Shown here piece after piece: positions 1-64,000 of a DNA stretch of 64,000 bases. The stretch spans positions 116,562,001 through 116,626,000 of the forward strand of contig NW_024704742.1 in NCBI RefSeq assembly GCF_018977255.1, written 5' to 3'. How positions within the stretch are numbered: the first letter of the stretch is position 1; every line of letters starts with the position of its first letter. Origin of the DNA: Callorhinchus milii (taxonomy: Eukaryota). Position numbers and translations under genes: made by a program. Below the pieces are notes generated by a model that had not been told where the DNA came from, searched no databases, and was given only the letters and a program-made list of their open reading frames with translations.

Positions 1-2214
1 GATCATGAGTATTTTTAACCAGAATGAATGTTTGATTTTTTATAAATATTCAAAGGCATTGTACAATAAAATGTTCAATATTTTTGTCCAACTTCAATTG
101 TTTTGTGCCATTGTCTTTAAAACTCAAGTATTATCTATTCTGATCCTCATTTCTTGTTATCTGAAGTGCTGCTCTTCAACCGATATAACAGATTATCTTT
201 AGTGTGTTTTGTCATTGTTGATGGAAGGGATACAACAACAACACCTTGCATTTATACGACACCGCACACGCAGGGCAGAATCCTAGAGCGCTTGACAGTG
301 GCGGAGCACGACGCCGAGGCGGGGGGAGGTGACTGTAGGTAAGGTCAAATTGGAAGGTCTTAAGGCGCAACCTGAAGATGGGGAAGTAAGGGGCAAGGTG
401 GAGGGATAGGGGAAGAGTATTCCAATGTCAACATATACAAGTTTTTACTTGGTGCTTTTCCACTGTTATCTATTTCAGCAGCAGTACTTACCATTTTGAA
501 ATTGACGTTAAATGTTTGATTATTCACTTTTTTAAAAAAATCTGAACAATCTGGCAAGGAATCTCAAAGCACAAATTTCTACCGAATTGTTGCCATGCAC
601 TGTCTGCCAATTCTGTGTTTTTCTGCCAAAAATGTTCTGGTATCCAGTATAACTTGGCCAAGTAGTCTACCGCAAAAGAAAAACAGATTCATCAAGTCGA
701 TCATGAGGTGCCTCATTAATTGTGCTTGGTGCTCTTGCCAGTTTAGAGACCTCAATTTCTGCTGTGGTGAGCAGTCAAAATTTTGACTTACAAATGTGGG
801 ATGTTGTTTGCAAATATTTTTTGCAAGCCTGTTATATTTTAACACTGGTTTCCAACATTTTTTAAAAATCATTGGAACTAATGAGCTTTGCAATTGATGG
901 CTTTCTGTATCTCAAACAAGAGCATATATTTTTACCTTGCCTATAATCTTTTTGGAATGTAGTCCAGTTTGGTGGTTTACATAATTGCCATAAGGTAATT
1001 GATGTATTAGTATTTAATATAGCCAGTGCCTTGGGAGTGCTTCAGTTTTTTCTGTAAAGTGTACTGACTATTTACAGGCAAACCAATGTCCCACAACTGC
1101 CATGAAGTCAAACCTTAGGCAAGTTTCCTTACTCCAGACACCTTACCCAGCAGTAAGTAGGAACCCAGTTGTAAGTTGATTGGTGGATTTCTTTCTGGGG
1201 ATAATAATCCTTAATAAAAAAATTTAAAAAATTGAGTGGCTACTCAATCCACGACTTTGTCGGACACTGCCATGGGATATTGACTGCCACATTTTGCACA
1301 CAATTCACTTTACAGTATATGCTGTGAAGCACTGAGACATCTTGAAGATGTGATAAGGTGCTATATTAAATGCAAAAATATCAAATGCAAGGATTACTTT
1401 GAAGTGACTTTTTAATCTGGGAGATTTTTGGTCATTGGAAGAAACTCTTTGAAGGCTGTGGGATCTTTGGCATCCACCTGGACAGGCAGATGGGATCTTG
1501 GGTTGATGACAATGCTTTGCTCTTTCAGTAATACACTGAAGTATCAGATCAGACTGAAATCAAGTTTCGTTCTACTTTTTGAAAGCGGTGTGACCAAACT
1601 AGGCAATGTTATTAGACTTATTACATCCACGTTTCTCTCGCAACTTCTGCAAAAATGTGTAGTTTAGTTTTGCAATGGCAACGTTTTGCTGTGTTGTGGG
1701 AGTGGGTGTAATATTGTGGTCTGGGCAAAGATATGCCAGTACTGATGAAATGAAAATAGCTTTACAATAAAAGAAACTAAAGTCTAAAGTGTAATATTTG
1801 CAAACTTGATGTTGCTATACTAATTCTGGTATTGTGGTTTTCAGTTTGAAAGGACTTGTCTTTTTAAAAAAAAACTACAGTTAAGTAGCTGAAGGCACTG
1901 CTTGTAGGGCAAGGCAGCAGCAGACTCTAAACAATGCAACCATATCCTGAAATAAGAGTAAAACCTGCCAGTCCACTTATGGCCTCGGGGATGGGAATGA
2001 AACTGTCAAAAAAGTTTAAAAAATGAATATATCCCTGGTTTTAGTAACCCCACCAACTGCTCTATATTTTTTAACTCAATGCACTCATTTCATCAGAGCT
2101 GTTTGTCTTCTAATTATGGTAATTTAAACATCTTTGATCTATAAGATTAACACCTTAACACCAATTGTATTTTAAAAACATCTCACTGTCAAGTGACTTG
2201 ATCTTTAATTTTCC

Positions 2215-2590
2215 TGTATCAGCTTGGCTCAGTTTGGCTCAGTAGCACTCTTGCCTCTGAGGCAGAAGGTTATGGGATCAAGCTCCATGTCAGGACTTGT
2301 AATCGCATATTCCAGTTGCAGTGCTGTAGATGTTTTGCAACGTTGGAGGTGCGGTTCTTAAGATGAGATGTTAAACCAAGGTCCCATCTGATTGTTCAGG
2401 TGGATATTAAAGATCCCCCAGCCTTATTTGAAGAGAAGGGAGTTCTGGCCAACAAATCCCCCAAATAAAATTGGTCACTCACTCCATGGCTGTTTGTGGG
2501 ACAGTGCTGTGTGCAAACTGGCTGCAAAGTTACTCCATTTCATAATGCATGTGATAATAACAATAAGGCACTATATCAAACAAGGATTTT
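2215..2590 (+). mobile_element. ancient DeuSINE (SacSINE1/AmnSINE-like) copy
   Basis: tRNA-like head, Deu-domain-like gatgagatgttaaaccaaggtcccatctg..ttcaggtggatattaaagatccc and shared 3' body; related copies at ~11085-11490 (-), 38550-38790 (-), 29325-29780 (+, interrupted). Confidence 0.7.
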
Positions 2591-2930
2591 TAATATCCTC
2601 CCTATGATATAGCTCTTTGACCTAATGCCTCCCCCTTACTCCATGACTCAAACGACCACATTAGCAATTCACAATCAGAGCCCATCTCTTGCAAGTTTGC
2701 AAGTCCAGGTGCTATTCAGCTGTTAAAAAACATGATTTAAACCAGGAAATACCAACTATATAAAACAATTTAAACTCTTGGTTGCTTTGCCAGAAACCTG
2801 TACGGGGTGTTTTCAGTAATGTGAGACTTCACAGAGATGAGTTGTGAAATCAGTCAACACCACAATATTATGTGGAGTACAAAATCAAGTGATCTAAAAC
2901 TTATTTCTTCATTCCTTGTTTCAATTCCAG

Positions 2931-3003
2931 GAACTTGAGAACGGAAGTGGTTCGTCTCTGGGGAGAATATGTAGACATCACAAACCTTATTGCAGTGCTG
3001 TGG
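2931..3003 (+). pseudogene. HEXB: degenerate beta-hexosaminidase (HEXB-like) exon remnant
   Basis: ttccag acceptor, then LWGEYVDITNLIAVLW (2956-3003), like the GH20 motif [21 protein letters not shown]; GGEA absent and donor reads tg|gcaggg; position and orientation match HEXB next to the GFM2 3' end. Confidence 0.7.
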
Positions 3004-3888
3004 CAGGGTCACATGAGCCAGTAAACAGGGTTATGAAATTGTACAGATACTCCAACAGGAGTATTCTTTCACATGCTTGGCTTTTACACTAAAGTCTGAT
3101 GTAGGAACAATTCCATTACTCAAATAAAATTGGCAAATAGAACATTGAACAAGTGAGAACATTCTTGGCACCTCAGAAGTTTACAATCATTGAAGAGACT
3201 CTAACCAAACTAACCCTAATCTATTCCTTAGTTATTAATTCTACCTTGTCTGGGCCATTTTTTTTTTAAAAAGTTTTTTTTTTAAAAAAAGGCCAGGTGA
3301 CAGATACTGATCAGTTACTTGAGTCAATGCTGAATAGGTTGATCTCAGGAAATCCATCTGAGCCACTGCAATTGCATGGAATGTCCAAAAGTGTCGCTCA
3401 CTTTTCTGCTCCCGATTGTTGTCAAGTGATTCTGCTGAAAAGTGTGTGAACAATATCAGCACTTAGCTTTAATACCACTCACAATGTCAAAAACTCACTG
3501 CCAGATTCACTTACTCACCGCAAGGGACTAGAGGGCATCTGGTGGGAATTAAGATTATGAGGGAGAGGCAGGGAGATTGAGGTAGGGAGTTCCAGAGGTT
3601 AGCACAGTGGCTACAGCACAGCCACCAAAGGTGACGAGGGGAGTCGGTGAGCATCCAGCTGGCTTATGTTAACTGAGCGAAGGGGGCAGCCAAAAGAGGG
3701 CTCTACAATCAGGTAAGAGAGGTAGGGAGGTGCTGGAACATAAATGTGGGAATGTCTTCATTACTCTGAGGCTGGGAGGGGAAAATGATTTCACTCACCT
3801 CCGTGAAGCCTCACAGTACTGAAATCACCTCGTACAGATTTCCGCCAAGCAGTGGTTTAAATTGTTTATTTGGTGTGTATTTTATACT

Positions 3889-4260
3889 ACAACAACAACA
3901 ACAAGATTCCATTTATAAAGCGCCTTTCACGTCAGGAGGACGTCCCAAGGCGCTGCACAGCTGGGTCATGACCCGAGCAGGGGGGAAATGGTCAGGGTGA
4001 GGGGAGGGAAGGGAGGGAGCGAGGAGGGGGAAGAGAGTCGAGAGGGGAGCTGAAGGCACGGTCAAAGAGAAAGGTTTTGAGACCGGCCTTGAAGGAGGAA
4101 AGGGAGGAAGCAAGGCAAAGGCATTGGGGGATAGAGTTCCAGAGCCTGGGGGCTGAGAGGCTGAAGGCCCGACCACCAATGGTAGTGCGGTTGGGGCGGG
4201 GGACGTGGAGCAGACCGGAGCCAGAGGAACGGAGGGTACGGGCAGGTAGGTAGGGGGATA
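3889..4260 (-). mobile_element. L2 3' fragment (same young family as 48250-49310)
   Basis: near-identical reverse complement of ~48860-49310. Confidence 0.92.
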
Positions 4261-4370
4261 CTGCCATTAATACGCAAAAGAATTGTGGAAAAAAGAAAAT
4301 AGAGACTTTACTTCTGTTTGTAGGATTTACAACAGACAATTCCATTGGTAACTGTCACTTTTGGCAGCAG

Positions 4371-4430
4371 GAATCGTGGTATAACAGTATAAGGACTGGA
4401 ACAAGCTGCTAAACCCATTCCTGGTTTTAT
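4371..4430 (+). pseudogene. HEXB: possible HEXB terminal-exon remnant
   Basis: after ttttggcagcag: RGI-[TV*GLEQ]-AAKPIPGF, like the hexosaminidase C-terminal RGIAAQPL.AG(Y/F)C with a stop-containing insertion. Confidence 0.45.
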
Positions 4431-4625
4431 GATGATCAACACATCTCACAAGTGAAAAGGATCTGAGAACTTAAAACTGCTTTCCCAATATTTCAAGTTC
4501 AGATAACAAAAAAAACTCAAGAACTTCATCACCATGTACATTATTAACTCATATGTGAGTGTAGATAGTGCTCATCTTTTGTTATCTTAATTCAATACGT
4601 TGGATTAAAAGATCTGCCAACATCC

Positions 4626-4652
4626 AATAAACTTGGATGTCATTTGTTTATT
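4626..4652. terminator. convergent polyadenylation signals: AATAAA on + (4626-4631) and on - (4647-4652, candidate GFM2 signal)
   Basis: direct sequence; first - strand AATAAA I found downstream of the GFM2 stop. Confidence 0.5.
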
Positions 4653-4724
4653 TCCCCTTTACAGAAGTAGGCCATTTGGAGAGGCTAACATTTCAGTCAT
4701 TTTGCGACAGTGAAGTAAAGTTGC

Positions 4725-4965
4725 AGGTTTGAATCCTGGTCTGTGCTGAGTTAGCTGATATCTGCCCAGGCAGCAGGTGAGAGAACTATAATTGGTGTCT
4801 GGGTTGTGGAATGGGTTCCCACTCCTAATTGCTCTGCAGCCTCCCTCCCCACCTCTGGTGGGAGGTGCATGTGTGTGGCGCTGGCTCAGATAGGTTCAGA
4901 CTTGGGCTGTGATGGGCTGTCAACATAACTGGCCAGGCTCACACATGAATAACGACTACTTGGGT
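4725..4965 (+). mobile_element. old SINE-like repeat inside the putative GFM2 3' UTR
   Basis: ggtttgaatcctggtctgtgctgagttagctga...ggctcacacatgaa; similar segments at ~22705-22925 and ~46972-47120; family not identified. Confidence 0.5.
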
Positions 4966-5404
4966 TAGATACTACAATCGGATGAAAAGGGAATGAAACA
5001 CATTCAGAAAAGGAGGGAGGGAAAATCCATGGATCCAGATGTAAATGAAATCAAAATCTAGTTGAAGTAAGAAAAAGCTGCCTTGTGATTTCATATTGTA
5101 AGTTGAGTCCCAACTAGAGTTTGCAGTTCACACCTCAGTCGTCTTGAGTGTGTTTATCAGCACTTGTAGATTCCGGGATCAGAAACAAATGTTAGCATCT
5201 GACATGATATACTGGGTAGAAGCCACTTCTGTTGCCTAGAAAGTGGCTGAATGTTCTAGGAAACCCTTTCCACATCTGCAAGATTCTCTATAGCATTCTG
5301 GAGGTCAATCATTTTCTGCTCCAAGCTGAGAAATCACCGTAGGTGTCCTTCTCCCAAATGTCATCAGTCATAACATGGACTTTGTAGATGGTTTTGTTCT
5401 GCAC

Positions 5405-5533
5405 TCACATGACTCCGGTCATTTTGTTGAAAAGCATCTTTTGTTCCTGTGAAGTCATCGCCTCATACCTCGACAGCTCCAAGGTGAATGTAGCCATGCC
5501 TGATGCCAATGTGCGGAGAGTGGTCGAATAACC
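5405..5533 (-). CDS. GFM2: GFM2 last coding exon ([26 protein letters not shown]...GVM*)
   Basis: GYSTxLR motif, TGA at 5405-5407. Confidence 0.96.
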
Positions 5534-8500
5534 CTGAAATCATTCACAAGCATTTAGATGTATGAGCAAATGCTCATCATTAAAAAGGAAAGGGGGACGG
5601 GGTATGAAAAGATTCACTTTAATGTTAGGATAATAATCTTTTTTTTAAAAAAAGCAAATTATTCCAAAATAATAAAGGTTAGAAACATTTTAGAATACTT
5701 TTTCACAGATTTCTTATTTTGTAACAACTAACCAGCTCGTACGCAATTGCCATAAACAACTTGAGCTTAAATGGCGCCTTTCACGTAGGCTTACGTGGCA
5801 CCTTTCACAAGGGCTGCTTGACCCCCTTATCTCCCACCCAGCTCAGGCTCCATTCTGTTTTTCCACAGCTCTTTGAGACGTTCTCCTAAACAAGTGCAAA
5901 CTGTTGAAAACTCATTTTTGAATCTCAGAATCGCAGCAACTTGGAATAGTTCTCAGTATCTCATCGTGGAATAGGATTGTTTATCCTTGGATTGAATGCA
6001 ACTGATGTAGTGTTTACACTTAGCAGAAAATAAAAGTGCTGATATGTACTTTGTCAATAAATAATAGAACTAATATCCAGCTCAATTCATAATTTACCAT
6101 CATTTCAGCAAGTGGGACACATGCCAATACCACTCGGTTATCCTGACGGCTCTGGATTTCCTGGACGCTTCCTCTTCTCTGAGCGAGGTCGGCCAGCACT
6201 ACACTGAGATGGTCTTCATCCACCGTGATCTCCAGGTTCATCACTGGCTCTAGGACCTGGCTCCCAGCACGCCTCAGTGCCTAGATGCACACAGACAAAA
6301 TAGCATTGTCTCAGAAAACAACCAATTCTTTACTGCCCACCCTATGAGTGGGGGTCAGGCCTTCAGCTTTTCTGCCCCCACCCTCTGGAACTCCATCCCG
6401 GAATCCTTCTGCCTTGCCCCATCACTTGCCTTCTTTAAGGCCCATCTCAAAACTTTCCTCTTTGTAAAAATTGTAATAGGAGTACAATTGATTCTCTTTG
6501 ACCACAAAATATACAAACAAAATTACAAAATTAAATTTTTAAAGTGCCTTTCACGTCGGGAAAACGTCCAAAGGCGCTGAACAGTCAAGGATTAGGGTCC
6601 GAGCGGGAGGGGAGCGCGGAGGGCCGAGAGGGTAGGAGGATGGTTGAAGGCACAGTCGAAGATGAGGTTCTTGAGGCGTGCCTTGAAGGAGGCAAGGTAG
6701 GAGGCATTATCTTGTGAGACAAGTCGGAGAGTGCCAGCAGTGATTTAACATCATCTCAGAAAACCATATCTCTTTCTAGCTCCAAATCCACATGTACTTT
6801 CTTAGCCGGGGTCACACTCAAAGGCAGGAAACTTGGTTGATTTTTTCTCCCCCTAAGCGCTTTGGTCAATTGTATTACTTCTACTGGTCACTCAGCACAA
6901 ATCAGGGATTGAACCAACCTATTCTGACAACATATTCAATTTATAACATTCACTGTAGGCATCTTAGTAGTTATTCAAACTTTTATCAGATACTAATTTG
7001 AGGAACAGAGACTGTTCAGATCCTCAGGTATTTTGCAATATGTTTTGCAGTTGCTCTAATGAGGCTCGAAAAGGCCGACTTCCCTTTAGAAACAGGCAGT
7101 GCATAACCTCCCATTTCTCTACATGTCCCACAAACTTCATATACTGACTAGAATGCAATCACACACAACCTTAGATAGCTATGCAAGAATAGGACTGGGG
7201 CTCTTTCACATTGTATTTTTGCAGTTCATATGCCTTTCTCAGACTAAGAGGTAAAGACCTTTGAGGAATCTATTCCTTTTATAGTGGTAGCCATCCTTTG
7301 TAGAACAGATTCAAATGGAAATTGTTGCTGGAAAGACTTACAGTAGGATGTTAATCACACACATAACTTGTGGTACAATAACCATAAAATAAACAATGTA
7401 TGTAATAAATGTTCTGGAGTCATTTGAGGTTAGTGATAAAACTGTGGGCACACACATGGCTTAAACATGCTTTTTGGACAGCCTGACCTGCAGTACATCC
7501 CGGTATATATTGTCAATGGGACATTATTCTCCTGGATTAGGTTGTTTCTTTGTACTACAGTTAGATTGTTGCTGCATGAATGTGCCAAATATTAATTCAC
7601 TTGCCACATAAACAACTGCATGCTTTAGGATGTGTGTGCCAAGGCCTCACCTTCTGCAAACAGCGAGATACACAAGCTGAAATCATTGGCATTGATGTCC
7701 CAGGGTGTACATGGAGAGATTCCAGTGTGACCACCACATCCTGAAGAGGGAAATTCAACAGTGGGCCTACAAACAAGGTAAACAACACTTGCGATGTTAA
7801 ATGGCATATAATTGGCAGTACAGTTCTATACAGTATGGTAGTAAGTAAATGCTGGAAGGATGTTTATACATGAATTTTAAATAATGCTAGGATTGAGCTC
7901 AATTATGATGCCTCCAATGATTGAATAGTCGGTCAAGGCCCAAAAAGCCAAACAGTGGAGAGAATCAAGGCTGATCCAATAGAGGAGAGTGTGATGAGTG
8001 TTACCGGGATGATGAGATGTGAGAAACAAATGGATAAACTTGGGCTCCAAGGTGACATGCTTGGCAACGGAAGGTCGGAATCAAGCCAGCTCAGCTGACC
8101 CCCCAAAAACAGACTTGGCGTTCTGGAGGAATGAGTTCAAATTCTGGAAGGATTTCGTCCTCAAAATATATAATCAGTTCACTTTACAGTATATTCTGTG
8201 AAGCACTTTCAGACGTCTCAAAGATGTGATAAAGCATTATATCAAATGCAAGGATTATTATTATTAAATAATCTGAAGATCCTTCTCCTAAATTATCTTG
8301 AGAACACTCACTGCCAAGGCTCATGGCTGACTCATGGCTGCCAAGTTACCCGAGGTTTCATTTTAATCCCATTAGAATGAAGAGAAGGGCAACAAAAAAA
8401 GTTAAACATTTTGTTTGGCACCTTGCAGAAATGAAGTGTTCAGTCCATTTTCCACAGCATCTAAGATTTCTGTGGAAAGTTGCTCCTGGAGAACGTCTGA

Positions 8501-11500
8501 AAACTCAATCAGAGGCTTCGTCACTGGGCCTTCTCCTAGCCATGGGCGAACTGACAGCTCAGCTGTTATCAGGTTGCGTTTGCTCCCCACGGTTCTGTCC
8601 AATGTATCTATGCAACAGAAGCAAGTCTCAAAGTGTTTTGCTACGTGAGTGTTAAGGTGTAAAAAACACTGATTAAAACTTAAAATGCCAGATCACTTTT
8701 TGGTGGTAATAATCCTTCCAATAAATAAATTACAAAATTTCACTCAATCCACAACTGTTTGCGGGACACAGTTGTGCCCAGATTGGCGCATTCTGGCTGC
8801 CACATTTTGGCCACAAAATTCCACTTTACAATTTTTCTGTGAAAGACTTTGAGACTCTCGACAACATGATAAAGAGCTATATCAAATGCAAGGTTTATTA
8901 TTACTTAGGAAGAATGTTCTCAACACACACAAATATCATTTAAAAACAAAACTGCTGATGCAGTTAGACAAATGACTTTTCGATGCCCGACTATTGGAGC
9001 AGTAGAACATTGGCAAAGGGCAACAACATTAATCAATCCAAGGTTGAGAAAACAGAAACTTAAAAACAACTATACTCCACACAGTACTTCCATTATTCCA
9101 GAATCATTGCTTCACTTGATTTTGATCATTAATGTAATAGTTTGTTGCAATTTACTATACAAAGAACTTTATTATTATTCAAAAGTTGACCTGACTTTTT
9201 GTTTCTGGAGCATAGACTTGGTCTATTCAGAGAAACCATTAAATAAACTAGAAAGTACAATGTGTTTACCTGCTGAGCTGGCAGAGATTGATATGGTTTC
9301 TCTGTAGGCCACTTGGAGGGGTCCAAGGTGAGTCTCAATTTTATACTCCCTCTTGATTCGATCATGGATTATGTCAATGTGCAGCTCACCCATTCCACAC
9401 AGAATAGTCTACAAAAATGGTCGAAAGTAGGAGTCAACTACCCTTTTCAAAACCAGTTGGCTTCCTGCTCTATTGGTAAAATTATTAATTAATTTACACT
9501 ATTCTGTCTCGACAATACCGTCGGTTATGTATATTACAATAACTGCATTAATCTCATAACCTCCTTTCACCCAGCAATGGGCAGTCAAACCCCGGCTACA
9601 GATTGCACCTGAAGACTTTCCTCTTTGACCCTGCCTACAGTCACCTCCACTTCCTCCCTGGCTCGGTGTCAAAATCAGACACTGTTCAGAACTCCCAGAG
9701 AAGCTATCCCACATGAAGAGCTCTACATACATGCAAGCTGTCATTTTATCACATCTAGCCATAAAGGCAAAGTACAGCATAACATAACATGTAGAAGCAG
9801 GAGTAGGCCATTCGGCCCTTCGAGCCTGCACTGCCATTCAATCATGGCTGATCTTCTAATCTAACTCCAGCTAATAACCTGACCCTGCCTTATCCCCATA
9901 TCCCTTAATCCCTTTTGCAATAAAATAGCACGGTGGCATGTTGCATTGAATCTACAATATGCTTGTTCCACAGACTGAAAGCTTTCCAGAGAAGCTGAGG
10001 CGGACAGTTCCTGAGTAGAAGAAAAAGGCAAAGGATACCAGAAGTGGCAATGCTGGTGGTCTAGATGACAGCTATTTTTAGCGGGTGGGAAACCAAAATG
10101 GCTAAATTCCAGGTCATGGAGTCCTTGCCAATGTCACTTTCTGTGTGTTTCCCATGGACAGTGAGCAGGGTCCACACACCATTTGTGTTGCAAACTATAA
10201 AGCACTGTAACAAAGTGCATTATAACAGATTGTGCTATAGTCTCTACTTCTGTATTTCTTGTTCTCTTTTGCTGTTCTTGTTTTGAAGAGATCTTGAATT
10301 TTCTCGACCTTGAATTTTGCACCCAGGCGAAAAAAGCATCGGAAATATGCTAACGTTTTGAAATCTTTCACAATGTTGTAACTCACCTGCCCGGAGTCTG
10401 GGTCAATCTTCACCTTTAAACTGGGATCTTCGCGCTGGAGACAGATAAGAGCACGGTCCAGATCTAGGAGCACCAATGAGAACTTGTATTGTGAAAACAT
10501 GTAAATCTGCTGCCACAGCTAAAAAGTTCCAGTGCCGTCACCACTGCAAAATCTCCGGCAAAAAGTGCCGACTACTGTGTTTTCTCCAGGTCCCTGCCTA
10601 GCACACAGGCCCTTGAGACTTTGATTCAGACAAGAGTTCTCACAAGTCTTAATAGGAGATTCCTGAAGAAAATGCTGTTTATGTTGAGGACACCTTGCCA
10701 GCAGCCACACAACAGTGTTGGCGCACAAACACCTTTCAGGTTACAAACTGGGGTGGAAGAGACTTTTGAAATCTATAACACAGAGTTTCATGGCTTGTTA
10801 AATAATAATAGCAAAACTATATTTATATAGCGTCTTTCACATCGGAAGGGTGTCCCAAGGCGATGGACAGTTGAGGAAATATTTGTAAAAAATTTTAATA
10901 AAACATTTTTTAAAAAATACAATTTAAATATATTTTTAAATTAAGTTAATTTATTTATTATTGATAAATAACCTGAAGGCTAATTTCACACTGTTAACAT
11001 ATTTTGGTTAGCAGAGGATAAGTATTGCATTGAATACAAGGATACTTTTACTGATTTTAAAAATAATAATTATATTTGGCATTCAAACTTATCACATTGT
11101 CAAAATGTCTCATAGCGTTTCACAGAATGTTTAGTGTGTAGTGACTGTGTATTTGTAGTCAAACAAAGCAACTAATTTATGCTCAACAATGTCCCATAAA
11201 TGCCAAACGTCCCTCGTGAAATGTGTAACCAATTTTATCTGAGGGATTGATGTCCAGAACTAGGAGAAACTCCTTTCTCTTTTTGAATAGTCTATGGGAC
11301 CTTTGCCATCCACCTGAACAAGCAGACGGGACTTCAGTTTAATATCTCATCCAAAGTCACTTCCGACAATGCAGCACTCCCCCAGTACTGCACTGGAGTG
11401 TCAGGTTAAAAGCTCAAAGTCCTGACATGGAGCTTGAACCCACAGTCTTTTGACTCAGAGACGAAAGTGTTACCAACTGAGCCAGGTTGACACCTCAGTG

Positions 11501-14500
11501 GAGATTAAACTGGTTATACGTGAATCAAACGTTGCATTCACCTGCTTGCTTGGCCAATGAAGGGGGTTCAATGGTGCAGAAGAAGACTGGTTCAGGAATC
11601 TCAACACCTGCCAACACAAGATTTTCCTGCTCTCTGTTCTGATCACACTTTTTTCCAGAATCCTTCGCTGCTCGCTGGGACGCAACTGCTGCTGATGCCT
11701 TTGATGAAACTATTGTGTCCCCAGTGGCTGTCTTGAGAGGAAAGCAGAAATTACCATCAGACAAGCAGCAAAGCTCATTTGGCTTGCAACAGACAACAAA
11801 TTCAGCCTGCGTACTGCTGTAAAATGTAGTAAATAGAGACAACAGTGGGTAAAGTGAATGGAAAGAAGGGGAACCCAAAAATGCACGAAAGGGATATATA
11901 ACTTATATAGCCTGATGGCATTTCTTGGTAACATTGATGTTCCATATTCCTTATGGATCTAAGAATGAGATACTCACAAACAAATTCACAAATAGCGACA
12001 CCTGCCGGTAACTGGAAGTCACGTCATCTCACAGAAACTGCACTTGAGTCGTGACAACCATAATGCCAGTGTGACAACATAGCATTAGGTGAAAGAGCAT
12101 TTTAAGATCTAAAGGCAGATATTATTATTAGGTTTTATTTGACAAGAGTGTATATTTTCTACTATGTAAGCATTGCCCAAGTACCGTCTAACCCTGCCAC
12201 AATGCTGTCCATGAAATTGCAAGTAAACGGCTGCAGCTTCCAGGTCATTGGGTTACTACTTACCTCACTTCTAGTATAACAGGCATCCCCAATCTAATGA
12301 GTCATGTTATAACTGGTCTGAACTAACCAATTCTATTTACATAGAAAATGAGCATTCCTATGTTTCAGACCGTTACGCTCACAGTTAAACAAAAAGGTAA
12401 AAGGATTTTTTTTGACACATCCAGAAACCCATCACCATGCTTAAGGGAATCCAAACCAAACTGAGAATTCCATGCAACCCACCTACACCTGGAAATGAAA
12501 TTCAATAGATAGATTGCTCACAGTTAAACAAAAGGACAATTTGCAGACACTTCTCACCTGTTTGAGTCCAACAAGCAGTGCAATATTTCCAGCCTGTAAT
12601 GATGGGATCTCAATCTGCTGGTCAGCAAAAGGCAACAAAAGACGACTCATTCTTTCCCTGAACAGCACAGTCGGGACAAAAAAAACACAAGATTAAAATT
12701 TCATAATTTGGAGAGAGAATGAGAACAAGACACTGGGTTCCATTTCTCCTGATGTTTTCCCAACAAGCACGTTTTCAATGTTAATATCAAGTTAAATAGA
12801 ACTTTTCACCTTTGGAACTATTGATATAAATAAGTAACATAAAACCACTTCTAAATGACACTAACAGAACAGCATCATCCTGTGGTCTGTTATGGCATCC
12901 ACATTATTGGTTTTCTTGCAATACGGTATTTCCAAATATTGTTCACCCTTCAAATGAAAATAGATTCGCCCCATCTTGAAGGAATACTGAACTTCACCTC
13001 AAAGAAAACATCTGTATGAGTTGGACTGAATTGATTAATCTGACAGCACTTCAATAACAACAACTTTCACTTCTATAGCCCCCTCCACACAGGGTAGTGT
13101 CACAGAGCGCTTAACAGTGCTTTATTTGAAACTTTATTTCAAAATTAAAGCTAGGATCGGTAGAAGTTGGATCAAAAAACATTTCCAATGTGAAATGCAC
13201 TGCGCCAGAAGGCAGCAGAGTTAAAATCACTTGAGCTATTTAAAAGGGAGATAGTAAGGTACATGGGAAGAGATGATATTAAGGGTTTGGAGAAAAGACA
13301 GAGAAACGGGATTAAAGGATCTAATAAACTACCGGATGGAACACACTCAATGGGCTGAATGACATTGGTCTCCTCTTGTTCCAAGCATTCTGTCATATGT
13401 AAGTATTATTATTAAAGTTTTTTTTAAATGATCACTTACTTTTGAAATTATTTATTTGGATAAGTGCCAATCTTGATTTAAAACAAGTATCTTAATAAAT
13501 AATTTATGAAAGAGGATGTGGAGCAATCGACATTTACAGGAGCACATTAGCCACTCACATGCAATTCTTGTTGATGTTGTAAACGGCTGACTGAGGTTTC
13601 ATCGACCCAGAATAGATGCGGACAAACACTATAGGTCCTCGCTGTTTGTCGTGAAGAACTTTAAAGGCAAGAGCACACAGGTCATCCCCATACCACTGTC
13701 TGAAAATGGAATGGCGGGATAGAAACATGTTTAATATTTTTCTTTTTTAATACCACGTGAAAGGTCAAACATCTGAATAAAAAGCTAAACAAAACGAGTG
13801 CTCATTAAATCATGCAGGATTATAGCTTTTCTCATTGGGATCATGCTTCTTCCCTCATTAAATAACTAAGATGAGAAGCTTGAGACTGTCCAGGACAAAG
13901 CGGTTTGCTCAATTGGCACACCAGCAAATCTAGTCAGGGTTCATTCCCACTCTCATCAATGTACTGTGACTACAGTGTCTTCTATCTCCACCACCATTCA
14001 GGACAAGACAAACACCACCACATTATCCTCCAAGTCACTCAGCATTCTGACTTGGACATACATCACCTTTTCTCCATAGTCAAAATCTTGGGTCTCTCTA
14101 CCCAACACTCCAGGAGGAGCACCATTACCACAAGGACGGCAGTGGATTAAAGCATAGGTCCCACCACTACCTTTTCAAGACAACCAGAGACTTTTCAGGG
14201 CAATAAATGTCGATGTCGTCCACATCCCCAAATGAATTTTAAAAAATATGAATGTCTCACGGTTTCTGCTACAAGAAAGATCCAACGAAGCATTCACTGA
14301 ACATCAGTGTTAATTGGAACATTACATTTTTCTCCTACATTGAAATCTCTGCTTTTTCTCCATAAACTTTCATATTCTTCAAATATTTAATTTGACTCTC
14401 ATTTAAATGTTATGGTCTGAGCCACAGGAGTTTGATCCTCACCCTCTGCACAATACTGCAGTGGGACAAATTAAACTGTCTCTGAAACCACCTCTTCCAA

Positions 14501-17500
14501 ATGGTGCCAGGAGCAGGCTTCAGCACTGGTTCAACTCCAGATCTGTACTAAATGTGTCACAGCGAATCGCTGCCAAAGTAATAGAAGCACACGCAGTAGA
14601 AACACAGAATAAACCCCACAATGTGGCATTTGGCCTGCAGTTCGGAACCACCTTTTTTTGCCACATTTATTAAGTATCGAAAAATCACGTCTGTTTGCAG
14701 TGAGTCATGGGTTCATGAAAAACATCACAGGGAAAAAATTCCACCTGGGTCTAGATTTACTCTAATTACATTGCTATTCAGAGTGAACCAAATTTAGCAA
14801 ATTCTTAATTATAGCTTTAGTTTTGAAGGCTGTTTTGTCCAAATTCTTTTAAGCTACCTCCTGGTGACTGCTCTCAAATCGCTCTTGGCAAACTAAACCT
14901 GTGTCCTCTTGCTCAATCACCTAGATATTCCCTCTATTGTTTCCCTCTTAGCTGACACTAGACCATAATGTCTAGAAGCAGTTCAACCGGTTTGGATTTC
15001 ACATGAGGAAGCTCAAATCTGGATGGAAATCACACCAATGACATATAAGCATCGATGCTCCTGAAACCTGAATCCTCACTTAAAGTCATGCTGGCCTTCA
15101 TTGGGGGACGGCAGGTACATGGAGATGGCGTCCATCAGCAACTGCACTCCTTTGTTCTTCAGTGCACTTCCGCACAATACAGGCACGGCTGCATGACTCA
15201 GTGTGATTCGGCGGATTGCTGCGTTTAACTGTATTGAAAATGACAAGATTCTTACTCGTTATTGATTTTTCATCTCCCGAACTGCAGAGCATTAGCCCAA
15301 TTTTTGTGGTTTCGCTGCTGATATCAGCTAACAGCACAGAGCACGGATCAACCTGGGACCAGTATTGGCTCAATCATCACACCAAACACAAGCATCTCTC
15401 CAAAGAGACACCATGGAAGCTAGCCAGTCAATGTTTTATCAGCAGTAGCAGGGAGAGTGACTGCCAAGTTAATAAGCTCAGTTTTGCTACCTTCCCAAGA
15501 TGGGCTGCCTCATTTTCTGAGGCTCGCCACCTAACGACCCAGTCAAAAACTGACAGAATTCACCCCCAAATCAGATAGTTAGATTTGGTAAATGTGGTGG
15601 TTTGGGTTCATAAATTCCGACTTTGGGGGTTTTCCCATGTTGTAAAGGGCTGCTGGTCACTGATCTCGTACAGGCAACCATTCTCTTAAGCATCTCGAAC
15701 AGTTGCTGGGATGTCATAAGGCGTCCTGGGTCTGTGTGCCGTGCCCCAAACATATCACACTTCTGGTATATCACAAGTCCACAGATCACCAGCTATTAAC
15801 TGACCCATGCTATTCCAAAGCGCAGTATAACGGGGTATGATTCCATGAGGTTTTCATTGAAAGGCAACCCCAGGGACTCAAACCCATAACCTGATTTGAA
15901 GTTTTTGTTTTGGAGCCTTCACGGAATCAATCTACTGAGAGTTTAGCAAATTCACCTTCTCAGCAGGAACTGCTTCTATGTTTTCACACAACTCTCTCAG
16001 AGCCAACTCAGCAAATTCGTCATCCAGATCCGCTACCTGTGGGAACCGATCACCATTAATGTCCATGTTAAATCTGATACGGGGCATCAATACAGCATAC
16101 ATCTTAATGAGGCAGATTTTGTGAAAATATTGAATCAATTTTGCTTTGCCTGAGCATACGTACCATAAATATACAGTTTGAATACACAAGATTGATGTAC
16201 ATTGAGGTCTGCATTTAAAAGGTAATCAGCACAAATGTTTGGCTTCTGACTGTAAATCACTTAGATGTGACTTCCCGCAAAAGAGAATAACCATAAATAA
16301 AGTGGAAAACAGCACGAGTTAAATAAGAAATTGCACGATTCAGTACAATGTCATGGTTACAGTCCGTTTCATGTCAGAGACAATGTACAATAGATCTCAT
16401 CTAATTTTTACCTGCCAAATGAGTGTCTACTTAAACAAAACTAACTTAGCAATCCGACAAGTTGGTGCCAATTTGGAGGTAAATCTAGGGAGTTTACTGG
16501 TAACCAACACCCATTTTAAACCACTCAATACTTTTTTTGTTTCATCTATATTTTTAAATAAAAAGGGTTGCAAAAATAGTTTTTCACCTACATTGACATA
16601 AGCAGTGTTTTATGGAGAAATAGCTGATGTTTGTTAATTCGGTGCTTGCTATTTACGTTTCACAACCTGGTTTACAAAAAGTTGAGGTTATATAGCATCT
16701 CGCAGGAAGGATACTGTTTCGAAGCTCTTTACAGTGACAATATGGATCAACAACAACAAATTACATTTGTATATCGCCTTTCACATCAGGAGGACATCCC
16801 AAGGCGCTGGATCACCAAGCAGGATGGGAATGAAAGAGAGTTTGAAGATGCAGACTGATGAAAGACATGATCAAAGAGATAGGCTTTTAAAAGGGGTATT
16901 AATGCAGGGAAAATAGACAAACAGCAAAGGGATTCTGGTAGAGTCCTACAAAATGGGGTCATAGTTACTGAAAACTCCGTAGTTCTGTTTGAGCTGGAGC
17001 TTCAGAAGGATACAGTGTTGGATAAATCATGCAAACATGATTAAGATGATGAAAACATGATGATTTATGGTGTGTTCGCATACATATGTGAAGTTACAAT
17101 ACTGGTCTTTCAGCATTTTAAAGACTTCAATCACACCCTCCTTTAATCTTCGCTCTTAATGAAAACTTGATTCTTGAATTTCTATTGGGAATTTAGAAAA
17201 AACCTTCTCTCTCTCTGCTCACTTATTTTTTTCCAGCAAGACAAGGGTTCCAGAAGGCATATACAACAATCAAAATAATATCATATCTGAAATATCCTCT
17301 ACGGCACACGTATGTGTTGATAAAGGACTATTTGTGTTCTGGGGAATTTAAGAGCGGAGTTTCGTAAATGTTATGCTACAATGACATCTATGGCATATAA
17401 CTCTGGTTGAATATTCTCCTGTGATGTTTGGCAGATGCCATGCTCTCAAATAAACATTTGAATTCAGTTAATCTATTTCATCGATCACCGACAATCATGG

Positions 17501-20500
17501 TTGAGGGAGTCTTCTTCCCTTAGACCTTCCCTTGGTCATTCACTCCATGACTTTTTGTGGGACATTACTGTGTGCAAATTGGCTGCTGCAGTCACACACA
17601 AAACATAGTCACCCCTCTTTACAGTATATCCTGTGAAGCACTTTGGGATGTCCTCCTGACGTGTAAGGCGTAATACCAAATGCAAGGTTGATGATTGGAT
17701 AGGGTTTACCAAAGTTGTCTTTCTCCTTCCTATTTGGGATGCTAAGGCCATAGAGAAGGTGCAGAGGAGATTCATTCAGATGTTAACAGGGATGAGAGGT
17801 TTTACTTATGAGGAGAGACTGAACAAACTGGGATGTTTTTCCTTCAAGAAAGTTAAGCAGAGACCTGATGGAGACTTTTAATACTATTAGGGATTTTTAA
17901 TAACGTAAACAGGGAGAAATGATTTCCGCTGCTTGTTGAGTCAATTACCAAAAGAGCAAAGGGAAAGGAGAATTTTTTTTCTCACAGAGGGTTTTTAGGA
18001 CAAGAAATTCCTTATCTAGAAGGGTGATTGAAGTAGATTTCATATCAGCTTTTAAGAAGGAATTAGATAAATATCTGAAAAGAGAAATATAAAAGGGTAT
18101 GGGGGAAAGGCATGGGAATGGAACTGATCAGAGAGGCACAATGGGCAGAATGGTCTTCTGGGCTGTAAAGTTCTATGGTTTTCTCCTATTCAGTTTAAAG
18201 CCAATATAAAAGCTTTGTGAATATTTTATCTCCCTTTCAGTTTCTGTAGTTACTCTCGAATTCAAGATCCTCACCCTCACCTACAAGGCCATTCACGGCC
18301 TTGCTCCCCCCTACCTCTCCGACCTACTATCCCCCTACCTACCTGCCCGTACCCTCCGTTCCTCTGGCTCCGGTCTGCTCCACATCCCCCGCCCCAACCG
18401 CCCTACCATCGGTGACCAGACCTTCAGCCTCTCAGCCCCTAGGCTCTGGAACTCTATCCCCCAGTGCCTGCGCCTTGCTCCTCCCTTTCCTCCTTCAAGG
18501 CCGGTCTCAAGACCTTTCTCTTTGACCGTGCCTTCAGCTCCCCTCTCGACTCTCTACCCCCTCCTCGCTCCCTCCCTTCCCTCCCCTCACCCTGACCATT
18601 TCCCCCCTGCTCGGGTCCTGACCCAACTGTACAGCGCCTTGGGACGTCCTCCCGACGTGAAAGGCGCTCAATAAATGGAATCTTGTTGTTGTTGTTGGCA
18701 CTTAACCGTATACCTAACGGCAGGTCAATTTGTTCTTGGATAAAAGTGTTTTAAGGATGCAAATTGTTAAGAAAAAACTAAGAAAAAAAATCCTTCCTCA
18801 GCTCAAGAGGTTAAGATGAAATTTACCAAAACACATCATGGGGTATTTACCAAAAGACATTCTATTATGTACAAAGTATAAGCTCCGTGTACTATGTGTA
18901 ACTTATATGTGCATCGAGTGAAATATGGAGTCCTTAATTCTGTAATTAAGATTAACGATATAATCTTTTTCTTTGGTTAATTATATAATTAAGGACGCTT
19001 GTTATTCCTTGTATGCACGTTTACACATAGCACAGCTGTATACACCTGCGGTTCATAATAGATTTCACCCCTGAATTTGAAACAGAATCAAATAGTGAGG
19101 TGATTAATGTGCTCAAGTGAGAGATGAAGCTTAATGCACAAAAAGGAAGGTTGTACACTTTGAGACGAAGAATAAGGAAAGGAATTATATTCTAAATAGT
19201 AATATTTTAAAAGGAGAAGAAAATCAGATTGATAGGTGTTAACAGGCATAAATCTGTAAAAGTGGGGAGACAATTGGACAAAACTGTGAAGAAAATAATG
19301 AGATACTGGGTTTTATAAACTGAGACATTAAATATAAAACTAAATAGGTGACGTTTAACTTGTACAAAAAATTAGTTAGACTACAGCCAATGAAAAAGGC
19401 TACAGGGAATTCTAAAACCTTCATTTGATTTAAAATGATAAACACCCACACTTCTGCTGGTTTGTTATCACACAGTGGCAGGGAAATAAAATAATAAATT
19501 AAAAATGTGGTAAGATTATGTTGAATTAATCATTCATATATAAACTGGGTATTTTGTAGATTAAACACTTCAAACATTTACTTTAAAACTTTACTTGTTC
19601 AATAAGGGCATATCTCGCATCTCTGGCTTCCTTTAAAAGATTTGGTCCATCTGCTGTCACTAGAGGATGTCGATTGAACACTGCTCCGTCACCATCACTT
19701 GTCTTCGGGCCCCAGATAACTTTTTCACTTGTGACAAGGTCAATCACTCCGGTAAATGTCCTCCCTGCTCCGATAGGCAGCTGCAATTAAGAAACACACA
19801 GGAAACAATGAACAGAATAGTCCCTTTCTAAGTAAAAGAAGATGTGCTTTTGTAACAACCAGTCATATATCAATACCTGGCCTATCAATGAATCCTGGTC
19901 ACATAGAATGGGGAGTAGGGGGAGGGGTAAAACCTTTAAAGCTCAAAGGCTAGATAAGGAATATAGATGAGATTAGGTCACATTAACTCAACAACGTCAT
20001 CACGATCACCATTACAAAGCACAGTAGCTATTGCTTCTATTTCTGAATATTCCGGTCTCTATACCCAATCGGTATAATCTCTAATCGGTAATCTTACCCA
20101 AAAAACACATTCAGACACTTTGTGCTTGATATTTCATCAGTGGAAATGTCCCAATATTAGAAATCAATAATAGTGTGATTCAGCATCCTCCAGATCAGGT
20201 GAGCACCCCAGTGACGGATTCACAAAATAACACTGGCACCAGCAGATGGGAGAGCTTAGTATGTTATTCATCCTCATTGAAGATACAAATACAATACAAA
20301 ATTACATTTGTAAGTGCCTTTCTTGTAGGGAGGACGTCCCAAGGGGCTGAACAGTCAGGGATTAGGATGTATGAATGTGAGAAGTACCAAAAAAGGGAAA
20401 GATTCAAAAACGAAAAAGTAAAGAAAAATGCAGACAACCATATTAAGAAACCTTTATATAGTACTTATACCATTACTCACATATTTTACTTATAAAATGT

Positions 20501-23500
20501 ATCTGAATCAGAAATTCTACTCTTATTACACTATGCTGATAGATTACCAATCTGGAAAATCACATTGAAATCCAGGCATGTGGGAAGAAACACACTCAGT
20601 TATGATTCCCCCACAGTAAACAGAGAAAATTGAGAAGGAAAATGGTTACCTGCAGCAGAAGTGGTTTCACCTTTAGCTTCTTTTTGATGCTGTCCACAGA
20701 ATAGCAGAAACTGGAAATGAAAGAGATCCCATTAATGAGGAAATAATTGAGGATTACCACAGTATGGATGCAAACACTCTTATGAAGGGCACCATAGCCT
20801 GGTTGCTGGCAAACCATAAATTTCAACTTTTCTTACTATTTTTGGATGGGTTTATTTCTACAAAAACTCAGCAAAAGTACAAGAAACAAAGTATTGAGTA
20901 TTGTATACTAACCTTAGTTGCTTTATTGAAAACCATTTAGTTGTAAAAGGTCAATCATGATCATCACACTCATCAATATGCATTCCCCAGAGCCTTTTGT
21001 CTCTGTCAATGTGTTGCTTTTCCACAGAAGTTGTGTTCTCCATTCATCATATAACCTGTCCCATTGCAGGATTTAGCTGTTGCTTCTAATCTACATTCAC
21101 TGACTTTCTTCCAGTGTCCAAAATTTGATTCTTCTAGCGAATTCGATAGCTGAATCACTAAACCTTGATCTTTGCAAGGGCTTTCGATAAAGCATTGCAA
21201 ATCTTGTTACATCAATAATTATGCTTTTACATATTTTCACAAGTCTAAATACCTGCCACCTGCTAAATCTCTCCTACCCATATAGCATTCGTTCCCAGAA
21301 CCTTAAGACTGGAATTTTTGATTTGCATCAACCAAATACAAGGATTATTACTTTATTATCTTCCCTTCCTCCTACAATCAACAGCCTTGAAAAGTCTAAA
21401 CATGTCTACTCGATCTATCTCGTTTTCCTATCAAATATTTGCCTAGTGTTAAACTAACTGGTTTATAATTCTCTAATTTATAACTCACTGTTTCATGCTT
21501 CAATCCTTATGCCAATATCAGAGTTGAAATGGCTAACTCCCAGTCCACAGAAATGTACTGTATTTATGAAACCAGAAACTCTTCTACTTTATCTCTTATA
21601 TTTTTGGGGCAATTTAAGATAGTTCCAATCCAGTCACGGTGTCCCTTAGAAATGTAAACTTTTAAGGTTGAAGCAGTATTTGAAACAGCCTTATATATCT
21701 GACTTGGGAATATTGGCTGCCATTTCATACTGTGAATGTTCAGTAAGCTTTACCTGGCTCCAGGCTTATCCATCTTGTTTAAGAAGCAAATACGTGGAAC
21801 ACGATGTTCATCTGCCTGTCTCCACACAGTCAAGGTTTGCGCCTACCAAACAAAGCACACTGATTATATCAGAGATAAACCAGAAGTAAGAATTTTTCCA
21901 CCTTTCATGTCCACAGCACTTAATCAATGCTGTGCCTTAGAATATATATGTACAGTATACCACAAGTATATTTAAATTAGGCAAATGCTACACAATTCTG
22001 TATTTCAAAGCTACCAACACAGAAAACATTCCAAAGCTATATTTACAGTAGCTGTGTTTTTTTTGTTCAGCCACCGTCTAATACATGTGGAAACCCATCA
22101 CCATGTAAGCATCAAAACCATAATAATAATAATAATCCTTGCATTTGATATAGCGCTTTTCACGTCGGGAGGACGTCCCAAAGCGCTTCACAGGACACAC
22201 TGTAAAGTGAATTGACTGTATATTTGTGGGCGAACGCGGCAGCCAATTGCGCACAGCAATGTCCCACAAACAGTCGTAGATTGAAAATGACCAATTTATT
22301 ATTGTTTTGTTTTTTTGGAGGGATTATTATTAGGCTCTGTGTGGAGTAAGGAAACTTGCCCAAGGTTTCGCCCTCTGCCTGGAATTGAACTCAGGTCTCT
22401 CGCTTGCAAAGCGAGTGCTCTAACCACTGAGCTACAGGACTCCACAATATGGTAAAAGAGGTAGGTTTTTGGGGGGAGGGAGTTTGAAAGCAGTGAGTGA
22501 GGGCGAATGAGACTGAGCGATTTAGCAAAGGAGTTTTAAGGAGCAGGAGAGAGGGTATAGTGGCTGAAAGCTTCTTTAGGAAAAGCAGTTCCCCTTTAAG
22601 AAACTCAAAGCAATAATAATAAAAAAACACCATGAGAAGAAAGTGAGAATGAGAGTTCTGCATAGTTTTATTCCTTGAACAACAATAGATGCAAGTTGTT
22701 TCAAGTTCAATTCTTGGCCTGGGCTGAGTTGGCTCATTTGTATGAGGGAGGAGTGCAGGGTGCGATGATTGGCCTCGGTATCTCACCCCAAGGGAGAGGA
22801 GAGAGAAATAAACAATCACTTTTACTGGTAAACAGTGACCCCTACTGGCAAATGTACATAAATGGAAGTCAGGCTTCACTTGTGAGGCTCCACGTGATTA
22901 AATATAGCCTGATGGCTGACACATACAAAAAAATAATTTGATCACTCAATCCACGACTGTTTGTGGGACACTGCTGTGCGCTTTTGGTTGCTGCGTTTCG
23001 CCCATCGTCGATTCACTTTACAGTATATTCTGTGAAGCGCTTTGAGATGTCTCGAAGACATGCTAAGGCGCTATGTCAAATGCAAGGATTATTATTATTT
23101 ATCATAGAAGGAGTCACTGCCTTCGGTGGAGGAAACTAGAAAAAACAAAAAGGATGCAAAAGCATTTGTTGGATTGTTTTTTAAAAAAGGATAGTGTTGA
23201 GACCATTCATTCTTTAAAGAGAACGTTACTGACCTCCACACCAGCTGAAGCATCAAACACTGCCACAGCTCCATCAAGTACTCGCAAAGAACGTTCAACC
23301 TCAACAGTGAAGTCCACGTGACCTGACCAGATACAAGATGTAAAGTTCAGTGCCTCAGAAGTGAAATTTCATATTGTTTAGGTACAGAAAATGTGAATTG
23401 TAAGAGATTATTTTTGACATATGAACTGGGCTCAGCTGACACAAACTAAATACGAATCAGATTGACCTCCAAGTATTCTTGTACCCTTTGCTGGTTGTTA

Positions 23501-26500
23501 CAACTTAGATGTTCTTTACTACCGGTCTCTACAGGAGATGACTTCATCACATTCTTCATATTGTTTGTCAATATAAGCATTTTGGATTAATTTCCAAATA
23601 GACTGCTGTATACAATTCAATTTCCACCAAAAAAACTATCTTCTTAAAGTATCATTAGCAAAACATTAACAACAATATTTACACTTTTATAGCATATTTC
23701 ATGTTAGGAGAACATAAATCCTGTAGCTCAGTGGTTAGAGCACTCGCCTGGTTTTGATTCCCGGCAGGGCGAAACCTTGGCAAATTTCCTTAATCCACAC
23801 GCCTAATAATAATCCCTCAAGAAAAAAAAGCAATAAAATGGGTCACTTCAATCCACGACTTTTGTGGGACATTGCTCTGCGTAATTGGCTGCCGCGTTTC
23901 GCCCACAAATATACAGTCAACTCACTTTACAGTATATTTGGGACGTCCTCTCAACGTGAAAGGCGCTATACAAATGTAATGTTGTTGTTGTACTTTGTGA
24001 AGTGCTTTGAAAAAAATCTCAAAATGTTTTATAAAGACTGAACAGGAGCCCAGACTGGGAGGAAGCTGGTGAGGTGGTCAAACCACATTCAAAGAGTTAG
24101 GTCTTCAGAAAGGATTTGAATATGGAGAGGGAAGGGACAAGGTGGAAGGAGTTGGGAGGGGAAGAGTTTCAGAGGGAGGGGAAAAGTAGCTGAAGGCTCA
24201 CCCGCCATTGGGGGGTGGAGCGAGCAGGGACATGAAGCATGAAGTATGTGGACAGGTCAAGGAGTAGGATCACGCAGAGGCACGATTGTGCAAGGTCGTG
24301 GAAGTATTTGAAGATAAGGACGAGGATCTTGAAGTTGATCCATGAGGGATAGGGAGCTCAACATGCAAAATGGTCCCTAGTTCCACCATCTCTCTAGTTC
24401 ACCATCCACAAGCTATTGTTCATACAAATTTCCGCTACCCACAACTTCAACCGCACCAATCTCTACACGTCCATCTCCCATTTTGTGCTTCCATACCTGG
24501 TGTGTCTATCAAGTTGATTCGATGGTTTTTCCAGTCAAAAGTAACAGCAGCTGACTGGATGGTAATCCCCCGCTCCCGCTCCTGTGCCATGAAATCAGTC
24601 ACCGTGTCCCCGTCATCCACATCTATGTGATGAGAAGAAGATTGTGTACAACAGTGTGTTAAGAAGTGAAGCCTAATTCACAATCACTTCATATCAATAA
24701 ATTCAAGAGGAAATTATATCCAATAATTCAGTAAAAGTGTGTTTAATATAAAATCAGACATATTACAGGGTACATAGACCTTTGAAATGGATTGACTTGA
24801 GCATGGGCTGGCACCCAACATCCAATAATGTACGAAAAAATAATTTCAGCACTGAAGGCGCTAACACATCCCATTGTGTGTATGTGCTGTACTAGCTCCC
24901 CAATGGAGCTATCTATACTAATCTCATATTCCTGTTCTTACCATGTATGGCAAGTTCCTGGACTAAGCTATGCTCTCAGGGAGAGGTGCTGAGTACAAGA
25001 CTGGCTGCCACATGGAGGAGATATTTAAAAATAAGTAAGACAAGGCAGTTATACAACAGCAGTCAGAGTCTGGGAGTTGATTGCCTGCTATCTTATGTCA
25101 GCTAGATCGTGGCGGCCAACTTGGGAAGTAACAAAAAAGGAGAGGAGACAAAGGAGTTTCCAAACTAAATAAAAGGTTTTTATATAAATATTTTATGTTT
25201 AACTTATTCCACTTTCCAAGTTGTGTTTTATCTCAGTCTCTTTCTTTCTAGCACACACTCCTCATGCTAACTTTGAGCTACAATCTAACCTGCTTGTCCA
25301 CAGTGCAAATCACTCTTCCTTATCTGCTACTTTTATATACTGCAGTGGATGAGGATAGCTTTACATAAACAGTTCATTATTTTGTGCCAACTAATTTATT
25401 TTTACCTCCAAGTGCCCTGGTGTATCCGGCATAGTAAAGCATCCTTTCGGTGGTTGTGGTTTTTCCTGCATCAATGTGAGCCATAATTCCAATGTTGCGG
25501 ATTCTGATGATTTTTATCCAAAAGGGAAAGTGAATTACTTAACAAAATGAATGCCGGAAATAAAAGATAGCCCTGAACAAATCTAAAAGGGAGTTCAGTA
25601 GGAACCTCTTTAAGTAGAGAGTGATGAAAATGTGTAGCTCGCTGGTAAAAACTGTGGTTGAAGCAGAAAGAATCAATGTATTTGAGAGGTTGCTCAATGC
25701 ATGCACGATGGGGAAGGGAATAGAAAGATATGGGGGCACGCTGGGGAAGGGGGAGATTAGAATGGGTGACGGCTCATGCAGAGAATAAACAGCGACTAAT
25801 TGGATCGAATGGTCTGTTCCAGTTCTGTAGATTCTATGTAATTCTCTACATATTATTGTAAAGCATAATTATTAGCATTATTCTATGTTATTTAGGCATA
25901 ATAGCTACTGGAGACTGTAATGCGGGACAAAATAAAGCTCTACTTAGAGGAACACGAGGTAATTAGAGACAGCCAACATGGATTTGTTAAAGGCAAATCT
26001 TGCCTAACAAATCTAATAGAATTTTTTGAAGAGGTGACTGCGAGGGTTGATGAGGGAAATGCGGTGGACATTATTTACATGGATTTTAAAAAGGCTTTTG
26101 ACACAGTACCGCATAAGAGGTTAATAAAAAAACTGGAGGCCCACGGTATTAAGGGGACAGTAGCCGTTTGGATTAGGAACTGGCTGAGTGACAGAATGCA
26201 GAGGGTGGTGGTTAATGGGTGTTTCTCGCAATGGAAGGAGGTGTGCAGCGGTGTCCCCCAGGGATCGGTATTGGGACCACTGCTCTTTCTAATATATATT
26301 AATGATCTGGACTTGGGCATAGGGAGCACTATTTCCAAGTTTGCAGATGATACCAAGTTAGGTAGGGTAGTAAATAGTGAAGAAGATTGTGACGGACTGC
26401 AGGCAGACATACACAGAATGGTGGAATGGGCTGACATGTGGCAGATGGATTTCAATGTAGATAAGTGCGAGGTGATACACTTAGGTAGGAAAAATGATAG

Positions 26501-28829
26501 GAGGCAATATAGGCTTGGTAGCTCAATCTTAAGGGGGTGAACGTACAGAGAGATCTGGGCGTTCAAGTAAGCGATTCATTGAAGGTGGCAGAGCAGGTAG
26601 ATAGGGCAGTAAAAAGGGCATTTGGTGTACTGAGCTTCATTAGTAGGGGCATAGAGTATAAGAGTAGGGAGGTTATGGTTAATCTGTACAAAACACTGGT
26701 TAGGCCTCAGCTGGAGTACTGCGTCCAGTTCTGGGCACCTTACCTCAGGAAGGATATTAAGGCACTGGAAAGGGTGCAGAGGAGATTCACGAGAATGATA
26801 CCAGGAATGGGGAACCTTAGCTATGAGGACAGGCTGGAAAAGTTAGGACTTTTCCCATTAGAGCAGAGAAGGTTACGCGGGACCTGATAGAGGTCTTCAA
26901 GATCATGAAAGGTTTCGACAGGCTAGATAAGGAAAAGCTGTTTCCGCTGATAGGTGTGTCTGTGACCCGTGGTCACAGTCTTAAGATATCTACCAAAAGA
27001 AGCAGAGGGAAGGTTAGAAATTTTTTTTTCACTCAGCGAGATGTTCGAATTTGTAATGATCTGCCTGAAAGGGTAGTGAAGTCCGATTCGATAACAGCTT
27101 TTAAGAGAGAACTGGATAGGTATCTGGAGAAGACAGGTTTGCAGGGTTATGGGGAGAAAGCTGGTGAGTGGGGTTAATAAAAGTCAGTTGCTCTGTCAAA
27201 GAGCCGGCACAGACTCGATGGGCTGAATGGCCTCCTTCTGTGCCGTAACATTCTATGATTCTATGATAATATTGTTATATCACAATACTGTGTTTGTGAA
27301 GAACAAGTCACAAGTATATAAATGCTCAAGCAAAGCGAGAAGTGTTTCCACCTTTCCACCAGTCACAGAATGATAGAAACATTTAATTTATCCCATCAGG
27401 CCTGTGTTGCTGTTTTTCATTATATGAGCCACCTCGTCTAATCCCACTCACTTGCTCACTCCCCACCACCTTTAATATTCTTCCTTTTCAAGTGGTAAAG
27501 ATTGGTATTGCTACTCACTGTTTTTCTCTATGACACAATTGCACACAACACGGGACATGGTGCAAGGAAAAGCATCTATCACTAAGCAAGGTATTGGGTT
27601 GATTTTAAATGCTGAACTGTGATCACTGTAGGAGCCCATACTTACTTCGAGATGTCTGGATTAATAATGGTGCGTAAAGACTTAACGTCACCTGCAAAAC
27701 AATGGGAGTTAGAATTTATATTCCTATATGAAGACACGACAATGATTGTATATGCTCAGCGAATAATCAAAAACACTTTTAAAAGAGTTGCAACAAAACA
27801 TAGATTTGATATAGAAGCTTATTACGACAAATCATCTTTAAGTACTTCAAATGAGGAGTAATTTAGGAGCTTAGTGACTGTTATGCTTGATGGATCTGCT
27901 ACCAATTGTGATTCACTTCTCCAACACGCCCTTTGTGGTTATATTAATACGGGCAAATGCAGGTCCTAATCAGTGCTACTAATTATCAAACTAATTCTGC
28001 TTTAGTTTACCTGGATGAGAGCTGTACCTTCTTTCACCTTGCACATTCCTTCTATTGTTACATGCAATCCTGAGCTGCCAGCATGAAGGATACTGAAAAT
28101 GCACAACAACCAGTTAATCCAACAGGTCCCGGGACAAACAGTGACCATTTTTTTCCATTTGCAGACTTTTGAAACATTCTATGCTATCTCGACAATCTCA
28201 AGTTAACATATAAAATACAATCTGTTGCAATGTTCTAGCAGTTTGCAATAAATTCTAGTGCATAATGTCCACCTTTTGGGAAATGCTATTGTGAAAAGTG
28301 CAATGAGATTCTAATCACAAAAAAATTAATGGGAGTTTGAAAAAGATTTATTTATATTGAAATTGGCTGGAATATGGATTTCGCTGCTGCAAAGTTCCAT
28401 AGATTTTTTTTAAATGGTGATAAGGATGTGCAAAAAAGAGGATTAGATTGGGTGGAGAAAAACATGAACACGATCTTGATAAATTCACTACTTGTGGCAC
28501 AAACGAACACCACAGTTTTCAGAAAAAAAAATACCATTGAAAATGTTACTGACAAAACTGGAGGGTGAGACACATGCCGGGTTGAACCACTGAGTTTTTT
28601 TCATGTAAATTACCAAGTCTCATTGTTTAAATATTAAATTAAGAAAATTTAATTCGTTGGCCAACAATAACAGTTAAAGCAGCAACCATAAAGGTTGGCC
28701 ATCACTGTTTTAACTCTTAATATACATTCTTGCCAAAGGACATATCTATTTCAATGTTAATCTTACCACATAGCGCAGTTTGGACGAGTGAGTCACAACT
28801 CGTGGCAGCCCTGTCACAAAGAGCATCAT
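5405..28829 (-). CDS. GFM2: GFM2, ribosome-releasing factor 2 mitochondrial (EF-G2mt), complete spliced CDS, 20 coding exons, 2331 nt / 776 aa
   Basis: complement join 28767-28829, 28011-28092, 27646-27691, 25406-25503, 24497-24622, 23234-23322, 21754-21842, 20650-20710, 19595-19780, 15956-16036, 15080-15228, 13559-13699, 12558-12657, 11542-11731, 10387-10463, 9270-9408, 8422-8607, 7651-7766, 6098-6280, 5405-5533. All introns GT-AG and phases consistent. Translational GTPase motifs [29 protein letters not shown], plus GMGELH. Head-to-head with NSA2 as in other vertebrates. Confidence 0.96.
6098..6280 (-). CDS. GFM2: GFM2 coding exon 19 ([20 protein letters not shown]...VPLAEMM)
   Basis: domain V LEP / RRG / VPLAEM. 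Confidence 0.96.
7651..7766 (-). CDS. GFM2: GFM2 coding exon 18 ([15 protein letters not shown]...ACVSRCLQK)
   Basis: domain IV GPL motif. Confidence 0.95.
8422..8607 (-). CDS. GFM2: GFM2 coding exon 17 ([13 protein letters not shown]...[12 protein letters not shown])
   Basis: domain IV; donor G|gtgcca is weak but phase fits. Confidence 0.92.
9270..9408 (-). CDS. GFM2: GFM2 coding exon 16 ([22 protein letters not shown]...PLQVAYRET)
   Basis: GMGELH and VAYRET motifs. Confidence 0.96.
10387..10463 (-). CDS. GFM2: GFM2 coding exon 15 ([26 protein letters not shown])
   Basis: domain III EDPS motif. Confidence 0.96.
11085..11490 (-). mobile_element. ancient DeuSINE-type copy
   Basis: reverse complement of the 2215-2590 family (catccacctgaacaagcagacggg..gtttaatatctcatcc). 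Confidence 0.7.
11542..11731 (-). CDS. GFM2: GFM2 coding exon 14 (TATGDTIV...[18 protein letters not shown])
   Basis: TGDT and PEPV motifs; aag acceptor. Confidence 0.95.
12558..12657 (-). CDS. GFM2: GFM2 coding exon 13 ([33 protein letters not shown])
   Basis: domain II, ORF 12483-12668. Confidence 0.96.
13559..13699 (-). CDS. GFM2: GFM2 coding exon 12 ([31 protein letters not shown])
   Basis: domain II ALAFK / RIYSG. Confidence 0.96.
15080..15228 (-). CDS. GFM2: GFM2 coding exon 11 ([42 protein letters not shown])
   Basis: G5 GSALKNKG and YLPSP motifs. Confidence 0.96.
15956..16036 (-). CDS. GFM2: GFM2 coding exon 10 ([27 protein letters not shown])
   Basis: EF-G motif VADLDDEF, canonical sites. 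Confidence 0.95.
17715..18180 (+). mobile_element. degenerate CR1 3' fragment
   Basis: homologous to 26755-27260 (aaggtgcagaggagattca ... agcttttaag..gaattagata). Confidence 0.8.
18260..18696 (+). mobile_element. L2 3' fragment (young family)
   Basis: near-identical to ~48790-49310, (TTG)n tail. Confidence 0.92.
19595..19780 (-). CDS. GFM2: GFM2 coding exon 9 ([16 protein letters not shown]...ARYALIEQ)
   Basis: EF-G G-prime insert, ORF 19583-19786. Confidence 0.95.
20650..20710 (-). CDS. GFM2: GFM2 coding exon 8 ([20 protein letters not shown])
   Basis: ttccag acceptor, CAG|gtaacc donor, phase fits. Confidence 0.93.
21754..21842 (-). CDS. GFM2: GFM2 coding exon 7 ([29 protein letters not shown])
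   Basis: G4 NKMD motif. Confidence 0.96.
22121..22443 (-). mobile_element. full-length copy of the same SINE
   Basis: near-identical reverse complement of 31686-32012. Confidence 0.9.
23234..23322 (-). CDS. GFM2: GFM2 coding exon 6 ([30 protein letters not shown])
   Basis: switch II motif, AG/GT sites. Confidence 0.97.
23718..23990 (+). mobile_element. diverged copy of the same SINE
   Basis: tcctgtagctcagtggttagagcactcgc head and same body; further partial copies at ~1095-1395, 8165-8260, 8700-8900, 22945-23100, 56778-56950, 57275-57383, 59965-60125, 60481-60610, 63830-63950. Confidence 0.85.
24497..24622 (-). CDS. GFM2: GFM2 coding exon 5 ([42 protein letters not shown])
   Basis: switch I RGITI and start of G3. 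Confidence 0.97.
25406..25503 (-). CDS. GFM2: GFM2 coding exon 4 ([32 protein letters not shown]), G1/P-loop
   Basis: EF-G family P-loop, canonical splice sites. Confidence 0.97.
25908..27266 (+). mobile_element. 5'-truncated CR1 LINE (RT domain and 3' end), frameshifted
   Basis: ORFs 25920-26540 ([36 protein letters not shown]), 26537-26887 and 26905-27177; ends in (ATTCTATG)2. Confidence 0.95.
27646..27691 (-). CDS. GFM2: GFM2 coding exon 3 ([15 protein letters not shown])
   Basis: ttgcag acceptor, gtaagt donor; resembles the segment before the G1 box. Confidence 0.88.
28011..28092 (-). CDS. GFM2: GFM2 coding exon 2 ([11 protein letters not shown]...RRYSSHP)
   Basis: attttcag acceptor, G|gtaaac donor, open frame, Arg-rich. 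Confidence 0.75.
28767..28829 (-). CDS. GFM2: GFM2 coding exon 1 ([21 protein letters not shown]), probable mitochondrial presequence; full exon 28767-28863
   Basis: AAGATGATG start, GTG|gtaaga donor, ttacag acceptor at 28864-28865; phase fits next exon. Confidence 0.75.
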
Positions 28830-29104
28830 CTTCTTTTTCTTATCAAATTCTTTGCATAAAAATCTGTAAGTCATAATACACGCAACATCAAATGTGTACT
28901 CAAACAGTCACCACTTTACATATTACAGCACTAACTATTTTTTGTACACTAAAAACATGCCACTGCCAATTGCACAGTAGATAATATACATTGCTTCATT
29001 TGGGACGGAGTCATCATAAGTTATATACTATTAATTCTTACAGTATGAATAACTAATCATGTGTTCATAAATTAATTTGGATGAGGGAGGTTATATAAGG
29101 TGTC

Positions 29105-29308
29105 ACAAAAACAGAAGTCGCTGAGAACACTCAGCAGGTCAGGCAGCATCTATGCAGAAAGTGATCAATGTTTTGGGTCCACGACCCTTCGTCAAAACTC
29201 AGAACCTAGTTCTGACGAAGGGTCGTGGACCGGAAACGTTGACCTATTTTCCTTTCTCCATAGATGTTGCCTGACCTGCTGAGTGTTCCCAGCGATTTCT
29301 GTTTCTGC
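29105..29308. repeat. ~200-bp imperfect palindrome made of two inverted Penelope-like termini
   Basis: arms aacactcagcaggtcaggcagcatctatg / catagatgttgcctgacctgctgagtgtt; both match 57384-57492. Confidence 0.88.
29208..29244 (+). ncRNA. minimal hammerhead ribozyme-like motif (Penelope type)
   Basis: agtt CTGACGA a gggtc-gtg-gacc g GAAA cgtt gacc; palindromic AACGTT at stem III. Confidence 0.55.
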
Positions 29309-29885
29309 TTCAGATTTTTTTCTTTAGTGTCAGCCTGGCTCATCTCTGCATTAGATGGTTGTAGAATCAAGCTTCACATCAGGAACTGAGCTCATAGCCT
29401 AGGCTGATATTCCCGGTGGAGTGCTGCATTGCCAAGACATACTGCCCTTCAAAATCAAAGTTAAACTGATGTTGGAACTCCTTGCCTCAATCCCTCCACC
29501 TCACTCACTCTTTAATCTATATTCAAATCCCTCCTCAAGACTTACCTTCAACTGTGCCTATAGTCACCTCCCCTCTCCCTTTTGTCTAATCCCATCACTA
29601 CAACACGGTACAGATGATATCCTGTATGAAAGACGTTGTATATAAAAGCAAGTTTTTATTGTTTTGCCTGCCATTCCAAGCGGATGTTAAAGATCGAGTG
29701 ACACTGTTTAAAGTCAGAAATAAGTTCCTCCAAGTGACCTGGGGAACAATCCTCCAAATAAACCAGTCACTTCATGGCTGTTTAAGCACTGTAAGATGCT
29801 ACCCTGCATGGAGGGTGCTATATAAGTGCAAGTTGTTGTTGCTCGTGGGACCACGTTGTGCGCAAATTGTTAGCCTACAAGAAGT

Positions 29886-30772
29886 TATATAACAATATTT
29901 GTATAGGGCTTTCATGTTGCGAGGACGTCCCAAGGCGCTGGACAGTCAGTGTTTTAGACCCGAGCTGGGGGAAGGAGGGTGATCAAAAGCATGGTCGAAG
30001 AGGATGGTCTTGAGATGGGCCATGAAGGAGCAAGGGAGGGGGCGTGTTGGAGGGACTGCGGGATGGAGTTCCAGAGGATGGGGGAAGAGTGGCAGAAGGG
30101 CCGCCCACCAATGGTGGGGCGGGCGAGACGGGAGACGTGAAGCAGCCGGAGCCCATTGATCGGAGGGAGCGAGCAGGATGGTAGAGGGTTAGGAAGGTGC
30201 AGAGGTAGGGGGGAGCAAGACCATGGAAGGCTTTGAAGGTGAGGACCAGGATCTTGAACTGTATCCTCTGTGTGATGGGAAGCCAGTGGAGGCGGGCGAG
30301 GATGGGGGTGATAGGGTCGCAGAGTCTGGTGCGGGAGAGGACACGGGCTGCAGAGTTCTGGATGATCTGCAGCCTGTGGAGGGAGGAGTTGGGGAGGCCG
30401 ACAAGCAATGAGTTTGCATAGTCGAGCCTCGATGTCATGAATGCGTGTATGAGAGTTTCGACAGCCTGCGGTGCGAGACAGTGGCGGAGACCCGGGCGAT
30501 GTTGCGGAGGTGGGGGAGGGCAGAGCGGGTCATGGCACGGGTGCGGGTCAGAAAGGATAGTTGAGGCTCAACCAAGATGCCAATCCGGAGAGCCTCGATC
30601 TTGTTGACCTTCATCGGTAGACAATTTGCTCATCCAGGACTTGCTGTCTGACAGACAGTCTGTCAGGAGTGGTCCTGGAGTTGAGGGGGAGCCGGAGAGG
30701 GAGAGTTGGGTGGTATCCGCACACCTGTGGAAGTTGACCCCATGTCTGTGGATGACGTCACCAAGAGGGGAG
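29886..30772 (-). mobile_element. older L2 fragment in GFM2 intron 1
   Basis: ORF 29983-30438 SRLDYANSLLVGLP...LHWLPITQRIQFKILVLTFKA. Confidence 0.9.
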
Positions 30773-31083
30773 CACAGCGATGTTGGAAGACATCTGTACA
30801 GTCACTACACGGGAGAGACATTCTCTGTGAAGCTCTTTGAAGACCTTCTAATGTGACAGAAGCGACAGCAAACACAGCATTTAACATCTCCATCATAATA
30901 CTGACCAGGAAAGCTCCTGCACCCCCCGCCGGAGCCTGAGCCTCAGGGCCTCTGTTCCCCGCCCTGACCTTCCGATCCACACAGATGTCCCCCAGTGAAG
31001 AGCACAGTCTTCGCGTCTCTCCATTAAGGTCACATCCAGGACTGCAGGAGCCTTGGAGACGGGCAGTCCTCCTGCTCATTCAC

Positions 31084-31170
31084 CCCCCCCGCCGGAGCAG
31101 CGGCGCCTGTCTGAGTCCCCTCTTGCCTCTTCGCTACCTCCTTGGCGCGGGTACCCTCTTGTCCCAGTCG
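31084..31170 (-). other. GFM2: putative non-coding first exon of GFM2 (5' end approximate)
   Basis: G|gtgaat donor at 31082-31083 inside the CpG-rich promoter; the ATG-bearing exon has its own acceptor, so an upstream exon is required. Confidence 0.5.
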
Positions 31171-31310
31171 CGCGCTCCTTGGTTTCTTTCCGCCCAATAT
31201 GGCGGCGTGTCTCTGAGAGGAACAACCGAGCGGCGGACACGGACACCCCCCCACCACCCCGACCTCAGCCCGCGTCAGCCCCAGCCTGAGAGCCACACAC
31301 AGCCGCCGTC

Positions 31311-31313
31311 ATG
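31311..31313 (+). CDS. NSA2: NSA2 exon 1 coding part (ATG only)
   Basis: gccgccgtcATG|gtgagt; next exon begins PQNEY in phase 0. Confidence 0.88.
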
Positions 31314-34300
31314 GTGAGTGAGTGAGTGAGTGAGTGAGGAAGGGGGTCGGTCAGTCAGTCAGTCAGGCCCGCGGCCCAGGCTCAGCTGTGGGAGGAAGCC
31401 CGGCCCTGTGGGCTCGAGCTGGGCCCCGAGGGGCAGCGATGATAATAACCGTTATATTACATTCTGTGTGACATAGAACCTCACCCACGTCTTCCAGACG
31501 AGTCCAAGCGCTTTTACAGGATTTACCCCGGGAGTGGGGGAGTGGAGGGGGTGTCCATATTTTTGTGAACCAAATCCGGGGGCACGTGTGTGTGTGTGTG
31601 TGTGTGTGAAAACAAAATGGAGCTGAAGCTCCCCACAATCCCTGAGGCTGTCAGGTACTGTGCTGGGGAAGCTTGGTGGGCTAATGGAGTCCTGTAGCTC
31701 AGTTGTTAGAGCACTCGCTTTGCAAGTGAGAGACCTGAGTTCAATTCCAGGCAGGTCAGGGCGAAACCTTGGGCAAGTTTCCTTACTCCACACAGAGCCT
31801 AATAATAATCCCTCCAAAACAAAACAATAATAAATTGGTCATTTTCAATCTACGACTGTTTGTGGGACATTGCTGTGCGCAATTGGCTGCCGCGTTCGCC
31901 CACAAATATACAGTCAATTCACTTTACAGTGTGTTCTGTGAAGCGCTTTGGGACGTCCTCCTGACGTGAAAAGCGCTATATCAAATGCAAGGATTATTAT
32001 TATTATTATTATAATGGCCGTGTTTCTCTGACGAGTGTCTCTGTTTTCGAGTTGAATTGTTCTGGCTCAGTCTGTTGCTGAACTCAACACAAATTATTCT
32101 TAAAAAATACTTCACAGTGTGTTCTGTGAAGCGCTTTGGGACGTCCTCCCAACGTGAAAAGCGCTTTATCAAATGCAAGGATTATAATTATTATTATTAT
32201 TATTAACACAGGGCGAATTTGGCCCCAGGGACACAATACCTCATCTGGGCACTGTCCCCAGAAACCAGACACCCCACTAAAGTGCACTCACTGTGTTTCG
32301 TAAACTATTGCGACAGTCGGTCTGTGCACCGCAAGGTCCCACACCCACAAAACGGTGTGGGGGATTGTTGGCCAGGACACTGGTGGAAACTCCCTTCTCT
32401 TTCCAATAGTGCCATAGGATCTTTAACATCCACCAGAACAAACAGGTGGTAGGTAGGCTCATTGTGGAGTGAGTGAGGCTCTGTACAAAGCTATATATAT
32501 ATATATACATATCACAAGGTTTTATAAGCCAATCATGCTTATTTCATACTCTTTTAGTCGTTCAACTTCAAATGATCAGCTAATTTCTTTTAAAGAGTTC
32601 GTTAGTGAGTAGCCCCAATTTCTCTTTTTGCCTTTTGGTAATTTTGCTCGGTTTTTGAATTCAGTTTTTAACTCTGATCTTTGTTTTTTTTAATTTGACT
32701 AAATTTTTGTGTTGAAATAGTCCTTAAACATGGTCCTTGCATTAGCAGCTGCAATGTGAATTAGTGTTGTGCAAATTGGAAACTGGGTGCAAAGTAAGCA
32801 TTTAGCCTTATGTTATACTTGTATTCAAATTGAAATGTAAATTTCTTTCTCACTTCCATAATCATTCAGGATGGTAACCTGTAGAGGTCTGTATTTCTAC
32901 AAAAGATCAGTCAATCAGGTCTACGTAGTTCAAAGGAAATGTGTACAAGTAGATAAATAAGTGAGTAATATTCAATATAACTTGCTGTTCCAAATTTGAA
33001 CTGTTATTACAACTATATTTCCTGCAAAATAAAACCATGAATATTGTAAAACTCAATCTTTAACATAAGAAATGTACTGAAATGCATTTGTGTTTTTTTT
33101 ACAGCCACAGAACGAATATATTGAGTTACATCGTAAGCGATATGGTTATCGTTTGGACTACCATGAGAAGAAGAGGAAGAAGGAGAGCCGTGAGGCGCAT
33201 GAACGCTCACATAAGGCCAAGAAAATGATTGGTCTGAAGGCCAAACTCTACCATAAACAGCGTCATGCAGAAAAAATACAGATGAAGAAGACGTGAGTGT
33301 TAATCTAAACCATGTACCTTTAGGACATCTTTCTGACTATTTAGGAATCAGAAGAGCAAACCTGCGGAGAAATCCCTGTGCCTGTCTTATACAGGCTGTG
33401 CACTAAGTGCCCTCTTTACATATAATGGTGCATGTAGTTGTCTTACCAACAAATCAGTGCCTCACATCAGTATACATGAAAATGGCACTGTTGAATCCAG
33501 TTGACAACATTTCTGTGACAAATCAGTTACTGAAAATATGGTAGAAACGTATAACAATACGGTATAAGAAACTTCATTATAACATTGGTATGCTTGTAGC
33601 AGAATGGAATGTGGACCCTGACATTTACTTACCAAAAAATCCATAAAGCTCCCCTTTTTAGTGTGCAAAAAACCAGCCAGTGTTTTAAAGGCAGCTGGCT
33701 TTCTCTGTATTGACCAACAATCATGTACCTTGTAACACTGTTTGGGATTTTAAGGATCCCTAACTATCATGTTATAATGGGCTCAATTGTATTTGCGTAT
33801 ACCAGCTACTTTTGATCACGTCATATTTTTGGAAATGAGAACTTGTATCATTTTAAAATCTCCCTGTTCTAATATTGTGAGGATTTCCTTTCCTAACTGA
33901 AGAGTCTAAATGTTTGAAGATTGCGTGGGCTTCAAATATAAATACAGCAGAGACTTGTTTTCATTAAGCTAAGGTCTGTACTAGAAAATGTATGACAAGA
34001 AATTCAGTTGGGCTAACGCTTCATTGTACGTTGTAAGACTGAAGTGTTTATAAAAGTAGCTTGTAGCACCTAATAACTTAGAAATAGATATTAGAAATAA
34101 TGTGAATCTGCAGCAACCTATTAATCACTGCTTACACTGGCCTTTTGTTGAGGTAGGAATAAGCAACAAATTTATGGCTCAAGGCATGACCGAATTCTGT
34201 GTTAGCTTCTTGCTATAGTTAATACAGTCAGACATCATGCTACAGTATGCTCACTCTAAACATCTATAATGCCATGTCCTGCCATAGCACAGTTGGCAGA

Positions 34301-37300
34301 ATTGTTCATAGAGTGAATACAATAATAATAACTTGCACTTATGTAGCGTTCTCCACGCAGAGTAGCATCTCAGAGTGCTTAACAGTGGCATAGTCTGACT
34401 CCGAGCCAGCAGGCAGGTGAACATAAGCACAGTCAAAAATGAGGGTTTTCAGGCTGGACTTGAAAAAGAAGAGAGAGGGGGCAAGGCGGAGGGATTGAGG
34501 GAGAGTGTTCCATAGTTTCCGGGCATAGTGGCTGAAAGCGCAACCTCTAATGGTGGAATGGAGGCTGGTGCCAGTCAAGCGGGTGGTGGATTGGGGAGTG
34601 AGGAGGTCAAGAGAGATAGGGAGGTGCCAGGGAGTGAAGGGATTTGAACACGAGTGTAAGGATCTTGAAATTAATCCATTCAGTAATGGGGAGCCAGTGG
34701 AGTCTGGTCAGAACTGGTGAGATGGAGGTACAGAGTTTGGTCTGGGTAAGTACTCAGGCAGCAGAGTGCTGAATAACAAGAAATTACACTTGTATAGCGC
34801 CATTCACGTCAGAAAGATGCCCTGGAGGGTCAGGGTTTTTTGGACCCGAGTTGGAGTTTGTTGGATCCAAGCTGGGGTCAGGGGTTGGGGTGGAAGCGTT
34901 GCCGAAGTACGGCCGAAGAGGAAGGTTTTTAGACGGGACTTGAAGGAGGCAAGAGAGGGGTGAGTTGGAGGGATTGCAGGATAGAGTTCTGGTGTGTGGG
35001 GGCAGAGATGCTGAATGCCCAACCACCAATGGTGGGGCAGGAAGTGTGGGGGACCTGAAGCAGCCCGATGTCAGCCAAACGGAGGGAGTGGACAGCGTTG
35101 ATATGGGGTTAGGAGGTCGGAGACGTAGTGGGGAGAAAAACCCTGGAAGGCTTTGAAGGTGAGAACGAGGGCTTTCTACTCAATTCTCTGAGGGATGGGG
35201 AGCATACAAATAATTCTCTATGGAATACAGATTTTCCATAGAAATTGCTAGCACACATGATTATATGGGGAATACCTGGCAAGACAATTTTTTTTAATTA
35301 CCTCATCAGTTTAGTTCTGTTACAGTGTGTTATAAATCTCTCAGGTTCTTGAGATCATTAAATAACATGCAGTAGTTGAATATAAAGTCTATATATACGT
35401 TTCGCCCACAAAATACAGTCAATCCACTTTGGAATATATCCTGTGAAGCACTTTCAGATATCTCAGCGACATGATAGTGTTATTATCAAATTCAAAGATT
35501 AATATAAACCAGCTTTAAAAGCCAGGTGACCCTGGCACAGAAGGCTTGTCAGGAGGCCATAGCTAGCAGTATTAAATTGTATAAAAATGTTTACACCAAC
35601 TGAGGTGATTAGTTTCAACTTCATTCTTCATTTTAGAAACTTTTTTAAAAATCGCTCAATGAATAGTTGGAATCCATATTTAGGCCACATTTCAATCAGT
35701 CACTATGCCCCGAAACTCTGGAACTTTCTCCCTCAATCCCTCCGCCTTGTCGCCTCCCTCCACACTTTAAAAACCTTCTTTTGTGATCGTGCTTACAATC
35801 CACTCTCCTCCTGGCTCAGTGTCAGACTCCGCCTTCCTCACTCCCTTCACCTCACCCCCTCTCTTCCTATTTTCAGGTCTCGGCTGAGGACTTTTCTTTT
35901 CGACCGCGCCTTTGGTCACCTTCCTCGCCCTCCCCCTGGCTCGGCCCCGGGATCCGTTACTGTGAAGCGCTCTGAGGCGCCGTCCGGTGTGGAGGGCGCT
36001 ATATAAATCCAAGTTGTTGTTGTTGTAATTACTTTTCACTTCTCTAGGGAAAATGTGTATGTTTGGACACTAGGAACAAGCAGGGCTCGGCTGTGGTAGT
36101 CTCAGCAATTGTTAACCTATTTATCCAATGTACAGGCACCAAATTCAGATACTAGAGGTTCACACTCAATTGCAAGGTTTCCTGCATTCAGAAGAAGTAA
36201 AGAAAGAACTGGTGAAGGAAAGGGAATACAGAACAATAAATTCTACTTGAAGGATGGTTATGACAAACCGCTTTCAGCAGTAAAATAATGGACCAAATAA
36301 TAATGGGATTTGAGCTTGGCAGAGGAGAGTCAGACATAGTATTTTGTACATATTGGTTGGTTTCAGAGCAGCATTGATTGAACCCCTTGAGAGCAGGTCG
36401 CGTTTTCATTTGCATAGCCATTGCTCGTGTGTGACACAAAGAGTGAGATTAGAGGTGGAGTGGTACATCCTGTGTTGTTGCTGGTAATGATTTTGAGAAA
36501 ACTGTTGTCATTGTGTAGTGAAAACAGCACTATTGCACAATGCTCAGCTGTTTTCCCTCGCCAGAAGTAAAAACAATGCTTCATTAAGACAGTCTCTTTT
36601 TAAGAAAAAAACCTGTGCTTTCAGCAGTAGAATTAAATTCTTTGGCTGAGAGCTTTACTCCCACAATTAAGATTTTCATTCTGTAATAGTAAGTTCACTG
36701 GTACTTGGTTTGGGATTTTAATGGCCTTGTGGCTCCATCGCGTAAGAAGGATCTCAAGAACGTATGGTTTGCAAAGGAAGAGCGGCAAATATATTTTTTT
36801 AGAAAATTACAAGGAATGCAAAATAATTTCTCATGAATTCTAAGTTTTCATTGCTCATTTGATCCCTGCAGCATCAAGATGCATGAACAGAGAAACACAA
36901 AAAAGAAGAATGATGATAACACACCCAAAGGAGCCGTTCCACCATATCTGCTTGACAGAGAGGGCCAATCCCGGGCTAAAGTTCTCTCCAACATGATCAA
37001 GCAAAAGAGAAAAGAGAAAGCTGTAAGTCAAGAAATAGAAAGATTCTTGCATAAGTGCTAAAGGTGCCTTTTGAGAGGGTAACTTGTTCCTTTGGAAGGA
37101 ATACAAACATTAGTAAGTGATGTTGGGTTTATAGTGATGTTCATTAGATAGTTCTTAGAATGTGGAATACTTTGTACAAGTGGCTATTGAGGCTGGGGTC
37201 ATAACATTTATATGAAAATGGATAGATATTTGAAGAGTGACATAAAATGGTACAGGGAATTGGGCTGAATGGTGTTTGAAAAACAACGCATTACTGTGCT

Positions 37301-40300
37301 GTTTGCTCATCTGACAAAAATCCAAGAAAAGACACCCAAAAGAAAGCATTTCACCTCGATCCCAATTTTTCTCTGTCTTTATGCGAGACACTGTCATGCT
37401 GTGGTGCGATATTGTAGATGAAAAGTTTCCACGACCGCTGATACAGCACCATTGAACAATCTCCCATTTTTTTTCACTCTCTGACATTTCACTTACCTTC
37501 TCTACTGGTGTTACAACCTTCTGGGCCTTGTCCAAGTGGCCATTCTTTATATGTGAGCAATGTCAGTGGGCGAGTCAGAATTTGTCCAGAGCTGAAGCCC
37601 GCACAAATTGCCCTTTGTGGATCACTGAGAAGTGTAGACATTTTTAATCCTTTTTTTCCTTGCCTCAAGGATTATTACCATTGTTTTAGCTGATATGAGC
37701 TAGCTATACACATAGGAGGGATTGAAGCTGAAACCTTCTTGATCTCTGTGGGTGTCGCACTTGTGGTGTACTAATGTAAACCGTGGGGAAGTTTGATTTT
37801 CTGTATGAATAACTGGTCAATGTTTTCTTTACTCTCCACGAATAAAGACTGACATTGCCCAATTGTGTGAGTGGAAAGAGGATGTATTCTGTAACATATT
37901 ACAAATATTTTAAAAAGTGTTGAGGAGGACAGTTTTATTAGGGAAGGGAACACATTGCTCTTTGTGAAAAAGTTTCATAAAATGTAATTGTACTTTTTAA
38001 GGTACTTTATAGAGTTGCAGTGCTAATTTGAAATTGTGAATCATTCCTTGGCAGGGTAAATGGGAAGTCCCGCTGCCCAAAGTCCGTGCCCAAGGTGAAA
38101 CTGAGGTATTGAAAGTTATCCGAACGGGAAAGAGGAGAAAGAAGGCCTGGAAGAGAATGGTCACTAAAGTCTGCTTTGTTGGTGATGGATTCACTCGGAA
38201 ACCACCCAAATATGAAAGATTCATTAGGCCTATGGTGAGTTACAGACTTTCTTTGAAGAAGGGATTTCATGTTCGCTTTGGTTTGGTACTTTTGAATTTG
38301 TACACTGAATTAGATGATTTTGCTAAGTATTGATATGAAGATGCTATTCTAGAAATGGGCAGTAAAACCCTAATTAAATATTATCCAGTCTGTTTCTTAA
38401 CAGTAATAATATTTGTATTTGCTTTTATTTTGAAACATCTTCCCAGGATTTTCTGTAAATGTTGCAACTGTGTATTTGTAGGTGAACATGGCTTCCAATT
38501 CGCACACATCAGCATCTCACAAATGAACATGAAGTGACCAATTTTTTTTTACCTGGGTGATTATTGCCAGGACACTGGGAGAATCTCCCTTTTTGAATGG
38601 TACCACACGATCTTTTATGCCACCTCAACAAGCAGACTCAGTTTAATGACAATATAGTGCTTCTCCAGCACTGCGCTGGAGTGTCAGCCAAGACTCTTGA
38701 GGCCAAAGTCCTGACATGGGCTTGAACCCACAACCTTCTGATTCAAGAAATCAGAGTGACCGTAACAGGCAGCCAGATCCAGGCTGATATCTCTCACGTG
38801 TTTTAGACAAAACTTTTCACGTCTGCTTATGAAGCTACTTGTCCATACATGACAATTATATGTTCCAGTAATCCGTTCACAGAATTGTGTGATTGATGTA
38901 TGTTATAGTAATCGGCTAATTCACAGTATATTCTCCATCCCAAAGTTACTTGAAATAGCATGTCCAACAACTTGCATTTATATTCATGCGGGGCAGGGTC
39001 TCTGAGCACTTAACAGTGGCTGAGCCTGATGAGGGGGAAGTGGGGAGGGTAGAGGACGAGGTCACTCTTACTTCTTGTAATCCAGTAACATTGCTTCACA
39101 TTAGAGAAACTTTTTTTGTCTCGGTTGGGGCTCCTTTGCTGTAAAACTGGAATGATAAACAGTTGTACTTTGTTTTAGGGTTTACGTTTTAAGAAGGCGC
39201 ACGTTACCCATCCCGAACTGAAAGCAACATTCTGTTTACCCATCCTTGCCGTAAAGAAGAACCCATCATCGCCTTTATATACAACATTAGGTAAAGTAAC
39301 TATTAAACAGAGATGCCTAATCAATAAAATTAATTCTTGTGTATAACCAGGCTTTGTGAGAAAGATTGACTGGAAAACAGCCTTTCTGAAAATTCATGCT
39401 AATGTTTTACCAGGTAACTGCAACATGTGATGAATTGATTAGGAGATATGTACATTTTTAATTCTGAAGAGGTAGTTTTCTTGAAATCAGACTAATGCTC
39501 AGCTAAATTGTTTCTAAAGAGGTATTTATTAATGTTTATAGCCAGAAAGAAGCAGACTATAAAGGTTGAAATCCCTTGCAATTTTTTTAAAATCACAGCC
39601 GATTGACAACTGTTATGCTAGAGTAAAGTGACAATTCCCTGCACAGACGTCTTTGCAGATAAATTAATGATGTGGACATCACTTGAAATATAAATCAGCT
39701 GCAGTGCTTGCTTTCACTGCTGGTGCAATATGTGCAAAGTTATGTGCATGGTTGTTAGTATTGTGCAGCCTCATTCACGCATCCATAGAAACCTTGCACT
39801 ACAGCTTTGTATGTAAGCACATCAGTATTTTGGCAGTGTCTTGAAAGCCCCATGTTCAACTTCTACTTGGAAGACCTATGTTAATAGACAGAAGTGGATA
39901 AACACCATTCGACTGTGGTTAAATGTTTAGTGGGGAAAAAACAGATTTAAGACGTAAGGATCTATTATTTTAAGGATCCAGTCTCCCTTGTTCAAAGTGC
40001 TACTTTTAAATTCTCCATCTGTGAAGCCATTATTTAAATTTATTTAAATCAAACTGAAATTCATTGACAAATGACTGCACATTTGTTCCAGATTTAGGTG
40101 GTTTACTTAGTAATGTGTACAGTAAAAGCCTATAGCAAATCGTAAGAAGAAAAAATGTGCATTTTACAGTTGTGACTGAAATTTAGAATTTAATTCAGTT
40201 AGGTTAAGGAGGTCCACAAAACGAGATGTCTTATCTGTTTCTACGGTGCAGATCATATCTCTATGACATATCTCTGTTTACATAGAAGCAATTGTGTATG

Positions 40301-42337
40301 TGTTCAAGGCTGTTTCAGACAGTTGAAGGTCAAAGTCAAGCAAGGAGGGATTTCCCCTTGGTTATTAATCTCCATCTCAGACATTACCTGAGTTTCTCAA
40401 TGTTTATTTCTCTGCCTATAGGTGTTATTACCAAAGGTTCTGTCATAGAAGTGAACGTAAGTGAGCTTGGCCTAGTCACACAAGGAGGCAAAGTTGTTTG
40501 GGGTGAGTAATGTACAACTCATTTTAAACCTTGTACTGTTGTCTCACTTTAATACTGTAGCTGAACTCTGCAAACCCAGTCATGTCTTGGCCGTAAATTA
40601 ACTTCCAGCAATTAAAGGATTACAATTTCTGTTAAGGTTTCTGCCACTGACGATAATTTTTCCAGATGGTAGCTCATCTTGAAAAGTTTCATTTGTTGAT
40701 TTAAAATCTCAAATATTGATGAGGCAGAACTAGGGTTTGTAAATGAATGTGTTCCCCGGACAGATTATTGCAATGCTCTCAATTCACATTTCTATTACTG
40801 CCTTCAAGGCTCTTCGGTCACAGATTGCTGGCTTCCTGAGGATTGACAAAAGGTCTATAGATACCTAGCATCACTTGTTTCTTGTATTTTGGCCTGCTAA
40901 GATCCATTTGAGTCATTCGCTTGGATAGCTAGTCATTTGAAACAGGATTGCTACCCCTATTCTAATTTTTTGCTTTATGTCTGGTCTCAGTATTTTTGCT
41001 GTGCTGTATTTAAAATGTTTGGGTATTTTTAAATACCAAAAATACGTTTGTGGATAATCCTATTTTAATTCTTTCTCTCTTTGCCCGTCCCTTAAAGAAA
41101 TATTGAATGAAAGAACGGTCTGGTGTTAATGACCTTTGAACATCACCTTCACCTCTCAATACTGGGATTCAGGAGGTGGTGGGGTGGGAGGTTGTCAGCA
41201 CTATGCTTGTGCTAAACTGCTACCCACCAGGTCACCTTTCTCAGCTGTGTAAATACTGTCAGCTGTTTTGCTGAAGAGACAAGAACATTTGTTCTCTAGA
41301 AGAGTAAATTGTTATTTTTCACACTACATTTACAGTGTCCTCTGTTGACATTAAAATAATCAATCATTTGTTCACTGACTGGGAAGGTCAGTTGACGATC
41401 TTAGTTTGAACGTGATATGGTAAATCGTGTGCTTCCATCATTTTAATCTGATGCGTATTAAAGAATCAGAAATATCCTCCATTTCTGAATATGGGCACAA
41501 GTCTCCATAGACATAGACTGAGCTTCAGTTGTATGAATACTAGAGACCGTTACAGGGACCTGATCCCTCTTAATTGTACTCCAGACATCCCACTGGAGGT
41601 TGGTGTGTATTCATGGATAAATTTGTTTATTCATCAGATTATTGCTTGTCTCTCGGCTAGCACCAACCTGAACAAATCACACACTCCTTATTTTAAAATA
41701 AGAATTCCTTCAGATGTAAATTGCTTCCTGGAGTACTGTGTTTTTTTTGCTAATCTTTTGCTTTTTGCTAAACTCATTTCTTGCTATTCCAGCTGTACAA
41801 GTAGAAACGTGCTTCCTGGTAATGCAATACGTTTGAGTCCGACTTGATGAAAACATAAATATTGCCCTCATCACAGAAGTGGAGTGTCGTGCTTCCAAGT
41901 GTAACCTCCACTGTACTAACTTAAACCATTCCCTAGTGCTGTTGCACTTTTTCCTTGTGTGGTTCCTGTTTAGTTGTAGTTCCATTCAAAACGTTGGAAA
42001 ATGTTTTAGCCTATAGAGACTGGGAATATGCTCTTCCTGCTGGTTTATATTTGTTCAAAATCAACTGAAATTTAATGGCTTCAATGTTCAACAGTCTACA
42101 AACACTTCAGGGAACTGATTAGCTTTCTGCTAAACATCATGTATTGAATCTGCCAAAAATAATATTGTAAGTTATATTAATAGCATAACACTTGGCTGTT
42201 TTTGTGTAAAGTGCTGTTGTGAAACTAGAGTGTCCAAGAACCAAACTGATGTTTCCTCTTCTTCCTCAGGTAAATTTGCTCAAGTGACCAATAACCCTGA
42301 AAACGACGGCTGCATTAATGCAGTTCTGCTTGTTTAA
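31311..42337 (+). CDS. NSA2: NSA2 ribosome biogenesis protein (pre-60S), complete spliced CDS, 7 exons, 783 nt / 260 aa
   Basis: join 31311-31313, 33105-33292, 36872-37022, 38055-38234, 39179-39290, 40422-40502, 42270-42337; [22 protein letters not shown] ... [18 protein letters not shown]; all GT-AG. Confidence 0.97.
31586..31608. repeat. (GT)n microsatellite in NSA2 intron 1
   Basis: direct. Confidence 0.9.
31686..32012 (+). mobile_element. full-length tRNA(Ala-like)-headed SINE with DeuSINE-type body and L2-like tail; 3' part repeated at ~32111-32205
   Basis: A box tagctcagttg, B box gagttcaattc, body tgtgggacattgctgtgcgcaattggctgccgcg, tail aaatgcaaggatt(att)n. Confidence 0.9.
33105..33292 (+). 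CDS. NSA2: NSA2 exon 2
   Basis: [35 protein letters not shown]...QMKKT. Confidence 0.97.
34320..35200 (-). mobile_element. two tandem degenerate L2 3' fragments
   Basis: [15 protein letters not shown] and [11 protein letters not shown] translations; tails at ~34320 and ~34772. Confidence 0.8.
35700..36026 (+). mobile_element. L2 3' fragments
   Basis: [14 protein letters not shown]...[10 protein letters not shown], (TTG)n tail. Confidence 0.8.
36872..37022 (+). CDS. NSA2: NSA2 exon 3
   Basis: IKMHEQRN...[11 protein letters not shown]...[15 protein letters not shown]. Confidence 0.97.
38055..38234 (+). CDS. NSA2: NSA2 exon 4
   Basis: [10 protein letters not shown]...[31 protein letters not shown]. 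Confidence 0.97.
39179..39290 (+). CDS. NSA2: NSA2 exon 5
   Basis: [37 protein letters not shown]. Confidence 0.97.
40422..40502 (+). CDS. NSA2: NSA2 exon 6
   Basis: [27 protein letters not shown]. Confidence 0.97.
42270..42337 (+). CDS. NSA2: NSA2 exon 7
   Basis: [22 protein letters not shown]. Confidence 0.97.
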
Positions 42338-42368
42338 AATCATCAGGACACAGAACTGTACCATGAAC

Positions 42369-42615
42369 AATAAACAGACTGGATTTTTAATTTGTAATGT
42401 TATTCTCCAGGGATGGATTTTGAAAGCTGAATTTTGACCTTATGCAAGATGCCAACCTTCCTGTGGAAGAGTAATGACTGGACCATAAGAAATACTTAAT
42501 AGTATTTGTGCTATAATGGGTGTGGGTCCAGGAATTTACAGCATTTTGTATAGCCTTAATGTATTCGTTTAATTTCTTTATCAAATAACATCATGCTGAA
42601 GGCCGAGACAATAAA
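42369..42615 (+). terminator. NSA2 candidate polyadenylation signals (AATAAA at 42369-42374 and 42610-42615)
   Basis: canonical hexamers after the stop; GT-rich tract (cttgtttttagtgtgt) follows the distal one. Confidence 0.6.
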
Positions 42616-44759
42616 CTGAACCAGTTTTCAGATTATTCTGACTTGTTTTTAGTGTGTCAGACGTATAGCTTGTAATAAGCAAACAACTGGCACAGCCTCA
42701 ATATAGCTTTTTGTATTGCCAAATTTGTGATTTGGGACAGCACTCCTGACTTAAGTGAAGGTGGATAGCGGTGAAATCTGAAGCCTATACTTCTCCAACT
42801 CCACCTTTCTGCCTGTACCCACAACTCCAAGACCACTGTTGTCAGAAAGGCAATCTGCTGAACAAGTCCTGGATAAGCCTCAACTTTCTCTGACTCAGTG
42901 TAAACAAAACTCAGGTTATTTTGCTCAATTCCTATAAGCGCTTCTTCAAGTCTAACTGGATCCACTAAAGCCCATAGAGCCTGAGAAACCTCAGCCTTCT
43001 TTCAAATCTACTCTTGTCTTTTTTCTGGCCTCTGACCAAGTCTGCTTTCCTTTATCTGCCTGTGCCAGTTTCACCCCCAATACAAAAGCTGTAGATCATC
43101 CAGAACTCTAGCCATATTTCTTTCCTGCACCAGACTGTAAGCCCTTCCTTGTCAGCTGGCTCCATAGCCCCACTGGATCAACTTCAGGATCCTATTCCTT
43201 GCCCAACTACCCCATGACTTTGCCCCACAATAGTGCAATATTCTACCTCCACTCCTCAGTCACTGTCTACCATTTCTGTGCTGCTTTATGCCCTCTTCCC
43301 CATCATCACAAGCTTTCGTGCACTTTGAAACTTCTAAAATCACACTGCCTTGTTCCCTTCCCTCTGCCTTCAAAATCCATCTAAGCTGTGCCCATAACCA
43401 TTCCCTCATCTTATTCCTACTTGGGCTTCCACTTGTAAAATGTGTTAAGTTCTCCAGCTTGAAAGGCAAATTGTTATTACTGATTCACACATAAGTAAGC
43501 AATTCATAAGTAAGTATTCTCACAAAGTAAGCAATTATTGTAATTAGATTTGATGCTTTTGAAACTAATGATGTAACTCAGGGGCTTTAGTCCTTAATTA
43601 TTTACACAAACAACATAATGTAAACATTATTTACACAAGCAATATCAGATCACATTTTAAACTGAAAAAGCACTTGTTGCCATGTGCTAGAACTGCAGCA
43701 CAGGACGAGTTGAGCAAATGCATTCGTTGATGGTTGATAGAAACACAGAGATGGAAGTACATTTTTTTCCTCGCTTCCTCACTGGGACTTGCAAGCTTCT
43801 ATAGAAGGAATAAATGTTCATTGAATATCACCTGTTCCAAGTAATGGCTAATGCTGCCTTGTAACACAACATTGAAGGGACAGGGTTCCAGAGGATAACA
43901 ATGTCAATAATTCAAATGGAAGAAAGCACCGGATGAAACGATCATGAATGCTTCCTGGACTTTACGAACTGAAGTAGGTCAAATATGATGTTAAAAATAA
44001 GTGGAGAAAAAAAATTGTGCAAAACTCTAAGCTCATGTGTGATGTAAACACACATTCAATATCCAACCTTTCATACATCTACCTTTGCATATATTGTCTT
44101 TTACTCTTCACCTTTCTTAAAAGGACAAATGCCTTGTAAGTGTGCAATATCTGTCTGCCATATCCTTTTGCTTGGGTACGTGATCTACTAGTGTGTATCA
44201 CTACAATGCACTTAGTAAAATATTTGCACCATGCTCTCACTTTAGCAAAATATTCAATGCTAAGAGGCAAAATACCACTTCTATATCTTGTGGTCAGGCT
44301 TATATACAATTCACTGAAGATCAGAAAATCATGACAATATGGCCATTTTTATTTTGATGATTATAAACAATACAGCAGAAAAGCACCATTACTTCAGACT
44401 TGGGATAGATTTGGTGAATGTTTTAAAAGTCTCGGTAAAAATTTGGAGCTGGGTGTATAAAAAGGACTGCAACAAATGTGGTAATTACCATTACAGCTGA
44501 GAATTAGTTCACTGATTTTAAAAAAAATGCTTTTTGTAAGAGTCTGTACTAATAGCCTGGTCAGACAAGCTGACTAAGGTCATAACCTGGACCAATGGAA
44601 AAGTGCGGCCGCAATTTTTCCACAGAATCTGCTATAAACCGGGCTTCTGCCAGTTTATCCAATGCAACTGTGGGCTGAGAAGCTCCAGACACACGTGCAG
44701 GGTATGGCACGAGCAGGAAATGGGCTTCACTCCACTCGAAAGCTCCACTGTTGAGTGCG

Positions 44760-45092
44760 TCTCCTCTGTGTGTGTGTCTGTCTCTCCTTTGTATGGGACG
44801 TCCTCCCGACATGAAAGGTACTATACAAATGTGATCTTGTTGTTGTATGTATGTATGTATGTATGCGTTTGTAGATGTGTCTGTGTGCGTCTCTTCTATG
44901 TGTGTGTGTGTGTTTGAGTGTCTATGAAGGTAGATCTCTCCGAGTGTGTATCTCTCTGAGAATATGCATCTCTCTGTGCCTGAGTGTGTGTGTCTCTCTG
45001 TGTCTGTGTTCGTGTGTCTCTCTGTGTCTGTGTTTGTGTGTCTCTCTGTGTCTGTGTTCATGTTCCTTTCTCTGGGTCACTGCCTGTGTGTG
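44760..45092. repeat. compound (GT)/(CT)/(GTAT) microsatellite with a 24-bp unit repeated ~3 times
   Basis: gtgtgtctctctgtgtctgtgtt units. Confidence 0.85.
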
Positions 45093-48000
45093 GTGCTGGG
45101 CCCCCAGAAGCAGGAGATGGTGAACTCCTGTAGCCCCACAGTCAAGACATTGGTCCTGATTGTGGTTTTTGGTGGATCTCCAGGTGGTGTCCCATGCCGC
45201 CCCACCCAGTTTTTGTTATAGAAGAAATTAATAACAATGTGTTATTTTCTCATTTTTAGTTTTATCAATGAAGTGAAAAAATGAAGGTTGGCAGTAAAAT
45301 GTACCTTAATAGCACCAATCAACTCCCTGCAATTTTCCACAAAAATTGTCAAATTTCCCTGTACTTTTTGGCAAATATTTCTGCACTTTTCTATTTGCCC
45401 AGGTCATAACAACCAGCCCTGCTTTCCTAGTGGATGGAAAGCCTAATATTGCATCCTGGGAATTGTTTGTGAAAAGATCACACAAATTAGTCCCCAGAAA
45501 CACGTTAGTTATTCTTACAGCATAGTCACTGTTAAGTAACAAAGACTGACAATATCATTGTACTTGCACAATTAAATATAGCACACATATTGGGAGTAAA
45601 ACTATTTTTCTGAGAAGCCAAGGAAACCAATTTGCTTACCCATTATGAAGTGGCAAACAATATGGCATTCAGCTGCAAGGCATCCATAATGCAAGCAATA
45701 TTATTCAATCAGACTATATTTTATGGGTCTTATCAGTTCCCTTTGTCAGACTTACTACTGCTAACTAGTGCTGCATATTAAATACCATTCGTGTTGGTGC
45801 AGTGGCACAGAGTGCTGGGATGGGGATTTGAACCCTGGCTTCCTATATACTGAGTCCCCACAACAACAAATTACATTTGTATAGCGCCTTTCACGTCAGG
45901 AGGACATCCCAAGGCGCTGGCAGCAAAGATTCCCGATGAATGCTTGTCTACCATCTTCCAGCGAATGTCAAGGCAGCATTCATGGAGCCCCAGAGCTGGC
46001 TGCACAACTGTCCCTTCAGTTGGTCCTTTTTGCTGCAGGAAAAGGAACATCTAGGGGGAATCCCCTCACCCACAGCCATCAGTCTTGTGATACACTTTGT
46101 TAGTATGCTCTATTACAGCAAGATCTCTTACACTGGAGATACCTTACGCTGTTACATCCTAGTTAGGTCCCCTTAGAGCAGATGCTTCCCCTGAGGCAGC
46201 ATAAATCTGTCATTCCACTACCGACTGGAAATGAGATGACAGAGGATTTAGTAGCAGGGATATATGTAACAGGTAGCAGGGATATATAAAAAGCTTTTTT
46301 TGGGGTGGGGTGTGGTGACGAAATAAAACTCAAATAGTCTAAAACCAATTGGAAATTATAAACTCAAGAAGCAGAAAGAATACAAATTTTGCACATTGTA
46401 ACCACAAACAAAACATCAACACAAGTTATAATTCCCTGCACCTTTAAAGCAGAGATTGATCTTATGACTGCCTTTCCACAGCCACAAACTTCTCACCTCA
46501 GAAACTTAGAAAATGCTTTATAAGATTTTCATCGAACTTGATAAATGATTTCCTTTCAGCGTTTTCTTTTGACCGCACGGGGGTGATAGACCTACAAGGA
46601 GACAAAATGAGGAGCTATAATTATATTGAAAAAAGCAAGCTGGGAACGGTCTGTAGCACTTTCTCAATTGCCCTTAGCAAACAAAAAAAATGTCCCTTTC
46701 TTAGATTTTAATCTGTATTGGCTGAACCATAGTTTACAAGACATCTTTAACTTGTGTAGGGTAGTTTGCCAGCAATTATTTGTGTGGGGTGGAATCTATG
46801 CTTCCATTTTTTATTGGGGAAAGAAAAAAGAAATGAATAGAGTTCTGGGAGTCGCTCTTAGCTGTGTTCAGTGTAAGGTGATTAGAGAACTGCATCAACA
46901 AATGCTCTCTCAATGGCTTAGGGGTAAAGGCACAGACCAGGGCAGGACCAGACCTTAGAAACCTGAAATGGAGTTTCAAATCTTGGCCTGTGCTATTCAG
47001 TGTGGGGCAAAGTTTCTGCTCCTGATCGCTATGCAGAGATCCATGGAAACGGGTGATGGTGAAGATGGGACCAAGCTTGGCTCTGATATTCTTGCAGTCA
47101 AATAGCCTGTCAACATTATGGCCGAGTCTTGGGCATTAATAATGGATGTTTGAGTGAAGCAGAGATAAAACGTCTTCAGTGATGAGAGAGAAAGTTTGTG
47201 GCTAAATAACACAATAGATAGCACTCGTGTTGTACACTGATTTTACTGTAATGCCATCAGGCTAAAGAAAAGAGCTTGTTTGGGAATAAAATAGTTCAAC
47301 TATTTCTGCTATTTTAGGTTCTGGTATCCAATAGTTGTCAATTCACATTAATCATTTCAAAATTCATGCAGTTCAAAAGTCAGTTTATCCACAAGAACTA
47401 CCTACACAGTCACTACACTTAATTACCTGTAATTGACATTAAAACATGACAAGATCTATACCTTGGCAAGGATTATTTTATATTACTGCACTGAATATAC
47501 CCGACAGACTTATCCTCTAAAACCACCCAATTAATTGGAGTGTTTTCATTGCCGCATTACAACTCAGACTTGAAGTGATCCAAGAATGATTTTGGAAAAC
47601 AACTTGCTTCATTCATAATTAAAGTTTCATTTTTTAAAAAAAAACTTATCTCTTGCAGGTTGAATTAATCCTGTCTACCATTGTTATTTATCCTGCAGTA
47701 ATTCTAAATTAGTACGGCAGTCCAGATACAAATTAAAAAGGAGTTGGTTTATGGTAATGATTGACAGTTCTGCAGTCGGGCCACAGCAAACATCAGTCTC
47801 AGCACCAAATGAATTTAAGAATGTGGCAGACATGATCGGTTGTAGTCGGCAGCTCCAGACATTGTGAAACCAAATCACCAACAGCAAGGATTTATTGTTT
47901 GATTTCCAGTACTGAACTATAGGTCGGATTTGACTAGGATTTTTTTGTGTGCTGAAACATTTTAAGAGTTAGAAGCTGTGAAACATTTTAAGAGTTAAAA

Positions 48001-48249
48001 GCTACAAAGCTTTTACAGAGTTAATCTTGATACCAATGAGAAGATACAAATAGTGCGACTCAGTCAGTATCATTCTCACCTCTGAGTCCCATATCAGTAC
48101 TTGACCTCATCATTTAGTCTGACATCAAATGCAGAGGGGTGTGGGTGGAGATGATCATTTGGTCATTAATTTTGTGGCATGGATTAATTGCCATGTTTGG
48201 TCACATAAGTCACATAAGTCATCGCACTTCAAAGGAACTCATCTTGTAC

Positions 48250-49310
48250 TTTCCTCCTCTACTCTCTACTCTCAACTCCACGAGCACCGATGTCCTGACA
48301 GTCTGCCTGTCCGACATCGAGTCCTGGACGAGAGACAACTTTCTTCAGCTCAACGTGCGAAAAACCGAGGCCCTCCTGATTGGCTCACGTCAGCGCCTCC
48401 GCACCTCAGGCGCCGACACCATCAGCATCCAAGGCTGCACTCTCCACCTCTCAAAGCCAGTCAGGAACCTCGGCGTTTTGTTCGACCCTGAGCTGTCCTT
48501 TCTCCCTTACATCCGCACCACAACTGGCACCGCCTTCCATCACCTCCGGAACATCGCCAGACTACGGCACTACCTCACCCCTCACGCTGCTGAAACCCTG
48601 GTCCACTCCTTTATCACCTCAAGGCTGGACTATGGGAACTCTCTCCTCGCCGGCCTTCCCGCCACCTCCCTCCACAAGCTGCAGGTCATCCAGAACTCTG
48701 CAGCTCGTGTACTGTCCCGCACCAGGCTTCGGACCACATCACTCCCACCCTCGCTCTCCTCCACTGGCTCCCCATCCCCCAGAGGATTGATTTCAAGATC
48801 CTCATCCTCACCTACAAGGTCATTCACGGCCTTGCTCCCTCCTACCTCTCCGACCTACTATCCCCCTACCTACCTGCCCGTACCCTCCGTTCCTCTGGCT
48901 CCGGTCTGCTCCACATCCCCCGCCCCAATCGCCCTACCATCGGTGGTCGGGCCTTCAGCCTCTCAGCCCCGAGGCTCTGGAACTCTATCCCCCAGTGCCT
49001 TCGCCGCCTCCTCCCTTTCCTCCTTCAAGGCCGGTCTCAAGACCTTTCTCTTTGACCGTGCCTTCAGCTCCCCTCTCGACTCTCTTCCCCCTCCTCGCTC
49101 CCTCCCATCCCACCCCTCACCCTGACCATTTCCCCCCTCCTCGCTCCCTCCCCTCACCCTGACCATTTCCCCCCTCCTCGCTCCCTCCCTTCCCTCCCCT
49201 CACCCTGACCATTTCCCCCCTGCTCGGGTCATGACCCAACTGTGCAGCGCCTTGGGACGTCCTCCTGACGTGAAAGGCGCTTTATAAATGGAATCTTGTT
49301 GTTGTTGTTG
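48250..49310 (+). mobile_element. young 5'-truncated L2-type LINE with 3' UTR and (TTG)n tail
   Basis: ORF 48139-49125 (NFLQLNVRKTE, VRNLGVLFD, SRLDYGNSLLAGLP) with a frameshift; tail gaatcttgttgttgttgttg. Confidence 0.93.
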
Positions 49311-52300
49311 TAAAATTAACTCTACTGGAATTTAATGTGGCATCTTTGTACACTGAACTGCAGTTAATTTTACAAATACTACATATGAAAATTATTGTAT
49401 ATTTATTCCATAAAGGATGGAGACTTCATAATGAAGGAGTTACAAAATATTTATATATACGCACACCACCTATTAGGAAAATTAGAGCATAACTGCTCTG
49501 TGTCCAGACAATAGGCTGAATGGCCTTCTTCTGTGCTGTAGATTTTTATATTTCTAACTCCCCCATGACCCATGGGTACCCAGTTTAACAGAAAGTTATA
49601 GAGACCATTAGGTTTCAAGTTTGATTCTAAATCTGGGCCGACTGAGTGGATTATCAACCAAAGCGAAGGTTGCTGTGTTACAAATTTGCATTAGTATCTC
49701 TGGTCTAAGGAGGGTGGAAAACAAATTCAGCCAGGTTTTCCACTGGTTACTGGTTGTCGAGGTGCAGGCAGGAAGAATAGCCACCCTCCCAGATGTCTCA
49801 GACCTGTGGCCTAAGCCTTTCGGGAGAGGGGACAAAGCAGAAGGCTGTTGTTTCCCAGCCCTCCAATAGCAGTGACCACGGGCACTTCATCTTATCGTGC
49901 CAGCACTACAATAAGCTCCAATGACCTTTCAAGCCTCCCCGCCACAGTGAGCACCACCAGTAACCACCGCAACCAAGTGTGGTTACAGGTATGAAACGCT
50001 TTCCACAATAAAATTTTGCATCCTTGACATTAAAAGCGATCTTTAGGTTGCCTCGTCCTCTTTCCCATTTTCTTGCAAACTCCTTGCGACTTCTTGTGTT
50101 CTTTTTCTACAGCTTTATTCTAGTCTGAATAATTGAGACCCATGCTTTACTCAACGACAGGGTCTGATTTACTGTACTGTTTCTCGTGACCTATCGGTAC
50201 TGTTATTGAAGCACTATCACTTGCAACTCCAGTTGATGTGAGCAGAGAGGTTGCATTTATACCATCCTGTCTCACCAAACTACTGTATTTTAAATTGCTT
50301 CAGGGAATTCCATGCACAAACTTGATATATTTTTAAAGTGCACATTCTCACAAAAAAACATTTTAAGGGTTCCCAAGGCAAATTTTGAAGAAAAGTACTT
50401 TTTAATTACAAACATAGGTTTACAGGAGACCATTTTAGTCATCACCATGACAGGCAGGGAAAGGATTCACATCATTTACAGCGCTGTGAATTCCTTTCAA
50501 AACTATCTTAAGTAGAAATTAAAAATACAGCTAGAAATTCTTATCTGCGTTGTCCTAATTCAACATGAAGAGAATATAATGGGCCTGAACCCTTTTACGG
50601 TCATCAGCAGAAAACAACGATCTGAAAGTTCAATATGCTGTTCTAGTACTGCCACATCAATATGAGGCAATTGCCTGCATCATACGGACACTTTAAAGTG
50701 GAAACATGATTTTTCATCAATCCTAGTTTCTTATCCTAACAGACTGGGGTGACTGGTGTGGAGACTGAATGGTTTGTGTTCTACCCAACAAGTTGTTTTA
50801 TTGTACTGTTAGATCCCAACATTAGCTGGAATACTTTTGGTTAGTAAAAACAAAGTTACATTCATCGCAATGCAACAATGAAGCTGAGGAAATCCCATTT
50901 GCAAACAGGCTTTAAGAAGCAATATTTTTTCTTTTTTTCATTTATTTTTCCAAAGCTAGACAATTATCTAGGAATTAACCCAATATTCAACAAAATCCCT
51001 GTCAAATGAACTGCACTGTAACCTAAATAAGAAATTAAATTTAATGTAATAATTTAAATAGAAATGGTGTGGTGTCAGTACTGACTTGCTGTCAGTAATT
51101 CCCCGTGTGTGTATTTTTGGGGTGTTGGCACAACGTGACAAAGTTCCAAGCCTACAAAATACAGTCCCTGTACTTTCAATAAATCCTATGAAGCACTTTA
51201 AGACGACCTCCTGACATGAAAGCCTCTATATCAAATGCAAGGATTATAATTATTAATTATTATTGTACGACCCTCACACTTAATGTTGGATTTCCTTCCC
51301 CTTCTAATCCCTTGCATTATGCAACACTGGTTTTGAAAATAAAATTGACGTTTTTTAAATATCTGTCATAATAATGAAAAAATCCAACAGGTATATTATG
51401 CTGCACATGTAAATGGTTTGATTTGTGAGATTCAATGCAGCAAAAAGTTAATTTTGATTACGAAGTGACAGATAAGACAATTTGATAAATTTACATAACT
51501 CAAGCCCATATTATAGGTCTCGATAGTATCTTTAGTCAATAAATCAGCACAATTTGACTACATCCAGCAAGAAAAAAAACAAGACACTTTAATCACAACA
51601 CATATTCACTGTAAAAACTAGATCATACAAAAAACCTAACATTCTAGTGTACCAATATAAATTAGTAAATACACCAAGGTTATCTACTGAAATAGCACAA
51701 TGTATTAAAATATTTCAACATTCCCTCCCCAGATGCCATGTTAAAATGAGTTACAACAGATCTATTGCTGAGAGGAGTAGGCACACGGAACAGATTTGGT
51801 TTGTATTTTCTGACTAAATAAAAAGCAGATATTCGAAACAGTTAGTGACGGACCACACCAGCCATAAAACCACAGCAGTGGAAATGAATAGGTGCGTTTT
51901 CATTAACGATCCTTACAATTAGCTGCATAGAACAGTAACATAGGGAAATGATCATCAGCTGAGATCAAGAGTATGTTTATATTCAACCAATCTGCTTTTT
52001 ACTTTAAATTCCTAGACCGTGTCTCTCTCCGCTGACCAAATTCCACATGAAAGAAGTTTGTTAAAACAATACTATTGGTTACATTAGAACTGGATTTAAA
52101 AAGTAAGTTGCAGTTCACTTTCATTATTCTGTGGATGTCGTCGGGGGGTGTGGGGGCAGATCTTACTTGATTCGATTTCAAAGGCTTTGGCAAGCTTTGC
52201 ATTTTCAGAATTTTTAAAACAAAGTTTGAGGGAGAAACGGAATTCCCCAGAATTGATGTCCATCAGTAGCAAACAGTATCCGAGATCATATGAATTTGTT

Positions 52301-53279
52301 GGATCAAAAAATCTGTTTGAGATAGTTTTTATGATGACAATAATCAAATCCCTTTCCTGCCCTCTCCACTCTATTCCTACGTTAGAACACAGACAAATAA
52401 TAAATCTACACTAAGATTAAACAGTCAGCACCTAACAATAAACAGTCCTCCACAACTGGAAACGCCAGAATATCTGTGTGCTGAGAGCTCCTACCTTAAG
52501 TTTACAGCATATGTATACAAGTACTTACAGGGCTCAGTTTAAACCTATTCAGTTTGATGCATTAAACAGGCTTTTCTACACAAAGGATCTCCATTGCATG
52601 CAACAGAGTAAAGCATTGGAGTATAATTGAAAATTTGTAGTGTGTGTGGGGATAGGGAAGAGGAAAGAGAGAGAAAGTAGAGGGAGGGAAACACCACTAA
52701 GAGCCAAGACTTCAGCAAGTTAGTTACAATATAAAAACATTACAGCTAATAGAAAGTATTTTTTTAAAAAATTAAAAACATTTTAAAAAACACAGACAAC
52801 TTGGTTGCTACTAAATTTGCTTTTATAGATCACTCTCCTGTAATACATTACCAAACTAAACAGTGGCAGGATCAGGTTGAACTCTGTAACATTAGCATTT
52901 GAGAATTAATAAAGTCAGAGATGGAAACAAAACCCACCCAAAACAGATTTGCCTCACAGATGAGGATTTTCCCCCACTTTTCACAGCCTCTGGAAGAGGA
53001 TGCAAGAGACAACAAAATTCTGCATTGGAAATGGATCTTCATTTTTAAAGATTTGCGTTTGATTAATGCTAGCGTCTGTTAATGGAGTACAGGAAAATGA
53101 GGCTTGTATTATCAAGCTGTCACAGAATACTGCACTGGATCCACAGCACTTCACTTAACCGGTGGCCCAAATACTGGCTAAGGATCAATTTTTTTGGAAA
53201 ACTCTTGAAATTCTGTTCTATTAAGAGTTTCGGTAACAGTAGGTTATAATGAGTTACACACATTAGGCGTAACTTGGAC

Positions 53280-53837
53280 TTAAGCTGCTACCTTGCTCCG
53301 TTTCTTAGGAGGTCCTTTGTTTGCCTTCCCCTTTCTCCGCAAGTTTCTCCTGTCCACCACTGGCACCTCCATCTCAGTCTCCTCTGAACTGCTCTCAGCG
53401 GTCTTCTCAACTACAGCTGGCGACGGCTGGCTCTTCAGGTCATCAGACTCCTTTGGTTCATCTGACGGGGTCTGCTTCTGTGAAACGTCATCGAGTTCAA
53501 CCAAGATTAGGGGACCTCGACTAAGGTCCATTGGGGCATTGGACTCCCCTTGCTCACTTTCATGTGCTGCTGAATCAGTTTTTGGATGATCAACAGAAAT
53601 GCCCTCATTCTCCAAAGAACAATGCTGAGATACTTCCTCATCAACTGAAATGTGGCCATTATCAGATGGCTCCTCCTTAGCTGGCTCAGGGATTTCCTTA
53701 GTGCTTTCAGCTGAATGATCTTCCTTTGGGGCAGATGCATGATGATTGGAAGAGCTGCTGTTATCTTCTACCACGGTCACTGGGTCAGCCTCTGCCGCTT
53801 GGTCCTGTGCAGTAACATCTTGAGCACCTTCAACATC
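53280..53837 (-). CDS. FAM169A: FAM169A last coding exon
   Basis: tttctatgcag acceptor; DLSRGPLILVELDDV and VVDRRNLRRK motifs; TAA at 53280-53282. Confidence 0.93.
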   Translation of the reverse strand, partial: DVEGAQDVTAQDQAAEADPVTVVEDNSSSSNHHASAPKEDHSAESTKEIPEPAKEEPSDNGHISVDEEVSQHCSLENEGISVDHPKTDSAAHESEQGESNAPMDLSRGPLILVELDDVSQKQTPSDEPKESDDLKSQPSPAVVEKTAESSSEETEMEVPVVDRRNLRRKGKANKGPPKKRSKVAA

Positions 53838-56800
53838 CTGCATAGAAACAATCTGATTAATATCTGGCTCCAATTAAGAGATATGTATTCATCAAAGTGA
53901 TCCAAATATGATTAGATTAACACTGATACTTAATGGTGGACAATCTGTCCAAACAAAATCTTTGTAGAGTTGTATCCAACTAGCTACAGATGGATATAAA
54001 TACTGCATCAACTAATAACTGAGGTTCATTCACTAAGAAGAATTTTAAAACCAACATAGGACCCATTCTGTCAATGGGAAACCTCAGAAGGTTTAAAGAA
54101 ACCAACTCATAAAGGGACCTTTTTGTACAAAAGTGTTGCACATAAACATACAAAGTCACTACACTTTACAATAATTCCTGCAAAGAGCTTTGATATGTTT
54201 TGAGGACATAAGGCGTTTTATCAAATGCAAGGATTTTTATAAAGCTAAGCATGTTACAAGCACAGATATAGGGTGGCTGTTGTTTACGTGTTGTGTTATT
54301 TAACTGTGGACATTATACCAACAACAATTTACATTGATATAGTGCCTTTTACATTGGAAGAACGTCTCAAAAGAACTTCACTCAACTGACTGGGAACTGG
54401 GGGGAGGGCAGGAGAGAAAGACGCAGCCCAAAAGCCCAAAGTGCAGTTAAAGAGATGGTTCTTCAGGTGGATCGAAGGCAGGGAGGGAGAGGTCAAGGCA
54501 GTGGAATTCCAGGATGGAGTTCCAGAGAGCAGAGTGGAATGACTGAAAGCCCTTCCACCAAGAGAGTTTGACGAGCAGATATACCTGGGATAGTAGCTCA
54601 CATAGTTGGGTTGAGGACCTGGAGGCATTTGAAAGCTAGGCCAAATATTTTGAATTTGATGAGGAGGGAATCAGTGGAGCTGGGAGAAGATGATCTCCTG
54701 GAACCTGGCTTGAAGCTTGTGGAGGAATGAGTTAGGGAGATTTCGACCACAAAATATCTAGTCAATTCACTTTACAGTGTAACTTGTGAAGCACATTGAG
54801 ATGTCTCAACAACATGATAACAGTGGCAGAGTCAGGCTCTGCCACAGTTAAGCGCTCTAAGTCGCTACCCTGCATGGAGGGTGCTATATAAGTTCACGTT
54901 GCTGTTGTTAAGGTGCTATATCAAATGCAAGGATTATTATATCACATGAATAGCAATTAACATAGAATATCATCTAGTTTTGCCAAGGTTTTTCCCCAAC
55001 CCATTCTAATTTCATATTTTAATATTTGTTTTTGTTTTGATTCATTATTTAAAGTGCCACCTGCAGGGAAATAACAATTAACAATGTAAATAAATGTCAT
55101 CCAGGTTTAAATCCCCTCCTCACTCATTAATGTAATCCTAGTTTAAACCCCTCCTCACCCATTAATGTTATCCTGTTTTAAATCCTCTCCCCAGCCACCA
55201 GTGTTATCCTGCATTAAATTCTCTTCTCATCCAAATAATTTGACTATTTGTTGTTTGTAGAATGCTGGGTGCAAATTAATGATAAATAATAAATGATAAT
55301 CCCAACATTTGATATATCACATCACCAAAACATCTTAATGCTATTCACAGAATTTTACCATCAAGTGTAGTGATTGTATTCTGTAGGTCAACTTAGCAAT
55401 TTATGCACAGCAGTGTCCCAAATACAATGTCCGACAAACACAGATTAATTACCAGGTTTACCTACGTAACAACATTCACTTAATTTCTAATTAATCTTGT
55501 TCTTTAAAGCGCTTCGAGACATTACTTATACATGAAAGACACTACAAACTTGTAAATTGTAAGGAGCTAAGAAAATCTACTGAGTTCAGTTACAATTAAA
55601 TACTATAATAAAAACTTAAAATGCAAATTAATGTTGCAACTTCCTTAAGCGCTCTGAGATGCTAGAGATCATTATATAAGTGCAAGTTGTTGTTGTTGTT
55701 CATTTAAATAAATAACCTAAGATACACCGTGGATTTTTATTGGTGAAGTAAGATACATGATCAAAACTTCATGCTCCATACATTGGCCAATACAGCACAT
55801 CTATACGTGAAGGGACATGCGTTTTTTCTCACTAACACTGCTCCCGTCAAGAATGCCTTCTTCCACACAACTTACAGAGCAGCTGAAGCATCAGAGTGAA
55901 GCTGTTCACAGTTATACTCATTCATTCCATAGACTGGAAATACTTTGTGAATGTCAATGTGAAGGGAGATGGGATTGGGAGGACAGGAATGAAAAAAAAT
56001 ATGGAAACAATACCTCTTCCATCTCATTGACTTCATTTTGATCTTGAAGTTCCTGTGTAGCTCCTGGATCTTCAGGTTCATCATCTAGCTGCTCAGAAGG
56101 ACCTCCATTGGCAGCTTCCTCCTCAGGTCTTATTGATTCCTCAGTAATCTCATCATCTTCATCATCTTTAGTCACATCTTCGGCAATCTCCTGCTCAGGT
56201 TTTTCTGCATCCTCAGCAACCTCCTCCTCTTCCTCCTCCTCCTCATCCTCTTCCTCCTCCTCCTCCTCATCATCTCTCACTGACTCTTCAGCAATCTCCT
56301 CTTCAGGCTTCACTGTATCCTTAGGAATCTCCTCTTCGGTTTTTGTTGATTCCTGAGTAGCTTCATCAGTCACCTCACCGTTCACTGTTTCTGGCTGTGG
56401 TTCAGGTTCTGGCTCCAATAAAAAGTCCTTATCCTAGATTAAAAGAAAATGACAATGTTTATGTCAATCCATGCATTTTTAAATAGGTTTTCCTAATGTA
56501 TAATGTAGTGATCAAGGAGTCCTTGGTTTTACAGAATACTCTGGTCTGACTTGTCAGGGAATGGGATTGAGATCTCTTACTGGGAAGACAATCACAGAGC
56601 TCACAAGGAATTCCATCAAGAACAGCAGCAACAACAACTTGTCACTGATTGTGGAACTAGAACTCAACTTTTCTTAGCTGTTGAGATGTAAATATCTAAA
56701 TGTCAGAATTATAATATCAAAATTAAAACTGCAGTTAGGTTAGTAGTGAATCAGATCTTCACCTAGGATATGCATACAATAATAATCCTTGCATTTGGTG

Positions 56801-59800
56801 TACCACCTTTCACGTCAGGAGGACATCCCAATGTGCTTCACAGGATAAATATTGTAAAGTGGAATGACTGTGTTTTTGTGGGCAAATATGTATACACCAG
56901 TTGCTGAACACACCTGCATGTCTCTTAATAACATGTCCCAATGATTGTTTACCAACAAAAATGTCTCGATCAGTTTGTTTCGGTGTTGGGTCTTGACAAT
57001 CAAGTAGAGGCTCGCACTTCAACGAAGACATGTATAATAACCCTTTGAGGTCATGCTAATTCTCAATGAAAGGTAAGTAACTTTTCATTAATCGCTTTGT
57101 TTTTGCTTGTTTTTGGCGCCTTTACAAATTGGGACAGGGAAGTACAGGGGAAATGGTCTATTCTCAGCTCACTGCCAATCACATCCTTTGCAAGATGCCC
57201 ATATGTGAAGCAGCAATAAACAAGGCAAACAGAACGCTGTGCTAACAAAACACAAAATACTGCAGAAGCTGAAATAATAATAATCCTTGCATTTGATATA
57301 GCGCTTTTTTCACGTCTTCTCGACGTCTCAAAGCACTTCACAGAATAGACTGTAAAGTGAATTGATCGTATACTTATGGGCGAAATCTGAAACAAATATA
57401 AAAGTCGCTGGGAACACTCAGCAGGTCAGGCAGCATCTATGGAGAAAGGAAAGTGAGTCAACGATTCGGATCCATGACCCTTCGTCAGAACTGGGGCATG
57501 TTGGGAGGGTGAGGCTTTTAAGGGGTAATGGAGAGGCAGGGCAAGGAAGAGAAAATGGGATAGAGGATTGGGGATGATGGGTTAAAGAGGAGCTAATGAT
57601 GCAAAACAAAGGGGGAAAGATTGCAACAAAACAGGGGAAAAGAGGTGTTAATAATGCAAAATAAAGAGGGGGGGGGGGGATTGCAACGAACCAGGCAAGA
57701 TCAGAGAGAAGAAAGGTGTGTCTGAGACCCAGATGATGTGATAATGGTCACAGCAGAAGGGGAGGGGGAAGGTGAGTTGTTATGGTCTGAAATTGCTGAA
57801 ATCAATATTGAGGCCAGAGGGTTGTAAGGTCCCCAGCAGATAGATGAGGTGCTGTTCCTCGAGCTTGCGCTGTGGTAAAACACTAACTCGCCTATTACTT
57901 TACCTTGGAACAGAGTAGGAGACCATGGCTGGAGACGTCAGAGTGCAAGGGTGAGTTGAAATGGCAAGAAACCGGAAGCTCAGGGTTGTGCTTGCGGACA
58001 GAATGAAGGTGTTGTGCAAATCGGTCACCCAATCTGCGTTTGGTCTCCCCGATGCAGAGGAGACCAAACCGTGAGCAGCGAATGCAGTAAACTATATTGG
58101 TGGTAGTACACGTAAGTCGCTGTCTCACTTGAAAACTGTGTTTGGGGCCCTGGACAGCGGGGTGGGAGGTGAAAGGGCAGGTATTGCATCTCCTGCGCTG
58201 GCATGGGAAGGTATCGGGGGGAGGAGAGCAACTGTTGGTGGTTGTGCTATATTGACAGATCAATTACATTCAGGTCCTCAGAAGTCACACTCAAACTATC
58301 CAGTGCTCTGATCAGGCTGTACCTAGAGTATTGGATGCAGATCTGGTCACCACCGTATAACAACAACAAGATTCCATTTTAGAGAGCGCCTTTCACGTCG
58401 GGAGGACGTCCCAAGGCGCTGTACAGTTGGGTCAGGACCCGAGCAGGGGGGAAATGGTCAGGGTGAGGGGAGGGAAGGGAGGGAGCGAGGAGGAGTTAGA
58501 GAATCGAGTCGAGAGGGGAGCTGAAGGCACGGTCAAAGAGAAAGGTCTTGAGACTAGCAAAGGGGGCTACCCAGGCCCTAGAGATAATGCAAAGGAGAGC
58601 ATCAAGGATGATCCCCAGAGGTAAAGAGGTATAAGTAATAGGCCAGTTAGGACAAGTTAGTGTTTAAATTCCTCCATTCCTTGGCACCCCTCTATCTCTC
58701 TAACCTCCTCTCTCCACAGCAGTACCCACTGCCTCCACTCTACTAGGTCTGGTTTCCTCCGCATCCTCTGAATCCTCTGCTCCACCATCAGTGGCCTTGC
58801 CTTCAGCCACTACATCCCGAAATTTTGGAATTTCCTCCATTAACCCTTCGCCTAGCTCTCTCCTTAGGTCGCACCTGAAGACCTTCATTTTCAACCGCGC
58901 CTACAGTCACCTTCCTCCTCCCCCTGGCTCGGCCTAGGGCTCTATCATTGTTAAGTACTCGGAGAATCCGCAGGACGTGGAGGGAGCTATAGAAGTGCAA
59001 GTTGTTGTTGTTATTGTTGTAGAGCTCCAGCCTTGAAAAGATGTCTCTGAGGGATCTTTACAGAGACATACCAGATTTAAAATGAGGATTGAGAAATAAA
59101 GCCAGACAAACCATTCAGCCATTCAGATACACAAAGGCAGCACATGAGAGAGCATAGGTTCAGGGTAGCACAGGGCAACTTCAGGACAGACACCAGGACG
59201 GATTTTTTTACACCCAGAGTAAGTAAAGCTGAAACAGTTTACCAGAAAGATCGGTTGAGGTCAGGGTGCTGGACTCATTCAAGAAACAGCTTGATGCCAT
59301 AATGTGAAGACAGTAGTGTGGGGATTCTGGAAAGATTAGATCAAATGGACCAAACCTTGTGGTTTTACGTGAACAATTTTACTCTATGCTGGAGAGGAAA
59401 TCTGCTGCACCTCACCTCGTCAGCCTCTTGCTCCAACACTTCAATGTGGCACAACAAAACATCACCAGGTGTCATTTCAAGCTGATTTTCTGCAGAATCC
59501 TGTAGAACCGGGCACTCTTCCTGCTCTTCCATTGTTTGTGCAGTGTTTTCAGTTTCCTCTGTGTTGGGCTCAGTGCTAGGAAGAACATGGCAAGATTTAT
59601 TTTACTATCCTCAAGAGGGGAGGGGTGTGAAGAGAGAAGAAAGTGGGCGGCGGAAGAAGAAAGAAGCGAGTGGGTAGGGGGGAGAAGAGAAAGGGCAGCG
59701 AGTGGTGGGAGAAAGAGAGAGAAAAAAAGGAAATGGGTTGAGAGAGTTGTCTTAATATCATAATGTTGATTTGAGCCTGGGCAGCAATTTGGCTCAAGAA

Positions 59801-62800
59801 TCATTGTCAGCACCCTGCGCGAGGGAGGGAGGAAATAAGCCAGGTTCCCATTGCAAAAGCTTGCACTACAGCAAAGTGGTGAGCATGTGGAGATCAAGCA
59901 GGGACAGGTTCAGACTCACCTGTGATGCTTCCTTGAAGAGCTCGAACTGAACTCACGTGTGAAGAATAAAAATTGACCATTCACTAGTGGCTATTGTGGG
60001 ACATGGCTGTGCGCAAAATTGGCTGCTGCATTCATCCACAAAACACACAGTCACTGCATGTTACAGTATATATATCATGTGAAGCGCTTTGAGACGTGCT
60101 CCCAACACAAAAGGCGCTATACCAAATAGAAGTTTTAGTACTAACACTTGGTCAAACTATCAGTATCAGCAATAGTCTGCTACGATCACCAGACAAAAGA
60201 CAAGTTTTTAAAAAAAAAAATTTCTTAACTATAAGTGGTGGTGATGGCTGTTTCGACGCCATCAACTCAGAGAGAGACAAAAGTCTGCATAGACCTGTCG
60301 GCAGGTTAAGGATTAATAAATCACCACACATTTACAGAGAATCGGTTGTGCAGGAGTCGACATTCAATATGAAAGTTAGAAAGGCCTTTCCCCCACACCT
60401 TCACAGGCTAAGTGTAGCTAATTGACTCATCATTTAGATGTGAAACAGCCGCGTCAGGAGCCAGCATGAGAACAAGTTAAAATAATAATAATCCTTGCAT
60501 TTGATATAGCGCTTTTCATGTCTTCTAGACGTCTCAAAGCGCTTCACAGAATATGCTGCAAAGTGAATTGACCGCATACCTGTGGGTGAAACACGGCAGC
60601 CAATTGCTGTCAATAGGTCGAAGCCCAGAAGTTAAAGACATTTATGAAGGATATTGGACCTGAATTATACTGCAAGAAATGTCAGCCTTTAGGGAGCAAC
60701 ACCAGAGCCTGCATAGATGTCCATTTAACACACACTCAATTACCTGTTCAAAGGCTCCTCAGGCACCTCTAATGTGCTGGGCTCCTCTTCGTTATTCAGA
60801 GGCTTTTGTTCAGGCTCGATCAGTTGTTTCTCTACTTTGGGCCGTTTGGATCGACTACTCCTTCCTCGCTTACTAACCGGTGGCCTTGTGAGCTCTGGTG
60901 AAGGTCAACAGAAATATTTCAGTAGAACATCAGAAACCTCAACCTTCAGATAAGAATTCCCAAAATTGGGAATACAGGGCTTCCCTGATAGAACATGCCC
61001 CGGTTGAGGTGGGTTCACTTGCATCTATACTGTGCCAAATCAGAACACCCATCTTTGGCACTGAAAAGTGACTGACCTTCACAAGCTAAGGTGTGAAGCC
61101 AGGTCGTTGCTGACAGCATTTCCTATGAGTATGGTGCAGAAAGACTTGCCAATGTCTCTTCCTGTGCACTTGCGTCCTGTGGGCAGGAAGTAAGATCTGC
61201 TGCGACCCAACAACCTAGATGTCGGTCACTTTTCCTCCCTGTGTTATAAGGCAATTCCCGAGATACTGGACCTATCCAACCACATTATAATTGAGTTGCT
61301 CTGAACACTGTGAAGGACTAAAACCGCCCCCTTTCTAATCACCCAATTTAGCAATAAAAACAGCTTAAAAATAAGACCTCCAACACCTTACATATTCCCC
61401 CTTCAGCTGCCCCAGGCTCAGGCCCATCCCTCTCCAGTGCTCCTGACAGAAAGCTAGCAGGGCCTCCAACAGAGTCCACATTCCCCAATATATGTACAAT
61501 CCTCCACATGAGCCAGTTCCCAAGAATGTACCTTCAAACACACTTGAAGAGGCAACCGGGAACTCTCTGGAAACGTAGGCATCAGTCTAAAAGAAATTTA
61601 AAAACTATCAAAAACTTTCCAAGTTTAAAAAATAATTTGTATTTTTATTATTGTGTTTCTAAAAGCCTTTGAATAATTGCATCCCATAAAACACAAGTCT
61701 GGAAAAATTCCAGTGGAAATAAGAAGAGATATTTCACAAAAGGAATTCAAAGGATGAGGCATTTGATCTTATATCAATCTACTGTATCTAATAGGGAGTT
61801 TAGGAGGAACTTCTTCATACGTAGAATTGTGAGAATGTGGACCTCATCATTGGAACTTGATGCATTCTTGAGGGAGAAGGGAATGGAGGAGTACAGCTTG
61901 GGAAGGGATGTGTGACCAAGCTGTGGGCAGGAAGATGGTGATAATTTAATCCTGAGCTGTGTTACCCACCAGGAATTTTACAGGATTCTACCTGCCATCT
62001 ACCTGGTGAGGGCTCAAACCCACACTTGTCGGATGTCAAATGACCAACAAGTGACTCTCCTCCTGGGGGTGGGTGGGGGGTGAGGTAAGCAGAATCTCCT
62101 TGGAGCTGAACGGACTCCAAGGCAACTAGCTTGACAGAATGTCGAAATCAAGCCAGCCCTCTGATGTCCATTCCTGAGCTTGGCAGTGTCTGCAGTACCT
62201 CAGAGCACTGCTGATGCCAGCACAGCCAGACTGGCTTATCCCCATTCACTGGGGGCAGGGACTCTTCCCACTCAGCTCCTGTTAACCCAGCAAGCCAAAT
62301 CCCTAACAGGTAGGGTGGTCCAAGCTGAACAAGCAGTAGGAAAGCTTGCTCTCAATGGCAAGCTATGTGGGTTTAGCTGGTTAGACTCCAGCAGTACCCC
62401 AACACACATTCTGGTGTCCCCAAGCCTTGGCTCTTGCCAACCTGCACCTAATACTCTCCAGAATTCGTTAAGTAGGATGTGTCCCTCCAGGGAGAGAGTG
62501 TGCATTCCATTCCAAAAAAAATCTCTGGAATTTCCAAGTATAGATGGGATGCACGGAACGGTTGTTTGCTATTGATACTCAAAATGAGTTTCCACATGTG
62601 GTCAGACACGCAGCTGACCAAAAAAGGAAAGCTTGATGCTGTGATGGGGGTATTTTGAAAGGATGAGATCAAATGGGTCAAAGGGCCTACTTTATCCGAA
62701 CCGCTCAAGTTGTGAGACTACACTGGGAGACACGCCCCCCCATTTCCTCAACTTTAGATCACTGCGAGTCTACATCAGCTATTCTGTATGAATTGGAAAA

Positions 62801-62943
62801 GGGACCTACAGATAGTTCCATTGTTTTTGGCTCATTCTCCATTTCTTCTGTCAGTTGGGTTTGAAGTTCACTCTCAGCTACGGGCAGGGATAGAGTCTCC
62901 TCACTTGCTGCTTGTTGCTGATCAGCCTGTGCAATGTCCATGT
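53280..62943 (-). CDS. FAM169A: FAM169A (soluble lamin-associated protein of 75 kDa), 3' part; 5' exons lie beyond the window
   Basis: complement join 62810-62943, 61532-61586, 60744-60894, 59416-59575, 56014-56433, 53280-53837; phase-consistent and acidic; C-terminus EVPVVDRRNLRRKGKANKGPPKKRSKVAA* matches my recollection of the FAM169A end; tail-to-tail with NSA2. Confidence 0.88.
54320..54740 (-). mobile_element. degenerate L2 3' fragment
   Basis: GGRAFSHS / HLKNHLFNC translation, caacaacaa tail. Confidence 0.7.
55097..55232. repeat. degenerate ~35-bp minisatellite (~4 units)
   Basis: atcc..tttaaa.ccctcctcac.cattaatgt repeated. Confidence 0.7.
56014..56433 (-). CDS. FAM169A: FAM169A Glu-rich exon
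   Basis: tctag acceptor, GAG|gtattg donor, 420 nt open frame (EPETVNGEVTDE...). Confidence 0.88.
57384..58235 (-). mobile_element. Penelope-like element 3' fragment (GIY-YIG endonuclease and terminal repeat)
   Basis: ORF 57895-58263: PCQRRRCNTCP...TCTTTNIVYCIRCSRFGLLCIGETKRRLGDRFAQH; terminus has a hammerhead-like motif. Confidence 0.88.
58359..58554 (-). mobile_element. L2 3' UTR fragment (young family)
   Basis: matches 3889-4085. Confidence 0.88.
58690..59020 (+). mobile_element. degenerate L2 3' fragment
   Basis: ggtggccttgccttcagccac...cacctgaagaccttcattttcaaccgcgcc...gcaagttgttgttg. Confidence 0.75.
59416..59575 (-). CDS. FAM169A: FAM169A exon (TEPNTEETENTAQTMEEQEECPV...EQEADE)
   Basis: ttcttcctag acceptor, GAG|gtgagg donor, phase 2 to 0. 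Confidence 0.8.
60744..60894 (-). CDS. FAM169A: FAM169A exon (LTRPPVSKRGRSSRSKRPKVEKQ...)
   Basis: basic KRPK motif; AG|gtaatt donor; phase 1 to 2. Confidence 0.83.
61532..61586 (-). CDS. FAM169A: FAM169A small exon (TDAYVSREFPVASSSVFE)
   Basis: strong tttcttttag acceptor, G|gtacat donor; bridges phase 0 to 1 between neighbours. Confidence 0.72.
62810..62943 (-). CDS. FAM169A: FAM169A exon (DMDIAQADQQQAASEE...KTMELS)
   Basis: ttctgcag acceptor, TCT|gtaggt donor; ORF 62759-62974. Confidence 0.75.
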
Positions 62944-64000
62944 CTGCAGAATGCAGCAAAGGCAAAAGAAACATCCGATTAATAATACTCTACAGAGGAC
63001 AGCATTCAGCCAACTTACTCAGAACCAGAAAAACACACAAAAATCTCTGCAGTGTAATATCAAAAAATATAAACCTGAACTCTTTAGGAGAAAAATCTCA
63101 AATTATTCCCATTAATGATTACCCCGCTCATCCTCAAACAAATCCCCTCCTCACCCAAAAAGAAAGTATATTCAAATGCTGGTCAGAATTTAAAATCAAA
63201 GTGTTTCCATCTTTGGATATGAGATGGAGACTGAAATGTAAGCAAATTCAGGATATCAGCAAAGCAATAACAGTCAGAGGCAAAGAATATTGTGGTTATG
63301 GTTATTTTCTGGTCAGCCAGGTATCTCACACATGTGGAAACCCATCACCATGCTTAACAGTAGTGATGGAGTGTTCCCAAGCTTGTGTTAAAAGCTTGAA
63401 GATTGTGGGTGGAGGGGAAGATTGAGGAACGGAAGCTGCTCCACTGTCTTCAGGCCCTGGAAAGAAGAATTTGGAGAATGAAATAGTACAAATGAGTTGA
63501 TTCTATGAGAATTACTGTATTAAACTCAAGCCTTAGAAATAGCGAAATAACCAACTTATCCAGGTCACTATTAGTATGGCTGCTGGGATATTGCATGGTT
63601 TCAGAGACTCTCAATAGTTAATCTGTTACAAGTGTTAGGGCTTATCTCAGGAGCTAAGAACTGGAGTTAGAGTGACCATGAAACGTTGAGCATACACAGA
63701 GAATGTTAGAGAATATGGGAAAAGTAATAAAGAATCACACACATACATTACTGGAAACAAGAAAACGAGAAGGGAAATGATCATTACGCCAAATCCCTCA
63801 ATTAAAAGCAAAGGTCCTTCATGAATTTATAATAATCCTTGCATTTGATATAGCGCTTTTCACGTCTTTTCACTTCATTGAGATGTATCAAAGTGCTTCA
63901 CAGAAAATATTGTAAAGTGTAGTGACTGTATTTTGTGGGCGAAATTTAGGCAAGAACACAAGGAGAGGTTATCCTGGATAAAGTGCGCTATATAAATGCA

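What the first reader, a model, noticed from the sequence alone, without database searches (positions are those of the whole stretch)
2931..4430. Candidate HEXB pseudogene: only decayed hexosaminidase exons at the syntenic position
Seen: after a good acceptor (2930), the + strand reads LWGEYVDITNLIAVLW (2956-3003). The exon is 72 nt, lacks the preceding GGEA, and ends in tg|gcaggg rather than GT. At 4375-4428 it reads RGI-TV*GLEQ-AAKPIPGF. I found no intact copy of the exon that normally lies between them (PRASAVGERLWS-like), only a faint trace near 3165-3205. Known: HEXB (GH20 lysosomal beta-hexosaminidase, Sandhoff disease gene) lies tail-to-tail with GFM2 in vertebrates; from memory the orthologous human exon is 91 nt with a different phase. 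Inference: HEXB is inactivated here, either a lineage-specific loss compensated by a HEXA-type gene or a relic left after relocation or duplication.
Basis: partly seen in the sequence, partly recalled or inferred. Interest (0 to 1): 0.75.

Follow-up and report, generated by a model that had tools for sequence, protein, structure and literature searches.

The report
Decayed spare HEXB copy, elephant shark
Next to GFM2 in the elephant shark genome lies a broken piece of the Sandhoff-disease gene HEXB, but it is likely a leftover of a local gene duplication beside a working copy rather than a loss of the gene, and the published gene tables hint, untested, that this fish may instead lack the sister Tay-Sachs gene HEXA.

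Summary
The window is Callorhinchus milii: its GFM2 tiles XP_007903528.1 at 776 of 776 residues. The hexosaminidase exon at 2931-3002 is real and dead. Contigs of three other runs keep all three lesions, so this is no assembly error. The proposed last exon (4375-4428) and the exon-13 trace score no better than chance; a marginally better last-exon candidate lies at 3345-3390. Gene loss is not supported. A paper aligns an elephant-shark HEXB RefSeq protein (NP_001279725), and published reciprocal-best-hit tables place two hexosaminidase models (SINCAM001211, 001212) directly before GFM2 (001213). The best reading is debris of a tandem HEXB duplication with a working copy upstream, outside the window; I could not see those models. 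One open lead: lizard HEXA's best elephant-shark match is SINCAM001212 at the HEXB locus, although HEXA's usual neighbours are present elsewhere. The missing gene may therefore be HEXA.

The parts
2905..2930 (+). Pyrimidine tract and AG acceptor of the HEXB exon-12 remnant
   Evidence: Sequence; the alignment to the fish HEXB exon starts exactly at 2931
2931..3002 (+). Decayed HEXB-type exon 12: 72 nt instead of 91, IGGEAC plus one base missing after 2956, frameshift; near-invariant Q, P and R replaced
   Evidence: lesions unchanged in contigs of runs X2, X5, X6
2936..2938 (+). In-phase TGA at the third codon of the exon
   Evidence: G-T-*-E-R-K-W-F-V in the phase of the fish exon; no other letter listed
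3003..3004 (+). GC in place of the GT donor
   Evidence: no other letter listed
3171..3204 (+). Possible trace of exon 13; not distinguishable from chance
   Evidence: not significant
3345..3390 (+). Best candidate for the exon-14 remnant (SGNPSEPL, then C-P-K after 13 nt where 12 are expected); marginal
   Evidence: 0 of 117,976; 0 of 100; 2 of 200; 3 of 80
3888..4258 (.). 371-nt interspersed repeat (SINE-like; label from my knowledge), present or absent between individuals
   Evidence: Joint 3887-4259 in runs X2 and X5; up to 17 matches in the rest of the window
4375..4428 (+).
4231..5404 (-).
   Evidence: One contig of run X6 spans 4231-5532 and is spliced to 6097
5405..28829 (-). GFM2 coding span, intact; anchors species and synteny
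   Evidence: 776 of 776 residues of XP_007903528.1 lie in exact 8-mers of the window; last intron spliced in X5, X6, X8
39179..42334 (+). Exons of an S8e-family gene, likely NSA2 (name recalled), the usual neighbour of GFM2
   Evidence: PF01201 in 3 of 46 ORFs scanned

Best explanation
The 2931-3002 stretch is a broken HEXB-type exon 12, likely the 3' end of a spare copy left by a tandem duplication of HEXB (whole gene or its last exons), with a working copy likely just upstream of the window. Shown: homology, the three lesions, their presence in other runs, and the position tail-to-tail with GFM2. Inferred: the duplication freed the GFM2-proximal copy from selection; it gained a stop, a 19-nt deletion through the invariant GGEAC strand and a GC donor, while exons 13 and 14 decayed almost beyond recognition. 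It would make no enzyme, and RNA over it is likely unspliced or GFM2 read-through. Lysosomal beta-hexosaminidase would come from the upstream gene (NP_001279725 is likely SINCAM001211 or SINCAM001212).
For: Lesions. Not an assembly error: contigs of X2 (2500-3887), X5 (2500-3362) and X6 (2703-3143), from 2 studies, list no difference in 2931-3004 except a T-to-I change in X6 at a residue kept in 108 of 109 proteins. X5 and X6 cross both splice sites unspliced at depth 6-8, and bin depth equals that one contig's depth; the GFM2 intron is spliced at depth 26-68 in X5, X6 and X8. HEXB type: L before WGE as in 101 of 109 mostly-HEXB proteins, where the HEXA-type and most invertebrate sequences have M. 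Synteny: sturgeon FKN15_007487 (HEXB-like) and 007488 (GFM2) are consecutive on one 88,891-base contig. Working copy: NP_001279725 aligned as elephant-shark HEXB (NP_ meaning transcript-backed is my knowledge). Two models: Anolis HEXB pairs with SINCAM001211, Anolis HEXA with 001212, GFM2 with 001213, in a colinear run of ids, by reciprocal best BLASTP.
Against: I never saw the sequence or position of NP_001279725, SINCAM001211 or SINCAM001212; no chondrichthyan hexosaminidase was among the hits listed. The two models could be one split gene, and NP_001279725 could be misnamed. SINCAM001212's best lizard hit is HEXA, not HEXB, which a plain HEXB duplicate does not predict. No trace of exons 9-11 in 1-2900, so I cannot tie the remnant to either model. 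Contigs drop rare splice forms and 112 joints were not shown.
Confidence: 0.8

Rival explanations
1. HEXB is a unitary pseudogene in C. milii and a HEXA-type gene works alone as a homodimer.
For: Only broken exons lie at the place where HEXB ends in other vertebrates. SINCAM001211 and 001212 could be two halves of one dead gene. One of them is the reciprocal best hit of lizard HEXA.
Against: An elephant-shark HEXB RefSeq protein is used in PMC5787214. Both hexosaminidase partners in the table lie at this locus and none at the HEXA block, so this rival needs an unannotated HEXA. Human alpha-alpha HexS is unstable (PMC4774620 passages).
Confidence: 0.08
2. The copy is still transcribed and uses 2931 as a terminal exon, ending at the TGA at 2936 and the AATAAA at 3123, giving a shortened non-catalytic subunit.
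For: The acceptor looks well kept; AATAAA at 3123; a contig of X6 ends at 3143; a gene model, SINCAM001212, was called directly before GFM2.
Against: The contigs of X5 and X6 cross the acceptor unspliced and account for the whole depth of those bins; X5's contig runs on past 3143. The product would lack E491, Y492, T496, A543 and the third disulfide named in PMC2492878 (passages).
Confidence: 0.07
3. The match is chance or the lesions are assembly errors in an intact exon.
For: The protein-level E-value is modest (0.015), Pfam gives no GH20 hit on 94 ORFs of 1-5300, and exons 13 and 14 are not clearly found.
Against: 0 of 60 and 0 of 200 nulls reach the exon-12 score; both exon ends coincide with the fish exon; three other runs carry the same lesions.
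Confidence: 0.02

Closest known systems
Vertebrate HEXB (GH20 lysosomal beta-hexosaminidase subunit beta), exon 12
   Same: WGEYVD..TNL...LW motif, L before WGE, both exon boundaries, position tail-to-tail with GFM2.
   Different: Stop at codon 3, 19 nt short with IGGEAC gone, GC donor, PR replaced by AV, exon 13 not detectable, exon 14 only marginally.
Duplicated (unprocessed) pseudogene fragments of tandem arrays (class known from general knowledge)
   Same: Keeps splice-site positions of the parent, carries disabling changes, lies beside a likely working paralogue.
   Different: The working parent was inferred from an accession and id tables, not seen as sequence.
Engineered single-subunit enzymes HexM (PMC4774620) and modHexB (PMC13198282); passages read
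   Same: Relevant only to the novel case: one subunit type that hydrolyses GM2 without a HEXA/HEXB heterodimer. Sturgeon and teleost HEXB already carry a GSEPSGT-like loop, one of the two swaps in modHexB.
   Different: Those are engineered human proteins. No C. milii enzyme was examined here, and the remnant itself encodes none.

Membership tests
Functional vertebrate HEXB gene | Exon 12 homologous to GH20 HEXA/HEXB, with WGEYVD | tested here: met
Functional vertebrate HEXB gene | Exon 12 of 91 nt, open, with GGEAC and a GT donor | tested here: not met
   72 nt, TGA 2936-2938, GC donor; same in X2, X5, X6
Functional vertebrate HEXB gene | Intact exons 13 and 14 downstream (14-exon structure, PMC2492878) | tested here: not met
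   Exon 13 not significant; exon 14 at best a marginal, frameshifted trace
Functional vertebrate HEXB gene | Position next to GFM2 | tested here: met
HEXB rather than HEXA lineage | Groups with beta chains in a tree | tested here: inconclusive
   No tree built on 24 decayed codons; only synteny and the L before WGE point to HEXB
Unitary pseudogene (gene loss) | No working orthologue anywhere in the genome | tested here: not met
   NP_001279725 used as elephant-shark HEXB; SINCAM001211 is the reciprocal best hit of lizard HEXB; sequences not seen
Duplicated (unprocessed) pseudogene | Disabling lesions fixed beyond one assembly | tested here: met
   3 of 3 runs that cover the exon keep them; the fourth run laid does not cover it
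Duplicated (unprocessed) pseudogene | Parent's exon-intron boundaries kept | tested here: met
   Acceptor and donor positions match the fish exon
Duplicated (unprocessed) pseudogene | Intact parent copy in the same genome | tested here: inconclusive
   Indirect only; no genome held
Duplicated (unprocessed) pseudogene | No spliced coding transcript | tested here: inconclusive
   Only unspliced contigs seen over the exon, but contigs show presence, not absence
HEXA loss in C. milii (novel case) | No HEXA gene in the HEXA syntenic block | not testable with these tools
   Neighbours map to SINCAM922613, 922614 and 013197 while HEXA maps to 001212; no assembly to search

The most novel reading that the evidence does not exclude
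The elephant shark has lost HEXA and runs lysosomal hexosaminidase entirely from tandem genes at the HEXB-GFM2 locus, one of which has become alpha-like; the broken exon is debris of that expansion. It would be a natural vertebrate counterpart of engineered modHexB/HexM, degrading GM2 without the Tay-Sachs gene while keeping GM2A (SINCAM010209).
Probability: 0.3. Interest if true: 0.7.

Novelty: new member of a known kind. Interest (0 to 1): 0.3.

Why it matters
As it stands this is an ordinary decayed duplicate, useful mainly as a warning: a broken exon at the syntenic position is not a gene loss when the window cuts off the upstream copy. It would matter if the side lead holds. Vertebrate HEXA and HEXB are described as sister groups from an early vertebrate duplication (PMC2492878, passages), and human GM2 breakdown needs the alpha-beta heterodimer (PMC4774620, passages). 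A jawed vertebrate with only HEXB-locus genes would show how one subunit type can do the job, which is what gene-therapy constructs for Tay-Sachs and Sandhoff disease try to engineer, and it is testable with one alignment and a MUG/MUGS assay.

Tried and rejected
No whole genome was held, so nothing upstream of base 1 could be read. Pfam on 94 plus-strand ORFs of 1-5300 gave no GH20 hit. A homologue search with the 43-aa ORF found no candidate. The 50%-cluster search (150 listed of 19,443; 10 named) and a consensus-profile search (120 listed of 3,753) listed no named chondrichthyan hexosaminidase; this says nothing about absence. The run search listed no holder on record as RNA; X8 has no cover over 2631-3547; neither is evidence. 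Exons 9, 10 and 11 were sought in 1-2900 without result (7, 31, 37 of 60 nulls; 34, 4, 13 of 40). A rescue through the AG at 2947 and the GT at 3021 or 3030 keeps the frame but still lacks GGEAC and has no pyrimidine tract; rejected. Ten paper searches showed no report of a HEXB pseudogene, tandem HEXB or HEXA loss in cartilaginous fish; subscription journals are mostly not covered. The one supplement held for PMC3964593 has no HEXB or hexosaminidase. The archive of PMC8302630 is cut at 4 million characters; only the lizard-elephant shark table was readable, not the human, chicken or gar ones, which bear directly on the HEXA question. Six recalled human ids for HEXA neighbours were not in it. 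Earlier scan notes gave nothing relevant. No structure or complex was predicted: there is no open protein to fold.

Full report
Setting. No genome was held. The minus strand carries an intact GFM2 (coding span 5405-28829). All 776 residues of C. milii XP_007903528.1 lie in exact 8-mers of the window's frames, against 338 of 777 for zebra shark and 347 of 704 for whale shark. An S8e-family gene, likely NSA2 (name recalled), follows at 39-42 kb (3 of 46 ORFs). HEXB beside GFM2 is old: sturgeon FKN15_007487 (80% to a fish HEXB over 169 aa) and FKN15_007488 (GFM2) are consecutive on one 88,891-base contig. In nine teleosts that I matched by eye, HEXB and GFM2 rows share a contig length.

Exon 12 is real. 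8 of 10 PDB hits for 2929-3018 are hexosaminidase chains (best E 0.015). A motif scan of metagenome contigs gave 73 loci, among them fish HEXB and HEXA mRNAs and genomic exons. On genomic locus L011 the exon is 91 nt between AG and GT. The window's exon starts and ends at the same bases but has 28 nt before the W codon where the fish has 47. A profile of 109 proteins, mostly ray-finned-fish HEXB, hits only this place in the window (i-E 0.0021). Two frameshift-aware scores put it far above window nulls (0 of 60; 0 of 200).

It is dead. In the normal phase it reads G-T-stop-E-R-K-W-F-V against the consensus G-T-E-E-Q-K-K-L-V. It then loses I-G-G-E-A-C and one base and resumes out of frame at L-W-G-E-Y-V-D. 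The donor is GC. Of 16 aligned positions kept in at least 105 of 109 proteins, 3 are changed (my count). With the slowest neutral rate among the vertebrates examined (PMC3964593, sections 7 and 8 read), that suggests an old event; I did not date it.

It is not an assembly error. Four runs were laid on 2500-6400, all as contigs. X2, X5 and X6 (2 studies) cover the exon and list no difference in 2931-3004, apart from a T-to-I change in X6 at a residue kept in 108 of 109 proteins. They differ from the window elsewhere, so they are other haplotypes. The last GFM2 intron is spliced in X5, X6 and X8 (depth 68, 54, 26) and not in X2, so those three hold RNA. X5 and X6 cross 2930 and 3002 unspliced at depth 7.7 and 6.3, equal to the whole depth of those bins. 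This is weak evidence against use of the exon, since contigs drop rare forms and 112 joints were not shown.

The other exons. No exon-13 signal passes chance (20 of 100; 44 of 200 and 20 of 80). In its favour are an in-phase acceptor and an AATAAA at 4626 facing GFM2's signal at 4647. It lies in the long GFM2 3' UTR and in the most variable part laid (8 substitutions in 372 nt). SGNPSEPL at 3345 beats all 117,976 positions and is followed after 13 nt (12 expected) by C-P-K, but reaches only 2 of 200 and 3 of 80 in the codon model. I rank it first, unproven. Exons 9-11 are not detectable in 1-2900.

HEXB is not lost. PMC5787214 (passages) aligns NP_001279725 as elephant-shark HEXB; that NP_ records are transcript-backed is my knowledge, and I did not see the sequence. 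In Supplementary Data 1 of PMC8302630 (passages, parts 1 and 15 and searches of the archive, methods passage of the Supplementary Information), orthologues are reciprocal best BLASTP hits. I fixed lizard HEXA and HEXB through the opossum Hex1 and Hex2 ids of PMC2492878; the GFM2 and GM2A ids rest on recalled human ids. Lizard HEXB pairs with SINCAM001211, lizard HEXA with SINCAM001212 and GFM2 with SINCAM001213. Eleven other ids around them run colinear with the lizard ids, two more do not, so the ids are positional here. Two hexosaminidase models therefore stand directly before GFM2.

How it likely arose. A tandem duplication of HEXB, whole or of its last exons, left the GFM2-proximal copy free to decay, while the upstream copy supplies the enzyme (0.8). 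The duplication and the working copy are inferred; the lesions are shown. Rivals: unitary loss (0.08), a truncated transcript ending in this exon (0.07), artefact (0.02). Against my reading: SINCAM001212's best lizard hit is HEXA, the two models may be one split gene, and no chondrichthyan hexosaminidase sequence was retrieved.

The open lead. Lizard HEXA found no better partner among 18,747 models than a gene at the HEXB locus. Genes that flank HEXA in dog, gar and lizard ids map elsewhere, to SINCAM922613, 922614 and 013197, and 922612 belongs to another gene. GM2A is present. A missed annotation would explain this as well, and the block mixes two id series. If real, C. milii lacks HEXA. Human alpha-alpha is unstable and only alpha sites take charged substrates (PMC4774620, passages). 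A beta chain gains GM2 activity by DL-to-NR and a GSEPSGT loop (PMC13198282, passages), and sturgeon and teleost HEXB already have such a loop. I give this 0.3.

Verdict. A real, fixed, ordinary pseudogene fragment; the gene-loss headline fails. Ten paper searches found no description of it. PMC10707392 was read as passages and added nothing; other papers were seen as search listings only. Interest 0.3, carried mostly by the HEXA lead.

Noticed in passing
outside the window; PMC8302630 Supplementary Data 1, ANOCA-CALMI table: Lizard HEXA's reciprocal best hit is SINCAM001212, between the HEXB partner and GFM2, while HEXA's neighbours map elsewhere; C. milii may lack HEXA at its usual place.
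   Followed up: partly
window 3888-4258: A 371-nt SINE-like repeat is absent in runs X2 and X5 and partly covered in a unique contig of X6: a presence/absence polymorphism, so the family was recently active.
   Followed up: partly
window 4259-4630: Unusually variable stretch (8 substitutions and 4 indels among four runs), with three alleles at 4389-4393, inside the long GFM2 3' UTR.
   Followed up: partly
window 4231-5404: GFM2 appears to have a long and a short 3' UTR: contig depth drops near 4600-4800 in X5 and X8 while one X6 contig runs to 4231; AATAAA signals face each other at 4626 (+) and 4647 (-).
   Followed up: no
P0287, L014:239-1264, L024: Sturgeon and teleost HEXB carry a GSEPSGT-like loop that is alpha-specific in humans, so the human beta loop looks derived.
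   Followed up: no
window 25955-26071: The UniRef GFM2 model A0A4W3JLQ2 (P0041) starts in what is intron for the RefSeq model and includes other intron-derived stretches; likely annotation noise.
   Followed up: no
window 53283-62989 (-): Acidic, glutamate-rich ORF pieces without a Pfam hit in the five scanned; likely FAM169A by gene order (recalled).
   Followed up: no
window about 26100-27270 and 57400-58300: ORF pieces that look like LINE reverse-transcriptase and Penelope-type GIY-YIG fragments by eye; not tested.
   Followed up: no
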